The notes under the pieces are model-generated. The model saw only the letters and a program-made list of their open reading frames with translations. It had not been told where the DNA came from and did not search any database. Source: Bacillota bacterium (GTDB taxonomy: Bacteria; Bacillota; JAAYKD01). Taken from it: a DNA stretch of 64,000 nt. Positions 1 to 64,000 of the stretch are shown in pieces. A program made the translations under genes and the position numbers. How positions within the stretch are numbered: position 1 is the first letter of the stretch; each line of letters opens with the position of its first letter. The stretch spans positions 768,001 through 832,000 of the forward strand of contig OY762825.2 in assembly GCA_963666425.2 (NCBI GenBank), given 5' to 3'.

Positions 1-147
1 AATCATGATTTAAGCGATTCAAATATTGTTTTTCTTGCTGAAATATGATAAAATCAGATTACGCTCTTTTTTATTCGATAATACATCCTATGATAAAAGC
101 ATCAACCTTAAAACCGTCGCATTGCTGTTGATAAGGAGGATCTCATT

Positions 148-1116
148 TTGATTAGTGTGACTGACTATGCCTTAACTACTCTGACAGCCAGATATGATAC
201 GAAACCGGATCTTTTGACCTTTCTCGGCGGAGGCAGAGAAGATTCCGATGGTATTGTTTATAGCTTCCCAGTGCGCAAGGGGAAAATGGTCCTGAAAATT
301 ATCGCAATACCGCAGGATGATTTTACGACTCTCAGAAAGTTGGACACCAGATTGAGATTCGCAGATTATCTGGGCAAAGGTGGCATTGCGATCGCTTGCC
401 CTGTAAAAGATTCGTATGGCAATCTTTACGAAACTTTTTACGACCACAATACGATCTATACCAGTTATATGATGCAATTTTGCGAAGGTAAAAGCCCAAA
501 ATGCGCAGAATTAACAGGAAAAATCGCGGAGTCCTGGGGAAAATTAATCGGTAGAACACACCGAATCAGTAAAGATTTCAGCAAAAACCTGGCACCGACG
601 TCGTTATTTGGCTGGAACCAGGAAATAAATGCCCTCCGTAATCGCTGTCAAGATCCGGAGATCAAACAAAAATGGCAGGAAATGGATCAGCAATTTGACT
701 TGTTCCCGAATAGCCCCGACGACCTGGGTTTTATCCACAATGACAACCATCAAATGAACATATTGTTATCCGGCTCGGAACTGATACTGCTCGATTTCGA
801 TGTAGCCAATCTCGGCTTTTTCATGTCGGATATCGCCACAGCGCTGCAGGGGATGCTATTTGATTACGGCGGTATGCATTGTCCTTGTAGAGAACCAGAG
901 CGCATCAAGCGCTTTGTCGCTGCTTTTCTGAACGGATATGAGCAGGAGAATCACTTGGCACCTGCCTGGCTGAATCAATTTGAAACCTTTATCGCCTACC
1001 GCCGCTTGCTCTTATTTACTGTGATGCAGGATTATCTCAATACGAAACCGGATTTGAAAGAAGCCTTCAAAACAGCGCTTTTGCTAAGCCCGACTGATAA
1101 TTCTCTTTACGTTTAA
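148..1116 (+). CDS. APH/homoserine-kinase-like phosphotransferase
   Basis: AAGGAGG RBS before TTG start; HNDNHQMN (HxDxxxxN) and LLDFD kinase motifs. Confidence 0.8.
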   Translation: MISVTDYALTTLTARYDTKPDLLTFLGGGREDSDGIVYSFPVRKGKMVLKIIAIPQDDFTTLRKLDTRLRFADYLGKGGIAIACPVKDSYGNLYETFYDHNTIYTSYMMQFCEGKSPKCAELTGKIAESWGKLIGRTHRISKDFSKNLAPTSLFGWNQEINALRNRCQDPEIKQKWQEMDQQFDLFPNSPDDLGFIHNDNHQMNILLSGSELILLDFDVANLGFFMSDIATALQGMLFDYGGMHCPCREPERIKRFVAAFLNGYEQENHLAPAWLNQFETFIAYRRLLLFTVMQDYLNTKPDLKEAFKTALLLSPTDNSLYV

Positions 1117-1225
1117 ATGGAACAGAGAACAGAATGGTCCTGATGACCGGCTGACTATTGTCAAAAGAAGCACCGAACACAACTAGAATTAGCTTGTGCT
1201 TTGTGCTTCTTCTTTATACCTTGGT

Positions 1226-3895
1226 TTATTCAACAAAGATGGTTTGCTCCCCTTGCTGCCAAGTTACTGTCAAACCTAAAAACTCCAAACAGCGGATATG
1301 GATAAACGTGCGATCATTGATGATCTGCGGAGCAGTCACCGGTATACCTGTCCGGGGATTGCTGCTGTAGACGACATCATCCAATTCTACTTTGGCTTGC
1401 CCGACCCACATTTTCAATTGATGTCCGTGCAGGATAACCGTGGTACAGCGTTCGTTCTCCTCAAAGGAAATCGTACCGCCAAATGCTTCCACAACCGCCC
1501 GCAACGGAAGTAAAGTTGTGTAGTTCAATAAAATCGGTACAGTAGCACGGCCGGGGTCCACTTCCTGCAATTTACCCATCGCCAACATGGTTTCCCAACC
1601 GATACGCAGCACAAGCTGATTGGCTTTGCCAGTTAGCGGCCGCAGGACGGTCTGCCAATCCTGATAGACCATCTGTTCTCCCTTGCCGAGCTGTCCGCTC
1701 ACACCGCTGCCGAACAAGAATAAAGTGCCATCCCGTGCAAGCGCATAAGTCGCATACTCATTTGATACCGCGCTGCTGATATTTTCCATCAATTTTGCCG
1801 GTTTATTGATCTGCAGTGGGTTCTCTTCCAGCAACTGCCCGTAATTGTTGGCACCCCAGCCAAAAAGAGTTCCCTCCAAGCCAATAGCTAAACTGGTGTT
1901 TGCTTCGGCACTGACGCAGCGAATGGCATCCATCACCTTAACAGGCAGATTTTGTGGTTCATAGGTCCCAATCCCCAATTGACCGGCCGCATTGGCGCCG
2001 CAGGCAAAGACGGTGCCATCCAGCAGAACATAAAGCGTTGAGGCACTTCCTGCCGCTGCCTGGGATACCGCTTCATCCAATAACTGCGGCTTTGTGCGGG
2101 GAACGTTATCACCCAAGCCCAGCTGCCCGGCTGTATTATCACCCCAGACCCAGAGAGAATCGTCCGCTAGAATCGCCATGCTGTGCTCATCACCGGCGGC
2201 AATCGATTCTACGCCGCTCATCAATAAAACCGGTTCCTTACAGACAGTGATGGCGTCCCCCAATCCCAGCTGACCTTTGGCATTATCACCCCAGACCCAG
2301 AGTTCACCGTTTGCTTTTAAGGCCATGCTGTGGTTTTTTCCACCCACAACCTGCACGGTTGGATTGGTTTCCACCAAATAGGAAATACTGTCCGTAGCCC
2401 CGGTTAGGTTCGTTACCGTTTCTGTTTTGCTTTTCACATGCAGAGGATCGACGAACAATTGTGCCGGGATTTGGCTATTAACATTGGACCGATTGCCCAA
2501 TTGATAATGATCATTGATTCCCCAGAGCCATAAGCCGCCGTTGGTATCGATTGCAGCGCTGTGATTGCTGCCGCTGCCGATACTGCTGATGCCGCTTTTC
2601 AGCAGAGTAAGTGCACCGACTGCGACCGCGGCACCGAGTCCCAGCTGACCGGCGCCGTTCTCACCCCAAGTATAGAGCTCGCCATTCTGTTTTAGTGCCA
2701 GAACATGGCTGTTCCCGGCTGCTACTGCTTTGACATTTTGCAGAACCGCTGTCGCGGTCGCCTCTTTCAGTGGTTTGCCATTACCCAGCTGTCCTTTGCG
2801 ATTGTCCCCCACAGCATACAGAATGCCGTCCTGCTGTAATGCCAGCAGATGATATGCACCGGCTGAAATTTTCAGGATGCCATGTTGGACCACCGTAGGC
2901 GTGGCACTGCTTTTCTGATTGCCGGTCCCCAACTGGCCGAAGTCATTATTCCCCCAAGTCAGTAAGTCACCGTTCTGAAAGAGTGCCGCGGAATAATACT
3001 CACCGGCTGAAACAGCAAGCACCTTTTCCGCCAACAGTTTTCGCGGTATACTGCTTTGCAGCAGATCGCTATAGCCCAATTGACCATCTTTATTATATCC
3101 CCAGGTCCATAAAGAACCATCCTCTTTGACCGCCAGGCTGTGCCAACCGCCGGTTGCTGCAGTCACGACATTTTCCAGTACGCGCGCAGGCTTTTTCACA
3201 GCGGTCAGATTACCTAAACCCAACTGGCCATAATCGTTGCGGCCCCAGCACCAAAGTGAGTGATCGGCAGCGAGAGCCAGCACCTGATAATCTCCCGCCC
3301 AGACTTTTGCCATATTGCTCATCACCGAAGCCGGAATACTTTTTTGTGTGGTAGAATCGTTGCCCAGCTGACCGTAACTATTATCTCCCCAGGCAAATAA
3401 TTCACCCTTCACCGTCACCGCTAGGCTGAATTCATGTCCGGCAGCGATCGCGCTGACTGTTTCAAACAGCAAGCGGGTCGGTGTAGTTTGCGCTGCCGTC
3501 GTAGCAAGTCCTAGCTGGCCACGACTGTTCCAGCCCCAAACATAAATTTCACCTGTTTTTGTCAAAGCAATACTGTGAAAAGCTCCGGCCGCGGCAACAG
3601 CGATATTGCTCATAATATGCACCGGTTCGGTATGACTGATGGTATCTCCTGTCCCCAATTGATAATAACGGTTATCACCCCAAGCCCATAATTCACCGTC
3701 GTTCGTCACGGCGAGCGTATGGGTACTGCCGGCTGATAGAGATGCCCAATCATAAGTCGGCACTTCAGAAGAAGCCTTTGCCAGAGGGAGATTGCCCACC
3801 GTCAGGCTGCAGCTCAACACAATCAGTATCACAGTTCGCAGCATCCGTTTTAGCCGTCTTCCGGCTGCTTTCGCTGTCACTTCCTTCGCCTCCAT
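1226..3895 (-). CDS. Secreted RCC1-repeat beta-propeller protein with C-terminal copper-amine-oxidase-N/stalk-like domain
   Basis: Signal-peptide-like N-terminus, many WG.N..GQLG / AG..HS.A repeats, C-terminal PLRAVVEAFGG and APQIINDRTFI motifs; start moved to ATG 3895. Confidence 0.85.
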   Translation of the reverse strand: MEAKEVTAKAAGRRLKRMLRTVILIVLSCSLTVGNLPLAKASSEVPTYDWASLSAGSTHTLAVTNDGELWAWGDNRYYQLGTGDTISHTEPVHIMSNIAVAAAGAFHSIALTKTGEIYVWGWNSRGQLGLATTAAQTTPTRLLFETVSAIAAGHEFSLAVTVKGELFAWGDNSYGQLGNDSTTQKSIPASVMSNMAKVWAGDYQVLALAADHSLWCWGRNDYGQLGLGNLTAVKKPARVLENVVTAATGGWHSLAVKEDGSLWTWGYNKDGQLGYSDLLQSSIPRKLLAEKVLAVSAGEYYSAALFQNGDLLTWGNNDFGQLGTGNQKSSATPTVVQHGILKISAGAYHLLALQQDGILYAVGDNRKGQLGNGKPLKEATATAVLQNVKAVAAGNSHVLALKQNGELYTWGENGAGQLGLGAAVAVGALTLLKSGISSIGSGSNHSAAIDTNGGLWLWGINDHYQLGNRSNVNSQIPAQLFVDPLHVKSKTETVTNLTGATDSISYLVETNPTVQVVGGKNHSMALKANGELWVWGDNAKGQLGLGDAITVCKEPVLLMSGVESIAAGDEHSMAILADDSLWVWGDNTAGQLGLGDNVPRTKPQLLDEAVSQAAAGSASTLYVLLDGTVFACGANAAGQLGIGTYEPQNLPVKVMDAIRCVSAEANTSLAIGLEGTLFGWGANNYGQLLEENPLQINKPAKLMENISSAVSNEYATYALARDGTLFLFGSGVSGQLGKGEQMVYQDWQTVLRPLTGKANQLVLRIGWETMLAMGKLQEVDPGRATVPILLNYTTLLPLRAVVEAFGGTISFEENERCTTVILHGHQLKMWVGQAKVELDDVVYSSNPRTGIPVTAPQIINDRTFIHIRCLEFLGLTVTWQQGEQTIFVE

Positions 3896-3915
3896 TCTCT
3901 CTTTCGTTCTGCTGG

Positions 3916-4668
3916 TTAACCTCGTATCGCAATCAGTATGGTAGAAGGTGAATTTTCCTGCCAACTGCTGGCATCCATTCCTCCGTAAAAATCAATGACA
4001 CTGAAACCGGCTTCATTCAGCATCTTCTGCATCTGCAGCCGCCGGATTGGGTAAAGAATGATCTGTTGATAGGAAAGTTCCTTGGCATCAATCCGCAGCA
4101 ACGACAATCGGGTCGTCAGACAAAGGTCCCCTTCCGGCTGCAGTTCCAGATGACGTTTTAAACGAATCCCCACTTCGGTATTGGCCAGATCCGGCAGATC
4201 CTGCTCCTTGCTTGCTGCCAGCAGGTCATAATTGAATAACTGCATGACTAAGCGGCCGCCTTTCGTCAGCAATTTGGCTGCCTGTTGGAAAAAATCGCTG
4301 TACTCCGCTTCATCCTGCAGGACAGCGGAGGCATTATTCAAACAAAGTATGACATGATAACTGCCGTTGCTGCCAGGTAAATGCAGTAAGGGAGCAGCCT
4401 CAAATTGCAGCGCCCGCGGTACACGATCACGGTTAGAGAAAGCAATCGCTTTTGCCAACATCGCCTGTTCACTTTCAACTGCAGTCACCACAGCTCCGTT
4501 CACCGCCAAGAGATGCGCCAGTTCACCGCCGCCACAGGCTGCATCCAGCACATGAGCCGTCGAGATATTGCCGATTTCCCTGCTTAAAAAGTCTACCATC
4601 TCCAGGGACGGTTGTAGCAAAGCTGCATAATAATCAATAAACCCATTCATTAAATCGGACATTTTCAT
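3916..4668 (-). CDS. Class I SAM-dependent methyltransferase
   Basis: VLDAACGGG motif I; LLTKGGRLV. Confidence 0.8.
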   Translation of the reverse strand: MKMSDLMNGFIDYYAALLQPSLEMVDFLSREIGNISTAHVLDAACGGGELAHLLAVNGAVVTAVESEQAMLAKAIAFSNRDRVPRALQFEAAPLLHLPGSNGSYHVILCLNNASAVLQDEAEYSDFFQQAAKLLTKGGRLVMQLFNYDLLAASKEQDLPDLANTEVGIRLKRHLELQPEGDLCLTTRLSLLRIDAKELSYQQIILYPIRRLQMQKMLNEAGFSVIDFYGGMDASSWQENSPSTILIAIRG

Positions 4669-4693
4669 CCCTCCAAAATGGTTACTTTTCGAA

Positions 4694-5572
4694 TCAATCT
4701 CTTAAAAATTTCCGTGCCAGACTGAGGAACTCCTCCTTTAGAAAGAAAGAATTCTCTTTTCGATAGATCAGGGAATTGCAGCGGGCGGCAGGGATAAATC
4801 TCTCTCGATAGATCACCTGTAATTTCCCTCGTTCAATGGCTTCCTTGACCGCTCGCAGCGGCAAGAGAGAATAACCTAAACCGGCAATTGCCATTTCACG
4901 CAGCGCTTCGATGCTGTCCATCTCCATCACATTCTGGGGAACAAATTGATGCGCGGCGAAAAAGTCATCAATATAGGTACGGAAACCGGTACCGCGCGTA
5001 AAAATCAGCCAGGGTCCGACGGCGAGTTGGGCCAGGTCTTCCGTCACCAGAGATGGTGTTGCCACCAGCACCATCGCATCATGAAACAACGGTTCGATCT
5101 GTAAATGATGGTGAATGACTTTAGAACTGACTAAGCCGATATGAGCAATCCCTTCATCGACCATGCGCACTGTTTCGGTGGTTTTACCGGCAAAAACAGC
5201 CAGCTGAGCCTTGGGATAAGCGCGTCGAAAAGCAGTTAAAACTTCCGGCAATAAATAAGCTACCGTCACACTGCCCGCCGCTACCACCAAACGGCCTTGT
5301 AAAGGGTCGATCGCCTGTGCCGCTTGTTGCTGCAATTCTTCTACTTGTTGGATTACGCTGCGCGCTTGCGGTAAAATCAGTTGTCCCAGAGGGCTTAAAC
5401 TCAACTGCCTGCCTTGCCGGACGAATAATTCACCGCCCAAATCGCGTTCCAGCATTTGAATTTGTTTACTGACCGCAGGTTGGCTCAAACAGAGGATTTC
5501 TCCCGCCCGGGTCATATTGAGCGTCTCAGCGGTCCGACAAAATGCCTGCAGATGCTGAAAATCCATTTGCAT
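4694..5572 (-). CDS. LysR family transcriptional regulator
   Basis: N-terminal HTH LSQPAVSKQIQMLE; 292 aa; divergent from purA. Confidence 0.9.
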   Translation of the reverse strand: MQMDFQHLQAFCRTAETLNMTRAGEILCLSQPAVSKQIQMLERDLGGELFVRQGRQLSLSPLGQLILPQARSVIQQVEELQQQAAQAIDPLQGRLVVAAGSVTVAYLLPEVLTAFRRAYPKAQLAVFAGKTTETVRMVDEGIAHIGLVSSKVIHHHLQIEPLFHDAMVLVATPSLVTEDLAQLAVGPWLIFTRGTGFRTYIDDFFAAHQFVPQNVMEMDSIEALREMAIAGLGYSLLPLRAVKEAIERGKLQVIYRERFIPAARCNSLIYRKENSFFLKEEFLSLARKFLRD

Positions 5573-5737
5573 CCCTCCTTAAGCATTCCATATTGTTATT
5601 GTTCTATGCAAAAGTATCATTTCCCTTCTTCTAATTAGTTATGATATAATGCAAATGTTGGGTCAGGCCGGTTGACAAAGACGCCGCTGATCTACAAAGC
5701 GCTGATTCGTTCAGCAGCAAGGAAAGGAATGATTTTC

Positions 5738-7006
5738 ATGTCCGTTCGTGCGATCGTTGGTGCCCAGTGGGGTGATGAAGGCAAGGGTAAAATCGTCGAT
5801 TTACTGGCGCAGGATGCTGATGTTGTAATTCGCTTTCAAGGCGGCGATAATGCCGGTCATACTGTGGTCAACCCCTTTGGCAAATTTGCGCTGCATTTGG
5901 TTCCCTGCGGGATTTTCAATCCGAAAGTTTTAAATATTATCGGTACCGGTACGGTCATCGATCCCGCCAATTTGCTGGCAGAGCTGCGTAAACTGCATGC
6001 AGCCGGCGTGGCGACTGAAAATTTGATCATATCGAACCGTGCTCATTTATCTCTGCCTCTTTACAGCCGTCTGGATCAGCTGTTGGAAAAAGCGCGCGGC
6101 GGCAACGCACAGGGTTCCACTCTGCGCGGAATTGCACCGGTTTACGCTGCCAAAGCACTGCGGGTCGGTCTGCAAATGGGTCAAATGCTCGATCGGGAGC
6201 AATTTACCAAGGACCTGTCTGAATTACTGGAACAAGGAAATCACCTGATTAGCAGTTTTTTCGGCGGTGAATTGCTGGATGTCGCCGTCATTGTGCAGCA
6301 ATATCTCGAGTATGCCGAAGCGCTGAAGCCCTACATCAAAGATACCCTACCGGTCATGGCGGCTGCGCTGAAGCAGCAGAAAAATATTCTGCTTGAAGGT
6401 CAATTGGGTGTGATGCGCGATCTGGATTGGGGTATTTATCCCTATAGCACTTCTTCCAATCCTACCGCCGGCGGAGCAGCTTCCGGCGCCGGTATCGCAC
6501 CGCAGCAAATCACCGGTGTCACCGGCATTGTCAAAGCCTTCTCTACCGCTGTCGGAGCGGGACCCTTCCCTGTTGAACTGCAGGATGCAACCGGTGAATA
6601 TCTGCGCAATTTTGGCGAAGAATTCGGCGCCACCACCGGCCGACCACGCCGCTGCGGCTGGCTCGATTTGAATGCCTTACGCTATGCGGCGCAGCTGAAC
6701 GGATTCACCGATATTGCGATTACCAAGCTTGATACCTTGGATCAATTGAAAACACTGAAAGTCTGCACAGCCTACAAGATCGACGGCAAAATTGTCGAGG
6801 GAATGCCACTGGCCTATGAATTAACCAAGGCGGAACCCATTTATATTGAAGTAGCCGGTTGGAACTGCAGCACACAAAATGCCAGATCCTGGCAGGATTT
6901 ACCCGCTGCTACCCAAGCCTATGTGCAATTGATCGAAGAGGCCTGCGGCGTCAAAGCCAGCTGGTTATCGGTTGGGCCATCACGCGAAGCCACCTTCCGG
7001 AGATAA
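5738..7006 (+). CDS. purA: Adenylosuccinate synthetase (divergent variant)
   Basis: GAQWGDEGKGK, GGDNAGHT, GATTGRPRRCGWLD, TKLD motifs; GGAAAGGA RBS. Confidence 0.92.
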   Translation: MSVRAIVGAQWGDEGKGKIVDLLAQDADVVIRFQGGDNAGHTVVNPFGKFALHLVPCGIFNPKVLNIIGTGTVIDPANLLAELRKLHAAGVATENLIISNRAHLSLPLYSRLDQLLEKARGGNAQGSTLRGIAPVYAAKALRVGLQMGQMLDREQFTKDLSELLEQGNHLISSFFGGELLDVAVIVQQYLEYAEALKPYIKDTLPVMAAALKQQKNILLEGQLGVMRDLDWGIYPYSTSSNPTAGGAASGAGIAPQQITGVTGIVKAFSTAVGAGPFPVELQDATGEYLRNFGEEFGATTGRPRRCGWLDLNALRYAAQLNGFTDIAITKLDTLDQLKTLKVCTAYKIDGKIVEGMPLAYELTKAEPIYIEVAGWNCSTQNARSWQDLPAATQAYVQLIEEACGVKASWLSVGPSREATFRR

Positions 7007-7127
7007 ATTTACCTGCTCTTGCCGACAGCCGCTGATGATCTTGATCTGAGGCAAACAAAAAAATCCGCTTGCCTTGGTGAAAAAAAGCTGTTACAATCTA
7101 GGCAAGAGTTGATTGGAGGAAGATCGT

Positions 7128-7496
7128 ATGGCTGCTATGAAGTATTCTTTCAGTGAAAAAGGTACGTTGATTCAGATGGAAGGCAAGCAGGACCTATTGG
7201 TCAGTAAAGAAAACTTTGGACCGATGGACCTTTTTGAAGCCAGCATCGGCGCCTGAATGGGTGCGGGTATCGTAGGTTACGGTACAAAAAACCAGATCGC
7301 GATTGACGGAATCACAATGGAACTTTTTGTCGAAAGAGATCCGGAGACGAAAATGGTCAATCAAATGAGTTATCAGGTTCATTTTCCGGCAGAATTTTCA
7401 GAAGAACAAAAAGCACTGATCCTGGATAAAATGGGCCATTGTTATGTTAAAAAACACCTTTTCACGCCGCCGACGGTCACAGTCAGCGAAGTATAG
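7128..7496 (+). CDS. OsmC/Ohr-like protein with in-frame TGA (7254-7256), probable selenocysteine
   Basis: GGAGG RBS, ATG 7128; reads GPMDLFEASIGA-U-MGAG where OsmC has P.E....LGAC; second Cys HCYVKKHL; hairpin after TGA. Confidence 0.8.
7267..7285 (+). promoter_or_regulatory. Putative bacterial SECIS hairpin
   Basis: GTATCGTA-GGT-TACGGTAC, 8-bp stem (one G-U) with G-initial loop 18 nt after the TGA. Confidence 0.65.
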
Positions 7497-7509
7497 GGCG
7501 ACTGAATCG

Positions 7510-7547
7510 AAAAATCCGACACAGCCAAGCAGCGGTGTCGGATTTTT
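7510..7547. terminator. Bidirectional intrinsic terminator
   Basis: AAAAATCCGACAC...GTGTCGGATTTTT between convergent genes. Confidence 0.8.
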
Positions 7548-7548
7548 C

Positions 7549-9141
7549 TTATGCTTTGACAAATCGTTTGGGATTGCGGATGGCCTTGCCGCCGCGGACA
7601 TCGTGATAAATACCCTTGTCCCAGGTTAGTTTGCCATTCACCAGAACATAGACGATGCCATTGGGATATTCTGTCGGCTGTGTTATACTGCCGTTGGTTC
7701 CAAACGTCTCGAAGTCAAAAATCGTGAGATCTGCCCAGGCGCCGACGGCAATGCGGCCCCGGTCACTCAACCGCAGTCGATCCGCCACCATACCGGTCAT
7801 CTTATGGATGCAGGTCGCCAGGTCGAGCAATTTTTCTTGCCGCACATACTTGGCGATCGTATAGGGATAAGTTTCATAATTGCGGGGGTGCGCTTCCAGG
7901 AGATCGATCCTGCGCTCATCCACCACAAAGCTGTCGGTTCCAACCATGGAGTAGGGATGCTTCAGGATACGGGCAATATCTTCCTCTCCCATGATACCGG
8001 CAGTTTTGACTTGGCCTTCATTCTCCAGGAATAAGCGCAGCACCAGCTCGGCGTAATTACACTGCCATTTTGCCATCACCTCGCCGAGATCGAGACCTTC
8101 GAGGCCGGCTGTTGTCCGGCACCAGAGAATGCCGTTGCCCAGCACCGATTGATAACGCACCGGATTGGCTGTGGCAAAAGCAGCCAATTCCGCAGCAACT
8201 TTTTGATAAATCTCCGGGTCATTGAGCGCTTGCAGCGCTGCTTCCAGACCGTTTTGCAGCAGCCATTCCGGCATTTGGGTGGCAATGGGATAAATCTGCG
8301 TATAAGGATGCAGATAAAGATCGGATAGGATATCGATGCCTTCTGCTCTGGCCGCTTCCATCAGAGCCAGGCATTGTTTCGTCTTGCCCCAATTGCGCTT
8401 GCCGCAAACCTTCTGATGCGCCAGATGCGGTCTGGCACCGCTTTGACGGCCGACATCGATCAGATCGGCGACCGACTGTTCTACCTGCAAATCCTGATTG
8501 AAGATATGGGAATCATATAAACCGTCGTATTTGGCCACCGGACGGCTGACAGCCACAATTTCCTCGTGGCTTGCCAGAGACCCGGGCAGATAGCGGCGGC
8601 CGCTGGATAAACCATAGGCGCCGTCCTGCATGGCCTGATCAATCATCTGACACATCCGCGCCAGTTCTTCCGCGCTGGGCTCAGCGGGATTCATGCCCAT
8701 CACCTGGTAACGGATTGTGCCCTGCCCGATCAGCATGGCCAGATTGATGGCGATGCCGTCCGCTTCCAGCCGATTGAAAAAATCATCCATCGTATGCCAG
8801 TCAACGTTCACTTCCCGCTTCTCCTGTAATTTGAGACGCGCTGCTTCGGTCAGCGGTGCTTCCGAACCGCCGCATTGACCGGCCAGAACAAAAGTAATGC
8901 CCTGGCGGATGGCGCTTTCTGCTTTAGGATTGGCCAGAATAGAGCGATCGGCATGACTGTGCATATCCATGAAACCCGGGCTGACTATCAAGCCGGCTGC
9001 GTCAATTTCACGTTCCGCTTTGCCGCTTAAGGGGTAACCGATGGCTGCAATTTTACCGGCCGCTATCGCCAGATCCTGTTTCAGACCGGGAGCACCGCTG
9101 CCATCCAGCACGAAACCGTTGCGAATGATCAGATCAAACAT
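7549..9141 (-). CDS. N-acyl-D-amino-acid deacylase (D-aminoacylase) family amidohydrolase
   Basis: PGFMDMHSH, GQCG, HPRNY, ADLTIFD, VLVNG motifs. Confidence 0.88.
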   Translation of the reverse strand: MFDLIIRNGFVLDGSGAPGLKQDLAIAAGKIAAIGYPLSGKAEREIDAAGLIVSPGFMDMHSHADRSILANPKAESAIRQGITFVLAGQCGGSEAPLTEAARLKLQEKREVNVDWHTMDDFFNRLEADGIAINLAMLIGQGTIRYQVMGMNPAEPSAEELARMCQMIDQAMQDGAYGLSSGRRYLPGSLASHEEIVAVSRPVAKYDGLYDSHIFNQDLQVEQSVADLIDVGRQSGARPHLAHQKVCGKRNWGKTKQCLALMEAARAEGIDILSDLYLHPYTQIYPIATQMPEWLLQNGLEAALQALNDPEIYQKVAAELAAFATANPVRYQSVLGNGILWCRTTAGLEGLDLGEVMAKWQCNYAELVLRLFLENEGQVKTAGIMGEEDIARILKHPYSMVGTDSFVVDERRIDLLEAHPRNYETYPYTIAKYVRQEKLLDLATCIHKMTGMVADRLRLSDRGRIAVGAWADLTIFDFETFGTNGSITQPTEYPNGIVYVLVNGKLTWDKGIYHDVRGGKAIRNPKRFVKA

Positions 9142-9156
9142 GCGAGTACCTCCTCT

Positions 9157-10743
9157 TTATTTGCCTTTGCGCAAAATTTTTCCCGCTTTGGCACCGGTGT
9201 GTCGGCCATCCTGGGCGGTCAGCACGCCGTTGACATAAACACGCAGAATACCTTGACAGGCTTGTTTCGGCTTCGTATAGGTCGGTGTGTCGATAATGGT
9301 TTCTGCATCGAATAAGACCAAGTCAGCCCAAAATCCTGGTTTGAGAAGACCTCTGTCCGGCAAGCCCATCCGCGCTGCCGGGAAACCGGTCATTTTCCAA
9401 ACGGCTGTTTCCAACGGGAATAGCCCGCGCTCACGGCAATAATGCCCTAAAACGCGCGGGAAGGTACCGAAATTGCGCGGATGCGGAATATCACTGCCGC
9501 TTAAGGGCAGAGAACTGCCGTCGGACCCGATCATCACCAGCGGATGCTTCATGATCATTTCCACATCTTCTTCACACATGCCAAAAGTAATCTGATTGAC
9601 GGTGCCTTTTTCTGCAATGATCAGATCGAGGGCGGCATCGACCGGTTCTTTGCCTTGCAGCGCGGCGATTTCTTCGATATTCTTGCCGATCAAGTGTTTA
9701 TTGGCTGCACTGGGCAGATCGGCTACCACGATATCGCTGAAGCGGCGCATTGATTTATCAAAATTAGCCAGTATTTCGGCGCGCATCTTGGCTCTGCTGC
9801 CCGGATCCTCTAGCCGTTTGATCATTTCATCCATACCACCCACAAAAGCCCATTTTGGCAGCATCGAAGTCAGGGTCGTAGCAGACGCGATATAGGGATA
9901 TTGATCGAGAGTGATATCGATTCCTTCCCGACGGGCGGCTTCGATACAAGCCAGCGTCGCGTGACTGGAAATACGCCAGTTTTTGCGGCCGGTGACTTTA
10001 TGATGGACACACTGCACGGCAATGCCGGCGCGGCGGCCGACTTCGATCGTCTCGCGCACGGAATCGAGGATGTAATCATTCTCATCCCGCATATGTGTTT
10101 CATAAAAGCCTTTGTACGGCGCGATCGCTTTGGCAACTTCCGCCAGTTCATCCAGATCAGCATAACAACCGGGCGGATAGATCAAACCGCTGGAAAGGCC
10201 AAAAGCGCCTTGCTGCATGGATTCGGCGGTCAAGCGCTGCATCTGGGCCATTTCTTCTGCACTCGGTTTGCGGTCGTCAAAGCCCATTACGGCCAAACGT
10301 ACCGTACCATGTCCGATCATACCGCCATAATTGCAGCTGTAACCGGCCGCTTCCATCTTATCCAGATATTCACCAAAACTCTGCCAGGAAAAGTCCATAC
10401 CCGGATCCAAAAAACCGACATAGCGTTTCAGTAAATCCATTTTTTCCGGATTAACCGGAGCTGCGGAGAGTCCGCAGTCACCGCCCAGTTCCGTGGTTAC
10501 TCCTTGCAGGATGCGGCTTTCCGCCAGTCCCACTTGGGTGATGGAAAAATCAGAATGAGAGTGAATATCGATAAATCCCGGGGCGAGTACCAGACCGCTG
10601 GCATCTATGACTTCTTTGGCTTGCTCGCATGGGACATAACCGACTGCCACGATTTTTCCATCCTGGACAGCTAAATCCCCCTTCTGCCAGGGTGCGCCGC
10701 TGCCGTCCAGTAAACAGGCATTTTTAAACAGTAAATCATACAT
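9157..10743 (-). CDS. N-acyl-D-amino-acid deacylase (D-aminoacylase) family amidohydrolase
   Basis: PGFIDIHSHSD, GDCG, DQYPY, GSDG, HPRNFGTFPR motifs; AGGAGG RBS. Confidence 0.9.
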   Translation of the reverse strand: MYDLLFKNACLLDGSGAPWQKGDLAVQDGKIVAVGYVPCEQAKEVIDASGLVLAPGFIDIHSHSDFSITQVGLAESRILQGVTTELGGDCGLSAAPVNPEKMDLLKRYVGFLDPGMDFSWQSFGEYLDKMEAAGYSCNYGGMIGHGTVRLAVMGFDDRKPSAEEMAQMQRLTAESMQQGAFGLSSGLIYPPGCYADLDELAEVAKAIAPYKGFYETHMRDENDYILDSVRETIEVGRRAGIAVQCVHHKVTGRKNWRISSHATLACIEAARREGIDITLDQYPYIASATTLTSMLPKWAFVGGMDEMIKRLEDPGSRAKMRAEILANFDKSMRRFSDIVVADLPSAANKHLIGKNIEEIAALQGKEPVDAALDLIIAEKGTVNQITFGMCEEDVEMIMKHPLVMIGSDGSSLPLSGSDIPHPRNFGTFPRVLGHYCRERGLFPLETAVWKMTGFPAARMGLPDRGLLKPGFWADLVLFDAETIIDTPTYTKPKQACQGILRVYVNGVLTAQDGRHTGAKAGKILRKGK

Positions 10744-10919
10744 CAAAAAGCCCTCCTTTTTGTCAATTCAATCGGTGTCGAACCGAATTTGAATTACGAC
10801 TGCTCTTCTTTTCCACAAAACAGCCGCTGATTCCTTGTACTTTATTCCAATTGCATGAAGGTTTTTTCCTTAAGAAAGAGAAATATTCTACTATCTAAAT
10901 ATGTGGAGGTGTTTTTAAA

Positions 10920-12575
10920 TTGGCGCGTAAAGTCCCCATCTCATTTGACCGTTACTACAAATACGAAGAGATCATGCAGTATCTCAATGATGTCGTCGCC
11001 GCCTACCCTCAGCTGGCTTCCCTGGAAAGCATTGGTAAGAGTTATGAGCAGCGTGAGATTCCGGCTCTGACACTGACTGACCGCAGCAGCGGCACACCGG
11101 AAAACAAACCTGCGCTCTATGTGGAAGCAAACATCCACGCCGGAGAAGTCACCGGCAGTATGACTGCTCTCAATTTGATCGACCTCTTGCTGAGCGGCGC
11201 CGATCAGGATGCGAAAATTCATCGTTTGTTGGAGAAATATACCTTCTATATTCTGCCGCGCGTCAATCCGGACGGAGCGGAATATTATCTGACCACGCCA
11301 AACAGCCTGCGCTCCTCCGTGCGGCCATGGCCGGAACTCGGTATGGAAAATCTGCCCGGGCTGCATCCTCAGGACATTGACGGCAATGGTATGATTCTGC
11401 AAATGCGCTTGCGCGATGACAAGCGCGGCGCCTGGAAAATCAGCAAACGCGATGCCCGTTTACTGCTGCCCAGAGAACCCTGGGACAGTGACGAAGCCTT
11501 TTATCGTCTGCTGCCGGAAGGTTTAATCAATAATTACAGCGGCGAGCCGTTTGAAGTTGTCCGCTCCCCCTTCAATTTGGATATGAACCGCAATTTTCCC
11601 TCCAACTGGAATCCGGGTGTCCAGGGCGGCGGCGATTATCCCACCAGCGAGCCGGAAGTTCGCGGCGTGGTGGAATTTATCACCGCTCATCCCAACATCG
11701 CCCTAGCCAATTCCTACCACACTTCCGGCGGCATTTTCTTCCGTAATCCTTACCAGTATGGTGATGAAGCAATCGATGCCATGGATTTGAAGTGTATCCG
11801 TGCCGTTGCTGCCGAGGGAACCAAGGTCACCGGCTATCCGGATGTAAAATCCAGCAACCGCGCCTGCCTGCCGGAATGGCTGTATGAACATAAAGGTGTG
11901 ATCGGTTTTACAACCGAGCTCTGGGACAGAATCGGTCAGGCCGGAATCGACCGTGCCGCAGCGGCAAAAGCGGCCACCGCGGAAGAAAAAGAAGAGATTC
12001 AGATTCGCCTGCTGCAGTGGAATGACCGCGTTTTAGCCGGTGCCGGCTTCTCTGATTGGCAAACCTTTGAACATCCGCAGCTCGGCAGTGTAGAAATCGG
12101 CGGTTGGGATCCCAAATATAACCTGCAGAATCCCCCCACTTTCCTGTTGGCCGGTGAAACTTATAAAAACGCCTTATGGGCGATTCGGGAAGCGGCTTGT
12201 CTGCCCCACCTCTGCTTTGATGAAATCAAACAGGAGAAATTGGATGACAAGCTTTGGAAAATCACGGCTACCGTAATTAATGATGGCTTCTTGCCGACCA
12301 ATATCACCAACAAAGCTCTGAGCTTAAAAGCAGTCAAACCGGATTGTGTCAGTCTGGAAGGTGCCGAGATTCTCAACGGCAAAAAATCGATCCCACTGGG
12401 AAACCTGCAGGGTTATGCCAACGCTCATTTCAGCGGTGGCTGGGGTCCTGCGGTTCCCACCAGTTTAGGCAAAGCCGTCTGGTTGGTCAAAGCTGCGGCT
12501 GGCGATCAGATTACCTTAACCGCCAAGAGTGTCCGCGGCGGTAAAGATGTCATCAGCTTCAATTTAAACGACTGA
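10920..12575 (+). CDS. M14 family zinc carboxypeptidase
   Basis: NIHAGE (HxxE), NPDG, NRNF, SEPE, YHT motifs; GGAGG RBS before TTG. Confidence 0.85.
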   Translation: MARKVPISFDRYYKYEEIMQYLNDVVAAYPQLASLESIGKSYEQREIPALTLTDRSSGTPENKPALYVEANIHAGEVTGSMTALNLIDLLLSGADQDAKIHRLLEKYTFYILPRVNPDGAEYYLTTPNSLRSSVRPWPELGMENLPGLHPQDIDGNGMILQMRLRDDKRGAWKISKRDARLLLPREPWDSDEAFYRLLPEGLINNYSGEPFEVVRSPFNLDMNRNFPSNWNPGVQGGGDYPTSEPEVRGVVEFITAHPNIALANSYHTSGGIFFRNPYQYGDEAIDAMDLKCIRAVAAEGTKVTGYPDVKSSNRACLPEWLYEHKGVIGFTTELWDRIGQAGIDRAAAAKAATAEEKEEIQIRLLQWNDRVLAGAGFSDWQTFEHPQLGSVEIGGWDPKYNLQNPPTFLLAGETYKNALWAIREAACLPHLCFDEIKQEKLDDKLWKITATVINDGFLPTNITNKALSLKAVKPDCVSLEGAEILNGKKSIPLGNLQGYANAHFSGGWGPAVPTSLGKAVWLVKAAAGDQITLTAKSVRGGKDVISFNLND

Positions 12576-12655
12576 TCCGATTATTCCCTCATGCAGAATT
12601 AGCCAGGTTTCTTGAGAATCAACCCTATTTCCATTTTGAAAAAGGAGGAACTATC

Positions 12656-13204
12656 GTGTTGTTTGAAAAACCGGGTAAACAGAACACAGAAGCGACCGTG
12701 CAGGCTGTCATCACCAGGGCGCGGGCTTTGGGGATCAAACAGATTGTTGTCGGTTCGTATACGGGTTATTCCGCAGCTTTCTTCCTGCCTTATGCCAAAG
12801 AGTTCCAAATCTTCATCGTTGGTGAAGTCAGTGGCTTTCATCCGGGAGTAATCGCCATGTCAGAGGCAAAACATGCCGAATTTCGCGCCGCCGGGATGCA
12901 GGTCTATCACACCACGCACGTGCTCTCCGGTGCAGAACGCGGTATTTCTGCGCGCTTTCAAGGTGTTTATCCGGTTGAAATCATCGCCCACAGTCTACGC
13001 ATGTTGGGACAAGGCGTAAAAGTCAGCACAGAGATCAGCATCATGGCACTCGACGGTGGCTTAATTGCCGAAGACACCGACATCATTGCTGCCGGTGGGA
13101 CTGGCGGCGGTTTGGATACGGCACTCGTGATCAGACCCGCGCATGCGCAAAGAATCTTTGATACCAAGATTCAGGAAATCATCTGCAAACCTTACCTGGG
13201 ATAA
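12656..13204 (+). CDS. Pyruvate kinase C-terminal alpha/beta-domain-like protein
   Basis: FEKPGKQNT, HVLSGAER, GQGVKV, GGTGGGLDTA family pattern. Confidence 0.75.
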   Translation: MLFEKPGKQNTEATVQAVITRARALGIKQIVVGSYTGYSAAFFLPYAKEFQIFIVGEVSGFHPGVIAMSEAKHAEFRAAGMQVYHTTHVLSGAERGISARFQGVYPVEIIAHSLRMLGQGVKVSTEISIMALDGGLIAEDTDIIAAGGTGGGLDTALVIRPAHAQRIFDTKIQEIICKPYLG

Positions 13205-13229
13205 CTGATTTTCTCATATTACAGTGTAC

Positions 13230-13277
13230 AAAAAAGCAAACCGCCCCGATCTGGCATCGGAGGCGGTTTGCTTTTTT
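13230..13277. terminator. Bidirectional intrinsic terminator
   Basis: AAAAAAGCAAACCGCC...GGCGGTTTGCTTTTTT. Confidence 0.8.
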
Positions 13278-13279
13278 GC

Positions 13280-13936
13280 TTAATTTAATTGTTCAGTGGG
13301 GAAACTGTTAACCACCGGTTCTTTCGGTAATTCGGCTGGCAGAATGGGTGCTTCCGGTGTGCTGGGCGGTTTGACCTTTTTAGGCAGGAAAGCAAAGCCG
13401 CTGATGGCGCCAACCAGACCGCCGGCGATATGCGTGATTTGTGAAATGTTGTCTGTGATGGTGACTGCAGCGTAAATCTCTCCGCCCAGATAAATGCCGG
13501 TGATGATTAAAAAGGTCAGGGGAATGCCGCCGCGCTCTAAACCCGTCATCGAACAGAGAATGATGAAGGCGAACACAATACCGCTGGCTCCCAGCAAGGC
13601 GGTATCAAAAAAGACCATCTGGACCAAACCTGTGACAATGGCCGTAATGAACATAATCAGAAATAAACGCAGACTGCCGTATTTTTCTTCCAGCATCGGT
13701 CCGGTCAGCAACAGCAGCATCATGTTGCTGCTCAGATGTGCCCAATTGGAATGACCGAAGGTATGACAGAACAAGCGTAAATAGGTCAAGGGATCCGACC
13801 AAGAACTGCGGTAAACCGAGAAGACCAGACGATTGCTTTCGCCATTGGTCAGTCGGTTCAAACCCAAGGCCATTAAGGCAAGCGCGACAAAGGTTAGCAC
13901 CACCGGGGAATTATAACGTATTTTTCTCAACATCAT
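13280..13936 (-). CDS. Rhomboid intramembrane serine protease
   Basis: H..W.HL.SN, GASG, H..G motifs with TM segments. Confidence 0.88.
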   Translation of the reverse strand: MMLRKIRYNSPVVLTFVALALMALGLNRLTNGESNRLVFSVYRSSWSDPLTYLRLFCHTFGHSNWAHLSSNMMLLLLTGPMLEEKYGSLRLFLIMFITAIVTGLVQMVFFDTALLGASGIVFAFIILCSMTGLERGGIPLTFLIITGIYLGGEIYAAVTITDNISQITHIAGGLVGAISGFAFLPKKVKPPSTPEAPILPAELPKEPVVNSFPTEQLN

Positions 13937-14093
13937 TTCCCACCTCCCTGTTCATCACCCGAATCCGCAAAATTTGCAGCAGATTCACCGGGATTATATT
14001 CAAATACAGATCATTGCCTGCCGACCAGGCAGCATCGCTGCTGCTGTGACCCCTCCCGTCAGCTTTGCTGAAGGCTGCTCTTGCACAGCTCTT

Positions 14094-15980
14094 TTATTTT
14101 TGTGAAATCATCAATTGCGAGATTGAATTAGAGAAAGCGACCGGATCTTCAATTGGCATGCCGGCAATCAGGAGTGCCTGATCATAAAGCAACTGAGCAT
14201 ACATGGCAATTTTCTCCGGCTGATCCGCCACCGTTTGCGCCAGCACGGCAAACAGCGGATGCTCGGCGTTAATTTCCAAGACCCGTTCCGCTTTCACCTT
14301 CTGTTCGGCGGCAGGCATAGCGTTCAGGACCTTTTCCATCTCCAGCGATAATTCCCCATCGTTGACCAAGCAGACCGGATGTTTTTTCAGGCGGGCAGAC
14401 AGGCGGACTGCCTTGACTTTACCGGTTAACGCTTTGCTCATTTCCTGCAGAAGCACTTGATTGAGATCCGTCTTTTTTTGAATCTCGGCTTTTTCTGCTT
14501 CGCTTTCCAAGCCCAGATCACTGTCTGTCACCGATTTAAATTCCTTATCGGCATAAGTACGCAGGACTTTGATGGCAAACTCGTCGACTTCTTCTGTCAT
14601 AGAAAGAATATCATAGCCTTTTTCCTGGATGGCATCGCTCTGCGGCAAAGCGGCGATTTTCGCTTCGGTTTCACCGCTGGCATAATAGATATGCTTCTGT
14701 TCTTCCGGCATCTTGGCGACATATTCCTGAAAAGAAATCAATTTGTTTTCCTTCAGGGAGTGGAAAAGAATCAAATCTTTCAGATCGTCTTTATGCATGC
14801 CGTAATCCGCATACATACCATATTTTAGCTGCAAGCCGAATCCCTTCCAGAATTTTTCGTATTTTTCTCTTGTATCCTGCAAAATTTTAGTCAATTCGGC
14901 GCGCAGTTTTTTCTCAATGTTCTTGGCGATCAGTTTCAGCTGCCGGTCGTGCTGCAGCATTTCGCGGGAAATGTTCAAAGAAAAATCTGCGGAGTCAACA
15001 ATCCCTCTGACAAAGCCAAAGTAATCGGGCAGCAATTCGCCGCAATTCTCCATGATCATGACGCCGTTGCAATAAAGCTGTAAACCTTTTTCGAAATTCT
15101 TGGTATAATAACCAAACGGCGGCTCAGCCGGTATAAAAAGCAAAGCATTATAGGTGACGGATCCTTCTACCTTAGTATTGATCACATGCAGCGGTTCGCG
15201 ATAATCGCCGAACTTATCCATGTAAAAGCCGTTGTAATCCTCATCCTTTAAATCTTCTTTTTGCTTGCGCCAGATGGGAATCATACTGTTGACGGTCTTG
15301 ATTTCTTTGACGGTTTCATACTCTTCCTGATTCTCTTTTTTGGGAACCGAAGTTTCCACTTCCATCCGAATGGGATAGCGGATATAATCGGAGTATTTTT
15401 TAATCAAATCCGTTAAGGTATATTGCTCTAAATATTCACTGTACTTCTCATCTTCGCTGTCCGGCCGCAGATAGAGGGTCACCTCTGTACCATGCGATTC
15501 CATGTCACAAGGTGTCAGGGTATAACCATCCTCACCGGAAGATTCCCAACAATTTGCTGTCGGCTGACCGTAGGCTTTGCTCCGGACAATAATCTTACTG
15601 CTGACCATAAAAGCCGAATAGAAGCCAACGCCAAATTGACCGATCACATCGGTTTCTCCTTCAAAAGCCTTGCGGAAATCCAAGGTACCGCTCTTCGCAA
15701 TTGTACCGAGATTATCGATCAGTTCATCTTCCGTCATACCGCAGCCATTATCACGGATAGTCAGCGTCCGTTCGGTCTGATTCACCGTCAAATCGATTTT
15801 TAAATCGTCGCGGCTGATGCTTTCTTTGCCTTCTGCTATTTCTTTCAGATAAAGCTTATCCAGCGCATCGCTCGCATTCGAGATCAGTTCGCGCAGGAAA
15901 ACTTCCTTATGCGTATAGATGGAATTAATCATCAATTCCATCAGCCGTTTTGACTCGGTTTTAAACTCTCTCTTTGCCAT
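14094..15980 (-). CDS. htpG: Molecular chaperone HtpG (Hsp90)
   Basis: FLRELISNASDA, NLGTIAKSGT, IGQFGVGFYS, LNISREMLQ. Confidence 0.96.
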   Translation of the reverse strand: MAKREFKTESKRLMELMINSIYTHKEVFLRELISNASDALDKLYLKEIAEGKESISRDDLKIDLTVNQTERTLTIRDNGCGMTEDELIDNLGTIAKSGTLDFRKAFEGETDVIGQFGVGFYSAFMVSSKIIVRSKAYGQPTANCWESSGEDGYTLTPCDMESHGTEVTLYLRPDSEDEKYSEYLEQYTLTDLIKKYSDYIRYPIRMEVETSVPKKENQEEYETVKEIKTVNSMIPIWRKQKEDLKDEDYNGFYMDKFGDYREPLHVINTKVEGSVTYNALLFIPAEPPFGYYTKNFEKGLQLYCNGVMIMENCGELLPDYFGFVRGIVDSADFSLNISREMLQHDRQLKLIAKNIEKKLRAELTKILQDTREKYEKFWKGFGLQLKYGMYADYGMHKDDLKDLILFHSLKENKLISFQEYVAKMPEEQKHIYYASGETEAKIAALPQSDAIQEKGYDILSMTEEVDEFAIKVLRTYADKEFKSVTDSDLGLESEAEKAEIQKKTDLNQVLLQEMSKALTGKVKAVRLSARLKKHPVCLVNDGELSLEMEKVLNAMPAAEQKVKAERVLEINAEHPLFAVLAQTVADQPEKIAMYAQLLYDQALLIAGMPIEDPVAFSNSISQLMISQK

Positions 15981-16006
15981 GGCAATCACCTCAATTTTTA
16001 ATCTTG

Positions 16007-16033
16007 TTAGCACTCCATCACATCGAGTGCTAA
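16007..16033. promoter_or_regulatory. CIRCE element (HrcA operator)
   Basis: Perfect TTAGCACTC-N9-GAGTGCTAA upstream of htpG. Confidence 0.95.
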
Positions 16034-16040
16034 CAATCGA

Positions 16041-16069
16041 ATTATAAAACTTTCTTTCGTAAAATGCAA
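16041..16069 (-). promoter_or_regulatory. sigma-A promoter of htpG
   Basis: TTGCAT-17 nt-TATAAT on minus strand. Confidence 0.8.
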
Positions 16070-16105
16070 GGCTTTGTCAGAATTATTTCTGTTGCCGGCT
16101 GCCTC

Positions 16106-18553
16106 TCAGTTCGCTTCTGCTGACTGCAGCAAAACCTGATCGATGAACACTCTGGCAATCTTGGGATCAAATTGCGTTCCTGCCGACCTTTCAATTTCGG
16201 CAACTGCGTCTGCTTTACTCATTGCTTTGCGATAAACCCGATCCTCTGTCATCGCATCATATGCATCAACCAGTGCAATCAATCGGGCAGGCAAGGGGAT
16301 TGCTTCTCCGGCCAAACCTTGCGGATAACCTTTGCCATCCCAACGTTCGTGATGGGAATGGATGATGTCTTTGACTGCTGCAAATTGCGGAACAGCCTGC
16401 GCAATACGGTAACCGACTTCCGGATGTTGTTTCATCAACAGCCATTCCTCTTGATTCAGCTTACCCGGTTTGTTGAGAATACTAAAATCGATATTGATTT
16501 TGCCGATATCGTGCAGCGCGGATGCCAAAGCCAATGTGTCTTGGTCTTTCAAGGACATCGAGAGCTGGCGACCCAGCTCTTTCGCCATCCGGGCCATCCG
16601 CTCCGCGTGTTCCTGCGTTTCATTGCTTTTTTCATGCAGGGCAGCCATCAGTGTTACCAACAGTTTGCTGTGAATACCGGATTGGGCTAACAGCTTGCGG
16701 CTGTACATATATTCTTCGGCGATTTTCAAAGTATCATCCAAAGATTGTGTGCTGTTGGTTTTGCTGGCATAGGCAGCGGTGACGTTGGCATAATACCGAT
16801 GCTGAGCCGGTTCGGTTTCCAGGATGGCGATGGATTTACTGATTTGCTCATAAATTGTAACCGCCGTCTCCGCATCCGTCTCGGGCAGAATAATGAAAAA
16901 ATCATCCCCTGCCGCTCTGGTAATCAGGTCCGACGACCGGCAGCAGTGCTTCAATTCTTTGACCAAAGCCATGATCAGCGCATCGCCTTCCTCATGGCCG
17001 TAAGTATCGTTGATTTGTCTTAAGCCGTTGATGTCGCAAACGATCAGGGAAACAGGCAAGGTATTGGCTGCTTCCAGGCGCATCTTTTCTCTTTCGAAAT
17101 AAGCTCTGTTGTAGACACCTGTCAGGGCATCATGATCGCTGAGATATTGGATTGCCGCCTCTTTTTGCTTGCGCTCTGTGATATCACGGCCAACCCCAAC
17201 AATCCCCTGAATTTTCCCCATTTCATCATAATAGGGGCTTTTCAGTAATTCGATGCTGCGTTGTCTGCCTTGTGCGTCGGTGTACTCACTTTCATAAAGA
17301 GTGGCTTTTTGCGCTGTAAAAACGGTCTCCTCATAGAGACTGAATGCGCTGATGCGGGTAGCATCAAAGATATCATAGGGTTTCTTGCCAATGATCTCTT
17401 TTTCAGGCAAACCGGAAAAGCGTTCAAATGCTTTATTGCAGCCAAGATATGCATTATTCAAATCTTTGTAGTAAATCCAATCGGCAGTCGAAGCAAACAA
17501 AGACTGCAGCAGAGATAACTCTGTTTTATATTGATGATATAGAATACGATAATCCTCCAGCATTGTTTCTTTTTGGTTTTTTGCAGTCACCATTTCCGTA
17601 ATATCCTTCATGAGATAGGCATAAGCATGCTCACCGAAAATATCTTTCTCAGTCAGACTGAGGATGGATAAATGCAGCCAAATCAACGAACCATCCGGTC
17701 TGAGGATTCTTTTTTCCACGACATATTCATGGATCGTGGCTGTCAGATGGTTTTTCAACTGAAACAGCGTTTCTACTGCATCATCAGGAGGAGACAAATT
17801 AACCCATCCCTGCTGATAAATATCCTGCTTTGATCTGCCTAAGATTTTTTCGCAGAGCGGGTTGCAGTAAATAAAGCGGTCTTCTACTTCAACGGCAATC
17901 CCAATCGGAGCATTGTTATACAGGGTCCGAAAGCGCAGTTCGCTCTCGGCAACTTTTTTCTTGGATAAGCGGAAGAAAATTTGCGCCGTGATCATCGTGC
18001 CGGCAATCAAAACAGCGAGCGGATAAATCAATAACATCGGCAAGGCAAAATTGCTCAGCAAATCTTTCGCTACTGCAGCCGGCAAAGCGGCAAAACACAA
18101 CAAATTCAAAAACGACAACAGCCAACCGAAGAGATAAAATTCGATATAGACGGTTATTTTTCCTGACAGAAGCTGGTTTCCTCGGCAATGCTGCCAAATC
18201 AAACCGACGGTGGCAGCAACGATCAGCATCAGGATACCGATCCATGCGTCAATGCCGACCAAAAGTAAGAGGAGTACACTGAGCAGCAGAACGGTGATAG
18301 CAGCCGGTATGATGCCAAAAAAAAACGCAGTCAAACCAGCGATGGTAAACTTGGCATCCATGACATACATAGGATCAAAATGCGACATACTCCTGATCAT
18401 GATCATACCGAAGATGGCTGGCACCACGCCCCAAATGGTCTCGAAAAGCAGAGATTTTTTGCGGTAATTTTCCAGAGGGGCTAAATAAGAAGCAGCGCAG
18501 ACGAATAAAATCACTGCATTGACAATCAGATGCTCCAGGATTTCATGATGCAT
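16106..18553 (-). CDS. Membrane PAS/GGDEF-like/HD-GYP cyclic-di-GMP signalling protein
   Basis: N-terminal TM region, two PAS-like segments, HDALTGVYNR/DINGL..IND, degenerate AGDDF, HDIGK...HHERWDGKGYP. Confidence 0.88.
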   Translation of the reverse strand: MHHEILEHLIVNAVILFVCAASYLAPLENYRKKSLLFETIWGVVPAIFGMIMIRSMSHFDPMYVMDAKFTIAGLTAFFFGIIPAAITVLLLSVLLLLLVGIDAWIGILMLIVAATVGLIWQHCRGNQLLSGKITVYIEFYLFGWLLSFLNLLCFAALPAAVAKDLLSNFALPMLLIYPLAVLIAGTMITAQIFFRLSKKKVAESELRFRTLYNNAPIGIAVEVEDRFIYCNPLCEKILGRSKQDIYQQGWVNLSPPDDAVETLFQLKNHLTATIHEYVVEKRILRPDGSLIWLHLSILSLTEKDIFGEHAYAYLMKDITEMVTAKNQKETMLEDYRILYHQYKTELSLLQSLFASTADWIYYKDLNNAYLGCNKAFERFSGLPEKEIIGKKPYDIFDATRISAFSLYEETVFTAQKATLYESEYTDAQGRQRSIELLKSPYYDEMGKIQGIVGVGRDITERKQKEAAIQYLSDHDALTGVYNRAYFEREKMRLEAANTLPVSLIVCDINGLRQINDTYGHEEGDALIMALVKELKHCCRSSDLITRAAGDDFFIILPETDAETAVTIYEQISKSIAILETEPAQHRYYANVTAAYASKTNSTQSLDDTLKIAEEYMYSRKLLAQSGIHSKLLVTLMAALHEKSNETQEHAERMARMAKELGRQLSMSLKDQDTLALASALHDIGKINIDFSILNKPGKLNQEEWLLMKQHPEVGYRIAQAVPQFAAVKDIIHSHHERWDGKGYPQGLAGEAIPLPARLIALVDAYDAMTEDRVYRKAMSKADAVAEIERSAGTQFDPKIARVFIDQVLLQSAEAN

Positions 18554-19077
18554 ATGGTCACCTTCGTACTTTCTGCTGTGGTTCCATCAACCGATTTGCT
18601 GAAAAATATTCTATCATACTCAAAATTGCCAGAATTTCTATGTTTGGCTATACAAATCACTAGCGCTGTGCTGCCTCGATGCAGTTATACTTCGGGTCGC
18701 AAAGCAAAATGAGTCATCCTGACTTTTTTTAGTATACTACAAATTATGTTTGATTCGCAAGAGGAAATCCATCAATTAAGCATGGTATTATCTAACATAT
18801 CTATAATTTTGGATTTTATCCTGAATTTGTCATATTATTTACACATTATTCCATATACTATTTTATTCTCCGACAAAGTAAAATACCTAAAAAAACAGAG
18901 TGGACTCGCTGTTGCGGCATTCGCATGAACTGATCTGGACTTCTGGAATAAAATATGATATATTGATAGCAGGTGCAGGAATCTTGACATCTTTACCTGA
19001 CTGAACGGGAATATCGCATTGATTTTCAAGCCAAACTCAATCACCCGATTCGATCAGATCTTTGTAGGAGGTAAACT

Positions 19078-19947
19078 ATGAATAACTTCGTCATCCTGAC
19101 AGACTCATGTTGTGATCTTCCTGCCGCGTTGGCAGCAGAATGGAAGGTTGAGGCAGTTCCACTTGCTGTGACCATCGCAGGAAAAACATACCGGAATTTT
19201 CTGGATGAGAAAGAAATCAGCTTTCATGATTTTTATCAATTGCTGAGGGAACATCAGTCTGCCTTAACCACCGCGCCAAATATCGATGATTTTATCAATT
19301 ATATGAAACCCCACTTGGAAAACGGTGAAGATATCCTTTTCCTTGGCTTTTCTTCGGCGCTCAGTGCTTCTTACAATGTCGGAACCATAGTGGCAAAAGA
19401 ATTGTCCGAGCAATTTCCAAAACGCAAAATTCTAACCATTGACAGTCTGAGTGCGTCTCTTGGACAAGGTTTGCTTGTCTCTCTGATGGTGGCAGAGCAG
19501 CAAAAAGGCCGTTCGATTGAAGAAGTCGCTGCATTTGCTGAAAGAATGAAATATCATATCTGTCATTGGTTTATGGTGGAGGATTTGAATCATCTGAAAC
19601 GTGGCGGCAGGATTTCAGCCACCACGGCGATGGTTGGCACTGTTCTTAATATCAAACCGATTTTGCACTTTGATAACGAAGGCAAAATGATCAATATGGA
19701 AAAAGGTCACGGCAGAAACAAATCAATCAGACGTCTGGCTGAGATCGTTTTGGCAACGGCAAAGAACCTAAGTGAACAGACTGTTTACATTTCTCATGCC
19801 GACTGTTTTGAAGATGCCGAACGCCTTGAACAGCTACTAAAAGAACTTGGCGTTCAGAAAACAATGATCAACTACGTTGGACCGGTAATCGGCGCGCATG
19901 CAGGGCCTGGTACCATGGCAGTCTTCTTTATTGCAGATCAACGCTAA
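19078..19947 (+). CDS. DegV family fatty-acid-binding protein
   Basis: ILTDSCCDL, SSALSAS, LKRGGR, GPVIGAHAGPG. Confidence 0.92.
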   Translation: MNNFVILTDSCCDLPAALAAEWKVEAVPLAVTIAGKTYRNFLDEKEISFHDFYQLLREHQSALTTAPNIDDFINYMKPHLENGEDILFLGFSSALSASYNVGTIVAKELSEQFPKRKILTIDSLSASLGQGLLVSLMVAEQQKGRSIEEVAAFAERMKYHICHWFMVEDLNHLKRGGRISATTAMVGTVLNIKPILHFDNEGKMINMEKGHGRNKSIRRLAEIVLATAKNLSEQTVYISHADCFEDAERLEQLLKELGVQKTMINYVGPVIGAHAGPGTMAVFFIADQR

Positions 19948-19996
19948 AAAGTAAGAGCAATCATTTGGCCTTGCTTCGAATTTGCCGGAACGCAAT

Positions 19997-20025
19997 TTGA
20001 CAAGCCGCTGTTTTCGTGTTATACT
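19997..20025 (+). promoter_or_regulatory. sigma-A promoter of thi operon
   Basis: TTGACA-17-TATACT with TG extension. Confidence 0.8.
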
Positions 20026-20042
20026 GCGCTTAATTTCATAAC

Positions 20043-20130
20043 AACGGGGGAGCTTGTCAGCAGGCTGAGAGGAAGTAATCGAACTTCGACCCTTATACCT
20101 GATTTGGATAATGCCAACGGAGGAAGTGAT
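20043..20130 (+). ncRNA. TPP riboswitch
   Basis: GGGG..GC...GCTGAGA...GACCC...ACCTGAT..GGATAATGCCA.CGGAGGAA consensus upstream of thiamine genes. Confidence 0.93.
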
Positions 20131-20148
20131 AACTGCTTTGTTTAGCAT

Positions 20149-20177
20149 GGATATACCAGTCGGTATATCCTTTTTTT
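20149..20177 (+). terminator. Riboswitch expression-platform terminator
   Basis: GGATATACC-AGTC-GGTATATCC-T7. Confidence 0.85.
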
Positions 20178-20223
20178 ATGTTCTAATCCGAATTTGTCTA
20201 AATTCTGCAAGGAGACTTCTATT

Positions 20224-21390
20224 ATGGAAAATAAAAAAACTTCTACCTTCAGCCATGGATTGCTCTGGTTTGGCGCTGCAGTCTCGTTAGCTGAAATTAT
20301 GACCGGGACGCTGCTGGCGCCTTTGGGTTGGCAGCAGGGAATTACCGCTATCCTCAGCGGACATCTGATTGGCTGCCTGCTTTTTTACCTGGCCGGCTTG
20401 ATCGGAGCTAAAACCGGACGCAGTGCGATGGAAACGGTGAAACTGGCCTTTGGGCAAAAAGGTTCGCTGCTTTTTGCCAGTCTGAACATTCTGCAGCTGA
20501 TCGGCTGGACTGCCGTGATGATTTACAGTGGAGCTAACGCAGCCAGTATGATTTTTTTGCATGCCTCCAGCTGGATCTGGAGTCTGCTGATCTGCGGTTT
20601 CCTGATTCTCTGGCTGCTGATCGGGATGAAAAATCTGCATTGGCTGAATACAATTGCTATGACTGGTTTGTTTGCTTTGAGCATCCTGCTCAGCGTTTTG
20701 ATTTTCCGGCAGCGAGCACCGGCAGTTCTCAGCAGCGGTATCCGATTTGGCGCCGCGGTGGAGCTATCGGCAGCCATGCCGCTCTCCTGGCTGCCGCTGA
20801 TTTCAGATTATACCAGCAGTGCCCGCCATCCCAGAGCTGCTGCTCTGATCAGCGCTGTCGTTTACTTTTTTACCAGTTCCTGGATGTATCTGATTGGCAT
20901 GGCAGCTGCCATCTTAACTGGAGAATCTGACGTCACAGCGATTATGATCAAAGCCGGGTTTGGTTTAGCTGGCTTGTTCATTGTGATTTTTTCTACCGTC
21001 ACCACGACGTTTTTGGATGTCTTTTCTGCCGGTGTCAGTGCTTTCAGTATTACGAAACGCTGGTCTGTCAAGCAGACTGCCATTGCCGTCTGTTTGATTG
21101 GCACTCTGTTGGCGATTTTTACCCCGGTGGAGCAATTTGAGAGCTTTCTTTACTTCATTGGCTCGGTCTTTGCACCGATGATTGCCATCCAGGTGGTTGA
21201 CAATTTGATTTTTAAGCAGGATGCTTCACAGCAAAACTTGGGAAAAAAGAATCTGCTGCTTTGGCTGATTGGCTTTTTGCTTTACCGCTATTTTATGACC
21301 ATCAACACTCCGATCGGTAATACGCTGCCCGTCATGCTGATTATAGGCGGACTCTATCTGATCATCAGGCGATTCAAAGGAGGAAAATAG
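20224..21390 (+). CDS. cytX: Hydroxymethylpyrimidine transporter CytX
   Basis: WFGAAVSLAEI, MPLSWLPLISDY, STVTTTFLD; follows TPP riboswitch. Confidence 0.85.
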   Translation: MENKKTSTFSHGLLWFGAAVSLAEIMTGTLLAPLGWQQGITAILSGHLIGCLLFYLAGLIGAKTGRSAMETVKLAFGQKGSLLFASLNILQLIGWTAVMIYSGANAASMIFLHASSWIWSLLICGFLILWLLIGMKNLHWLNTIAMTGLFALSILLSVLIFRQRAPAVLSSGIRFGAAVELSAAMPLSWLPLISDYTSSARHPRAAALISAVVYFFTSSWMYLIGMAAAILTGESDVTAIMIKAGFGLAGLFIVIFSTVTTTFLDVFSAGVSAFSITKRWSVKQTAIAVCLIGTLLAIFTPVEQFESFLYFIGSVFAPMIAIQVVDNLIFKQDASQQNLGKKNLLLWLIGFLLYRYFMTINTPIGNTLPVMLIIGGLYLIIRRFKGGK

Positions 21391-21392
21391 AA

Positions 21393-22217
21393 ATGTTTGC
21401 TCAAATGCTGGAGAATACCAGGAAATTAAGTCCATTGATTCATTGCATCACCAATTATGTGACAGTTAATGACTGTGCCAATCTATTGCTGGCCTGCGGC
21501 GCCTCCCCTATTATGTCCGACGATGCCGCAGAAGTCGAAGAAATTACCTCAATCTGCAGCGGATTGGATTTGAACATCGGCACGCTGAATCAGCATACCG
21601 TTCCTGCTATGTTTTTAGCCGGGAAAAAGGCCAATGCCTGCCAGCATCCTGTCCTACTCGATCCGGTTGGGGCAGGCGCTTCCCGTTTCCGCAGTGAAAC
21701 CGCTTTGCGCTTACTGCAGGAAGTAAAATTCACGGTCGTACGCGGCAATAGTTCGGAAATCAAGGCTTTGGCTGCCGGCAGTGCTTCCACCAATGGCGTC
21801 GATGCGGCATTGGCAGATCGCATCACCGAGCAAAACCTGGATGAATCGATTGCTTACCTGCAAGCGTTTGCCAAAAAGCTGCAGAGTGTGGTGGCAGTAA
21901 CCGGCGTGATTGATCTGGTTACTGATGGCGAAACGGTCTATATCATCCGCAATGGCCATGCCATGATGAGCCAGATCACCGGCAGCGGCTGCATGCTTTC
22001 CGCTCTGATTACCGCTTATTTGGCAGCAAATCCAAAGCATGCGCTGGAAGCAACGGCTGCGGCAGTCAGCGCCATGGGCTTATGCGGCGAAATGGCCTAT
22101 ACGCGCTATCTGCATCATCATGCCGGCAATGCTTCTTACCGCACTTACCTGATCGATGCGGTCTATCAGCTGGACGGCAAGCAACTGGAAAGCGGTGCCA
22201 ACTATGAACGTCGCTAA
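21393..22217 (+). CDS. thiM: Hydroxyethylthiazole kinase
   Basis: PLIHCITNYVT, LDPVG, RGNSSEI, TGSGC. Confidence 0.93.
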   Translation: MFAQMLENTRKLSPLIHCITNYVTVNDCANLLLACGASPIMSDDAAEVEEITSICSGLDLNIGTLNQHTVPAMFLAGKKANACQHPVLLDPVGAGASRFRSETALRLLQEVKFTVVRGNSSEIKALAAGSASTNGVDAALADRITEQNLDESIAYLQAFAKKLQSVVAVTGVIDLVTDGETVYIIRNGHAMMSQITGSGCMLSALITAYLAANPKHALEATAAAVSAMGLCGEMAYTRYLHHHAGNASYRTYLIDAVYQLDGKQLESGANYERR

Positions 22218-22845
22218 AGATGCTTTGCTGCTCTATGCCGTGACCGATCGTTCCTGGCTGGCGGGCCGGACACTGACCCAAGCGGTGGAAGCATCGCTGC
22301 AGGGAGGGGTTACCTTTCTGCAGCTGCGCGAGAAAAGCCTGGATTTTTCAAGCTTTTTGAAGGAAGCCTTCTGCCTGAAAACACTCGCAGCCGCTTATCA
22401 TGTGCCTTTTGTGATCAATGATTCCGTTGAAATAGCACTGGCCTGCGATGCAGACGGCGTGCATGTCGGGCAAAGTGACCAAAGCGTGCGTCTAGCCCGC
22501 GCACTGCTGGGAAATTGTAAGATCATCGGAGCCTCTGTTCAGACGGTTGCACAAGCAAAACAAGCGGAGGCAGAGGGAGCAGATTACCTCGGTGTCGGTG
22601 CCGTCTTTGCTACTGCCTCCAAGCAAGATGCCGATGCGGTATCCCTCACACAACTGAAAGCCATCTGCCAGGCGGTTCGCCTGCCGGTGGTTGCCATCGG
22701 CGGCATCCAGCCACAGAATATTCTGCAGCTTGCCGGCAGCGGCATCGCAGGTGCCGCGATGATCTCAGCTATCTACGCCGAACCAGACATTCGAGTGGCT
22801 GCTGCACAATTGAAAACTCTTTGTCAACAGTGGCTGGCAAAATGA
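22204..22845 (+). CDS. thiE: Thiamine phosphate synthase
   Basis: QLREK, IND, DGVHVGQSD, VAIGGI. Confidence 0.93.
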   Translation: MNVAKDALLLYAVTDRSWLAGRTLTQAVEASLQGGVTFLQLREKSLDFSSFLKEAFCLKTLAAAYHVPFVINDSVEIALACDADGVHVGQSDQSVRLARALLGNCKIIGASVQTVAQAKQAEAEGADYLGVGAVFATASKQDADAVSLTQLKAICQAVRLPVVAIGGIQPQNILQLAGSGIAGAAMISAIYAEPDIRVAAAQLKTLCQQWLAK

Positions 22846-22870
22846 AAATAGGAAAGGGTGACTCCTCACG

Positions 22871-23665
22871 ATGAAAAAAGTACTGACCATTGCCGGTTCC
22901 GACTGCAGCGGCGGGGCGGGGATTCAGGCCGACATTAAAACCATAACAGCACATAAAATGTATGCGATGAGCGTGATCACTGCTCTGACGGCGCAAAATA
23001 CCACCGGAGTCTACGGCATCATGGAAGCAACACCGGAATTTGTTGCTCAACAGATCACTTGTGTTTTCCAGGATATCCGCCCCGATGCGGTAAAAATCGG
23101 CATGGTATCTAGCAGTCAGATCATCCAGGCAATCGCCGGCCAGTTAAAAGAATACAAAGCGGAAAACATCGTGCTCGACCCGGTGATGGTTTCCACCAGC
23201 GGCAGCCAATTAATTTCCGAGCAAGCGCTGCAAACCTTGATCAAGGAATTGCTGCCTTTGGCTGCGGTGATCACACCTAACATTCCGGAGGCTAGCATTC
23301 TTTGCGGTTTTCCCATCCACAATCAGGAAGAGATGCAGCGCGCGGCAGCTGTCATCGCAAAAACGTTGGATGGCGCCGTGCTGATTAAGGGAGGTCACCT
23401 GGTCAGTGAGGCAACCGATTTGCTCTATGTCAACGGTACGGCAACCTGGTTTTCTGCTCCACGCATCAACAACCCCAATACGCATGGTACCGGCTGCACC
23501 TTGTCCTCTGCGATTGCCTGCAACCTGGCGGCCGGCAAGACGCTGGCAGACAGTATCACCGCTGCAAAAAAATATCTTTCCGGTGCCCTAGAAGCCGGTC
23601 TTAATCTTGGCCGGGGCAGCGGGCCTTTGGATCATACCTATCGGATCAACGACTGGGTCTGCTAA
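22871..23665 (+). CDS. thiD: HMP/HMP-P kinase
   Basis: IAGSDCSGGAGIQAD, LDPVM, KGGH, HGTGCTLS. Confidence 0.95.
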   Translation: MKKVLTIAGSDCSGGAGIQADIKTITAHKMYAMSVITALTAQNTTGVYGIMEATPEFVAQQITCVFQDIRPDAVKIGMVSSSQIIQAIAGQLKEYKAENIVLDPVMVSTSGSQLISEQALQTLIKELLPLAAVITPNIPEASILCGFPIHNQEEMQRAAAVIAKTLDGAVLIKGGHLVSEATDLLYVNGTATWFSAPRINNPNTHGTGCTLSSAIACNLAAGKTLADSITAAKKYLSGALEAGLNLGRGSGPLDHTYRINDWVC

Positions 23666-23872
23666 AACCTGCTATTTCAGATGAAACCTCTTATCGCCTC
23701 ACCATCTTATCGGATCCGGGCAACCTTCCTGTCAGTAAGCTCCTTTTCGCTTCGTATCGCACTGTCGCTTTTCGCTTTATACTGAAGATGCGCAAGAAAG
23801 AATTGATTTTTAACGCATGGCTGTATATAATATGTTCGAACTAATTGACTTCGAAGCAAAGGAGCCTCTGTT

Positions 23873-24553
23873 ATGAAAAGATTAATCGTATTTCTGAATG
23901 CCATCCTGGCCGGCTTTTCGATCGGTTTGGGGGGAACGGTTTTCCTGAAATTAAAGGATGCCTTTCCCGGCGGCAATGTAGTTGGCGCGCTGCTTTTTAC
24001 CGTAGGTCTCTTCCTCGTTTGCACCAGAGGCTACAGCCTTTATACAGGAAAGGTCTGCTATATCTTCGACAATAAGCCTTCCTATTTATTGGATGTGCTG
24101 ATCATCTGGATCGGCAATTTACTTGGCTGCTTATTGATTGCGGGATTGGAAAATCTGACAACCATGAGCGGAGTGACTGCCGGGATCAATGTCACCGCTG
24201 CAGCGATGGTGGCCGGAAAACTCAATTCTTCCCTGTTAAGCCTCTTTATCTTAGGTGCTTTTTGTAATATTTTCATCTTCATTGGCGTCAACGGTTATGT
24301 CAAGAATCCGCATGAACTGGGTAAATATCTGGCGATGTTCTTAGGCGTTTCCATCTTTATTATCTGCGGAACCGAGCACAGCGTAGCCGATATGTATTAT
24401 ATGGCCGTTTCAAAAACCCTCTTCACGCAGCCGGCCGAATGTTTTTTACGTCTCTTTGTGATTACGCTCGGCAATCTGGTCGGCGGTGTCTTCCTGCCGC
24501 TGATGGAAAAGCTGAGAGAAAAACTGGCGGAAGAGAAAAAAATAGCTGCTTGA
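23873..24553 (+). CDS. Formate/nitrite transporter family protein
   Basis: LYTG, GNLLG, EHSVADM, TLGNLVGG. Confidence 0.85.
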   Translation: MKRLIVFLNAILAGFSIGLGGTVFLKLKDAFPGGNVVGALLFTVGLFLVCTRGYSLYTGKVCYIFDNKPSYLLDVLIIWIGNLLGCLLIAGLENLTTMSGVTAGINVTAAAMVAGKLNSSLLSLFILGAFCNIFIFIGVNGYVKNPHELGKYLAMFLGVSIFIICGTEHSVADMYYMAVSKTLFTQPAECFLRLFVITLGNLVGGVFLPLMEKLREKLAEEKKIAA

Positions 24554-24559
24554 TTTCGT

Positions 24560-24594
24560 AAAAAAAGCACGACGCATGCATCGTGCTTTTTTTT
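24560..24594 (+). terminator. Intrinsic terminator
   Basis: AAAAAAAGCACGA...TCGTGCTTTTTTTT. Confidence 0.75.
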
Positions 24595-24666
24595 ATCGAT
24601 TGACTCCTTTTTTTAACAGAGTATAATGAAACCAATGCAACAAATTCACGCCATCAGGAGAACTCT

Positions 24667-25548
24667 ATGAACGCAAAAAGGAATCTGATCCTGTCCATGA
24701 CGGCATTCGGTACCATCGGACTCTTTGTTAGAAATATCCCACTGACCTCGGCAGAAATCGCTTTTTTTCGAGCCGTGATCGCAGCGGTTTGTTTGCTCAT
24801 CTATAAATTGGTCACAAAATCTCAACTCCGATTCTCCGAGATTAAAAGTGATTTACCGCTGCTCTTCTTATCCGGAGCAGCCATGGGTTTCAACTGGGTT
24901 TTCTTGTTTGAAGCGTATCAGTATACCAGCATCTCTCTTGCTACGATGAGTTATTATTTTGCACCGGTGATTGTCATGGTTGTCAGTCCGCTTCTATTCC
25001 ATGAAAAGCTGACGCGCGCTCAGATCTTTTGCTTTATGATGTCCACTATCGGCTTGATTCTGGTGATCAGCAACGGTAGTTTCTCCGGCGGCAGTCAAAA
25101 TTTAAAAGGCATTCTGTTTGGGCTCGGCGCGGCGCTGTTCTATGCCACTGTCATCCTGCTCAACAAAAGCATCCGCAAGGTTAGCGGCATCGATCGTACA
25201 CTGCTGCAATTTTTGGCAGTGATTTTCGTCTTATTTCCTTATTTGCAGCTCAGCGGCGGCATTCATACCGCAACGCTGACAAGCTTTGGTTTGATCAATC
25301 TCCTCTTCGTGGGTGTTCTGCATACCGGCATCACCTATTGCCTCTATTTGTCTTCCCTGAAAGACTTGAAGGGTCAGGAAGCGGCACTTCTCAGTTATAT
25401 CGACCCTTTGGTGGCGGTGCTGATTTCCGTCTTATTTTTAAAGGAAAACATTACCTGGCAGCAAATCCTTGGCGGTCTGATGATTTTAGGATTTACGCTG
25501 CTCAATGAAATCAAAGCGAAACAAACCCCCACCAATGCGGACGACTGA
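24667..25548 (+). CDS. EamA/DMT family transporter
   Basis: About 10 TM segments in two repeats; YYFAP, SYIDP motifs. Confidence 0.85.
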   Translation: MNAKRNLILSMTAFGTIGLFVRNIPLTSAEIAFFRAVIAAVCLLIYKLVTKSQLRFSEIKSDLPLLFLSGAAMGFNWVFLFEAYQYTSISLATMSYYFAPVIVMVVSPLLFHEKLTRAQIFCFMMSTIGLILVISNGSFSGGSQNLKGILFGLGAALFYATVILLNKSIRKVSGIDRTLLQFLAVIFVLFPYLQLSGGIHTATLTSFGLINLLFVGVLHTGITYCLYLSSLKDLKGQEAALLSYIDPLVAVLISVLFLKENITWQQILGGLMILGFTLLNEIKAKQTPTNADD

Positions 25549-25604
25549 CGCGATCCACCGCGGCCATCCGTTGCAGAATCGATGGCTGTCTCCTATTACC
25601 CAAC

Positions 25605-25646
25605 AAAAAAAGCGTTGCCTTGCATCCAGCGAGACAACGCTTTTTC
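25605..25646. terminator. Bidirectional terminator
   Basis: AAAAAAAGCGTTG...CAACGCTTTTT between convergent genes. Confidence 0.7.
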
Positions 25647-25654
25647 TATTTTCC

Positions 25655-27175
25655 TTATTGCAGCCATTCGCCGTTCAATAAATCCTTGGCGTCCCGTGTC
25701 AGCGGAATTAAATCCTGCCGGTTCAGATAAGCGAGATCGAATTTGCGGTTGAGGGCGGCAAAATGCTTTACACCAAAAGCAATTTTATTCAGGTAGGAGA
25801 AGACACCGATGGCACCCGGAGAAAAATCATCGGCTTTTTTGCCGTAAATCGCCCGCAGATCGGCTAAGTCACCGTAAATTTCTTCGATCGTGCTGCCGTA
25901 TTTCTTGAATTGATTGGGAACTTTGCCTTCCTTGATCTGCGCTCCGATTTTCTTACCCATCATGGCAGCAGCCATCGAGGCACGGCAGATGCCAATGGCA
26001 GTAACCATACCATTGCCCAAAGCCAAAGACTTAAATACCTGATCTTCGGAAGCAAATCCTCCCGTGATCGCAATAGCAGGCAGCCAGTCCACTTCTTTTT
26101 TCAAGCTCTCCACAATGGAACAAATTTTCTCTTCCATCACAACGGTAGGATAACCCCATTCGTTCATCATTTTGTTGGGGCTGTAGCCGCTGCCGCCGCC
26201 TGCACCATCAAAGGTGATCAGATCGACTTTGGCTTTGCTGCCGATCAACAAGACCTGCTTCAGATCTTGCGGATCGTAACCTGCCATTTTAAAGTAGATA
26301 TTCTTGGCGCCCATAGCTCTTAATTCGGCAATCCGCGCTACCAAATACGCTTCATCCCAGAGCGGCAAACGAGAATAGGAATAGAAATTCGGACAGACAC
26401 CTGCCTGAGCCGCCTGTGCCATGGCTGGTGTGCCGGGATCCGGATAGACCAAAACCCCTGCGGCTTGTTTTTTCAGTGCTTCCTCGTAGTTTTTCAGACG
26501 GATCACCGGCTGCGTACCCTTAGCACTTTGACCAAATTTGAACTCGATGGCTTCGGCACCTTCGACTTGGATGGCATATTCCGGCACACCCATCCTGTCA
26601 TCTTCGGTGTTGCACTGCAGAATGATCTGACCATAACCGCGGTCATATTGACGGAAAGCATCCAGCATTTGCTTTAAAGCGGGAAAATGGCTGACCTTAC
26701 CGTCTTTGACCTGCAGCAGCGGATCTTTGTTTCTGGCATCTTCTCCGATGGTGCAGCAGACGCCCGCCATGGCGGCACCGGCAAAATAATCGGGCCAATT
26801 CATTTTGATCAGCGCCGGCAGAATGATTGGCATGGCCAATTTCACCGGGTGGCAGCTGCCGAATTCACGTTCCAATTTGACATGGTAGATATTTGCTTCC
26901 TCAAAAGTTGGATTTGCGCCCTGTGCGCCAAAGACATGCCCGTTGATGTTGAAGTGAGAAAAATCAATGGGATAATCTTTTTCCGAGGCGATTTGATTGG
27001 CGCCGGTATTGGTAGGATAGACGGCCTGCATGCCCAAAACGGCAGCCAGGGCAATCTCGCAGGTGCCGTTGCATTCCTCTGTACAAAAGGAACACATACC
27101 GGACTGGGGAGAGATATGAACGCTGCGATTGCTGGTGTCGTTAAAGGCTGACGATAGCTTTGGTGAATAACTCAT
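25655..27175 (-). CDS. FMN-binding glutamate synthase family protein
   Basis: N-terminal CxxCxxxCxGxC, EFKFGQSAKG, TFDGAGGGSG. Confidence 0.8.
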   Translation of the reverse strand: MSYSPKLSSAFNDTSNRSVHISPQSGMCSFCTEECNGTCEIALAAVLGMQAVYPTNTGANQIASEKDYPIDFSHFNINGHVFGAQGANPTFEEANIYHVKLEREFGSCHPVKLAMPIILPALIKMNWPDYFAGAAMAGVCCTIGEDARNKDPLLQVKDGKVSHFPALKQMLDAFRQYDRGYGQIILQCNTEDDRMGVPEYAIQVEGAEAIEFKFGQSAKGTQPVIRLKNYEEALKKQAAGVLVYPDPGTPAMAQAAQAGVCPNFYSYSRLPLWDEAYLVARIAELRAMGAKNIYFKMAGYDPQDLKQVLLIGSKAKVDLITFDGAGGGSGYSPNKMMNEWGYPTVVMEEKICSIVESLKKEVDWLPAIAITGGFASEDQVFKSLALGNGMVTAIGICRASMAAAMMGKKIGAQIKEGKVPNQFKKYGSTIEEIYGDLADLRAIYGKKADDFSPGAIGVFSYLNKIAFGVKHFAALNRKFDLAYLNRQDLIPLTRDAKDLLNGEWLQ

Positions 27176-27331
27176 TGGTGATCCCCCTTTGATTGCTTCG
27201 CATAGTCGGATCGATTGAATTGCGCTTGCTTCGCTGCCTTCTAGTTTTCACTTTTCTGCTGTGTTTTCCTGCTCAATTTAACTGCGAAAGAAAAAAACGC
27301 TTTGAATGCTCTTACAATGAGAAAATGAAAC

Positions 27332-27700
27332 TCACTGCATTCGCTGCTGATAGAGTCCGTCATGAATGTCAGCCAACAAAGTAAGCTTGCCTTCAGCAAA
27401 AGCACTGAGATTATCCTGTAAGGAAGTACCATCAATTTCATAGATCTTAATCTTGGCAGATTGTATCAATTCTGCAGCATTTTTTCCGCAGCGCGGTGTC
27501 AGCAAGGCATCAACTTTTTCGTCCACTACCAGCTGAGCAGCCTTCTTCCCGGCCCCCTCTTGCACAGCTGCGCTGCTGTTGTCTAAAAAGCGACTCTCTT
27601 TGGTTTTGGTATCATAAATCAGAAAATACGGTGTGCGCCCAAAGAGAATACAGATATTTGTGTTCATGTTGCAATCACTCACTGGTATTGCTAATTTCAT
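27332..27700 (-). CDS. NifB/NifX (FeMo-cofactor biosynthesis-like) family protein
   Basis: MKLAIP, FGRTPYF, GAG..AAQ, CGKNA. Confidence 0.8.
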   Translation of the reverse strand: MKLAIPVSDCNMNTNICILFGRTPYFLIYDTKTKESRFLDNSSAAVQEGAGKKAAQLVVDEKVDALLTPRCGKNAAELIQSAKIKIYEIDGTSLQDNLSAFAEGKLTLLADIHDGLYQQRMQ

Positions 27701-27819
27701 CGAAAACTCCCCCATTCAATTTGATTTTTTATATAAAGCGTCCTTCGCTGCGAGCTTGACTGGAGACTCTGGTTGATTCCCAAACAAGTTTTTCCCTGTT
27801 GTTATGTTACAGAGGACAA

Positions 27820-28191
27820 TCACACTTCAGTTTTAACGAAATTCCTGCCACAGCGGTTTCTCCGACAGCTGCCGCCTAAACAAGCTTCACCCAAACCATC
27901 GCATAGTCGATATTCGCCGCCTTCGATCAGCAAAACTTTTCCGTTGACCAAAGACTCGGCCAGCTTTCTTCTTGCTTCGGTATAAATTCCCTGCACGGTT
28001 GTGCGGGCAACATTCATTTGAGCGGCACAGGCTTCCTGTGTAAAACCTTCTAAATCAATCAAGCGGATCGTTTCATATTCATCCACGGTCATAATCATCT
28101 GATTTACTGGATCAGAATGGACATCCAACGGTCCATATTTATTGCTGTCCGGCAGGCAGCAGACTTTTCTCCATTTTAGTGGCCTTGGCAT
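27820..28191 (-). CDS. DUF134 family DNA-binding protein
   Basis: MPRP.K.R, EYETIRLID.EG.TQE.CA..M.VARTT, ARRKLA. Confidence 0.85.
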   Translation of the reverse strand: MPRPLKWRKVCCLPDSNKYGPLDVHSDPVNQMIMTVDEYETIRLIDLEGFTQEACAAQMNVARTTVQGIYTEARRKLAESLVNGKVLLIEGGEYRLCDGLGEACLGGSCRRNRCGRNFVKTEV

Positions 28192-28598
28192 CGCTGTTTC
28201 ACCTCCCTTTTCAAACTGTACTTTCAATGTTCTGATCTGCATGCGAACGATTTCCTAATGCTTTTCGCTCATTTCCGAGCCGTTCTTCCGCTTGATTTGC
28301 TGCTGCGTTCCTCCTCTGCTTCGAAGAAAATGAATCCGTCTCACAGCTTGGAGAAGCAGCCACGCTCCAACTGCTTTCTTCGATCTTGCTGCAACCGCCT
28401 TCCTTTGTTATTGACATATACCATTTATGCTTTGATTATACTCGATTTCCGAACTATGTCAATAAACAGGAAGATTTTTTTCAAAAAAAAGCGGAGGAGT
28501 GACTGAACGCCACTTCCCCGCACGGATCAAATTGTTCTGTAAGCACTGCATTTGCTTCGCTTTTACTGTCACCGAATCTTTGGAGATGCTCTCCCTTA

Positions 28599-29357
28599 CT
28601 AATCTGCTAAGACGCGGAACAACAGCATGGCAATAAAACTGACAGTATAACCTAAATTCTCCATATTTTCCTGTGAAACCTTGGCCAATTGCCAATTACT
28701 TGTTTTGCTGTCTAATTGCACAGTTTCCCTTTGAAAAGCTCGTTTGAAGGCTTGTTTGACTCGGTAAGAACGGTAACGTCTGATGCTGCTAAAAAGAAAT
28801 TCCGCCAACGCAATACCCAGCAATGTCAGGTCCGGTATTTTTCGGAAAAGCAGCCAGATAACGCCAAGAAAAAAACTCCATAAAAGAATATTACTCAATT
28901 CTCCCAGGATAAAATCCCTGGCAGGTGACAGGTTTGCACTATATTTCTGATTGCTCGCATAAAAGCGAGCATCATCTGCCATTCCATCAAGGCTCGAAAA
29001 AACAGCATATGTTTTGTTTAAGCCAAAATAAGACCTTTTTTTAGAGTAAACCAAATCCCAGCCATCCGCATAGAATGACTCCAATAAGGAGCTTTCCAAG
29101 ACAGAGGCATCCAGCAGCAAGCGATAGGAACGTTTCTGAGGTCCCAGCTGATCGTAAATCAATACATTTCCCAGTTGATTTACCTCCCGCAAGAGGAAGC
29201 CCTTGCTGCTTTTATCTGCAAGATAAGCCTGCATTTCCGCAAAAAGAAACATATCGAATGGAATCCTTTCCTGAAAAACCGTTGTTTCGATCGGCGTCTC
29301 ACGATGAATCGTTGCCTCTCCGACTGTATCCTCACGGATGAATGTCTGCTTTTCCAT
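28599..29357 (-). CDS. Hypothetical membrane protein (DUF2812-like)
   Basis: AAGGAG RBS; YLADKSSKGF, FYADGWDLV, C-terminal TM helices. Confidence 0.5.
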   Translation of the reverse strand: MEKQTFIREDTVGEATIHRETPIETTVFQERIPFDMFLFAEMQAYLADKSSKGFLLREVNQLGNVLIYDQLGPQKRSYRLLLDASVLESSLLESFYADGWDLVYSKKRSYFGLNKTYAVFSSLDGMADDARFYASNQKYSANLSPARDFILGELSNILLWSFFLGVIWLLFRKIPDLTLLGIALAEFLFSSIRRYRSYRVKQAFKRAFQRETVQLDSKTSNWQLAKVSQENMENLGYTVSFIAMLLFRVLAD

Positions 29358-29369
29358 TTTTACTCCTTC

Positions 29370-29499
29370 TGTGCCAAGGGGACGGGGGTGTTGGCACAAA
29401 CAATCTTTTAGTCTTCGCTATTAATCAAAGCTATCAAATTTGTCTTGAGACTAAAAAGCAGCAGAATCTGTGTGCCAACACCCCCGTCCCCTTGGCACA
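29370..29499. repeat. Inverted pair of 29-bp REP-like palindromes (29370-29398, 29471-29499)
   Basis: TGTGCCAAGGGGACGGGGGTGTTGGCACA and its exact reverse complement, 72-nt spacer. Confidence 0.9.
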
Positions 29500-30029
29500 T
29501 AATCGATTCGGCGCAGTTCATAATCCACCGAGGACTGCCAGACACCCAACTGATCCTGCCAGGCATCGCGATTGACCGCCTTTTTTTGAAAACCGATTTT
29601 CTCATAGACATGCTGGGCTCTCGTATTGAGCAGATTTGTATCCAGTAAAATTCGGTCGATGCATGCTGACTGATTCAGCGCTTCATCCAAAAACAAATAA
29701 TCGATCAGCATAGAAAGCAAACGGCTGCCATAACCTTTATTTTGATAGGAAGCATCGCAGATTTTAATCCCGATTTCTGCAGCATGATCCGCAATCCGGT
29801 AACTCATTTCACCAACTCGTGTAGAATCAATTTCAATGATACACAATTGCGACAAGCCATTGGCATTCTTACCGATTTGCTGCAGCGTCCGCTCGATTGT
29901 TTGGCCAAGTCCATTGGGAAATCCGGCATGTGCCATGATTTCACCATCATTCCACCAAGTTGTTAAAATGGCAGCGTCTGTCGCAACAGCGCTGCGGATG
30001 AGTAAATTCTCTTGCTCTATCTTCATCAT
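29451..30029 (-). CDS. GNAT (RimJ/RimL-like) N-acetyltransferase
   Basis: YQNKGYG acetyl-CoA motif, N.RAQHVYEKIGF; last codons run through a REP copy. Confidence 0.85.
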   Translation of the reverse strand: MMKIEQENLLIRSAVATDAAILTTWWNDGEIMAHAGFPNGLGQTIERTLQQIGKNANGLSQLCIIEIDSTRVGEMSYRIADHAAEIGIKICDASYQNKGYGSRLLSMLIDYLFLDEALNQSACIDRILLDTNLLNTRAQHVYEKIGFQKKAVNRDAWQDQLGVWQSSVDYELRRIDYVPRGRGCWHTDSAAF

Positions 30030-30154
30030 TGACTCCATCCATTCTCTGAATTGATTGCTTACCTGCTTTTCTGGATTCGAGGAGAAAAAGCCCGCATAGC
30101 CTGATGGATCCAGTATAGCACTGATTCTTTGCGTAGTAAACCCTTCAGTTACCA

Positions 30155-30231
30155 TGTTCCAAGGGGACGGGGGTGTTGGCACAACTTTGTGCCAACACCC
30201 CCGTCCCCTTGGAACACGTCCCCTTGGAACA
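30155..30231. repeat. Inverted REP-like pair (30155-30183, 30188-30216) plus 15-bp tandem duplication
   Basis: Same 29-mer (TGTTCCAA variant), 4-nt spacer; CGTCCCCTTGGAACA repeated at 30217-30231. Confidence 0.9.
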
Positions 30232-30930
30232 CTAGGATCCGAGATATGCTTTTTTTACCGCATCACTTTTGGCAAGCTCCGCTCCGCTGCCGCTCAGCCC
30301 GATTTTACCCGATTCCAGGACATAGGCGCGATCGGCAATGCGGAGGGCCATTTCCGCATTCTGTTCGATCAAAAGAATCGTTGTGCCGGAGCGATGCAAT
30401 TCACGAATAATTTCAAAAATCTGACTGACTAAGATCGGCGCCAATCCCATGGAAGGTTCATCCAGCATCAATAGTTTGGGTTGGCTCATCAAGGCGCGCC
30501 CAATCGCCAGCATCTGCTGTTCGCCGCCGGACAGTGTTCCGGCAATCTGATTTCGCCGTTCTTTCAGGCGCGGAAAGCGCTGGTAGATTGCTTCAAAATC
30601 TGATGGGCTGATTTTTTTTTGGTGATAGGCTCCCATCTCCAGATTTTCCTGCACGCTCATGCGCAAAAAAATCCGGCGCCCTTCCGGTACATGCGCCAAA
30701 CCTTTGGTCACTAGCTGATAAGCCTCTGTCCGTCCGATTTCCTGATCAAGAAAGCGGATACTGCCTGTTTTAGAGCGCAGCAGACCGGACACCGTCTTGA
30801 GCACCGTCGATTTGCCTGCTCCGTTCGCCCCAATCAGAGAGACGATTTCTCCAGGTTTCACTTCGAAGGAGACTTGCTTGATTGCGTGGATGCTGCCATA
30901 ATAGACATTCATCTCTTCTACCTTCAGCAT
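30232..30930 (-). CDS. livF: Branched-chain amino acid ABC transporter ATPase
   Basis: GANGAGKS, VPEGRRIF, LSGGEQQM, LDEPSMGLAP. Confidence 0.93.
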   Translation of the reverse strand: MLKVEEMNVYYGSIHAIKQVSFEVKPGEIVSLIGANGAGKSTVLKTVSGLLRSKTGSIRFLDQEIGRTEAYQLVTKGLAHVPEGRRIFLRMSVQENLEMGAYHQKKISPSDFEAIYQRFPRLKERRNQIAGTLSGGEQQMLAIGRALMSQPKLLMLDEPSMGLAPILVSQIFEIIRELHRSGTTILLIEQNAEMALRIADRAYVLESGKIGLSGSGAELAKSDAVKKAYLGS

Positions 30931-31767
30931 TTAGTCCGCCTCCTTTTTCCCCAAGTAAGCTTCAATCACGAGGGGATTCTGCTTGATTTCCTGCGGAGTG
31001 CCTTTGGCAATCAGCTTACCGTAATTCATCACGCAAATTTGCTCGCAAATTCCCATCACCAAGCGCATATCATGTTCGATCAGCAGAATCGCTATCTGAA
31101 ACGTATCCCGTATTTTTTGGATGTTTTGCATCAATTCGGCGGTTTCGGCCGGATTCATGCCCGCTGCCGGTTCATCCAACAAGAGAATTTTCGGTTGTGT
31201 GGCCAACGCCCGAACGATCTCTAAGCGTCTTTGCGCTCCGTAGGGTAAACTGCCGGCAAGGACATGAGCCTTTCCCTGCATTTCAAAAACGCTCAGCAGG
31301 TCATACGCTTGGTCATCTGCTTGTTTTTCGTCCTTGTGATAATGGAAGCCATGCGTTACAGCATCCAGAAAATTCGTCTGCATCCGATTATGCAAGCCAA
31401 TCTTGACATTATCCAACACGGACATCTGGGAAAAGAGACGAATATTCTGAAAGGTGCGGGCAATCCCCAATCGATTGACCTCAGCCGTCGTTTTCCCTGC
31501 CGTATCCAGTTCATCCAAATAAATGTTGCCACGTGTCGGCTGGTAGACATTGGTCAGCAAATTGAATACGGTAGTTTTACCGGCGCCATTCGGACCAATC
31601 AAGCCGGCAATCTCGTTGCTGCCAACGCTGAAGGAAAAATCATGTACTGCGCTTAAGCCACCAAAATCGATGCCTAACTGACAGATCTGTAAAATCGCCT
31701 TGTGATCTGTCTCCCGCTCCCCCGGAAGCTGTTTGCCCGGCAGCGCTACAAGCTGCGCTTTAGTCAT
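30931..31767 (-). CDS. livG: Branched-chain amino acid ABC transporter ATPase
   Basis: GPNGAGKTT, RTFQNIRLF, LDEPAAGMN. Confidence 0.93.
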   Translation of the reverse strand: MTKAQLVALPGKQLPGERETDHKAILQICQLGIDFGGLSAVHDFSFSVGSNEIAGLIGPNGAGKTTVFNLLTNVYQPTRGNIYLDELDTAGKTTAEVNRLGIARTFQNIRLFSQMSVLDNVKIGLHNRMQTNFLDAVTHGFHYHKDEKQADDQAYDLLSVFEMQGKAHVLAGSLPYGAQRRLEIVRALATQPKILLLDEPAAGMNPAETAELMQNIQKIRDTFQIAILLIEHDMRLVMGICEQICVMNYGKLIAKGTPQEIKQNPLVIEAYLGKKEAD

Positions 31768-32758
31768 CGAGGAACGCCTCCTTTGGGTTTTGCTTCAGAA
31801 ATCTCATCACCTTACTGCCGATTTTTCGCTTGATTTCACGATATTTGGGGGAAGCATTGAGAATCATCATCACAATCAAAATCAAAGCGTAAAGCAGCAT
31901 GCGATAATCGCTCATAAAGCGCAGCGCTTCCGGCAGAACCGTTAACAGAGCAGCGGCAATCATGGAGCCGCGAACGCTGCCCATCCCGCCCAGCACGACA
32001 ATCACCAGAATTTCAATGGATTTGTTATAGTCAAAGGTGCTGGCAGTCAGAATAGAATAGTTATGCCCGTAGAGTACACCGGCTGTTCCGGCAAAGAAAG
32101 CCGCTAGAATAAAAGCAGCCAGCTTATAAGTGTGGACGTTGATGCCGCACGATTCGGCAGCAATAGCATTCTCGCGCAGCGAGCGGATCGCTCGCCCGTG
32201 CTTGGAATCGATCAGGTTCAGAATAACAAATAAAGTAAGCAAGACGACCAGGAAAGCGCTTGTAAAACTGACATCCTGGGGAGTCCCCTTCAGCCCGGAT
32301 GCACCGCCGGTGAATTTGAGATTGATTATGACACTGCGCACAATTTCACCAAAGGCAAGCGTCACAATCGCCAGGTAGTCCCCTTTCAAGCGCAGCACCG
32401 GAATACCGATCAGAACACCAAAACAAGCAGCAACCAAGCCACCAACCAGAATCGCCAAAGGAAAACGCAAGACAGTCGTCAGGCTGTCTTGTGTCGCCTG
32501 GGAAAACAAACAGCCGGCATAAGCGCCCAGCGACATAAAGCCGGCATGCCCCAAAGAGAGGTCACCCAGCACACCTACGACCAGGTTCAGGGAAACCGCT
32601 AAGATAATGTTAATACAAATCGGTACCAGCATCGACTGCAGGTGACGGGAAGCATTGCCCGTTTGAATGAGAAGCAGCATCAACAGGTAAAAAAAGATCG
32701 CCAAAGTATAGGTGATAAAATTCCGACTCGGTCTTTTAATTTGTTTCATCACGCTCAC
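31760..32758 (-). CDS. livM: Branched-chain amino acid ABC transporter permease
   Basis: SLGHAGF, RLKGDYLAIVTLAFGEI, VVLGGMGS. Confidence 0.92.
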   Translation of the reverse strand: MSVMKQIKRPSRNFITYTLAIFFYLLMLLLIQTGNASRHLQSMLVPICINIILAVSLNLVVGVLGDLSLGHAGFMSLGAYAGCLFSQATQDSLTTVLRFPLAILVGGLVAACFGVLIGIPVLRLKGDYLAIVTLAFGEIVRSVIINLKFTGGASGLKGTPQDVSFTSAFLVVLLTLFVILNLIDSKHGRAIRSLRENAIAAESCGINVHTYKLAAFILAAFFAGTAGVLYGHNYSILTASTFDYNKSIEILVIVVLGGMGSVRGSMIAAALLTVLPEALRFMSDYRMLLYALILIVMMILNASPKYREIKRKIGSKVMRFLKQNPKEAFLDD

Positions 32759-33640
32759 CTACACCTTCTCTTCGATTTTTTTACCAAGCAGTCCGGTCGG
32801 TTTAAAGAGCAGGACGACGATCAAAACCGCAAAAACGATCGCATCGGAAAGTTCTGCGGAGAGATAGGCTTTGGATAGATTTTCGATCATGCCCAGAACA
32901 ATGCCGCCGATCATCGCTCCCGGTATGGAACCGATACCTCCGAATACGGCGGCAACAAAGGCTTTGATGCCGGGCATGGAACCGCTGTAAGGACCGATAA
33001 AGCCATAGGTCGTGCCATAAAAAATGCCCGCTACGGCTGCCAAAGCACAGCCAAGCGCAAAGGTCAGTGAGATGGTGCGATTGACGCTGATTCCCATCAA
33101 CTCCGCAGCGTCCTGGTCTTCCGATACCGCCTGCATGGCTTTGCCCATCCTGGTTCGACGAATGAACCAGGTCAGTCCCAGCATGATCACACTGGTTACC
33201 GCCAGTGTTAAAACCGAATCGCCTCGCATGCTCAGACTGCCCAAGGTGATGGTAGGAATCGAGATGATTTTTGGAAAACTTTTCTGTGCCGAGCCAAACA
33301 GCAACTGCGTCAGGTTCTGTAAAAAATAGCTGACCCCGATGGCTGTGATGAGAACAGACAGCGACGCTTCTTTGCGCAGCGGCTTGTAAGCGATTTTTTC
33401 GATCAGCGTCCCCAGCATCACACAGCAAAGCAGGCTGAGAATGACTGCCAGCCAGCCTGGTAAGCCAAAACTTGAGACAGCGACAATGACTGTATAAGCT
33501 CCTACCATGATGATATCGCCATGGGCAAAGTTCAGCATTTTAGCAATGCCGTAAACCATGGTATAACCTAGGGCAATCAAAGCATAAATCGATCCCAGAC
33601 TCAGTCCGCTGATTAAATTCGAAAGAAAATTCATCATCAT
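32759..33640 (-). CDS. livH: Branched-chain amino acid ABC transporter permease
   Basis: GSIYALIALGYTMVYG, NFAHG, GGIGSIPGA. Confidence 0.92.
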   Translation of the reverse strand: MMMNFLSNLISGLSLGSIYALIALGYTMVYGIAKMLNFAHGDIIMVGAYTVIVAVSSFGLPGWLAVILSLLCCVMLGTLIEKIAYKPLRKEASLSVLITAIGVSYFLQNLTQLLFGSAQKSFPKIISIPTITLGSLSMRGDSVLTLAVTSVIMLGLTWFIRRTRMGKAMQAVSEDQDAAELMGISVNRTISLTFALGCALAAVAGIFYGTTYGFIGPYSGSMPGIKAFVAAVFGGIGSIPGAMIGGIVLGMIENLSKAYLSAELSDAIVFAVLIVVLLFKPTGLLGKKIEEKV

Positions 33641-33709
33641 CTGCTCCGTTTTGCTGCTCCGGAACAAAACATAGGTGTTTATTCCGGAGCAATTCTTCTG
33701 TTATCACAC

Positions 33710-34873
33710 CTATTTCGCATAGGCGACATAAGCGCTGTTCTTGATTACCACCGCCGTCGCACTTTTGGCGGGTTCCCCGTCGGCAGACCAGGTCATTTTG
33801 CCGGTCAGGCCGTCCACAGTGATTTTTGTCATAGCTGCGACCATTTTGGCATTGAAATCTTTATCGGATAAAGAAGTAATTTTCGCCTGCTGCATCGCTG
33901 CGGCAATGGTGTAAACCGCGTCATAGGCATCGGCAGCAAATTGATCCGGAGTGCTTGTGTAGGCTTTTTTATAAGCGGTTACAAAAGCAACTGTCTTTTC
34001 GTCTTTGGCATCGGCGGCAAAGGGAGTCAGCAGCATGATACCTTCGGTGAGTGCTGCATTTTCCGCTCCCATTTGCGCGATAATACCATCCATGCCATCA
34101 ACCCCAAAGTATCTGATATCAAGATCGCTGGATTGCGTCAAAATCATGGCAGCTTCCTGATAATAGATCGGCAGGAACAGAAGGTCTGCGCCGGAATTGC
34201 GCACCGCTTGAATTTGCACACTGAAATCCGTGTTGCTTTGATCGGTAAATGCCTGTTTTTCCACCACGTTCAAGCCTACTTTTGCAGCTTCTGCCGTAAA
34301 AGTATCGGTGATGCCGGAGGAATAATCGCTCGATTTATCATAAATGATGGCTACTTTATTGGCAATTTTGTTTTCTTGAATAAAATCGGCTGCATAAGTG
34401 CCTTGCACCGCATCGGTAAAACAAATCCGGAAACAATTATCATATTGGGTCGCTTCTTTCTGAGAAGCAGAAGGAGTAATCATTAAAAATCCATCTTTTT
34501 TCACTTCTTCCGTCACCGCAACACAGGCACCGCTGGTCACACAACCCAAAGAGGCCTGCATACCGGCGTCCACCAGCGTAGCATAGGCATTGACCGCCAT
34601 CGCGGGATCTGCCTGATCATCTTCAAATTTCAGTTCGAATTTGATTTTTTCCACGCCGCCTTTGGCATTGATTTCATCCACAGCCATCTGAGCACCTTGT
34701 TTGACAGAATTGCCATAACTGGCTGCACTGCCGGTCAAAGGACCGGAACCACCGATGACTAAAGTTTGCTTTGCATCCGCAGCACTTGGTGCTTTTTGAT
34801 TACAACCGGTCAGGCTGATCACGGCGATCACAGCGATTAAGATAAAGCTCAATATTCTTTTGTATGTTTTCAT
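33710..34873 (-). CDS. livK: Branched-chain amino acid ABC transporter substrate-binding lipoprotein
   Basis: LTGC lipobox, GPLTG.AA.YG, EINAKGG, AYDAVY. Confidence 0.88.
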   Translation of the reverse strand: MKTYKRILSFILIAVIAVISLTGCNQKAPSAADAKQTLVIGGSGPLTGSAASYGNSVKQGAQMAVDEINAKGGVEKIKFELKFEDDQADPAMAVNAYATLVDAGMQASLGCVTSGACVAVTEEVKKDGFLMITPSASQKEATQYDNCFRICFTDAVQGTYAADFIQENKIANKVAIIYDKSSDYSSGITDTFTAEAAKVGLNVVEKQAFTDQSNTDFSVQIQAVRNSGADLLFLPIYYQEAAMILTQSSDLDIRYFGVDGMDGIIAQMGAENAALTEGIMLLTPFAADAKDEKTVAFVTAYKKAYTSTPDQFAADAYDAVYTIAAAMQQAKITSLSDKDFNAKMVAAMTKITVDGLTGKMTWSADGEPAKSATAVVIKNSAYVAYAK

Positions 34874-34982
34874 TACGATTGCCTCATTTCCTAATTTTGT
34901 TTTTGCACTTCACTCTGTACTCTTTGTTCTTCACTCTTTGCTTTTCTCTGATTGTTCCCGGGACAGCCAGAGAAAAAAGTAT

Positions 34983-35016
34983 AAAAAAAACGGCACCGCT
35001 ATTTTAGCAGTGCCGC
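34983..35016 (-). terminator. Leader (attenuator) terminator upstream of livK
   Basis: minus strand CGGCACTGCT-AAAAT-AGCGGTGCCG-T8. Confidence 0.85.
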
Positions 35017-35037
35017 TTTGATTATTATTGTTAGGTT

Positions 35038-35331
35038 CTAACAATCGTTGCGGTAAGGCTCTTTTAGCGTTATTGTCTGATTCTTAATTAAGACTAGGAC
35101 TAGCAGGCTGACTAAGCTGATCAGGCTAATCAGGCTAATTAGGTTAATTAGGCTAATGACAATAATGCTAATGAGGACGCATACAAAAATAGACACTGTA
35201 CTAACAGTGTCTACAGAAACAGTCATGGTAAAATTAGCAGAAGCAAATTTGGGGCAGAAAGAAAGCGTCGGCGCAGATGATTCGCTGCCGGCGTAAGCAC
35301 TATTCTTTTTTGTATCTGTAAGATTGAACAT
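35038..35331 (-). CDS. Ile/Leu/Val-rich leader peptide of liv operon (putative attenuator)
   Basis: AGGAGG RBS; 26 of 35 codons (48-82) are I/L/V; lies between promoter and terminator. Confidence 0.7.
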   Translation of the reverse strand: MFNLTDTKKNSAYAGSESSAPTLSFCPKFASANFTMTVSVDTVSTVSIFVCVLISIIVISLINLISLISLISLVSLLVLVLIKNQTITLKEPYRNDC

Positions 35332-35362
35332 TGCTTTTTCCTCCTGTCAGGTATTGTTGACA

Positions 35363-35391
35363 ATCATACAGGCGCAGAGGATTTTTGTCAA
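35363..35391 (-). promoter_or_regulatory. sigma-A promoter of liv leader
   Basis: TTGACA-17-TATGAT on minus strand. Confidence 0.75.
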
Positions 35392-35516
35392 TCAATTTTT
35401 TTGGAGTATTTCAATTTTTACAGCATAGAATTTGAAGTCGGCAGGAAGTACGACTTCCGCTTTACATCTGATTGCCTCATCTTTTCTTCCTTCTTGGCAA
35501 AATATACCGATTGCTG

Positions 35517-36632
35517 CTAGCCATTGAACGTTGTCTCGGGCAGCTCCCCTGCCAAATCCCGTAAAAAAGGATCGGTCAAAAAGTAGGTAAATTGATCAAA
35601 ACTGCCAATCTTTCGGCTTTGGAATCGGCTCGGAAGCTGACTTGAATTCGCCCTGTGCATTTCCTGCAGCAGCTGTTCAAATACATACCAACGTAAATGA
35701 GAAAGCAGAGAAGTTTCAATCCAATAAAAATACCGCGGTCCGGGACAGCCTCGCTCTAATTTTTTCAGGCGGAGGTAAGCTGCCAGTCCATCGGAAACAT
35801 CATGCCAAAGGTCGGCAAATACCAGATTGTAGCTTTCTTTTGCCGCGTATTTTTCCAGATAGTCAAACGCGTCCATGGCAACGATACTCACTTTTTCCGG
35901 GTGAGAAAACTGGGGCAGAATATATTCTTGAAACAACCGAATCACTTTTTCATCTTTTTCCACTACAGTGATATGGGTTACTTCGGCTTTTTCGGAAGTC
36001 ATATAAGGAAAATAGCCAAGTCCCAAGCCAAAGGTGACGATCTTACCTTTTGCGGCATCAATCACCGGCTGCATGGTTTCAATTTCATTGGGTGTGATGG
36101 TCATCCATTCCTGCCCGGCTTGCAGGACGGCCGGAAAGGAAAACGGTTCACTAAAAAAACCCAATTGCGGTATTTCCCGAAAATTGTGTTCCAGCTTGAT
36201 ATCGTTGTAAATAAACGCCTGATAGGGCTGCAAGCACTCGGTCTTCAATTTCCAATCAGACAGCATTCGCGTCGGGATGCTGATCTTGCGGTAATAAGGA
36301 TTTGCCTGGTAGCAGCTCACGTCCAGCTTCCTGATGGAAGGGAGGAAATACTCTCTGGCAATCTGCAGATCCCGCTGATTTTGCTCGGTATCCAAGCCAC
36401 AAGCAGTGGTCAATAAACCAAAGAAAGCATATTCTTCTGATAATCCGGCTTCTTGTTGCAGCGGTTCGATTAATTCTTTGGTGATCAAAGCCGCATGATG
36501 AGTCAAAAAATAACTGTACATACCAATGACTTCAAAATTTCTCGCCTTCATTTCGGCGATTTGCCTGACCTTCTCCCGGTCGGCTTGATTCAGATTGATT
36601 TCCATATCTTTCTCCATTGCTTTCATAGACAT
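35517..36632 (-). CDS. SAM-binding (spermidine-synthase/methyltransferase-like) hypothetical protein
   Basis: VTFGLGLGY motif I, ITVVE, DAFDY, FADLW. Confidence 0.6.
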   Translation of the reverse strand: MSMKAMEKDMEINLNQADREKVRQIAEMKARNFEVIGMYSYFLTHHAALITKELIEPLQQEAGLSEEYAFFGLLTTACGLDTEQNQRDLQIAREYFLPSIRKLDVSCYQANPYYRKISIPTRMLSDWKLKTECLQPYQAFIYNDIKLEHNFREIPQLGFFSEPFSFPAVLQAGQEWMTITPNEIETMQPVIDAAKGKIVTFGLGLGYFPYMTSEKAEVTHITVVEKDEKVIRLFQEYILPQFSHPEKVSIVAMDAFDYLEKYAAKESYNLVFADLWHDVSDGLAAYLRLKKLERGCPGPRYFYWIETSLLSHLRWYVFEQLLQEMHRANSSQLPSRFQSRKIGSFDQFTYFLTDPFLRDLAGELPETTFNG

Positions 36633-36675
36633 AAAAAGCCATTGCAGTCTGAAAAAACCAGAACTTGCGGGAAAA

Positions 36676-36709
36676 CAAAAAAGGGAAACTCAAAAGCTTC
36701 CCTTTTTTG
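36676..36709 (-). terminator. Terminator of hydrogenase operon
   Basis: AAAAAAGGGAA...TTCCCTTTTTT. Confidence 0.7.
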
Positions 36710-36741
36710 TCTGCCCGAGCAAAGTTGAATTGAACTAACTC

Positions 36742-38529
36742 CTATTGATTCAAGAACTGATTGTAAATACCTCTCTTGGTATAATGCGTATGCAGCAATT
36801 CATGCGAAACACTGCCCAGAGGGGTGATCAGAAAATCTTCATACAGTTTGATGATGGAAGGATTTTCATGGGATTTACGCAGAGCTTTGCCTTCGTCTTC
36901 CCGATAAATTGCCTTCATTCTCTTCAATCTGATTTTCTGATTGGTCTGTCTGGGCTGACCGCCGCCGCTGATGCAGCCGCCGGGACATCCCATGATTTCA
37001 ATGAAATGATACGGCGATTGACCCGCCGCGACTTGGTCCATCAGTTGTTTTGCCCCGCTTAAGCCGCTGGTGACAGCGATCTTCAGCACAACGCCATCAA
37101 GGAAGGAAAATTCCGCTTTGGGCTGTTCGATCTTAATTTCCGTAGTTTTAATCTGATCCAACCCCATAATCGGTTTGACATGCAGCAGTTCAAACGGCAA
37201 TTCCCTGCCGGTGACCACTTCATAAACTGTGCGCAAGGCCGCTTCCATTACACCGCCGGTGGTGCCGAATATATCGGCTGCTCCGGTAGAAAAACCAAGC
37301 GGACTATCAAATTGAGATTCCGGCAGGGATGTAAAATCAATCCCGGCTCCCTTGATCATTTTGGCAAATTCGCGGGTAGTCAGCACGGCATCCACATTAG
37401 GATATCCCCCGTTTTGCATTTCCGGTCGGGTGATTTCAAACTTTTTCGCGGTACAGGGCATGATCGAAACGACAAAGATATCTTTGGGATCCACGCCGAT
37501 CTTTTCGGCATAATAAGACTTAATCAGCGCGCCAAGCATCATATGCGGCGATTTACAAGTCGATAAATGACCAAGTTCCTGTGGATAGGTATGTTCCATA
37601 TACTTGATCCAACCGGGGCTACAGCTGGTGATCATCGGTAAATCAGCTTCTTTGCCGGATAACGCGTCAGTCAGTCGTTTCAGCAGCTCGTTGCCTTCCT
37701 CGATGATGGTCAGATCGGCTGCGAAATTAGTATCAAACACATCGTCAAAACCCAAATCTCTCAGGGCAGTAACCATTTTACCCGTGACCAGCGTACCTGC
37801 TTCGTAACCAAATTCTTCTCCCAGCGCCGCTCGCACCGCCGGCGCCGTCTGCACGATCACTCGTTTCGTTTTATCAAAGATGGCGTTCCAGACTGCTGCG
37901 ATCGAATCCTTCTCCTGCAGTGCTCCCACCGGACAAACCGTGGTGCATTGCCCGCAATAGGTACAGTCAACCGTATTCAGTGGCAACTCGGCTGCCGGAC
38001 TGACAACGCTCTTGAAACCTCTGTTCTGCACATTCAGAATGCCGACACCCTGAATCTGGCTGCACATGGTCACGCAGCGGCGGCAGAGAATACACTTGGC
38101 GCTGTCTCTAACGATGGAAGGAGATGTTTCATCCAAATAAGCTTTGGAATGTTCGCCTTCAAAGCGCGACTCACCAACCTGCAGCAACTCACCCAGCTTT
38201 TGAAATTCGCAGCTCTGATTGCGTGAGCAATTCAAACAATCTTTCGGATGATCCGAGAGCATCAGTTCATAAAGCAGCTTTCTTTCTTTCTGCACAACGC
38301 TGGAGTTGGTATGCACAACCATCCCTTCCCGAACCTCTGTCATACAGGAAGCCGGTAGGTTTTTGGCTCCTTCCACTTCAACAACACAGATGCGGCAGGA
38401 ACCAACCTTATGCACACCTTCCAGGTAGCAGAGAGTAGGGATTAAAATATTGTTTTGTTTGGCAGCTTCCAGAATGGTCTGGCCTTCCTCCGCCACGATT
38501 TTCTTATTGTTGATGGTCAGATTAACCAT
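36742..38529 (-). CDS. hydA: [FeFe]-hydrogenase catalytic subunit (group A3 type)
   Basis: H-cluster motifs TSCSPGW, MPCTAKKFE, EIMGCPGGCISGGGQP; N-terminal 2Fe-2S, His-ligated and 2x4Fe-4S motifs. Confidence 0.95.
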   Translation of the reverse strand: MVNLTINNKKIVAEEGQTILEAAKQNNILIPTLCYLEGVHKVGSCRICVVEVEGAKNLPASCMTEVREGMVVHTNSSVVQKERKLLYELMLSDHPKDCLNCSRNQSCEFQKLGELLQVGESRFEGEHSKAYLDETSPSIVRDSAKCILCRRCVTMCSQIQGVGILNVQNRGFKSVVSPAAELPLNTVDCTYCGQCTTVCPVGALQEKDSIAAVWNAIFDKTKRVIVQTAPAVRAALGEEFGYEAGTLVTGKMVTALRDLGFDDVFDTNFAADLTIIEEGNELLKRLTDALSGKEADLPMITSCSPGWIKYMEHTYPQELGHLSTCKSPHMMLGALIKSYYAEKIGVDPKDIFVVSIMPCTAKKFEITRPEMQNGGYPNVDAVLTTREFAKMIKGAGIDFTSLPESQFDSPLGFSTGAADIFGTTGGVMEAALRTVYEVVTGRELPFELLHVKPIMGLDQIKTTEIKIEQPKAEFSFLDGVVLKIAVTSGLSGAKQLMDQVAAGQSPYHFIEIMGCPGGCISGGGQPRQTNQKIRLKRMKAIYREDEGKALRKSHENPSIIKLYEDFLITPLGSVSHELLHTHYTKRGIYNQFLNQ

Positions 38530-38531
38530 AA

Positions 38532-41500
38532 TCAACCCCTCCTGTCGCATCTAAGGCATCTCATGGCTTCAGCGATTGCATTTAATTTATGGAATCCCAC
38601 GGCTACCTCATCGAAGTTATTTTTCCTCTGTTCAGCATCTAAAAATTTCATTGGGAATCTCTCGTGCTCAACAACTTCTTCGTCATTGGTCGCAGCTGGT
38701 ATTTCAATTTCTTCTCCCGTATTGAGGATCCCCTTGCCGCCCAGATATTTATCGATGGATTTGGCGGCATTCTTACCGTCCGCGATGGCGGTAATGACAG
38801 TATCCGAACCCCTCGCTACATCTCCGCCGGCAAATACACCTTTCATCTTGGTCATCAGCGTGTCCTTGTCGGTGACGAAGGTGCCCCATCTGGTTAATTC
38901 CACTTCATCTTTGTTGATGAAAGGTAAATCGGAAGATTGGCTGACCGCCGGTATCACCATATCCACTGGCAGCAAAAACTCGGAACCGGCAATCGCTTTG
39001 GGTTTCCGCCGGCCGCTGGTGTCAAATTCCGTCAGTTCCATTCTATTGCATTCGATGGCGGTGACTGCTTCTGTACCGATAAAACGGATCGGAGCAACCA
39101 ACGGAATGATTTTAACGCCTTCTTCGATGGCATCGTGAATCTCTCTGCTGTCTGCGGGCATATCCTCAATCTGTCGGCGATAAAGGATGGTAACCTCAGA
39201 GGCACCCAGACGGATGGCGGTGCGGGCTGCATCAATCGCGGTATTGCCGCCGCCGATCACCGCAACTCTGGCGCCAACCTTAACTTCGTGGCCAAGATTC
39301 ACATCTTTCAGAAAATCCAAGCCATGATAAACGCCATTCAATTCCTCACCGGGTATATTGACGAGGTTGGAGAATTGGGTACCGGTGGCGATATAGACGG
39401 CATCATGTTTGCTTTTCAGCTGATAGAAAGTAATATCCGTACCAATTTCCGTATTCAGATGAATCTTGACGCCAACTTGCTCGATTTTTTGAATTTCTTT
39501 CGCCAATACTTCTTTGGGCAGCCGGTAAGCCGGGATGCCAAAGGCCAGTACACCACCCGCCACCGGATGAGATTCATAGACATCAATATCATAACCCAAG
39601 CGGGCTAGATAATAGCCGCAGGTTAAGCCTGACGGTCCGGCTCCAATAATGCCAATGCTCTTGCCGTTTTTGGGAAAAACTAAATCCATATAAGGTTCTT
39701 CATCGTTTAAGACGTAGTCTGCGACATAACGTTTGAGATCGGCGATGGAGATCGGCTCGTCGAGCTGTCCTCTTCTGCATTTATTCTCACAGGGATGCGT
39801 GCAGACTCTGCCGCAGATCGCAGGGAAAGGATTTTCTTTTCTGACCAAATTATAGGCATCTCTGAACCTTCCGGCTGCGATCAGCGCCACATAACCCGGC
39901 ACATTGATCCCGGCAGGACAGGCATTCTGGCAGGGCGAGATAAACATATCCGCGCAGACGCCTGCTCTGCAGTGCTTATATTTAATATGCTCTTCATACT
40001 CGTCTCTAAAATTCTTGATCATGCTCAGCACAGGATTGGGAGCCGTCTGACCAAGTCCGCAGACAGCGGTATCCCGAATCGCAGCGCCGAGTTCTTCAAG
40101 CTCTTCGATATCCCCCTCTTTGCCTTCGCCGTGGGTGATTCGTTCCAGTATTTCAAGCATTCGTTTCGTGCCAATTCTGCAAGGTACACATTTACCGCAT
40201 GACTCATCCTGAATAAATTCCATGAAGAAGCGCGCCATATCCACCATACAGGTGTCTTCATCCATGGTAATCAAACCGCCGGAGCCCATAATCGCACCTA
40301 ATTTGACCAGCGATTCATAATCCATCGGCGTGTTGAGACTTTCACTCGTCACACAGCCGCCGGAAGGGCCGCCGCTCTGAGCAGCTTTAAAATTCTTATT
40401 GCGTCGGATGCCACCACCGATATCAAAGATGATCTCACCCAGCGTCGTGCCCATTGGTACTTCTACGATGCCGGTATTATTAATATTACCGGCCAGTGCA
40501 AATACCTTGGTCCCCTTACTTTTTTCGGTGCCGTAACCGGCAAACCAGCTGCTCCCGTTGAGAATAATCGGTGGAATGTTGGCCAGTGTTTCCACATTGT
40601 TGATGATCGTCGGTTTGCCAAAAAGACCGCTCTGGAAGGGGAAAGGCGGTTTTTGTTTTGGTTCGCCTCTTTCACCCTGAATCGAGGCCATCAGAGCCGT
40701 TTCTTCACCGCAAACAAAGGCGCCTGCTCCGATTCTGATCTCAATGTCAAAATCGAACGTGGAGCCAAAGAGCTGTTTACCCAATAAACCGGACGCACGC
40801 GCGCTGTCAATCGCCAAACCGAGCCGTTCAACCGCCAAAGGATATTCTGCCCGCACATAGACAAAACCTTTACGGGCACCGATCGTATAGCCTTCGATGA
40901 TCATCCCTTCTACAACGGAATGCGGATCGCCTTCCAGCAGACTTCTGTCCATAAACGCCCCAGGGTCACCTTCATCGGCATTGCAGACAAGATATTTCTC
41001 GTCGCCCGGTGCTTTCATGCCGGATTCCAACTTGATACCTGTAGGAAATCCCGCACCACCTCTGCCGCGCAGACCCGATTTTTTAACTTCATCCACCACA
41101 TCTTGCGCTGACATTTCCGATAAAACTTTGGCTGCCGCAAAGTAACCGTCTCTGGCTATGTACTCTTCCAGAGAAGAATAATCAATGCTGCCGCAGTTTC
41201 TCAGGGCAATTTTGACCTGATTTTTAAAGTAATCAATTTGATTCAAGTAAGGCACATGCTCGCCGGTTTTTTTCTCGAGATAAGTATTTTCAATTTTAAT
41301 CTTGCCCGCAATCAGATGGGATTCCACAATGGCGGGGATTTCTTTGGCACTCAGTTTGGTATAAAAAACGCTCTCGTTTTCTGATGCCCCAAATGGTTCC
41401 ACCACCATCACCGGTCCGAGATCGCAGGTCCCGATGCAGCCCGTTTCCACGACGCAAACGCTTTCGGAAAGTTGATTCTCTTGCAGCGCTTTGAGCAAAG

Positions 41501-41648
41501 CGTCTTTAACGGCGTGGCAATTGGAAGAAATGCAGCCGGCACCGGAGCAGACCAATACTCTGTAGCGATACTTGCTTTTTTCTGCTTCATATTGCTGCTT
41601 AATCAACTTGAGATCATCCATACTCTTGATCTGTTTCTTCTCGACCAT
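38532..41648 (-). CDS. hydB: Hydrogenase diaphorase subunit (NuoF/HydB) fused to GltD/NfnB-like FAD domain
   Basis: GRGGAGFP, NADEGDPG, CGEETAL, CGKCVPCR; then PCQNACP, CGRVC..PCE..C, GAGPSG, GGGNTA, YRR. Confidence 0.88.
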   Translation of the reverse strand: MVEKKQIKSMDDLKLIKQQYEAEKSKYRYRVLVCSGAGCISSNCHAVKDALLKALQENQLSESVCVVETGCIGTCDLGPVMVVEPFGASENESVFYTKLSAKEIPAIVESHLIAGKIKIENTYLEKKTGEHVPYLNQIDYFKNQVKIALRNCGSIDYSSLEEYIARDGYFAAAKVLSEMSAQDVVDEVKKSGLRGRGGAGFPTGIKLESGMKAPGDEKYLVCNADEGDPGAFMDRSLLEGDPHSVVEGMIIEGYTIGARKGFVYVRAEYPLAVERLGLAIDSARASGLLGKQLFGSTFDFDIEIRIGAGAFVCGEETALMASIQGERGEPKQKPPFPFQSGLFGKPTIINNVETLANIPPIILNGSSWFAGYGTEKSKGTKVFALAGNINNTGIVEVPMGTTLGEIIFDIGGGIRRNKNFKAAQSGGPSGGCVTSESLNTPMDYESLVKLGAIMGSGGLITMDEDTCMVDMARFFMEFIQDESCGKCVPCRIGTKRMLEILERITHGEGKEGDIEELEELGAAIRDTAVCGLGQTAPNPVLSMIKNFRDEYEEHIKYKHCRAGVCADMFISPCQNACPAGINVPGYVALIAAGRFRDAYNLVRKENPFPAICGRVCTHPCENKCRRGQLDEPISIADLKRYVADYVLNDEEPYMDLVFPKNGKSIGIIGAGPSGLTCGYYLARLGYDIDVYESHPVAGGVLAFGIPAYRLPKEVLAKEIQKIEQVGVKIHLNTEIGTDITFYQLKSKHDAVYIATGTQFSNLVNIPGEELNGVYHGLDFLKDVNLGHEVKVGARVAVIGGGNTAIDAARTAIRLGASEVTILYRRQIEDMPADSREIHDAIEEGVKIIPLVAPIRFIGTEAVTAIECNRMELTEFDTSGRRKPKAIAGSEFLLPVDMVIPAVSQSSDLPFINKDEVELTRWGTFVTDKDTLMTKMKGVFAGGDVARGSDTVITAIADGKNAAKSIDKYLGGKGILNTGEEIEIPAATNDEEVVEHERFPMKFLDAEQRKNNFDEVAVGFHKLNAIAEAMRCLRCDRRG

Positions 41649-41661
41649 AGTCTCACCCCCC

Positions 41662-42162
41662 TTATTCATATTCTGCGATGATCGATTGAACCTTGTCGGG
41701 GTTCACCTGTTTGTAAACTTTATCATTAATTGTCATGGCAGGTGCTAATCCGCATGCGCCAATACATCTCATCACTTCGAGGGTGAATTTCCCATCCGGT
41801 GTAGTTTCTCCCACATAAATACCGAGCAGTTCCTTTAGCTTGTCGATAATCTTTTTACTTCCTCTGACATAACATGCTGTTCCCAGACAAACCCTGATCG
41901 TGTTTTTACCTCTGGGTTTGGTTGAAAAAAACGAATAGAACGTAACAACCCCGGTCACTTCCGATAAGGGTTTTCCTACCCTCTCCGCGATGAACTGCAT
42001 AAGTTCAATCGGCAGATAGCCATAAATCCCCTGGGCGATATGCAATATCTGAATCAGACTGCCCTCTTGATCACGGTATTCTTCAATCACAGCAGCGATA
42101 CGGTCATACTTTTCCTGGTCGGTTTCTTCTTTGCATGTACATTGGTTCTTCTGTTCGCTCAT
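41662..42162 (-). CDS. hydC: Hydrogenase 2Fe-2S subunit (NuoE/HydC)
   Basis: VVTFYSFF, CLGTAC, CIGACGLAP. Confidence 0.9.
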   Translation of the reverse strand: MSEQKNQCTCKEETDQEKYDRIAAVIEEYRDQEGSLIQILHIAQGIYGYLPIELMQFIAERVGKPLSEVTGVVTFYSFFSTKPRGKNTIRVCLGTACYVRGSKKIIDKLKELLGIYVGETTPDGKFTLEVMRCIGACGLAPAMTINDKVYKQVNPDKVQSIIAEYE

Positions 42163-42552
42163 AATGCCTCCTAAAACTACCTTCAAAGGTAAAATTAACT
42201 AGCCTAGTCAACCACTTTTGCAGCAACATCAAAGCTGAACACCTTTACCCCGCCCCTCCTCATCAGAAGTAAATTCGAAAATCATTTTCCTCTTTTTAAA
42301 CACATTTAAAAAACGGCTGAGACTTCCGTCGCAAATGCTACCATATAATGCCACTAATGTCAAGATAATCTGACTGTTTTTGAAGTTTTTTTTATGTCAA
42401 CCTGCTTGTCGTCTTTTCTCCGGTTCAGAACATTACCTTTCTGATCTTTTAAATTCCGCCTCAAATCACTGATTTCTTTCTGCTTTTTGAATCTTTCAGC
42501 TGTCGCTTTTGAGCTGCTTTGTTACAAAATGACACTTCTCTTTGCTGCACTT

Positions 42553-42591
42553 AAAAAAAGCTTACGGTTTAAGTTACCGCAAGCTTTTTTT
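42553..42591. terminator. Intrinsic terminator
   Basis: AAAAAAAGCTT...AAGCTTTTTTT. Confidence 0.65.
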
Positions 42592-42916
42592 GAGTTAAAA
42601 TGTAGAATTCAGACAATTTCTTAGCCTGTTTATAATTCAAAAAATTATCCTTGATCCAATGAATCGGCAGGACAGTTGACTGCTGCTCCATTGTAATGAG
42701 TACCTGCGTCATCTGTTCCAAATGATACGATATGAGTGTGGTAACGCCAATGACCTCTGCCAGATCATGGATTAAAGGTCACTCACGCATGTCTTGAAAG
42801 ATTATTGCACCAATGAAAAAGACTTTTCCGATGAGATTTCTGTTTCGTGATGGCAGGATGCCATCTGATCAGACATGAGCTGAGCAGCCGAAAGATCCGA
42901 AGTTGGCTCGATAAAT

Positions 42917-43702
42917 CTAGATTGATAACAAAGAACGATAAATCTCCTCATCTTCTTGTTTAAACACATTAAATATGACGCGTTCGATTCCGTTCGCTGC
43001 AGCAAGAAAACGTTTCGTCTCTGTAATCGCTATTTTAGTCGCTTTCAAATTTGGAAAACGGTACTCACCCGTTGCAATGCAACAGAATGCTATACTTTTC
43101 AGCTTGTGTGCCTGTACCAACGTAAGACAAGAACGATAACAGCTTGCCAAATCCTCACAAACTGCTTGGGTCAATTGACCGCGGATTCTCGGTCCAACCG
43201 TATGAATAACATATTTACTGGGCAAATTGTATGCTTTCGTCAGTTTTGCTTGCCCAATCGGTTCATCATATCCCTGTGCGATCATCAGGTGATTACACTC
43301 ATCTCGCAGCTGTAATCCAGCCGCTGAATGGATCGCATTGTCAATACAATCATGACAGGGATAAAAACACCCTAAAAGGCTGCTGTTATCCGCGTCCACG
43401 ATCGCATCCACCTTTAAACGCGTGATGTCTCCTTGCCAAATCACAAGCTGTGAATCTGATGTAGTCGGTAAGTGCATCGCATCGACCACGCCTTTTTCTT
43501 CTCGTTCAATCAAAAGCAATTCATCCTGTAAATGCAGGAAATTGGCCTGCAGTGGCCTTGGCGTGCGCACGTTCATCAGAGAACGCAGCAACTTGCGCTG
43601 CAAGACAGCATTCTCAGAAAATTGAACCATTTGATCCTGATATTGCGGCATCTCATCAAGTAATAGCCGGATTAATTCTTTCATTAGTATGAGGCTTTCC
43701 AT
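42917..43702 (-). CDS. Zinc-containing macrodomain protein (ADP-ribosylhydrolase, SirTM-associated type)
   Basis: LRSLMNVR N-terminal extension, WQGDIT, GCFYPCHDCIDNAIH, VIHTVGP, CIATGEYRFP. Confidence 0.88.
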   Translation of the reverse strand: MESLILMKELIRLLLDEMPQYQDQMVQFSENAVLQRKLLRSLMNVRTPRPLQANFLHLQDELLLIEREEKGVVDAMHLPTTSDSQLVIWQGDITRLKVDAIVDADNSSLLGCFYPCHDCIDNAIHSAAGLQLRDECNHLMIAQGYDEPIGQAKLTKAYNLPSKYVIHTVGPRIRGQLTQAVCEDLASCYRSCLTLVQAHKLKSIAFCCIATGEYRFPNLKATKIAITETKRFLAAANGIERVIFNVFKQEDEEIYRSLLSI

Positions 43703-43780
43703 AAAGTATCCCTGCGCAATCCGATTCTTGCTTCCCTCGCAAAAGTTCTCTATCCATCGGCGAAAGTTTTTTTGCCTTGC

Positions 43781-44413
43781 TTAACGAATAAAGTTCGTGT
43801 AAATTGTTGCTTCCTGTGTGGGTAAAGCAATTCCGTTTTTCAAACCTGCTTGCTTGCATTTTAAGAAGAATGCCATATTACGGCCAAGCGTTCTCATAAT
43901 CTGCAGGCCTTCCAAATCCTTTTTTACCTGATCCGGGGTCGAGCCATGAACCATATTCCAATATTGTGATGAAATAACCGGCATTTGCATGATTCCGAAG
44001 TATTTGTTTAGTTGATCATAAGCGGCTGTGCTGCCTGATCTTCTAGCCGAAATTACACATGCCGCTGGTTTCAAATAAAAAGAATGGGTTCCGCTGCATA
44101 AATCTGTATAAAATACCCGATCCAGAAAAGATGTAATTGCTCCTCCCGCAGCAGCGAAATGCACCGGAGAACCGAAAATAAAACCATCGTAATCTTTTGC
44201 TATGCTTAAGAATTCATTCACTCGATCGTCGAATACACAGCGTTTTTTCGTTGCACAAGTTTTGCAAGCGATACAGCCATTGAGCGGCTTATTGCCAATC
44301 CAGAAAATTTCTGCTTCAATTTCCTCTTTGATCAAAGTATCTGCCAGTTCTTTTAAGGCGGTATAGGTACATCCTTCTTGATGGGGACTTCCATTAACCA
44401 AAATGACTTTCAT
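43781..44413 (-). CDS. Iron-sulfur flavodoxin family protein
   Basis: NGSPH..GCT, CIACKTC....C, GSPVHF, SSQYWN. Confidence 0.88.
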   Translation of the reverse strand: MKVILVNGSPHQEGCTYTALKELADTLIKEEIEAEIFWIGNKPLNGCIACKTCATKKRCVFDDRVNEFLSIAKDYDGFIFGSPVHFAAAGGAITSFLDRVFYTDLCSGTHSFYLKPAACVISARRSGSTAAYDQLNKYFGIMQMPVISSQYWNMVHGSTPDQVKKDLEGLQIMRTLGRNMAFFLKCKQAGLKNGIALPTQEATIYTNFIR

Positions 44414-44442
44414 AATCTCTACCTCTTTTTTTCCCTTTATTT

Positions 44443-45315
44443 TTAGCATGATTGCTTTTCTACAGTATTGGCTCTTTTTAGGAGAGTATCAACGATCATT
44501 TGCATATTTTCGTTAAAGGCAATTGTTTTACTCGTGTTTTCCTTTACACCCATCGGATAGTCTCTATTGACCCGAATAAGAACAGACTTGTCAGTTTGAT
44601 AGGTCATCTGCTCAAAAGGATAGCGGATGATACTAGGCGTGTTATAGCCAACACCCAAATCAAGAAAAACAGTTTCACGATCTGCTATTTGACTTAAAAA
44701 TTGTTCGTAACGTTCTTTCGCCTTATACCATTTGGCATCTTGTACAAAAAAAGCATTGTGCCGCACATTGATATCCATTTCGCCGCCACAGACCGGACAC
44801 TTGGGGATTAATTCCAGTGGTATTTTACATTCTTTTGTTTTAGCCAGCATTTGCTTGATCAATTCTTCGTTATCATAAAGCTTATCATGACAACCTACAG
44901 CGCATTGCAGAAAAGCATAATCCCCTTGAACCGCAAAAATTGTCTCCTGCAGGAAACCTGCTTTTATAAACTGCGCTTCTACATTGGTTGTTAGGATAAA
45001 ATAAGCTTTCTTTTGAACCAGCTGCAGCAAATTCTGGTAGAGTTTGGTAGCAGGCTGTGAAAAACGATTGACATCGATATGACGCGCCCAATGTGCCCAG
45101 TGTTCAGCTGGCGTTTGAAACGGATAAAATGTAGCTGCATACATATCTTTTATGCCATATTTCACAATGAAATCAGCGAAATTATCTGTAAAACGTTCAC
45201 CGGAATAGGTCAATCCCGCCGCAGCAGATAAGCCGGCACCCGCACCAATTAAAATGTAATCAGCATTTTGCAATGCTTTTTGAGCGGCTATCAGCCTCTG
45301 TTCATAATCGTACAT
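44443..45315 (-). CDS. Class M sirtuin (SirTM-like, Sir2 family)
   Basis: IGAGAGLS, TTNVE, QG in place of catalytic HG, CxxxC and CPVC Zn site, LGVGYNTP. Confidence 0.85.
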   Translation of the reverse strand: MYDYEQRLIAAQKALQNADYILIGAGAGLSAAAGLTYSGERFTDNFADFIVKYGIKDMYAATFYPFQTPAEHWAHWARHIDVNRFSQPATKLYQNLLQLVQKKAYFILTTNVEAQFIKAGFLQETIFAVQGDYAFLQCAVGCHDKLYDNEELIKQMLAKTKECKIPLELIPKCPVCGGEMDINVRHNAFFVQDAKWYKAKERYEQFLSQIADRETVFLDLGVGYNTPSIIRYPFEQMTYQTDKSVLIRVNRDYPMGVKENTSKTIAFNENMQMIVDTLLKRANTVEKQSC

Positions 45316-45319
45316 CAAT

Positions 45320-45937
45320 TTATTCCTTTACATCGAGTAAACTATCTTCGAATCCACTATAGCGGATTCGATCTTCTTGACGAGGTTTCGCTGCCACTTT
45401 GCTATCACTTAATGAATAACCCAAAATAACATGGGCTATCGCCGCATAATCGGTTGGAATCTCCCAATCGCTCAGCAATTGCTGCCCTTCCTCACAGGAG
45501 AAAGTTTCCTTTGCTCTTGCAATGAAGCAAGAGCCGACATGAAAACTTTGAGCGGCTAACATAATATTCTGTGCCATCATACAGCAATCCGCTTCACTGT
45601 AAAGAAAGTCTTTTGGTCCGAACAGTGTTAGTAATGTCGGTGCGCCATAAAAACCGTCAGTGATAGCCGGATCATCGGCGATGCTGGGCTGATTCTTTGA
45701 AATATACACTGTTGCGGTTGAAATTCGTCCCTTGAACGAAGCGGCGTTATATTTGCCCAGCTTCTTAATGAGGCCAGGGTTTTGACAAACTCCAATTATC
45801 CCAGATTGACGGCTGCCTGCACTGGGGGCATACAATCCAGTTTCAAGGATTTGTTTCAGAATGATATTTTCAATCTGATTGGTTTTGTATTTTCGAATTG
45901 AGCGGCGTTCGATCATATTGGTGATGACTGTATTCAC
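45320..45937 (-). CDS. Nitroreductase family protein
   Basis: RRSIRKY, APSAG, NIMLAA...VGSC, ILGY; GTG start after GAGGAAG. Confidence 0.85.
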   Translation of the reverse strand: MNTVITNMIERRSIRKYKTNQIENIILKQILETGLYAPSAGSRQSGIIGVCQNPGLIKKLGKYNAASFKGRISTATVYISKNQPSIADDPAITDGFYGAPTLLTLFGPKDFLYSEADCCMMAQNIMLAAQSFHVGSCFIARAKETFSCEEGQQLLSDWEIPTDYAAIAHVILGYSLSDSKVAAKPRQEDRIRYSGFEDSLLDVKE

Positions 45938-45950
45938 AATACTCACTTCC

Positions 45951-46110
45951 TCATTTTCGTTTGATTGCCTGCACGGGACAATTTTCATAACAATATCCGC
46001 AATGCAGGGTCAATAATATGGACCTGGGGATTGCTATTTTCATCGACCGTAGCAAAAGACGCTTCGATAATCCGCTTTAAAATCTGCAGGCATTCTCTTG
46101 CTTCCATCAT
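45951..46110 (-). pseudogene. Internally deleted pyridoxamine-oxidase-like/4Fe-4S ferredoxin gene remnant
   Basis: MMEARECLQILKRIIEASFATVDENSNPQVHIID joined out of frame to LHCGYCYENCPVQAIKRK*; ATGA overlap with rSAM stop. Confidence 0.7.
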
Positions 46111-47150
46111 GCGTCCGCTTTGACCTCTTTCCAGCATTGTGGGTCAGGAGCATACATATTGCCTGTATAGCCAAAAGCAACCGCAGGACAGCCACGGCAT
46201 AACTGGAATAACTCACACCTTGAGCATTTTTCGAATTTCTTATAGTCGCGGTAACAATCGAGCTCATGCCCGGTAAACAAATCATACATAGAAGCTTCAA
46301 ACACATTTCCTATTTTACTATTCATTCGACGGCAAGCGAAAACATCTCCAGATGGTAAAATAGTGATGTGATCACTGCCGCAGTGACAGCCATCATAGAT
46401 TGTGTCGCAATCCATCCCTGCTGGTAAATTGAAGATGTTTTTTTCATAAAGGTATAGCGTCCAAAGATGATCTTTCAGTTGAAAGGTAGTGTCACAGTCT
46501 TTGTATTCTGCATATTTAGACCATATTTTGTCAAGAAAAGCTTGATAAGCAAGCGGCTCTATATGGTATTCTTCACTTTTTTGTTCGCTTGTTGGGCAGT
46601 AACGGCCAAAAGTAAATACATCTGCATGATGAGCCACCACTGTGTCAATCAATTCTGGAAATTCGTTGATGTTCTTGCAGGATACCGTGCTCATTATAGC
46701 ACAGTACATACCCGCTTTTTGAATGCAGCTGATTTTTTCGAGTGTAGTATAAAATGAACCTGGTTTGCGGAACAAATCATGTGTTTCGCGCATGCCATCC
46801 AGAGAGAGTTGGTACTTTTTGCAGCCATAATGTACGAGCCAATTGCAAACATCATCATTCAGATGAAATGGATTACCAAGAATACCAAAATCAATGCTCT
46901 GTTTTTTAAGCAACATACATAGCATCCAAAAGTCCTTGTGCAGAATTGGGTCACCACCTGTAATATAAAAATACGGAGTACGCTTCAGCTTTACACACAT
47001 CTCCATACAACTGGCAACAACTTTTTCCATGTCTTCATAAACCACACTTTTGAGACAGATGTTGTTTTTTTCAGAAAAAATATAGCAGTGCTGACAGCGC
47101 TGATCACATTCATCGGTGATATGCCACTGAAAGGCAAAATAGGGATACAA
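46107..47150 (-). CDS. Radical SAM/SPASM peptide maturase (ACGX-system type)
   Basis: CDQRCQHC (CxxxCxxC), TGGDP, SPASM GCHCG..GDVFAC..CSRC.....CRGC...C; TTG start after GGAGG. Confidence 0.9.
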   Translation of the reverse strand: MYPYFAFQWHITDECDQRCQHCYIFSEKNNICLKSVVYEDMEKVVASCMEMCVKLKRTPYFYITGGDPILHKDFWMLCMLLKKQSIDFGILGNPFHLNDDVCNWLVHYGCKKYQLSLDGMRETHDLFRKPGSFYTTLEKISCIQKAGMYCAIMSTVSCKNINEFPELIDTVVAHHADVFTFGRYCPTSEQKSEEYHIEPLAYQAFLDKIWSKYAEYKDCDTTFQLKDHLWTLYLYEKNIFNLPAGMDCDTIYDGCHCGSDHITILPSGDVFACRRMNSKIGNVFEASMYDLFTGHELDCYRDYKKFEKCSRCELFQLCRGCPAVAFGYTGNMYAPDPQCWKEVKADA

Positions 47151-47206
47151 GATAGAACCTCCGATCATTATCTCAACGCTTGAAATCAAGCGATCGATTC
47201 AGGAAT

Positions 47207-47239
47207 TTCTCAACTTCTCAATGATTGGGAAGTTGAGAA
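47207..47239. promoter_or_regulatory. Long stem-loop between precursor and maturase
   Basis: TTCTCAACTTCTCAA-TGA-TTGGGAAGTTGAGAA, no U-tract. Confidence 0.6.
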
Positions 47240-47272
47240 CCTGTGAGCAGCACGATCAATCTAAGTGCTGTC

Positions 47273-47482
47273 CTATTTCTTTTTTGGATCCGCTGCACCA
47301 CAGGCTGATGCCGGCGCTTTCTTTTCCGGGTCCGCTGCACCACAGGCTGATGCCGGCGCTTTCTTTTCCGGGTCCGCTGCACCACAGGCTGATGCCGGCG
47401 CTTTCTTTTCCGGGTCCGCTGCACCACAGGCTGATGCCGGCGCTTTCTTTTCTAAGTCGGAATCAAACAATGCAAATTTCAT
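47273..47482 (-). CDS. RiPP precursor, ACGX-repeat peptide
   Basis: GGAGG RBS; MKFALFDSDL + 4x EKKAPASACGAADP + KKK directly upstream of rSAM. Confidence 0.88.
   Translation of the reverse strand: MKFALFDSDLEKKAPASACGAADPEKKAPASACGAADPEKKAPASACGAADPEKKAPASACGAADPKKK
47285..47452. repeat. Four near-identical 42-bp tandem repeats (coding)
   Basis: TCCGCTGCACCACAGGCTGATGCCGGCGCTTTCTTTTC core repeated 4 times. Confidence 0.95.
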
Positions 47483-47698
47483 ATAATTACCTCCACTGAT
47501 CTGTTTACAAGATTTTTATCTTGCTATCTATAAATATACAGGGACGATGACATTTCCACAAGTATGCACTAATCTATTACATAGTTACTTTTTGTAACCA
47601 ATGAATTGGCTCTTGCGTGCTTTGATGACTTGCTTTATAATAACAGTATGGTAGCCGTTAAAATTTGACATTGCATTCAGTACTAAGGAGATATTAAG

Positions 47699-48028
47699 AT
47701 GCTTACAAAAGAAGAAATGCCAGCTTGCCCGGTGGCAACAACGGTACAATTGATCGGAAGCAAATGGAAACTACTAATAATGCGCAATTTACTAGGTGGA
47801 ATGCAGCGTTTTGGTGAACTGAGAAAAACGATACCCGGTATCAGTTCTAAAGTATTGACAGACAGCCTTCGTTCCATGGAAGCAGATGGCATTGTTAAGC
47901 GTGTTGTCTACGCCGAAGTACCTCCACGCGTAGAATACTCATTAAGCGAGCTTGGCGAGAGCATGCGGCCGATCATCAAGTCAATGGAAGCTTGGGGAGC
48001 AAACTACAAAGATTCGTTTCTTATTTAA
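47699..48028 (+). CDS. HxlR family transcriptional regulator
   Basis: CPVATT..LIG.KWK, RFGEL, YAEVPPRVEYSL; divergent from the peptide operon. Confidence 0.92.
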   Translation: MLTKEEMPACPVATTVQLIGSKWKLLIMRNLLGGMQRFGELRKTIPGISSKVLTDSLRSMEADGIVKRVVYAEVPPRVEYSLSELGESMRPIIKSMEAWGANYKDSFLI

Positions 48029-48216
48029 TCAATGAAGTACTAAACAAGCTGATAAAAAGCGCTCACTTCCTTTTTTGTAGTGTCACACCCATTGACAAAA
48101 GGATGATTCACCTTTCCCGAATTTCTTTACCAATTTTTACTTGGCTTCCTTCTACGGCTGGATACGCTCTACAGTTTTGATCTTCTCTTCTGATGTTGCT
48201 TTCGCTTTGTAGATAA

Positions 48217-48285
48217 TAATAGCTCCCCATTGTGTAGTCTCGAACTTTTGTTATTTCGAGTGTCTACTCTATGGGGAGCATATCA
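48217..48285. mobile_element. IS3-like terminal-inverted-repeat remnant (empty element)
   Basis: GCTCCCCAT.G.GTAG...CTAC.C.ATGGGGAGCATATCA imperfect IR ending in CA, no transposase between. Confidence 0.45.
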
Positions 48286-48427
48286 TTTTACAGTTACTTC
48301 GCTCTGTTTTCGGATTTGTTTTGCATCAGTTTTCTTATTCACCTGAAGTCTTGATCTTTGTTATTTTAACTCTGTTTCTTTGTGGCTTGCGGGTTTTAAG
48401 CAGATAGCAGCAGATAATCTCTGAGAC

Positions 48428-50320
48428 TTAATTTTTGACTAATTCAATTTCTGAAAGCACAACCGAGCCGTCTAGTCCGCTGGTGCCGATCGCGTAAACT
48501 TTCGTTGCACCGGTCTGGTCGATAAAACTAATCGCTCTTGTTGGTAAAACCCCGGGGAAACTCACCCAGACTACCAGAGGGAGATCTTTAGTAAAGTTTG
48601 GTATGAGATAGAGCGCCTTGTTTTCGATGAAACGCAGCGTGTTGGTATCTGCTTCGTTGAAACTGATGTCCAGAAATTTAAAATTCGTCAAGGCAGTGTT
48701 CGCGGTGATCAGGATCCTCTGGGCGTAATCATCCTGAGGCACTCCGAATTCGTTGTAAGATTCGTATTGGCTTAAAAGTTCCTCCGTGGCATAGTCAGCA
48801 AAAACGACGCGATCGGCCTCAAGATATTTTTGATACAATTTCATAGTCGCTGCAGTGTAGGCATTGCCATATTGCTCCAGCATGATCGCCGTACCGTACT
48901 CTTGCGTGATGATTTCTGTATTCGTGACGCAGATATGCCGCCACTCCGCTGCTTCAGAACCATGGTAGAGCAGCAGGTAAGGCTGACCAACGCTGCTTGC
49001 TTCGGTAAGCCATTTCTCGCCAGCAATCTCCTGAACATTCATACCGCCAACCAAAACGCTGTCAACATCACCCGCCGTAAGCAGACGATATTCCAGCCTG
49101 TACAAGTTCAAACTATAGTTCTGTGATGCCGTGCCGGTGTTCATCTGCGTCAGCCCGTTGATTTTGGCTGCCGTAATCGAAACCCCCGGAGCAATTTCAG
49201 ACCACGCCGCACGATCAGACTCAATCTGCTGCCAAACGTATTGTTTTGCATCCGTTCTGACAGCTTCCGGAATGCTGTCATCCACTTCGACTACGATTGC
49301 CGCCGCATCAGCGATCCATGGCAGCGCTTTCTCTTTTGCTCCCGTAAAGGTGCAGTAGACGGCGACAGCGGCGATGACTAAAACGGTGACCAGGGTGTAG
49401 ATGGCCATTTTCGGCTTTTTAGCAATCCGAGTGATCCGCTCCTTGATGCTCTGGGGGCTGCTCGTCATGGTGGTAGCCGTCACTAAAAAAGCTGCGCGTT
49501 TTTTGCAGGTCATATCGATCAGCGTACGACCGTATTCGGCACGGGCAGCTTCGCCGATGCGCTTGATGGTGCCTTCATCACAAGCCAGTTCCGCGTCCTG
49601 GCGCGAAAGCCTTGCCGCCCACCAGACAAATGGGTTATACCAATGCAAAGCAAGACTAATGCCGCGTAAGGCAGCCCAAACATGATCCCCATGATAGAAA
49701 TGGGTCGTCTCATGAGCCACACTATGCCGAAACAGAATCGCGTTTTCAGCGGCTTCGGGTGTAAGATAAATTGCCGGAGCGAAAAGGCCAAACAGACAGG
49801 GCGTCTCAACTACTGCGGTAACATAGATGGGCAGGCGTGCGTCCTGGCTGGGTAAAGGTCGGCGCGTCCTGCGTAAACGAATGGCAAAGCGTCCGTTCGC
49901 AACAGCGAAAACAACAAAAAAGAGTGCCGTACCGCCGAACCAGATCGGTCTCAGCAGTTTGCGTAAGACCAGTAATGTTTCCAGACGCGTATATTCTTCC
50001 GCTGTTCTATTTTTCGCAATGACAGTTGGGAAATTTCGCAGGAGATCCGCCGGGAAATAACCTGCTACGCTGCCATCGGGCTGATGCTCTATTTGTTCTA
50101 CCACACTGATGCTTTCTGCATCCTGCACGACAAGCATCTTTTCCACTGCGTTCATCACGCTCAAGCTGCTGTTCCAGAGGCTGAACGGGACGAGCAGCCG
50201 CAGGAGTACAAGTCCCCAGAGAGCGTATTGCAGCCGCAGACTAATTTTACCTTTTAAAAGAGAGCGCAGCAGGATGATCAGCGCAATCAAAATGCACGAG
50301 GTCAGAATCCATTCAATCAT
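48428..50320 (-). CDS. M56 family metallopeptidase (BlaR1/MecR1-like sensor)
   Basis: YALW..V.LRL, TPCLFG..P.IYL, HETTH, LHWYNP, ELACD. Confidence 0.88.
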   Translation of the reverse strand: MIEWILTSCILIALIILLRSLLKGKISLRLQYALWGLVLLRLLVPFSLWNSSLSVMNAVEKMLVVQDAESISVVEQIEHQPDGSVAGYFPADLLRNFPTVIAKNRTAEEYTRLETLLVLRKLLRPIWFGGTALFFVVFAVANGRFAIRLRRTRRPLPSQDARLPIYVTAVVETPCLFGLFAPAIYLTPEAAENAILFRHSVAHETTHFYHGDHVWAALRGISLALHWYNPFVWWAARLSRQDAELACDEGTIKRIGEAARAEYGRTLIDMTCKKRAAFLVTATTMTSSPQSIKERITRIAKKPKMAIYTLVTVLVIAAVAVYCTFTGAKEKALPWIADAAAIVVEVDDSIPEAVRTDAKQYVWQQIESDRAAWSEIAPGVSITAAKINGLTQMNTGTASQNYSLNLYRLEYRLLTAGDVDSVLVGGMNVQEIAGEKWLTEASSVGQPYLLLYHGSEAAEWRHICVTNTEIITQEYGTAIMLEQYGNAYTAATMKLYQKYLEADRVVFADYATEELLSQYESYNEFGVPQDDYAQRILITANTALTNFKFLDISFNEADTNTLRFIENKALYLIPNFTKDLPLVVWVSFPGVLPTRAISFIDQTGATKVYAIGTSGLDGSVVLSEIELVKN

Positions 50321-50706
50321 CTCTGTTCATCTCCCTCCATTTTTCGTAAAATTGCATACAATTCGTCAATCTCTTCCTGCGGCAGCGCCTGCTTTTTGGT
50401 CAGCGAACTGACCAAAAGGCTAAGGCTGCCCTGATAAACGCGGCCAATAAAATCTTCGGTTTCCTGCCGAACGGCATCCTCTCTACGAATGAGCGGTCGA
50501 AAAGATTTCATACCGCCTTCGCTGCTGCTGAAAACCGCTCCTTTTGTTTCCATGCGGCGCAGCAATGTTAGGGTTGTGCTGCGATTCCACCCCATGCGCT
50601 CCTGCAGCCACTCCGTTGCTTCGCGGCCTGTCCTGGGTGCTTTTTGCCATAGACATTCCATGACACTCCATTCAGCCGATGTCAGGTTTAATTTCTGACT
50701 ACTCAT
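50317..50706 (-). CDS. BlaI/MecI/CopY family repressor
   Basis: AEWSVMECLW, WNRSTTLTLL.RM..KG; overlaps M56 start. Confidence 0.9.
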   Translation of the reverse strand: MSSQKLNLTSAEWSVMECLWQKAPRTGREATEWLQERMGWNRSTTLTLLRRMETKGAVFSSSEGGMKSFRPLIRREDAVRQETEDFIGRVYQGSLSLLVSSLTKKQALPQEEIDELYAILRKMEGDEQR

Positions 50707-50723
50707 CGAATCACACTCCTCAT

Positions 50724-50773
50724 TGTTTACGCCTGTAAACACAGTATAGTCTGCTTGTTTACAATTGTCAACA
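50724..50773. promoter_or_regulatory. Two BlaI-type operators overlapping blaI promoter
   Basis: TGTTTAC-GCCT-GTAAACA (50724-41), TGTTTAC-AATT-GTCAACA (50756-73); minus-strand TTGACA-17-TATACT. Confidence 0.75.
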
Positions 50774-50817
50774 AGGAAAGCAGAAATTTCATGAAATTTG
50801 TTTCTGATTTCAAGAGT

Positions 50818-51657
50818 CTATCGATCTTTGCTTGGCTGTCTGGTTTTCTTTTTGGATATACATAAAAGATGTGTGGATAAACCCAGGATGCTTTCTTCTT
50901 TTTCGCACAAGCGGACAATTCTCATGATACTCTCGCGTTTTTTTTCCTGCTGCCAAGCTGCATCTAAATTCGGAATCAACCAGCAGGGGCCGATGATGCC
51001 GCGAAGATCGGCATCGTAAAAACCGGCAGCTTCTATTTCGTTCTTCAACTCCTGCGGCTGATGGAAGTAAGAAAGGCCCATTGGGTTTTTGGTATGCAAA
51101 CCCGTTTTTACTTCTGTTTCCAGCATAGTATAAAACTCCGGCTCGTCCAGTAGCGCGTTCTGATCGTAGGTTCTGACATATTTTAAGGTAGTTGCATAAC
51201 AGGTAATGGCAGCTGCAAATAAGAGTCCCCCCGGTTTTAACAAACGGCCACACTCCTGCAGGCAAAGCTGTCTCTCTGCTTTTTCGACAATATGATAAAG
51301 CGGTCCGAAGAGCAATATGGCATCGGCGCTCTCAGCGGGACGCGGAATGCTGCGGGCGTCAGCAACCTCTGCCGCTTTCAGGGTAAGTCCGCACGTCTGA
51401 CCAAGCTCGTCTGACATTTCAATGTTCTTTTCTGCTATGTCGTATAAATAAACCTCATATCCGAGTGCGGTAAGGTAATACGAATACTCACCGTAACCGC
51501 CTCCGACGTCATAAATTACAGCAGGAGCCGGCGGCAGCTGCTGCAGGAGTATTTCCTTAGTCCTCTCAAACTCAATCAAGCCGAGTCCGTTCTGCAGCCT
51601 GCCCTTTTCTTTTCCGGTGTTGTAACCGGCGAGAACATCATGATCAATTGATTTCAT
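50818..51657 (-). CDS. Class I SAM-dependent methyltransferase
   Basis: IYDVGGGYG, GPLYH, LKPGG. Confidence 0.85.
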   Translation of the reverse strand: MKSIDHDVLAGYNTGKEKGRLQNGLGLIEFERTKEILLQQLPPAPAVIYDVGGGYGEYSYYLTALGYEVYLYDIAEKNIEMSDELGQTCGLTLKAAEVADARSIPRPAESADAILLFGPLYHIVEKAERQLCLQECGRLLKPGGLLFAAAITCYATTLKYVRTYDQNALLDEPEFYTMLETEVKTGLHTKNPMGLSYFHQPQELKNEIEAAGFYDADLRGIIGPCWLIPNLDAAWQQEKKRESIMRIVRLCEKEESILGLSTHLLCISKKKTRQPSKDR

Positions 51658-51685
51658 CCTATTTCCTCCCTTGTGTTGAATAAGT

Positions 51686-51722
51686 AAAACGGCTGAAGGC
51701 TATTTGAGCCTTCAGCCGTTTT
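51686..51722 (-). terminator. Terminator-like hairpin in the methyltransferase leader
   Basis: AAAACGGCTGAAGGCT...AGCCTTCAGCCGTTTT, 16-bp stem. Confidence 0.7.
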
Positions 51723-51760
51723 GTTCGAAGCTGTTTTCTAGTTAAAAACAGTCATGGGCA

Positions 51761-51838
51761 TCACAGCAAAAACTCGTCGCCTTGCAGGTCTGCGAGTTGT
51801 GCTTGTTGCTGGTTAGTGCGTACTCTGTCGTTGGTCAT
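51761..51838 (-). CDS. Putative 25-aa leader peptide
   Basis: AAGGAGG RBS, MTNDRVRTNQQQAQLADLQGDEFLL*, between promoter (TTGACA at 51895-51900) and hairpin. Confidence 0.5.
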   Translation of the reverse strand: MTNDRVRTNQQQAQLADLQGDEFLL

Positions 51839-52213
51839 AATGAGTTTTTGCCTCCTTTGCTTATTTTACTTAAACTACCATATTCAAATCAAAGTGTCAA
51901 TACAGAATATACAAAATCAGACAATCCATCATTCTACTCCTGAAAAACGCTCATACTTTTTTAAAGAAGAAATGATTAAGAATTCTTATCCGTACAATTG
52001 ACGTCGATAAATCGATTCTCTTTCAGCTCACCCTGCTGCACGAATTGACTTATTCCTGATTTTGTTGTATGATAAAAATAAAACGTGTGGTTTTCAGTTG
52101 GTACAACAAACTGCCGGCTAAACCTGATTTTTAGGGTGGAGTACTTCGAAAGGGAGTTTCTGCTCTTTCATTTTAGGCGAGAACAATCGATGAACGAAAG
52201 GAGTCAGATTAAT

Positions 52214-52732
52214 GTGAACACCGTTGTTTACGCAAGCTTAACCAATCTTTGGGGAGAGCTTGGCACGCTGCAGATCGTTCTGTTCCTGCTCGGATTGGTT
52301 TTACTGGTTGTGGAGATGTTCATACCCGGATTCGGCATTGCCGGAGGCTGCGGCATCCTGCTTTTAATTGTTGGCATCCTGATGACGGCGCAAACCCCGC
52401 TTCAGGCGGTTGTAATGATCCTCATACTGCTTTTATTGCTGTCACTGCTTCTTTTTGTGATCATGCATTCAGCCAAAAAAGGAAAATTATCGAAGAAACT
52501 GATTCTTAAATCAGCCTCAAAGCGTGAAGATGGCTACAGCAGCACGAGTGACCATACCGCTTTGCTTGGCAAGGAGGGAATTGCTCTTTCGCTTCTTCGT
52601 CCGGCAGGTATCGGCGAATTTGAGGGGCAGCGTCTCGATGTGGTTTCCGAAGGGCTGTTTCTTGAGCCGGGGACGAAAATCAGGATCGTCGAAACGGCAG
52701 GAAGACGCATTGTTGTGAAACCGATCGAATAA
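52214..52732 (+). CDS. NfeD-like membrane protein
   Basis: E.FIPGFGI.G, LRPAG, DVVSEG; precedes floA. Confidence 0.85.
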   Translation: MNTVVYASLTNLWGELGTLQIVLFLLGLVLLVVEMFIPGFGIAGGCGILLLIVGILMTAQTPLQAVVMILILLLLLSLLLFVIMHSAKKGKLSKKLILKSASKREDGYSSTSDHTALLGKEGIALSLLRPAGIGEFEGQRLDVVSEGLFLEPGTKIRIVETAGRRIVVKPIE

Positions 52733-52774
52733 ACGGTCAGTCCCGAGGGGACTAGAATGAAAGGAAGGGTTTTC

Positions 52775-53770
52775 ATGGGAATTGAAGTGATTGGTTATCT
52801 GGTGGTTCTTGCGGCTGTTCTCACTGTATTATCATTGTTTTTCAGTTTTGTGCCGGTAGGGCTCTGGATTTCCGCGGCGGCTTCCGGTGTCAAAATCGGT
52901 ATTTTCAATCTGATTGGCATGCGGCTGCGCCGAGTTGCGCCAATTAAGGTTGTGAATCCATTGATCAAGGCGGTCAAAGCCGGCCTCGAACTGAATATCA
53001 ATCAACTGGAAGCGCATTATTTAGCCGGTGGGAACGTCGACAGAGTGGTCAATGCGTTAATTGCCGCACAGCGTGCGGAAATTCCTTTGCAATTTGAACG
53101 TGCAGCCGCGATTGATCTGGCAGGCCGCGATGTCTTGGAAGCAGTTCAGATGAGCGTGAATCCCAAGGTAATTGAAACCCCATTGGTAGCGGCCATTGCG
53201 AAAGACGGTATTGAACTGAAGGCCAAAGCCAGAGTCACCGTGCGGGCAAATATCGATCGGCTGGTTGGCGGTGCCGGCGAACAAACGATTATCGCACGGG
53301 TTGGGGAAGGTATCGTCACCACGATCGGTTCCTCAAATACACACAAAGATGTGCTGGAAAACCCCGACCGTATCTCACAAACAGTTTTGAGCAAAGGTTT
53401 AGACAGCGGCACGGCCTTTGAAATTCTTTCCATTGATATCGCTGACGTTGATGTCGGCCGCAATATCGGAGCCCAATTGCAAACCGATCAGGCTGAAGCC
53501 GATAAGCGCATCGCACAAGCCAAAGCAGAAGAGCGACGGGCCATGGCTGTTGCGCGTGAACAGGAAATGAAAGCAGCCGTTGTAGAGATGCGCGCTAAAG
53601 TGGTCGAGGCGGAAGCCGAGGTTCCCAGAGCGATGGCGCAGGCTTTGCGCGAAGGCAAACTGGGTGTCATGGATTACTATAACATGCAGAATCTCATTTC
53701 CGATACTCAGATGAGAGGTTCCATTGCGAATACCGGTAAAGCGGAGGATTCTTCGCCGCTTGTGAAATAA
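52775..53770 (+). CDS. floA: Flotillin-like protein FloA (YqfA)
   Basis: [44 protein letters not shown]. Confidence 0.93.
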
Positions 53771-53808
53771 ATTAGTTATGGGCTAAGAATTGAGGTGGCA
53801 GCTAATTT

Positions 53809-54150
53809 ATGAGTCTATTGAATAATCTCATACTAGAACTTCTTTATAGTAAAAACCCAGATCATTATGATGATTCCACTGCCGAGAAGGTTTTGCAGCC
53901 CAGGCGCAGCGAGCTGCGTCTCACAGCCGCTGAAACGGTTGAGACTTTTCCATCTGACGCCCCGGAAACAACAGCCATAACAGCAGACTCTGTGGACAAC
54001 AATAACAGAGCAGAAGCTGCGGCGCCAACCGATGAGCATAACCAATTGCCTTTCCAATTGACACAACAGCAATTGGTTCAGGGGATCATTCTGGCAGAAA
54101 TCCTGGGGAAACCGGTTTCTAAAAGGCATGGTTTTCGGCGTAATCCTTAG
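53809..54150 (+). CDS. Hypothetical protein (YqfB-like position)
   Basis: GAGGTG RBS; C-terminal L.QGIILAEILGKP motif. Confidence 0.6.
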   Translation: MSLLNNLILELLYSKNPDHYDDSTAEKVLQPRRSELRLTAAETVETFPSDAPETTAITADSVDNNNRAEAAAPTDEHNQLPFQLTQQQLVQGIILAEILGKPVSKRHGFRRNP

Positions 54151-54531
54151 GTAATTTTAAGAGAAAATCCAGCATCGAGGCGTTCGCATGAATTCGCTGC
54201 TGACGTCTCTAGCCGTAGCAGTTCAAACCGCCGCGGACTGCGCAGCAGATCACCCCTTGCCACTCAGCAAATCGAAAAAACAGCAATAACCCAGAAACCA
54301 TCTCCTTTCGGGAGAAGGTTTGGATTATTGCTGTTTATAGTAATATATGTAAAATAATAAACAAGCTTTCGCCGTAAATTGCAGTATGATTGATACAACC
54401 GGGCCAAAGGGCAGCTATTACGGCAAATTGCTCTTGAAACAGGCATGAAAGCAAAAAGGTTGGGAACCCAATCATTTGAACGATTGGGCTTGAAATGGTG
54501 ATAGATGCTTACAATTGGAGGATAAAAACAA

Positions 54532-55644
54532 ATGAATGATACCCTTTCATTTGATACATTAGCGCAAGTATTATTGAAAAAGTACGACAAAAAGATGCTT
54601 TTCTCCGACTGTCAAACAATCCAACTGCATGGAGGAACGTTGGGAGATGTGAAGCTGATTACGGGCACAGCCAAAGCAGCAGACGGGACGGAAGAACCGT
54701 TCTCTCTTGTTTGGAAGAAACAAAAGAAATGGGAACGTCTTGGCGATCCGCAGTCCTGGCGGCGGGAATATGACCTTTATAGTTGCGGGTTCAGCAAAGC
54801 TTTCTCCAAAAGCTTCCGTATACCCGAATGCTACCATGCAGAAATAAACGCTGATGAAATGCAGCTTTGGCTGGAGTATATCGATGGATTGTCGGGCACA
54901 GACCTGACAAACGAAATGCTCGAACAAGCGGCGCAGGAGCTTGGTTCTTTTCAGGGAAGAATATCCAGGCAGCACAATGATTTCAAAGCGATCTCTTGTT
55001 TCGGCGATACAGGGTTTTTAGCCAGGGAATTTAATCAATGGCATACTCAAGCCTACACCTATGATTATCTCCTATCAGAGACTTGCCGTTTACCGATCAT
55101 CATCAAACAAATGCTCAAAGACGGCGCTATTCAGCTGACAGAAGGCAAATCGTTTGCATACAGCGCTCTTCGTTCAGAGTGCTGTGAGATACCTTCGCAC
55201 CTGAAACAAATGATAATCGATATTGACGAGAACAGAAATAAGGTGTTTGCGGAGTTGGAGTCACTGCCGGTCGTCTTGTGTCATCGGGATTTTTGGCTAG
55301 AGAACATATTTTCATCAGACGGGAGCATTGTGCTGATCGACTGGGATGGGGCGGGTTTTGGTTATTTGGGAGAAGATATAGCAAGCCTGATCGTGGACGA
55401 TACGGAAACTGAAAACCTGCATCCCTATTTCCGCAGGCTGATTCCGGCTTATTGCAAGGGTATTTCGCAGTATCTGGATATTCCACTTGCAATGAATAAG
55501 GTTATCTGGCAAATGATCGTGATTAAATTTGGCTACCGGATCGTGCAGAAATATCTGTTTGTAACGTCAGACGATGCAAAAAAAGATTGCATCAACCGGC
55601 TTCAGAGAATTTATGAAATGAAGGATATACAGAAAACGAATTAG
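54532..55644 (+). CDS. APH-family phosphotransferase
   Basis: GGAGG RBS; CHRDFWLEN and LIDWD motifs. Confidence 0.8.
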   Translation: MNDTLSFDTLAQVLLKKYDKKMLFSDCQTIQLHGGTLGDVKLITGTAKAADGTEEPFSLVWKKQKKWERLGDPQSWRREYDLYSCGFSKAFSKSFRIPECYHAEINADEMQLWLEYIDGLSGTDLTNEMLEQAAQELGSFQGRISRQHNDFKAISCFGDTGFLAREFNQWHTQAYTYDYLLSETCRLPIIIKQMLKDGAIQLTEGKSFAYSALRSECCEIPSHLKQMIIDIDENRNKVFAELESLPVVLCHRDFWLENIFSSDGSIVLIDWDGAGFGYLGEDIASLIVDDTETENLHPYFRRLIPAYCKGISQYLDIPLAMNKVIWQMIVIKFGYRIVQKYLFVTSDDAKKDCINRLQRIYEMKDIQKTN

Positions 55645-55934
55645 GCTATCCCGCGGAGCAAAGAGTCCAGCAAAATATCTGCACCCCTCTCGGGTAACTT
55701 CATCCGAAATACTCAATGGGTTTTGGTCAGCGGTTTTGAGCTGAAAAATCAACCCATCCAACGATTTTGCCCATTCAGGCTAACAGATCGACAAACTTTC
55801 ATTTGACGATTGTATTTGTTTCTCTAGACGGAAGAACAATTCCCCCTCGATTGTTTCGGGTTTCATGAGAATCCGAATGTTTCGGATTACATGATTCAAA
55901 CAGAGGGACGCTGCATTGATCCAGATAAAGTGGT

Positions 55935-56573
55935 TCAGTTTTCAATGCCAGACGGCAAGCTTTGCATGAGGGCAAAGAAATATCTCGGTTCACCGGTACT
56001 AAAATACGCATACCAAGCTTCCAGTGTGTCTGCCTGAAAAACACCTAAATGCTCGATAATTTGTTTCGCCCACAACAAAGCTCCGGTGGAACTTGCAGTA
56101 ATAAGGTTGTTATCCGCTACAGAGGGCTTGTCTATATAAAAATCTTGCCCTTGATAGTCAGGAGAAACCATTTCAAGAAATCCCGGTCCATTACTAGTAT
56201 GCGGACGCTTATCCAATAACCCAACGTTGGCAAGTGCTGCGGTAGCCCCACAGATAGCGCAAACCGCTGCACCCAAAGAGAGAAATTCACTTGCTTTTTC
56301 GATGATAGTGCTATGCTTGGGGTCATTCCATGTATTTGCGCCCGGTAATAGCAGCATGCTTGTTTTACTCACAACAATATCATCAATTAGGCAATTGGGC
56401 ACTATTGTCAGTCCGCCCATTGTATTGATTGGCTCTTGAGAATAACTAACCGTTTTGAGCGATACGCGTTGCGCATCCTTTTTGAAAAATCGACCGGAAT
56501 TCAGCTCCGAAATTGCATACCCCAGTTCCCAGTCGGCTAAAGTATCTAGAAGATAAACATAGATTGTAAACAT
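55935..56573 (-). CDS. DJ-1/PfpI family (type 1 glutamine amidotransferase-like) protein
   Basis: ADWE, LPG, AICG, HTSN, LITAS. Confidence 0.88.
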   Translation of the reverse strand: MFTIYVYLLDTLADWELGYAISELNSGRFFKKDAQRVSLKTVSYSQEPINTMGGLTIVPNCLIDDIVVSKTSMLLLPGANTWNDPKHSTIIEKASEFLSLGAAVCAICGATAALANVGLLDKRPHTSNGPGFLEMVSPDYQGQDFYIDKPSVADNNLITASSTGALLWAKQIIEHLGVFQADTLEAWYAYFSTGEPRYFFALMQSLPSGIEN

Positions 56574-56623
56574 AAATTCCCTCCATTTTCATTGATTTGC
56601 TTGCTTTTAATTCTACCTTGTAA

Positions 56624-56655
56624 TTGTTGACAACAGTATGGCAACAATTTATAAT
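56624..56655 (+). promoter_or_regulatory. Promoter with overlapping palindromic operator for the WYL regulator
   Basis: TTGTTGACA-ACAGTA-TGGCAACAA overlapping TTGACA-17-TATAAT. Confidence 0.6.
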
Positions 56656-56687
56656 GATAACAAGAAATTTTGAAAGGCGACTATCAG

Positions 56688-57620
56688 ATGAAAGTTGACA
56701 GGCTTGTTAGCATTATTATGATACTCCTTGATAAAAAGCGTATTGGCGCACAGGAATTAGCAGATCTATTTGAAGTTTCACCCCGCACAATCTACCGCGA
56801 CATAGGCACGATCAATGTGGCAGGTATTCCTGTTCGCTCAACATCGGGAGTGGGTGGCGGCTTTGAAATCATGCAGAAGTATAAGATTGATAGGAAAGTT
56901 TTTTCAACTGCCGACCTTTCCGCTATCTTGATGGGCCTTTCCAGTCTTTCCAACATGGTACGAGGTGATGAACTGGTAAACGCCCTTGCGAAAGTCAAGA
57001 GCTTTATTCCTGCCGACAGAGCGAAAGACATTGAGCTCAAAGCAAATCAAATCTATGTAGATTTAAGTCCTTGGATGGGCAATAGAAACATACAACCCTA
57101 TTTAGAAATTATCAAAACAGCTTTACAGGAAAGCAAGCTGCTTTCTTTTGAATATGCAGACCGCTATGGAAATAAAACCGCACGAACAGCCGAGCCGTAT
57201 CAGCTTGTATTGAAAAGTAGTCATTGGTATTTGCAGGGGTATTGTCTCAAAAGAAATGATTATCGCTTATTCAAACTATCCCGCATATCAAACCTAAAAA
57301 TACAAGATGGAATTTTTAAGCCACGAAATTATCAAAAACCGCAGTTGGATTTTACGGATATTTTGGCAACGATGCAAACAAAAATCAAAATTCGTATTCA
57401 CAAATCCGTCATGGACAGGCTACTTGACTATTGCACTTATGAAGACTTTTCGCCAGACGGTGATGAACATTACATTGTTAATTTTCCTTTCATAGAGAAC
57501 GAATACTACTACAATATTCTTTTCGGTTTTGGGGATAAATGCGAGTGTTTAGAGCCGCTGCATATCCGCACAGAAATTAAGCGTAGAATCCATGATATAG
57601 CTGCCTTATACGAAAGTTAA
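56688..57620 (+). CDS. YafY family HTH-WYL transcriptional regulator
   Basis: FEVSPRTIYRD, G.GGG, EPY.L....HWYL, R.FKLSRI. Confidence 0.92.
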   Translation: MKVDRLVSIIMILLDKKRIGAQELADLFEVSPRTIYRDIGTINVAGIPVRSTSGVGGGFEIMQKYKIDRKVFSTADLSAILMGLSSLSNMVRGDELVNALAKVKSFIPADRAKDIELKANQIYVDLSPWMGNRNIQPYLEIIKTALQESKLLSFEYADRYGNKTARTAEPYQLVLKSSHWYLQGYCLKRNDYRLFKLSRISNLKIQDGIFKPRNYQKPQLDFTDILATMQTKIKIRIHKSVMDRLLDYCTYEDFSPDGDEHYIVNFPFIENEYYYNILFGFGDKCECLEPLHIRTEIKRRIHDIAALYES

Positions 57621-57693
57621 TCCATGGATTAAGGCGAAAAAAGCAATGTGAGGGGACTTTCTTTTTTTAGCATAAACCTAGAATGACCAACTC

Positions 57694-57722
57694 TGTGCCA
57701 ACACCCCCGTCCCCTTGGAACA
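57694..57722. repeat. Solo REP-like 29-mer
   Basis: TGTGCCAACACCCCCGTCCCCTTGGAACA, identical to 30188-30216. Confidence 0.9.
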
Positions 57723-57904
57723 CGGATGTGACTGCTTCAGGGCAATTAAGTATACGAGCAAACAAGGTTATGTATCAGGTTCACTAAATGACACATGTTT
57801 TTCCGTCTCGACTAACAAGCCGCTTTGGTTTAGAATATTTCAAAGAATAACACAACGGTTGCTGCTAAAGATTTCCGGATTAATTAGGAAAGAAGTTATG
57901 CTTT

Positions 57905-58906
57905 GTGAAAATTGAACAAAAGACCGACCTCAGCTCAATCATTTCTGAATCCATGCAAAAAAACAAGGTATTTGGTCTTGCAATGTCACTCATCTCAAAT
58001 GGCAAAGTGATTCTTACCAATACCCATGGCATCACAAACAGCATCACGCAAGAGGCGGTTCAACTCAATACTATATTTGAAGCCGCCTCCCTTACAAAAC
58101 CACTTTTTGCTTATCTTGTACTACTGCTTGGTGATAAAGGTCAGATTGATTTAGATATTCCGGTGAGTTACTACCTACCCGAATATGAAATAAGCCTTGA
58201 TTCACGATATAAGCTGATAACGCCTCGAATCATTTTGTGCCACAGTTCAGGGTTTGAAAATTGGAGCGAGAAACCGGTTAGTATTTCTTTTGACCCGGGA
58301 AGTCAGTTTCAATATTCCGGAGAGGCCTATGCCTATTTGCAGAAAGCGGTGGAAAGGGTTACCGGTAAAGATTTAGAACAACTTCTTGCAGAGAACATTT
58401 TTAAACCCATGCAAATGTGTAACAGCGCCATGGTGAGGACCTCCTCGGTAAACGAGCAGTTATCCAATACCTATGACAAAGAAGGCAAAATGGAGCAAAA
58501 ACGAAACCTCTCCAATACCAGTGGGAATAACAAACCCAATGCGGCATATTCCCTTTATACAACCATTGAAGATTATACTCAATTCATATTGAACCTCATG
58601 AATCAAAAAAACATTCCATTACAGCAAAGCAGTTTCAACGATATGATACATGCCCATAATACAATAAATAAAGAGTTGTTTTGGGGACTTGGTTGGGGGA
58701 TTTATGCAAAAGAGAGTAAGCTTCTTTGGCATTGGGGACACAAAGGGGGGTTCAAAGCCTTTGTTTGCTTGGATTTAGAGACAAAATCAGGGGTTTTAGT
58801 ATTTACAAACAGTTTTAACGGGTTACCTGTTTGTTTTGAAATCGCAAGCTGTGTTAGTGGTATAGATTTCACTCCGATTCAGGAATTCATAGTAAGAGAA
58901 CATTGA
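57905..58906 (+). CDS. Serine hydrolase (class C beta-lactamase-like fold)
   Basis: ASLTK (SxxK), HSSG, FQYSG, WHWG. Confidence 0.85.
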   Translation: MKIEQKTDLSSIISESMQKNKVFGLAMSLISNGKVILTNTHGITNSITQEAVQLNTIFEAASLTKPLFAYLVLLLGDKGQIDLDIPVSYYLPEYEISLDSRYKLITPRIILCHSSGFENWSEKPVSISFDPGSQFQYSGEAYAYLQKAVERVTGKDLEQLLAENIFKPMQMCNSAMVRTSSVNEQLSNTYDKEGKMEQKRNLSNTSGNNKPNAAYSLYTTIEDYTQFILNLMNQKNIPLQQSSFNDMIHAHNTINKELFWGLGWGIYAKESKLLWHWGHKGGFKAFVCLDLETKSGVLVFTNSFNGLPVCFEIASCVSGIDFTPIQEFIVREH

Positions 58907-58987
58907 TTCGTGCAGTTCTAGACTTCTATGATTGCTTAACTTACTCTTGGATCCAATATTAACACTTCCGGAAATAGTATAATATTA

Positions 58988-59030
58988 AAAAGCAGAGCCC
59001 TTTACTTTAACTAGGTAATGGCTCTGCTTT
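58988..59030 (+). terminator. Terminator-like hairpin
   Basis: AAAGCAGAGCC...GGCTCTGCTTTT. Confidence 0.55.
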
Positions 59031-59222
59031 TGGTTTTCAACTTTAAGTAATCAAGTTGAGTTGAAGGGAGTGAAGAAGAAGAGGTTATTTCAAATGTGTA
59101 CTTATCTAGTGCAAAACGGTTTTATTCAGAAGGAAAACCGTTAAAAAAAGCGAATGATTATTTTAGCGAAATAAATAGGGAGCAATTACACTTAAAATGT
59201 TAGTAGAGAGTGGAGGGAAATC

Positions 59223-59609
59223 ATGAAGGACATCATTATTACAACCGGAGATCTCAAAAGAGAGTATGAGATTATTGGTCCAGTGTATTTTCAAATCTCC
59301 AATAAGGGAATATTTAGCAATCCCCTGAGCGTATTGGTAACCCAGTATTCCAAAGAGTTGCAACAAATGCAAAAGAACGGTGCGATTTCCGAGGAAAGAT
59401 CGGATTGGGGTTTCTTATACGGTGAATGGTCTGTAGGACAAAGTGATTTCGAAAAAGCATTCTATGTAGCGACACAAGAATTGAAGAAAAGGGCTGATAT
59501 GCTGAATGCAGATGCAGTCATTGGTATGAGGCAAGATATTGATTTAGACACCAATGGCTTTACCTTTTTCTATTTACAAATGTATGGCACTGCGGTAAGA
59601 TTTTTATAA
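59223..59609 (+). CDS. YbjQ-like heavy-metal-binding domain protein
   Basis: ITTGDL..EYEIIG, ADAVIG, MYGTAV. Confidence 0.75.
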   Translation: MKDIIITTGDLKREYEIIGPVYFQISNKGIFSNPLSVLVTQYSKELQQMQKNGAISEERSDWGFLYGEWSVGQSDFEKAFYVATQELKKRADMLNADAVIGMRQDIDLDTNGFTFFYLQMYGTAVRFL

Positions 59610-59654
59610 GGACTTAGCTAGGAAATTGTGCATTAAATCAGATGAGGTGAAGCT

Positions 59655-59909
59655 ATGATCTATATGGACTTAACCAAAAAAGCGATGCAGCTTTGATTTG
59701 ATGCTCACAAAGGGCAAACGGATAAAAGCGGATTGCCCTTTGTGTTTCATCCCATGCATGTAGCAGAAAAGATGCAAGATGAAATCACGACAATCTCTGC
59801 CCTTTTACACGATGTAATCGAGGATACAAAATACACCGTTAAAGATTAACGAGAGATGGGTTTCCCTGAGCAGGTTGTGCAAGCAGTTTCTTTATTAACA
59901 AAGCATAAG
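59655..59909 (+). pseudogene. Small alarmone hydrolase-like HD-domain pseudogene
   Basis: AHKGQTDKSG.P...HP, ALLHDVIEDT; stops at 59694 (TGA) and 59847 (TAA); truncated. Confidence 0.75.
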
Positions 59910-60152
59910 GTGCTTATTACCAGATTGGCAACTTATGAATACATTTCCGAACATCGGAGCATTTTTGTTACCGGCGCAACCGGCAGCGGCAAAACCTATA
60001 TGGCCTGTGCTTTTGGCATAGGAGCAGGCAAACAGTACTTCATTGTGCGATATATTCGTCTTCTAAATTTTCTTCTGGAATTGGAAGTGGCACACAGCGA
60101 GGGGAAATTCCCCTTGGAATATAAGGGACGCATAGAAAATAAAGGTTTTTAG
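59910..60152 (+). mobile_element. IS21 helper ATPase (IstB) fragment
   Basis: LITRLAT..YI.....IFVTGATGSGKTYMACAFG...VRYIRL; no istA seen. Confidence 0.7.
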
Positions 60153-60278
60153 CTGCAGGCAAACGAATCAAATATCGCTGATGATTTTTACTTTTGGCGT
60201 GTTAGAGTAAACAAACAAGAATCATCAGGGAGAAAAAGGATATTTGCAAAACAAACTACAACAGAAAGGGATGGCGAG

Positions 60279-60767
60279 ATGAGCGAAATACTGGCAAACG
60301 ATTTAAGATTACAGTACAAGAAAGCTTTCAGCACAATCCGTAAGATCGTGGAGACTTTTTCAGAAGATCACTGGCGGGAGCCACACGGAGATATTTACTA
60401 CATCCCCTGCCGAATCGCCTATCATTTGGCTGTTGTCATCGACAACTATCTCGCCGGCGGATACAAAGACAAGGATTTTGCCGCCAAACTCCCCTATGGC
60501 AAATGGATCGACGCCACGGCTGAGAATCTTCCTGATAAAAATGAATTTCTTGCCTACTTCGACGGCGTACTCGGCAGGGCTGAGAAGGTTTTGTCCACTC
60601 TTAACGACGACATCCTGATCTCAGCGATTGAGCCGGAACGGACCTGGGTAGGCGCGAGCCAGATGGGGATGCACTTGTATATAATGCGGGAGTTATCCGA
60701 CCACACAGGTGAACTGAACAAAATGCTGATCGAAGATGGTGGACAGGATGTCTGGATCGCCAGATAA
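60279..60767 (+). CDS. DinB-like protein
   Basis: IAYHL, HTGEL; 162-aa helical size. Confidence 0.6.
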   Translation: MSEILANDLRLQYKKAFSTIRKIVETFSEDHWREPHGDIYYIPCRIAYHLAVVIDNYLAGGYKDKDFAAKLPYGKWIDATAENLPDKNEFLAYFDGVLGRAEKVLSTLNDDILISAIEPERTWVGASQMGMHLYIMRELSDHTGELNKMLIEDGGQDVWIAR

Positions 60768-60779
60768 AGCGATGCCGCT

Positions 60780-60958
60780 GGCTGACTCAGCCCTAACAGC
60801 TCGGTAAATGTCAGGAATGCTGTTTATGATCTTCTGTAATGACTTCCCGAATCTACCTTCGGCTCTGTTCCCCCTGTCTCCTGTACATTTAGCAACACCT
60901 CCTGGGATAAATTGACTGCGGTTTGCTAACAACAGCCGGTTTACCAGAGGAGGTGTTT
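60780..60958 (-). mobile_element. Degenerate IS200-like non-autonomous remnant (copy 1)
   Basis: Long hairpin AACACCTCCT...AGGAGGTGTT homologous to 63273-63342, with similar flank. Confidence 0.4.
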
Positions 60959-61020
60959 TGTTTTATCGGGTTTTTTCTTAGTGCAATGAAAAAGCTGCTG
61001 AAATCAGGGAGGGTTAAAAT

Positions 61021-61638
61021 ATGGATTTTTATGAGGCGATTGACAAACGGCGTATCGTCCGCAATTGGAAAGAAGAGGCCGTTTCGCAGAAGTCTGTGCA
61101 GCGGATCATTGCTGCCGGCCTGAAAGCGCCCAGTAACGACCATCTGCGCAATTGGGAGTTTGTTGTTCTGCATAGTCAGCAAGAAAAAGAAAACGCTCTG
61201 CAATTTGTGAAAGCACAAGCCACAAAACAAGGAGAAAATAAAGTAATTACCACGCCCGAAACGCCGGCGCAAAAGATGTATGCCTATGCAGTCCCCCGGC
61301 AATATACCATGCTGAGCAACGCACCCTTTCTGGTAATCCCGTTGTTCAAAGCCAATGTAAACCTTTTTCAGGCAGTATCGGTAAATGGTCTCAACAGCTT
61401 TGCTTCTATTTGGTGCGTCGTTGAAAACATGTTACTGGCGGCGACAGCAGAAGGTCTGGCCTGCTCCCTGCGTATTCCGGTAGGAGAAGAAGGCAACAAA
61501 GTCACAGCGGTTTTAGGTGTGCCAGAGGGCTATCTGATGCCGTGTTATCTCGGCATTGGCTACTCTGCGGAGGATGCGTCATTAATTGAACAGCATACCT
61601 ATTCGGCAGAGCAAAAAATGCACTTTGGCAAGTGGTAA
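61021..61638 (+). CDS. Nitroreductase family protein
   Basis: RRIVR, APSNDH...WEF, ENMLLAATAEGL, IGY. Confidence 0.88.
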   Translation: MDFYEAIDKRRIVRNWKEEAVSQKSVQRIIAAGLKAPSNDHLRNWEFVVLHSQQEKENALQFVKAQATKQGENKVITTPETPAQKMYAYAVPRQYTMLSNAPFLVIPLFKANVNLFQAVSVNGLNSFASIWCVVENMLLAATAEGLACSLRIPVGEEGNKVTAVLGVPEGYLMPCYLGIGYSAEDASLIEQHTYSAEQKMHFGKW

Positions 61639-61681
61639 TCTTTCAAGGATTTTGAACCTAAGCAGACGGGGAGGAACCATC

Positions 61682-62176
61682 ATGCAGAAGAAAGCGCTCG
61701 TTATCATCGACATTCAGAACGACATCACAAAAAACTACAGAGAGATCATTGCTAACATCAATAGAGCCATCGACTGGGCTGTTGAGCAGGGAGTTCCGGT
61801 GGTTTATATCAAGCACAATAATCTGTCTGCCGGCACGAGAACGTTTAAACCGGATACACTCGGCGCTGAACTTGTGCCTGAAATGAAGATCGTATCCGAA
61901 CATATCTTCACAAAATCGAAAGGCAACGCTCTGACCTGCGAGGCCTTCGCGGATTTTATCAGCAAGAACGCCATCACAGATCTCTATATAACCGGAGCAG
62001 ATGCAGCCGCCTGTGTTAAATCCACCTGTTTCAATCTGCGCAAATCTGGCTATACTGTGACTGTCCTCTCGGATTGCATCACCAGTTACGATAAGAGTAA
62101 AATTGCTGAGATGCTGCAGTATTACGAGAGTAAAGGCTGTAATCTCATCACCCTTGAGAGTCTGCCGACAAAATGA
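61682..62176 (+). CDS. Isochorismatase family cysteine hydrolase
   Basis: ALVIIDIQND, TG...ACV.ST; GGAGG RBS. Confidence 0.88.
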   Translation: MQKKALVIIDIQNDITKNYREIIANINRAIDWAVEQGVPVVYIKHNNLSAGTRTFKPDTLGAELVPEMKIVSEHIFTKSKGNALTCEAFADFISKNAITDLYITGADAAACVKSTCFNLRKSGYTVTVLSDCITSYDKSKIAEMLQYYESKGCNLITLESLPTK

Positions 62177-62284
62177 TCCTAGAATTGCCGAAAATGAGAT
62201 ACATTAATTCAGTTACGGATGGCAGAACTGTTCGCCTATTTGACCTTGAGCTTTCCGACAAAGTATGATATATTGCAGATGCAA

Positions 62285-62380
62285 AATCCTGTTGGGGAGT
62301 AGCAAGCGGACACTTTGTGCGTAACAAGTCAACATACCGGTCGCCATGACCTGGCTTGTTTTAAATTGCGAGACTCATGT
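62285..62380 (+). ncRNA. yybP-ykoY (Mn2+) riboswitch
   Basis: GGGGAGTAGC...GTCAACAT...CTGGC...GCGAGACTC upstream of an mntP-like gene. Confidence 0.8.
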
Positions 62381-62486
62381 ATTGGCGTAATGCTATACAT
62401 GATGTCTTCCTACCGATGATCAAGACTCAAGTTCAGCACACGCTGGCTTGGGTTTTTGTAATTTATAGGTATAGGAAAACATAAAA

Positions 62487-62780
62487 ATGCAATGGAGCTT
62501 CGTATTTCTTTTCAACAGTATTCTGCTCGGCGTAGGACTGGCTATGGATGCTTTTTCGGTATCCATGGCCAACGGTTTGAATGAACCGAAGATGAAAAAG
62601 CGGAAATTACTCGGTATTGCCGGTGTGTTTGCTGCTTTCAGGCAGTCATGCCGCTGCTCGGTTGGATTTGTGTTCATACCGTTGTCCAATGTTTTACGGT
62701 GTTTGAAAAATTCATTCCGTAGATCTCACTTGTGCTGCTTGGTTTTATCGGCGGAAAAATGCTCATCGAAGGGATTTGAA
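62487..62780 (+). pseudogene. mntP: Manganese efflux pump MntP pseudogene
   Basis: GLAMDAFSVS; frameshift near 62636 restores FQAVMPLLGW...IGGKML; internal TAG; truncated at 62780. Confidence 0.85.
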
Positions 62781-63079
62781 ACAAGGATTTTGCCGCCAAG
62801 CTCCCCTATGGCAAATGGATCGACGCCACGGCTGAGAATCTTCCTGATCGAAATGAATTTCTTGCCTACTTCGACGGCGTACTCAGCAGGGCTGAGAAGG
62901 TTTTGTCCACTCTTAACGACGACATCCTGATCTCAGCGATTGAGCCGGAACGGACCTGGGTAGGCGCGAGCCAGATGGGGATGCACTTGTATATAATGCG
63001 GGAGTTATCCGACCATACAGGTGAACTGAATAAAATGTTGATCGAAGATGGTGGACAGGATGTCTGGATCGCCAGATAA
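62781..63079 (+). repeat. 299-bp direct duplication of DinB-like gene 3' part (60469-60767)
   Basis: 7 mismatches by eye; offset 2312 bp. Confidence 0.93.
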
Positions 63080-63094
63080 TTCGATCCCCCCTCT

Positions 63095-63345
63095 TCAACC
63101 GTGGCAGCCGGCTCCGATGGCTCGCTCACCCTTAACAGGCCCACAGATTTCAAGAATGATAATTGTTCTTCTTTTATAGCTTCTCGAATTTGTTTTTGAA
63201 TCTACTCCTCCGTTACCTGTGCATTTTTAGCCACCGTATCTACTTAGAATTTGCGCTCAGCAGATGTACTTTAAAAACACCTCCCATAGTAAACTGACTG
63301 TGGTTTTGCAACGACAGCTTGTTCACCATGGAAGGTGTTTTTTTA
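63095..63345 (-). mobile_element. Degenerate IS200/IS605 tnpA remnant (copy 2)
   Basis: minus strand VDTVAKNAQVTEE*IQKQIRE...EQLS resembles TnpA C-terminus; GGAGG sequestered in a long hairpin. Confidence 0.5.
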
Positions 63346-63564
63346 TTGGATGACAAAACGAGTGAAATCTGATTGAAACCTTAATCACCAAGAATTTGAA
63401 AGCGTCATTTGATTATTTCTACTCTATGATATCATAAATGTGCAACAGTAGCCAATCTTGTCAGGTTATGTGCAGCAAAATATCTTTCAAAGGAGATGCT
63501 GATTGACATAATAATTTCCTGCTACTGCAACATTAAATGAATCAACCCGGTATTTTTTTTGGCA

Positions 63565-64000
63565 TTATAGTAAAGTAAACAGGTATCCAGAGCCTACCAT
63601 GATGACATTACTGAAGCTATGCATCAAGATTGGATAAATAATACTTCGGCTTTTTTGATATGTTACCCCTTGTACGGTTCCAAGGGCAAATGCGTAAACC
63701 AATTGGAAATAGTCAGCTTGAACAGTAAACGGTGCCAATGACCACTTAATATGGGCGATTGAGAACAGCAGAGATGCCAGAATTACTTCCAATGTAATGA
63801 GCTTATGCACTTTGATGCTCTTGCCAAAAATGTAAAGAAACATGGTGACAGGTAATGCCCGGAATAGAATTTCTTCGGATGGCCCACTTAAAAAAAGCTG
63901 AAATCCCAATGTACCGGCAACATTGTTTCTATTTAAAGGAAAATCATAGACGGGTATTTGCTTTGTTATATGCGTAAACGCATACATAATGACTGCAATG
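63565..64000 (-). CDS. CPBP (CAAX/Abi) intramembrane metalloprotease, 5' part outside window
   Basis: EEILFR, FSIAH, H..SN motifs. Confidence 0.85.
   Translation of the reverse strand, partial: IAVIMYAFTHITKQIPVYDFPLNRNNVAGTLGFQLFLSGPSEEILFRALPVTMFLYIFGKSIKVHKLITLEVILASLLFSIAHIKWSLAPFTVQADYFQLVYAFALGTVQGVTYQKSRSIIYPILMHSFSNVIMVGSGYLFTLL

Follow-up and report, generated by a model that had tools for sequence, protein, structure and literature searches.

Does the TGA codon that interrupts a short reading frame of an OsmC-like gene mark a broken gene, or does it encode selenocysteine (Sec)? The gene lies in a 64,000-nucleotide stretch of DNA, all of which was analysed and is hereafter called the window. 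An earlier note, made from the letters of this DNA, had proposed a hidden selenoprotein: an OsmC-like protein with UGA in place of its catalytic cysteine and a SECIS-like hairpin just 3' of that codon.

The reading frame and its in-frame TGA

The gene starts 121 bp downstream of purA; the next gene, for an amidohydrolase, is oriented towards it. Its GGAGG ribosome-binding site, its ATG, the TGA at codon 43 (context GPMDLFEASIGA*MGAG), the 122-residue extent of the frame and the second cysteine within HCYVKKHL were all located as the earlier note had claimed (Table 1). Past the TGA, the frame remains open as far as a TAG at 7494-7496. The 42 codons 5' of the TGA have a coding score of 0.43 bits per codon, versus 0.37 for the tail; read in the other five frames, this 5' stretch scores between -0.42 and 0.16. 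The Pfam OsmC match spans the TGA (residues 28-119; 42.3 bits versus a cutoff of 27.5). In the protein collection, the entry for this gene is the 79-residue tail alone (P0002).

Table 1 Features of the window gene and its flanks, in window coordinates
Feature	Position	Strand	Basis or remark
Candidate sigma-70/A promoter TTGCCT-17-TACAAT, TG extended -10 (tentative)	7069-7097	+	9/12 matches
Shine-Dalgarno GGAGG	7115-7119	+	8 nt 5' of ATG 7128
Full CDS, 122 aa, predicted selenoprotein, Ohr-like/OsmC fold	7128-7496	+	Frame, Pfam, structure model
In-frame TGA, codon 43, predicted Sec at first (peroxidatic-position) Cys	7254-7256	+	
Predicted bacterial SECIS, 8-bp stem, GGU apical loop	7267-7285	+	18 nt UGA to loop
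Cys105 (TGT), resolving-position Cys, motif C-Y-[VI]-K-[KR]-H	7440-7442	+	Conserved in clade and homologues
Strong hairpin, -24 kcal/mol, z -5.3	7509-7548	.	0/200 shuffles equally stable

The promoter put forward in the earlier note is present, but two sites of this type were observed versus 1.1 +/- 1.0 expected, which is within chance. Four copies of a CTTGCC/GGCAAG motif occur between purA and the gene (7016-7108), with inverted pairs at 7068-7074/7100-7106 (flanking the candidate promoter), 7049-7054/7069-7074 and 7016-7023/7101-7108; they could represent an operator, alternative hairpins or chance. The strong hairpin 3' of the gene, although missed by a simple terminator scan, is probably a bidirectional terminator common to the gene and the convergent amidohydrolase gene.

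A first homologue search gave five matches from six candidates, all beginning at Met44: four 79-residue tails, one of them that of the window gene itself, and one protein of 147 residues. The N-terminal half is represented by a 42-residue protein (P0008; 90% identity), the last residue of which is residue 42. A phmmer search of 1.84 billion representatives yielded 105 matches. Across the 109 proteins aligned to the query, column 43 is gapped in 11 and is Cys in all 98 homologues that have a residue there; the column of Cys105 is Cys in 106 of the 109.

We then searched a profile of six full-length proteins (the window protein and its close relatives described below) over lengths 66-216, which produced 22 matches among 951 candidates. 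All but one of these break at codon 43: in 20 the first residue is at position 44 or 45, most of the database tails of the clade beginning with Met, and one is an N-terminal half that ends at residue 42, just before the TGA. The remaining match is a distant full-length Cys protein (28% identity, 47 bits), and a full-length clade member with Cys is absent from the 22 matches. The tails of the window gene and of four of its genomic relatives themselves account for five of the 22. Only four matches bear an NCBI name, in each case that of a truncated 'hypothetical protein' of 76-80 residues; the gene is thus misannotated wherever it is seen.

In a tree of the tails (79 columns; 20 clade rows and the best-scoring 30 of the 98 Cys homologues, leaving out P0124, which is the N-half fragment, P0006, P0125 and duplicates), the 20 clade rows form one side of a single branch with support 100/96. 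When all 98 Cys forms were included in a quick tree, the clade together with the fragment P0103 had a support of 85. We infer that the 14 tails in the tree that are represented by protein only also have TGA at codon 43. Cys105 is Cys in all 20 clade tails, and there are no Cys revertants among the 20 sampled clade sequences. With about 20 clusters the clade is small; its proteins are 120-123 residues long and share the motif U-[ML]-[GASL]-[ALS]-G. Most Cys forms (79 of 98) have a third Cys, located nine residues beyond the first, but only 12 of the 20 clade members do; the window gene has Gly at this position (codon 52, 7281-7283).

Codon 43 in the relatives and the predicted SECIS hairpin

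A scan of genome contigs matched 101 stretches, 12 of which were confirmed, representing 11 loci. Five of these (L001-L005) are close relatives, with full-length matches at 42-52% identity in Clostridia, Bacillota and Symbiobacteriaceae metagenome-assembled genomes (MAGs). The other six are distant (24-39% identity; Azonexus and kin). Codon 43 is TGA in all five close loci, and in none of the six TGA genes, the window gene included, is it TAA or TAG. The distant loci have TGT at that codon in 5/5 read there (all but L010). The pairing of Cys with TGA that the earlier note had suggested looking for is therefore present, with Cys in 98/98 at column 43 and TGA in the close loci. A tblastn search of plasmids added six distant matches (29-32% identity), none spanning 80% of the query.

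GGAGG is found upstream of codon 1 in all six TGA genes and upstream of codon 44 in none. ATG follows the TGA directly in five of the six genomic copies; in L005 the codon is CTC. In all 15 pairs of the six genes, pN is much lower than pS both 5' and 3' of the TGA (for L001/L002, 0.062 versus 0.373 before the TGA and 0.065 versus 0.622 after it). Both halves of the gene are under purifying selection.

The hairpin described in the earlier note, starting 10 nt after the TGA and with a G-initial loop, was confirmed (Table 1); one of its eight pairs is G-U and the GGU loop is at 7275-7277. For comparison among genes we used a SECIS model with a loop of 3-9 nt, a stem of 4-16 bp, a G in the first two loop positions, a spacing of 16-37 nt and an MFE <= -7.5, constraints that we coded ourselves from Fig. 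2A of PMC13188914 and that are distinct from bSECISearch. The strict model is passed by all six TGA genes, with a G[GU] loop pattern and loops 17-19 nt from the UGA. From 400 random TGAs of the window, 101 pass loosely and 39 strictly, and from five Cys-codon controls two pass loosely and one strictly; the six genes are related, so that 6/6 against this background gives no clean probability. The earlier note had named close homologues with TGY throughout and no conserved hairpin as grounds for a simple nonsense mutation. The opposite was found, as every one of the five has TGA and a SECIS-type hairpin.

Taken by itself, the hairpin in the window is modest. Its stability (-7.8 kcal/mol on 33 nt) is equalled by 45 of 300 synonymous re-codings, and its z is -1.9 on 44 nt, -0.7 on 57 nt and 0.05 on 77 nt. 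For the hairpins of the relatives, 2 to 50 of 300 re-codings are equally stable. The SECIS model is passed by 30 of 300 re-codings of the window sequence and by 9 to 109 of 300 for the relatives. One pairing register is common to the five relatives, with a few compensatory changes, and that of the window is shifted by 3 nt. In the shared register, with six sequences only, 55 of 500 shuffles are equally paired and 253 of 500 have as many double changes. One of the two double changes counted here is at codon 50 of L005 (7962-7964), where Gly is changed to Arg (AGG) and the closing SECIS pair is kept as A-U. Because some re-codings pass the model or are as stable, covariation stays within the shuffles and the window register is shifted, the hairpin is supporting, non-decisive evidence for Sec encoding, weak on its own. 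A scan of the window for other recoded TGAs gave four candidates, with a SECIS at codon 43 only, and no second selenoprotein candidate was found within the window. The TGA at 59694 is no Sec candidate; it lies within the remains of genes (59670-60152, + strand), where an HD-domain-like fragment leads into a P-loop fragment, the latter presumably resembling an IS21 IstB helper.

Competing readings of the UGA codon

A plain nonsense mutation or a sequencing error would make the gene a pseudogene. In favour of this, internal stops are frequent in individual genes, and the hairpin of the window, considered by itself, does not exceed chance. The pseudogene reading is refuted by the conserved TGA and by pN far below pS, and we give it practically no credence: the TGA is at the same codon in relatives whose synonymous sites are near-saturated, the ribosome-binding site and start are kept along with selection on both halves, and the 20 clade tails are on one branch that holds no full-length Cys member. 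It could also be supposed that translation stops and restarts at the TGA-ATG, giving polypeptides of 42 and 79 residues with residue 43 absent; the ATG that follows the TGA in most copies and the Met that heads most database tails fit such a split gene. However, this would discard the one residue that is invariant as Cys in the homologues and would cut the central helix (residues 32-55). The absence of a Shine-Dalgarno sequence before codon 44, the CTC there in L005 and a stop that is always TGA also speak against a split gene, which we consider highly improbable. Very little probability attaches as well to a genome-wide reassignment that makes UGA a Trp or a Gly codon (table 4 or 25), or to leaky near-cognate read-through, for which the open frame speaks and nothing more. 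Reassignment is disfavoured by stop-codon usage: TGA ends 15 of 54 genes in the window, out-of-gene read-throughs are short, TGG is used 196 times and TGA stops are also found in the loci of the relatives. In addition, Trp or Gly would be senseless at an invariant catalytic Cys. The conserved TGA, the placement of the ribosome-binding site, the CTC of L005, the pN values and the TGA stops together remove the pseudogene, split-gene and code-reassignment readings.

A closer competitor is SECIS-dependent decoding of the UGA as Cys, by a non-canonical selC*-type tRNA-Cys and SelB, with which all sequence features of the clade gene are compatible. Sec is the usual reading of UGA, and selC*-type decoding has been reported from few lineages. 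It does exist, including in a Bacillota genus, the examples given in PMC11415595 being Desulfotomaculum nigrificans and some Desulfobacterales. However, it presupposes a Sec-type signal anyway, and no such tRNA was found in the window or the relatives' flanks; we regard it as unlikely. Genes for the Sec machinery itself (selA, selB, selC and selD) were likewise absent from the window and from the flanks of L001-L005 (up to 10 kb): Rfam found no SECIS or tRNA-Sec family in the window and L001-L005, ARAGORN no tRNA in the window and these flanks, and Pfam no Sec machinery among 56 window and 77 flank proteins.

Sequence comparison thus favours the selenoprotein proposed in the earlier note, with TGA in every close locus at an invariant Cys column, selection on both halves and SECIS-type hairpins throughout, and UGA codon 43 very probably encodes Sec in the clade gene. 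Translation would run from ATG 7128 on through the UGA, where SelB and Sec-tRNA(Sec), bound to the hairpin 18 nt downstream, would insert Sec at residue 43. The product would be a 122-residue protein of the OsmC/Ohr fold with a Sec43/Cys105 redox pair.

Fold, possible function and genomic setting

The alignment-based structure model of the window protein has a pLDDT of 89 (a single-sequence fold, with a pLDDT of 61, was set aside). Its best structural match is 2PN2 (Foldseek E 6.5e-6; Z 11.6, r.m.s.d. 3.3 over 104 residues); the next are at a Z of about 10, with 1N2F, 1QWI and 1ZB9 at 9-10. Residues U43 and C105 are 62 residues apart, close to the spacing of 64 in Ohr, where XfOhr has Arg19, Glu51, the peroxidatic Cys61 and the resolving Cys125 (PMC5962072). 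The Arg/Glu pair, which activates the thiol in Ohr and OsmC (PMC5384416, PMC5962072), is missing, as judged by sequence position: the residue ten before 43, Glu in those enzymes, is M, G, G, S, T and G in the six proteins, and neither loop has a conserved Arg. Since the catalytic Arg/Glu is absent, the clade protein, which has the OsmC/Ohr fold, is placed in the 'Ohr-like' group and is not a canonical OsmC or Ohr. The description in the earlier note of an OsmC-like protein with its catalytic Cys at the UGA accordingly stands for fold and position and fails for membership in canonical OsmC/Ohr. To call residue 43 peroxidatic is an inference from its position.

2PN2 is the guide structure of the catch-all 'Ohr-like' group, in which the Cys pair is kept and the catalytic Arg/Glu is absent, according to PMC5384416. 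This subgroup (COG1765/YhfA type; 2PN2, 2EGT, 1ML8) has the same fold and a redox pair about 60 residues apart, also without Arg/Glu, whereas the clade has Sec for the first Cys, and its first redox residue is at 43 versus a median of 50. The Ohr (TIGR03561) and OsmC (TIGR03562) peroxidases resemble the clade in fold and in redox-pair position, but their HMMs do not match the window protein at E<=1. The top NCBIfam match of all six full-length proteins is to residues ~36-128 of the OsmC domain/YcaO domain protein TIGR03549, a fusion of 723 positions with a cutoff of 900; the clade proteins, by contrast, stand alone (122 residues in the window) and score 14-25 bits, and no YcaO gene was found in the window or flanks. 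The nearest Cys relatives also resemble the N-terminal domain of this fusion, 80 of 84 alignment members matching at E<=0.01.

Given Sec, there is about an even chance that the protein functions as a thiol-dependent peroxidase/oxidoreductase, probably homodimeric as its relatives are. In what would be the Ohr cycle with Se, a hydroperoxide would be attacked by the selenolate of Sec43; the selenenic acid so formed would then react with Cys105 to give a selenenylsulfide, which would be reduced again by a dithiol, either a lipoylated protein or thioredoxin. A selenol is ionised at neutral pH, so that the Arg/Glu activation pair may be dispensable for Sec. Nearly as plausible, on the same condition, is a selenoprotein that is not a peroxidase, such as a disulfide/persulfide oxidoreductase, a sulfur or selenium carrier or a metal-handling protein. 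This would be in keeping with the absence of the catalytic Arg/Glu, with the resemblance of the nearest Cys relatives to the fusion domain and with the lack of a conserved oxidative-stress neighbourhood in the window or flanks. Ohr-like proteins are moreover uncharacterised, and one of them was inactive in one assay: for TvOsmC, PMC5384416 mentions peroxidase activity as absent in one study and present in another. The Ohr-type spacing of the redox pair tells against such a role, and no partner gene or operon points to one.

OsmC-like selenoproteins are an already listed kind, and what is new is the clade itself. They were predicted in 2005 from three Sargasso Sea sequences with the motif UXXT (PMC1088965), and Table 1 of a 2026 review has OsmC-like as one entry among 119 families (PF02566/UxxT, MCS5647933.1; PMC13188914), with a different Sec motif counted as a distinct subfamily. 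As far as these sources describe them, the published UxxT protein and NF041052 (OsmC_like_Se) share with the clade the PF02566 domain, a single Sec and a 3' bacterial SECIS, and the published Sec appears, by eye, to be at the first catalytic Cys as well. Against the NF041052 cutoff of 95 bits, however, the window protein scores 17.7 and L005 14.5, and the other four are unmatched at E<=0.1. The +3 position of the clade is A in 10, L in 5 and S in 5 of 20 sequences and never T, and the lengths differ, NF041052 having 144 positions and MCS5647933.1 being much longer than the clade proteins. The failed cutoff and the missing UxxT define a separate, unannotated subfamily. The nearest relatives of the clade are Cys-form proteins, and NF041052 is matched far more closely by some of these (best E 2.7e-15) than by the clade, a pattern suggestive of a separate change from Cys to Sec. 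An independent origin of Sec in the clade is likely; the trees here comprise the clade and Cys forms. The Bacillota form was not described in the parts of the selenoprotein, SECIS and family-list literature covered here, BSepDB online and Haft and Tolstoy 2025 aside, and names of OsmC and relatives were unmatched in the covered part of BSepDB Table S1.

The clade would add a bacterial selenoprotein subfamily that no NCBIfam model captures. With Sec as a marker of catalytic residues, it supports redox catalysis by residue 43 among the uncharacterised Ohr-like proteins, and it allows Sec and Cys to be compared, as they occur in nature, on a scaffold that lacks the Arg/Glu pair. To specialists this should be welcome, not startling, given the 2005 prediction and the small size of the clade. 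A more ambitious proposal, which we put forward tentatively and think rather doubtful as a whole, is a second independent origin of Sec in the OsmC/Ohr fold, in uncultured anaerobic Bacillota whose clade would be obligately Sec and escapes current annotation. The selenolate would there take the place of Arg/Glu and make an efficient peroxidase of an Ohr-like scaffold. If true, it would provide a direct handle on the role of the widespread Ohr-like proteins.

Gene neighbourhoods give no clue to function. The upstream neighbours of the six TGA genes vary and the downstream gene is convergent in all six; in the Pfam annotation of window and flank proteins, a shared neighbourhood was limited to L001/L002 and, partly, L003/L004. 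The host belongs to an uncultured lineage of Bacillota: PurA of the window shares 93% identity with its counterpart in a MAG named 'Negativicutes bacterium' and ~63% with those of Bacillota and Peptococcaceae MAGs. The neighbours of the gene at 7549-12575 are a tandem pair of amidohydrolase_3 paralogues and a gene for an M14 peptidase, and amidohydrolase or M20 peptidase genes are also near L001-L004, suggesting peptide-fermenting hosts. A three-gene [FeFe]-hydrogenase cluster (36742-42186, - strand), comprising a NuoE-like protein, a 1045-residue NuoF fused to a pyridine-nucleotide oxidoreductase and the catalytic subunit, fits an anaerobe.

Elsewhere, L002 contains group II intron fragments (342-643, - strand). 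The window has an ordinary TPP riboswitch (20036-20142, + strand) before a thiamine salvage operon (transporter, thiM, thiE, thiD), a BlaI/BlaR1-like regulator pair (48428-50742, - strand), a protein of the serine beta-lactamase family (57905-58906, + strand) and a 912-residue protein with ~12 RCC1 repeats and a copper-amine-oxidase N-terminal-like domain (1226-3964, - strand).

Follow-up and report, generated by a model that had tools for sequence, protein, structure and literature searches.

Known SirTM operons and the ACGX system

The closest described relatives of the locus reported here are the extended SirTM operons (Rack et al. 2015, PMC4518038; Ariza et al. 2024, PMC11490716). Those of Staphylococcaceae and Lactobacillales encode GcvH-L, LplA2, the class M sirtuin SirTM, a zinc-dependent macrodomain (Zn-Macro) and oxidoreductases of the OYE and LLM kinds. 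In the one system studied, the SirTM target is encoded within the operon, and the excerpt describes SirTMs as absolutely selective for GcvH-L, with the canonical GcvH of S. aureus and E. coli unmodified (PMC4518038). The SirTM catalytic trio is N118/Q137/R192 (PMC8120803), while Zn-macrodomains carry a Cx4HxC Zn-loop (PMC11490716, excerpt). Lone or minimal SirTM/Zn-Macro operons are also found in Methanobrevibacter oralis (MorMacro, PDB 8RSI), Enterococcus faecalis and Treponema pedis. According to the available text, MorMacro, a lone-pair enzyme, is unable to demodify GcvH-L, and the authors state the lone-pair target to be unknown (PMC11490716).

The ACGX system (NCBIfam TIGR04340 and TIGR04341) is known from its bioinformatic definition; our literature search found no experimental paper on it, and none linking it with SirTM or the macrodomain. 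The nearest characterised radical SAM (rSAM) family, matched over the rSAM/SPASM core, belongs to the SbtM/SbtA thio(seleno)oxazole RiPP system (Bandarian laboratory; PMC9204691), whose substrate motif, like that of ACGX, places a Cys beside a small residue. The SbtM product retains a reactive thiol or thione, according to the part of that paper available (PMC9204691).

Organization of the ACGX–SirTM locus

Within the 64,000-nucleotide stretch of a Bacillota genome analysed here (the window), genes of both kinds form one minus-strand run in the order ACG-repeat peptide, rSAM/SPASM enzyme, PNPOx-ferredoxin remnant, nitroreductase, SirTM, FMN reductase-family protein (FMN_red) and Zn-macrodomain. 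An earlier note on this DNA had read the locus in this way, gene by gene, and all seven elements and the HxlR regulator are found where it had placed them. Its description of the junctions as short or overlapping agrees with the gene coordinates: 83 bp separate the peptide and rSAM genes, 118 bp containing the remnant separate rSAM from nitroreductase, 1 bp lies between nitroreductase and SirTM, SirTM and FMN_red overlap by 7 bp, and 78 bp precede the macrodomain gene. The regulator does diverge from the run, its plus-strand gene lying 216 bp from that of the peptide. The sole strong terminator-like hairpin of the locus, intrinsic in type and with a U-run, lies downstream of the macrodomain gene (approximately 42553..42595, minus strand; dG -22.8 kcal/mol, z -6.0; 0/200 shuffles fold equally well) and probably marks the end of the transcription unit. 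We infer that the run from peptide to macrodomain is co-transcribed.

The precursor peptide (47273..47482, minus strand) has 69 residues, consisting of a short leader and four 14-residue EKKAPASACGAADP units; Tandem Repeats Finder reports a period of 42, 4.2 copies and 97% matches in its gene, and a GGAGG stands 8 nt 5' of the ATG. In 69 of 80 related loci, a similar ACG-repeat ORF precedes the rSAM gene. As an ACGX peptide it is atypical, lacking both the usual leader (MSE.L.NVAAF or MALSN...) and the usual double ACGSACGA unit, and it scores 21.7 bits against TIGR04341, under the cut-off of 28. The radical SAM/SPASM enzyme (46107..47189, minus strand) exceeds the curated cut-off of TIGR04340, rSAM_ACGX (540.8 bits against 400), and comprises Pfam Radical_SAM and SPASM domains with a CxxxCxxC motif (C28, C32, C35) and SPASM cysteines. 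Its true start is likely the TTG at 47150, which is preceded by GGAGG. The second-best family is SbtM (TIGR04082, E 9.4e-47), and by analogy the ACGX chemistry may resemble that of SbtM. However, the ACGX enzyme lacks an N-terminal part of ~200 residues (it aligns to profile positions 198-504 of 516), scores far under the SbtM cut-off of 350, and belongs to a system in which selenocysteine is not involved. The window thus shares with the ACGX system its rSAM enzyme and upstream repeat-peptide gene, and with most related ACGX loci the divergent HxlR gene and a following nitroreductase; here the operon runs on into SirTM, FMN_red and Zn-Macro.

The nitroreductase-family flavoenzyme (45320..45988, minus strand; PF00881, E 1.2e-19) represents the third, conserved member of the ACGX cassette. 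Of the 57 related loci whose downstream DNA extends for at least 3 kb, 53 have either a nitroreductase or a Zn-ADH-type (MDR) reductase after the rSAM gene, and 29 carry an intact PNPOx-ferredoxin copy downstream of that gene. In the window, the PNPOx-[4Fe-4S] ferredoxin fusion gene is a dead remnant with an internal deletion and a frame change (45951..46137, minus strand). The earlier note had called it deleted, and its pieces match both ends of an intact 205-residue PNPOx-Fer4 homologue (locus L129), with 58% identity over residues 1-33 for the N-terminal piece and 71% over residues 184-200 for the C-terminal one. Since these two short frames are mutually out of frame, ~150 residues have been deleted.

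SirTM (44443..45318, minus strand), a predicted NAD-dependent protein ADP-ribosyltransferase present as a single copy in this genome, has no Pfam domain match and is identified by its similarity to S. pyogenes SirTM (PDB 5A3A, E 7.3e-57). Its residues N112, Q131 and R186 align with the published trio and are invariant in 44 sequences. The eraser, a zinc-dependent macrodomain and predicted protein-ADP-ribose hydrolase (42917..43702, minus strand; NF003163, 328.2 bits, cut-off 272), has MorMacro as its closest PDB match (8RSI, E 8.9e-74 over residues 9-259), and the alignment places its Zn-loop at C112, H117 and C119. Writer and eraser are parted by the FMN reductase-family protein (43781..44449, minus strand; PF03358, E 2.3e-28), for which a sequence search found no PDB relative. 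Its compact four-Cys motif, C59-x2-C62-x2-C65-x5-C71, indicates a probable iron-sulfur flavoprotein. FMN_red homologues occur anywhere in just 2 of 80 loci, and the placement between writer and eraser is peculiar to the window.

Going by the available excerpts on the extended operon, the window has in common with it the SirTM N/Q/R trio, the Cx4HxC loop, a tight operon, flavin oxidoreductases, a small sulfur-bearing carrier-like product with its modifier, and a link to oxidative stress. Unlike the extended operon, it lacks GcvH-L and LplA2; a ribosomal ACG-repeat peptide takes the carrier-like role, with a radical SAM/SPASM enzyme as the modifier, its reductases are of other families (nitroreductase, FMN_red, dead PNPOx-ferredoxin), an HxlR regulator is present, and the FMN_red gene parts writer from eraser. 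By analogy with the operon as described in those excerpts (PMC11490716), the two can be mapped one to one: GcvH-L to the peptide as carrier, LplA2 to the rSAM enzyme as putative installer of a sulfur cofactor, OYE and LLM to nitroreductase and FMN_red, and SirTM with Zn-Macro to their counterparts. With the lone pairs the window shares the absence of the GcvH-L module, and its macrodomain is closest to MorMacro, whereas here the pair sits inside a seven-gene operon.

A putative switch acting on the ACGX module

We propose, with a probability of about one half, that a composite thiol/oxidative-stress operon is present here and that its SirTM/Macro switch acts on the ACGX module. An HxlR-type redox-sensing repressor would control the operon, into which two modules, each also existing alone, would have been joined. 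The first, ACGX, would consist of the repeat peptide, a dedicated flavin reductase and the rSAM/SPASM enzyme, which may oxidise the beta-carbon of the ACG cysteines; the homology of this enzyme to SbtM suggests a thio-oxazole or a related oxidised-Cys heterocycle as the product. This product would be a sulfur-based redox or metal-binding peptide, presumably intracellular because a protease and an exporter are missing from the locus. Nitroreductase and FMN_red may exchange electrons with the matured peptide, FMN_red perhaps substituting for the dead PNPOx-ferredoxin. The second module, the SirTM/Zn-macrodomain writer/eraser pair, would reversibly ADP-ribosylate a component of the first and so gate it, much as lipoyl-GcvH-L is gated in Staphylococcus and Streptococcus. 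As acceptor, the matured peptide is the most probable single candidate, though less likely than not; the rSAM enzyme or a reductase follows, with a lower combined probability. Acidic residues after Cys are no discriminating feature, since the peptides carry them whether or not their locus is linked to SirTM. Fusion proteins joining SirTM to any ACGX part were not found; all 20 longer relatives are Macro-SirTM fusions.

Recurrence of the ACGX–SirTM joint

The best 80 of at least 534 ACGX loci were surveyed; as best-scoring loci and kin of one another, they give counts that overstate independence. The earlier note had proposed to look for co-occurrence of this rSAM subfamily with SirTM. In 46 of the 80 loci, and in 38 of the 57 with enough flank, SirTM does follow downstream on the strand of the rSAM gene, at a distance of 0.3-2.9 kb. 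The macrodomain is downstream in 23 of the 57, never without SirTM. At least five gene orders are seen: NTR-PNPOxFd-Macro-SirTM, where NTR is nitroreductase (11 loci, and 5 with DUF1848 added), NTR-SirTM (5 loci), MDR-SirTM, NTR-rSAM-SirTM and the window's own. By record titles, the joint is found in Lachnospiraceae, Oscillospiraceae, Clostridiaceae, Eubacteriaceae, Coriobacteriia and Bacteroidaceae. Across the rSAM tree, SirTM adjacency has a scattered distribution, with the starred branches forcing at least 10 changes, and ACGX-linked SirTMs are spread over several clades of the SirTM tree. Since it recurs in other genomes, the arrangement is far above chance.

This recurrence bears on whether the genes merely adjoin by chance or hitch-hike on an island gained by horizontal transfer, sharing neither regulation nor function. 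The cluster has a G+C content of 0.39-0.45 against 0.47-0.53 in its flanks, neither the ACGX nor the SirTM genes were found in any of the nine other genomes of the class, and synteny with family relatives stops at the adjoining NuoE/NuoF-like operon. Even so, a joint present in dozens of genomes, in several gene orders and, on both trees, in several clades, with tight junctions and one terminator after the last gene, leaves this explanation highly implausible.

The link is facultative both ways. In an even sample of genomes from another order than the window's, SirTM adjoins ACGX in 5 of 10 ACGX genomes, and in a sample of the window's phylum in 2 of 4; conversely, ACGX stands beside SirTM in just 5 of 56 and 2 of 19 SirTM genomes, respectively. 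SirTM/Zn-Macro without ACGX is thus ~10 times more frequent than with it in the order sample, and of ten genomes whose ACGX locus lacks SirTM, five have none anywhere. Among 20 non-ACGX SirTM loci, picked as the strongest matches and not at random, the macrodomain is adjacent in all 20, a PNPOx-ferredoxin is present in 9 and an unnamed 265-residue protein in 7. Most often the pair occurs by itself or together with PNPOx-ferredoxin, under an HxlR of the same type. The "lone pairs" of Clostridia are commonly HxlR-controlled operons with such cargo (PNPOx-ferredoxin, the 265-residue protein, DUF1848, ACGX or an ABC importer), which we did not find described in the available excerpt of PMC11490716.

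The main rival to a switch acting on the ACGX module is co-regulation alone, quite possible though short of even odds. The ACGX cassette and SirTM/Zn-Macro would then belong independently to one HxlR-type stress regulon, the regulator type common to both having led to repeated fusion of their operons, and the SirTM target would lie outside the ACGX module: a common cellular protein, the PNPOx-ferredoxin or the 265-residue cargo in loci that have them, or HxlR itself. HxlR homologues accompany 64 of the 80 ACGX loci and 14 of the 20 non-ACGX SirTM loci, the latter with 55-68% identity to that of the window and all with a Cys-Pro motif; this shared subfamily means that fusion for co-regulation alone is possible, making it a serious rival. 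In the order sample, SirTM also outnumbers ACGX ~5-fold (57 against 11 of 301 genomes), the same slot is taken by PNPOx-ferredoxin, the 265-residue protein, DUF1848 or an OpuAC-type ABC importer, and the joint is often gained and lost on both trees. Co-regulation leaves unexplained, however, why SirTM quits the eraser but keeps to the ACGX operon: 13 of the 38 SirTM-positive loci have no Macro within the flanking DNA covered, and in all five of these whose whole genome was searched an above-cut-off Zn-Macro lies elsewhere, so that the writer has parted from the eraser yet remained with ACGX. Nor does it explain why SirTM occurs in 9 of 10 ACGX genomes against 47 of 290 others in the order sample, a contrast that shared ancestry could inflate, and the one SirTM system studied has its target encoded in the operon (PMC4518038). 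With the joint recurring in many gut anaerobes, the ACGX module is a testable candidate partner for an ADP-ribosylation switch with few known targets.

GcvH as a possible alternative target

The window's genome carries a canonical gcvT-H-P-lplA-lpd operon and, at another site, a further GcvH-like domain. SirTM might modify a lipoylated GcvH-type protein at a distance, its ACGX neighbours being irrelevant. The candidates are the H protein of the gcv operon (G000:C1:1118224-1118610) and the GcvH-like C-terminal domain at C1:2314060-2315187, which keeps a Lys at the lipoyl-lysine motif position; one LplA gene is present as well. They lie ~0.3 and ~1.5 Mb from the locus, however. The earlier note had counted a GcvH-L/LplA elsewhere that serves as the SirTM target against its proposal; canonical GcvH and LplA are present, but SirTMs are published, in the excerpt available, as sparing canonical GcvH (PMC4518038), and the window macrodomain is nearest to an enzyme that cannot demodify GcvH-L (PMC11490716, excerpt). 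A GcvH-family gene is found in only 1 of 10 other ACGX+SirTM genomes, in which two more above-cut-off matches proved to be biotin carriers, and the absence of gcvH-L and lplA that the earlier note saw at this locus extends to all 80 loci, so GcvH is unavailable as a target in most such genomes. We consider modification of a distant GcvH improbable. The link between RiPP maturation and ADP-ribosylation suggested by that note is partly supported, the recurrent co-occurrence and the lack of GcvH/LplA in the loci standing in favour. Its central proposal, that an Asp of the peptide may accept the ADP-ribose, is weakened by the pair occurring mostly without ACGX, by the HxlR subfamily shared with ACGX-free SirTM loci, by ACGX genomes devoid of SirTM and by the canonical GcvH of this genome.

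Regulator and noncoding features

The HxlR/DUF24-type transcription regulator (47699..48028, plus strand; PF01638, E 4.2e-34) has an N-terminal Cys-Pro motif; its closest NCBIfam is RrpB (123.6 bits, under the cut-off of 175). The 216-bp divergent intergenic region (47483..47698) presumably holds promoter and operator. A consensus promoter scan of it stays at noise level (14 found against 13.2 expected), and one 5-bp inverted repeat, GTTAC-N5-GTAAC, is not above chance. The spacer between peptide and rSAM genes (47190..47272, minus strand) is structured into stem-loops, with 16-nt arms at 47207-47239 forming an inverted repeat (I5) of 94% complementarity. A classical terminator is ruled out by the absence of a U-run. 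The segment 47140-47280 folds at -45.5 kcal/mol (z -3.9), and the spacer may serve transcript stability or attenuation.

Organization of the operon

The locus joins an ACGX system, comprising a repeat peptide and its radical SAM (rSAM)/SPASM enzyme, to a candidate ADP-ribosylation switch, with the class M sirtuin SirTM as writer and a Zn-macrodomain (Zn-Macro) as eraser. We put the probability that this switch acts on the ACGX module at about 0.5. The ACGX family, by its NCBIfam name, and SirTM/Zn-Macro pairs lacking GcvH-L are known already, and neither part is new. Literature searches found no paper that links radical SAM enzymes either to SirTM or to ACGX, and the terms 'radical SAM' and 'nitroreductase' are absent from the main texts of PMC11490716 and PMC4518038.

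Sequence analysis of each gene confirms the minus-strand run described in an earlier note, which extends within window positions 42917-47482 from the peptide gene to Zn-Macro. The junctions are short or overlapping, as also claimed there, with gaps of 83, 118, 1, -7 and 78 bp from the peptide gene through Zn-Macro, and neither gcvH-L nor lplA is among the operon genes, again in agreement with that note. The 118-bp gap between the rSAM and nitroreductase genes contains a dead minus-strand gene for a PNPOx-[4Fe-4S] ferredoxin fusion; two short frames correspond to its N- and C-terminal ends, and ~150 internal residues and the reading frame have been lost. The nitroreductase, assigned by family match, is the third intact gene of the operon (minus strand). 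Between SirTM and Zn-Macro, on the same strand, lies a gene for an FMN_red-family protein with the motif C-x2-C-x2-C-x5-C, which presumably resembles that of iron-sulfur flavoproteins; sequence searches found no PDB relative of this protein, which may functionally replace the dead PNPOx-ferredoxin.

Given this geometry, co-transcription from the peptide gene to Zn-Macro is likely. A divergent plus-strand HxlR regulator (PF01638, E 4.2e-34) lies 216 bp from the peptide gene and carries an N-terminal Cys10 within ACPV, a Cys-Pro motif whose Cys may act in redox sensing, as reported for YodB and HypR. The spacer between the peptide and rSAM genes folds into strong stem-loops (z -3.9). The sole terminator-like hairpin with a U-run, located ~330 bp past the Zn-Macro gene (dG -22.8 kcal/mol, z -6.0), was spotted by eye and is missing from the output of the terminator scan. 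A consensus promoter scan stood at noise (14 found against 13.2 expected), no convincing repeats of a shared operator box were seen within the operon, and GTTAC-N5-GTAAC occurs once, a count matched by 43 of 100 shuffles. The single Rfam match, to a Thr leader, falls on the terminator hairpin and is below threshold. The ~330 bp from the Zn-Macro stop codon to the terminator (42596-42916) hold only ORFs of 50-67 aa, which match no Pfam family, and may be decayed coding sequence.

Relatives from the same family share only the adjoining NuoE/NuoF-like operon beside the locus and mark no borders for a candidate island. Just past HxlR, at 48428-50742 on the minus strand, are genes for a BlaR1-type M56 peptidase/sensor (630 aa) and a BlaI/penicillinase repressor; this neighbourhood, beside the NuoE/NuoF-like operon, is not shared by the same-family relatives.

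The SirTM and Zn-macrodomain pair

Over residues 14-254 the window SirTM is homologous to S. pyogenes SirTM (5A3A, E 7.3e-57); Fusarium Mfs1 (8RSN) follows at E 1.3e-27, and ordinary sirtuins reach E 0.0099 only. Its N112, Q131 and R186, invariant across 44 sequences, align with N118/Q137/R192, reported as the catalytic trio of SirTM (PMC8120803); the Gln, in a QG pair, takes the place of the catalytic His. The protein is a predicted protein ADP-ribosyltransferase. It is the single SirTM of a genome that also has a single ACGX enzyme, and it shares its strand with Zn-Macro, one gene (FMN_red) lying between them. Zn-Macro scores 328.2 bits against NF003163 (cut-off 272), and its nearest solved relative is MorMacro (8RSI). 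The match spans residues 9-259, including the N-terminal part, and the loop C112-FYPC-H117-D-C119 aligns with that of MorMacro, in the Cx4HxC form described for the zinc loop of Zn-macrodomains (PMC11490716). The same source places MorMacro in a minimal SirTM/Zn-Macro operon and reports it to be unable to demodify GcvH-L.

All 20 longer relatives of SirTM are Macro-SirTM fusions and none of them is fused to an ACGX part, a blank for other partners that is weak evidence. A complex prediction that paired SirTM (44-row alignment) and the peptide in its unmodified form, run without controls, gave 0.00 against a mark of 0.32, which speaks neither for nor against an interaction; the real substrate would be rSAM-modified.

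Several SirTM matches in our order-level genome sample (e.g., genomes G503, G451, G513, G625, G402 and G559) contain one in-frame stop, and the two closest relatives of the window SirTM (57-59% identity) have one TGA each within the match. These stops could be pseudogenes, match overhang or recoding.

Association of SirTM with ACGX loci

A four-sequence ACGX rSAM alignment used as query found at least 534 relatives, one genome per species, of which the best 80 loci were kept; these 80 are the nearest of the set and kin to one another. Anywhere in these best 80 of at least 534 loci, tblastn with the window proteins found SirTM in 47, Zn-Macro in 26, a nitroreductase in 55, HxlR in 64 and a window-type FMN_red in 2. 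Many loci are cut short, and gene order was followed in the 57 of the best 80 that extend 3 kb or more past the rSAM gene on its downstream side. Within these 57, SirTM lies 0.3-2.9 kb downstream on the same strand in 38, in line with the co-occurrence that the earlier note had anticipated. Downstream genes in the same 57 loci also include Zn-Macro in 23, always with SirTM, an intact PNPOx-ferredoxin in 29 (24 with SirTM and 5 without), and a nitroreductase or a Zn-ADH-type reductase in 53. The commonest order, found in 16 loci from the best 80, is peptide, rSAM, nitroreductase, PNPOx-ferredoxin, sometimes DUF1848, Zn-Macro and SirTM; others place SirTM after the nitroreductase or the Zn-ADH-type reductase, or, in Coriobacteriia, run nitroreductase, rSAM, SirTM. 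The DUF1848 protein (PF08902, E 3.5e-95; L080:2368-3297 and at least 12 other loci) sits between PNPOx-ferredoxin and Zn-Macro in ACGX-SirTM operons.

Chance adjacency, which would leave the two systems functionally unrelated, is very improbable beside these counts. Loci with an adjacent SirTM are spread over both main clades of the rSAM tree, with at least 10 changes forced by starred branches; on the SirTM tree, the ACGX-linked sequences are distributed over several clades and mixed with other contexts (6 changes, of which at least 3 are forced). The window SirTM groups with those of ACGX loci L052 and L069 and of the non-ACGX locus L122 behind a 99* branch, and an AU test rejects its placement with Lachnospiraceae SirTMs (p 2.4e-6), a group named after the tree had been seen. 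The window rSAM forms a long basal branch on its own tree. With the SirTM group chosen post hoc and the rSAM on such a branch, we do not claim a mosaic origin for the locus.

Counts with less bias come from two evenly drawn genome samples. In 401 genomes of the window's phylum, rSAM_ACGX exceeds its cut-off in 4 and a SirTM-like gene occurs in 19; SirTM is adjacent in two of the four ACGX genomes, 68 kb off in one and not found in one. A second sample, centred on one Ruminococcus-labelled locus, took in 301 genomes of its order; rSAM_ACGX occurs in 11 of them and SirTM in 57. With the centre genome left out, SirTM is present in 9 of 10 ACGX genomes versus 47 of 290 others. Five of the ten have it on the same strand, 1.3-2.0 kb past the rSAM gene; four have it on a different contig, and in one of these four the rSAM gene is <2 kb from the contig edge. 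The search found no SirTM in the tenth. From the SirTM side, ACGX is the neighbour in 5 of 56 SirTM genomes of the order sample and 2 of 19 of the phylum sample. By these counts, the association is strong from the ACGX side and a minority context from the SirTM side.

In all five searched genomes with an ACGX-SirTM locus lacking Zn-Macro, a Zn-Macro exceeds its cut-off elsewhere, so it is the writer that stays beside ACGX rather than its eraser. Ten genomes with a SirTM-less ACGX locus have SirTM elsewhere in five and none in five; ACGX therefore does not need SirTM.

GcvH as an improbable alternative target

Unlike extended SirTM operons of the GcvH-L/LplA2 type, the window operon lacks GcvH-L and LplA2, and no GcvH or LplA homologue was found in the best 80 of at least 534 ACGX loci, which bears out the absence that the earlier note had proposed to survey. 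A GcvH protein elsewhere in the genome is an improbable target. The genome does encode a canonical gcvT-H-PA-PB-lplA-lpd operon 0.3 Mb from the locus, as well as a GcvH-like C-terminal domain (PF01597, E 5.5e-30) in a ~375-aa ORF 1.5 Mb away (window genome G000, contig C1, 2314060-2315187). Published SirTMs, as reported in PMC4518038, did not modify canonical GcvH. Among ten ACGX and SirTM genomes of unstated completeness, one has a full GcvH match, one has sub-threshold matches only and six have none; two further matches over the Pfam cut-off were rejected as biotin carriers (AMKM and AMKL motifs). The second GcvH-like domain of the window's genome, far from the glycine cleavage operon, neighbours ArsR-type regulators, a methyltransferase and small Cys-rich proteins.

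SirTM operons with other cargo

We compared 20 SirTM loci without ACGX from the order sample, which are its strongest matches rather than a random draw. Zn-Macro is adjacent in all 20. A divergent HxlR from the subfamily of the window's HxlR accompanies 14 of them, at 55-68% identity to the latter and always with the Cys-Pro motif. Cargo in these 20 strongest matches comprises PNPOx-ferredoxin (9), a 265-aa protein (7) and DUF1848 (1). The 'lone' SirTM/Zn-Macro pair is thus commonly an HxlR-controlled operon with exchangeable redox cargo, ACGX being one such cargo.

This arrangement fits a portable switch acting on different redox effectors, and equally well operons with a common type of regulator that have fused. 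On the latter account SirTM and ACGX are merely co-regulated, and the target lies elsewhere or is the HxlR regulator itself. Plain co-regulation is nearly as likely as a switch that acts on the ACGX module.

The ~265-aa protein is conserved and has no Pfam family (L125:10292-11089, minus strand; also in L122, L150, L153, L155, L157, L159, L161 and L162). In 7 of the 20 non-ACGX operons its gene occupies the place between HxlR and Macro-SirTM. It is 67% identical between two phylum-sample loci, and may be a further cargo or target candidate of the switch. In one phylum-sample genus (L124, L126, L129 and L130), an operon under HxlR ends with SirTM, and no macrodomain is adjacent; its cargo is PNPOx-ferredoxin together with an ABC importer, made up of an OpuAC-type permease/binding-protein fusion and its ABC ATPase, which presumably resembles compatible-solute and ergothioneine transporters in type.

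The ACGX module and a possible mechanism

The rSAM enzyme scores 540.8 bits against TIGR04340 ('radical SAM/SPASM domain protein, ACGX system'; cut-off 400) and is the sole such gene in the genome. PF04055 and PF13186 both match, C28-x3-C32-x2-C35 forms the SAM-cluster motif, and C268, C270, C286, C322, C325, C331 and C334 are invariant in the four-sequence ACGX rSAM alignment. The peptide encoded directly upstream has 69 aa in which four near-identical 14-residue units, EKKAPASACGAADP, each contain SACGAADP; it has no Pfam match and scores 21.7 bits against TIGR04341, where the cut-off is 28. ACG-repeat peptides are recognisable upstream in 69 of the best 80 of at least 534 loci, and 7 of the remaining 11 have <250 bp of upstream DNA. 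C-x3-D/E units were rejected as an acceptor marker, being present in peptides whether or not their loci are linked to SirTM.

Among characterised enzymes the closest is SbtM (E 9.4e-47, a match that falls far short of the SbtM cut-off), which is reported to abstract hydrogen at the Cys beta-carbon, giving a thio(seleno)oxazole that retains reactive sulfur (PMC9204691). By analogy, the rSAM enzyme would oxidise the ACG cysteines to SbtM-like heterocycles. Peptidic thio-oxazoles made by other enzymes are reported to bind copper (PMC12668002, PMC12538549). In contrast to loci for exported RiPP natural products, the window locus has no leader peptidase, exporter or immunity gene, and no such cluster recurs across the best 80 of at least 534 loci, where the recurrent ones are nitroreductase, Zn-ADH-type reductase, PNPOx-ferredoxin, DUF1848, SirTM, Zn-Macro and HxlR. 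Because a protease and an exporter are both absent, and a thiol-stress regulator together with one or two NAD(P)H/flavin reductases is always nearby, the matured peptide would most likely be an intracellular redox buffer or metal binder. ACGX thereby gains a physiological frame, in which it would be an HxlR-controlled, reductase-coupled intracellular stress peptide rather than an antibiotic.

From the gene families, motifs, operon geometry and recurrence observed, we infer the remaining mechanism: SirTM and Zn-Macro would gate the ACGX module by reversible ADP-ribosylation. Within the module, the peptide is a possible though tentative acceptor, and the rSAM enzyme or a reductase a rather unlikely one. 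Equally tentative is a matured peptide serving as a ribosomally made intracellular sulfur carrier, ADP-ribosylated by SirTM and freed by Zn-Macro, much as the earlier note proposed for a substitute of GcvH-L. The acceptor would then be the acidic residue three positions past Cys, or the modified Cys sulfur itself; S-linked ADP-ribose cleavage by zinc macrodomains has been suggested, without proof. If correct, this would be the first ADP-ribosylation of a RiPP and the first identified target of 'lone' SirTM/Zn-Macro systems. According to the authors of a 2024 study of zinc macrodomains, no SirTM substrate other than GcvH-L is known, and the targets of other SirTM/Zn-Macro systems are elusive (PMC11490716). 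The recurrent joint with ACGX supplies a concrete, small and easily expressed candidate target module. If the peptide is not the target, the survey of 'lone' SirTM pairs from gut Clostridia still reduces the field of candidates to the HxlR regulon.

The rSAM at L008:1495-2526 (the same gene as in L128) is the top TIGR04340 scorer of the phylum sample, at 594.7 bits, despite reading ERDQRCKHC where others have ECDQRC.HC, with Arg in place of the first Cys of CxxxCxxC. In the window's peptide gene (47276-47452), the four DNA copies of the repeat are 96-100% identical, far more alike than in most related peptides, which suggests recent duplication or homogenisation.
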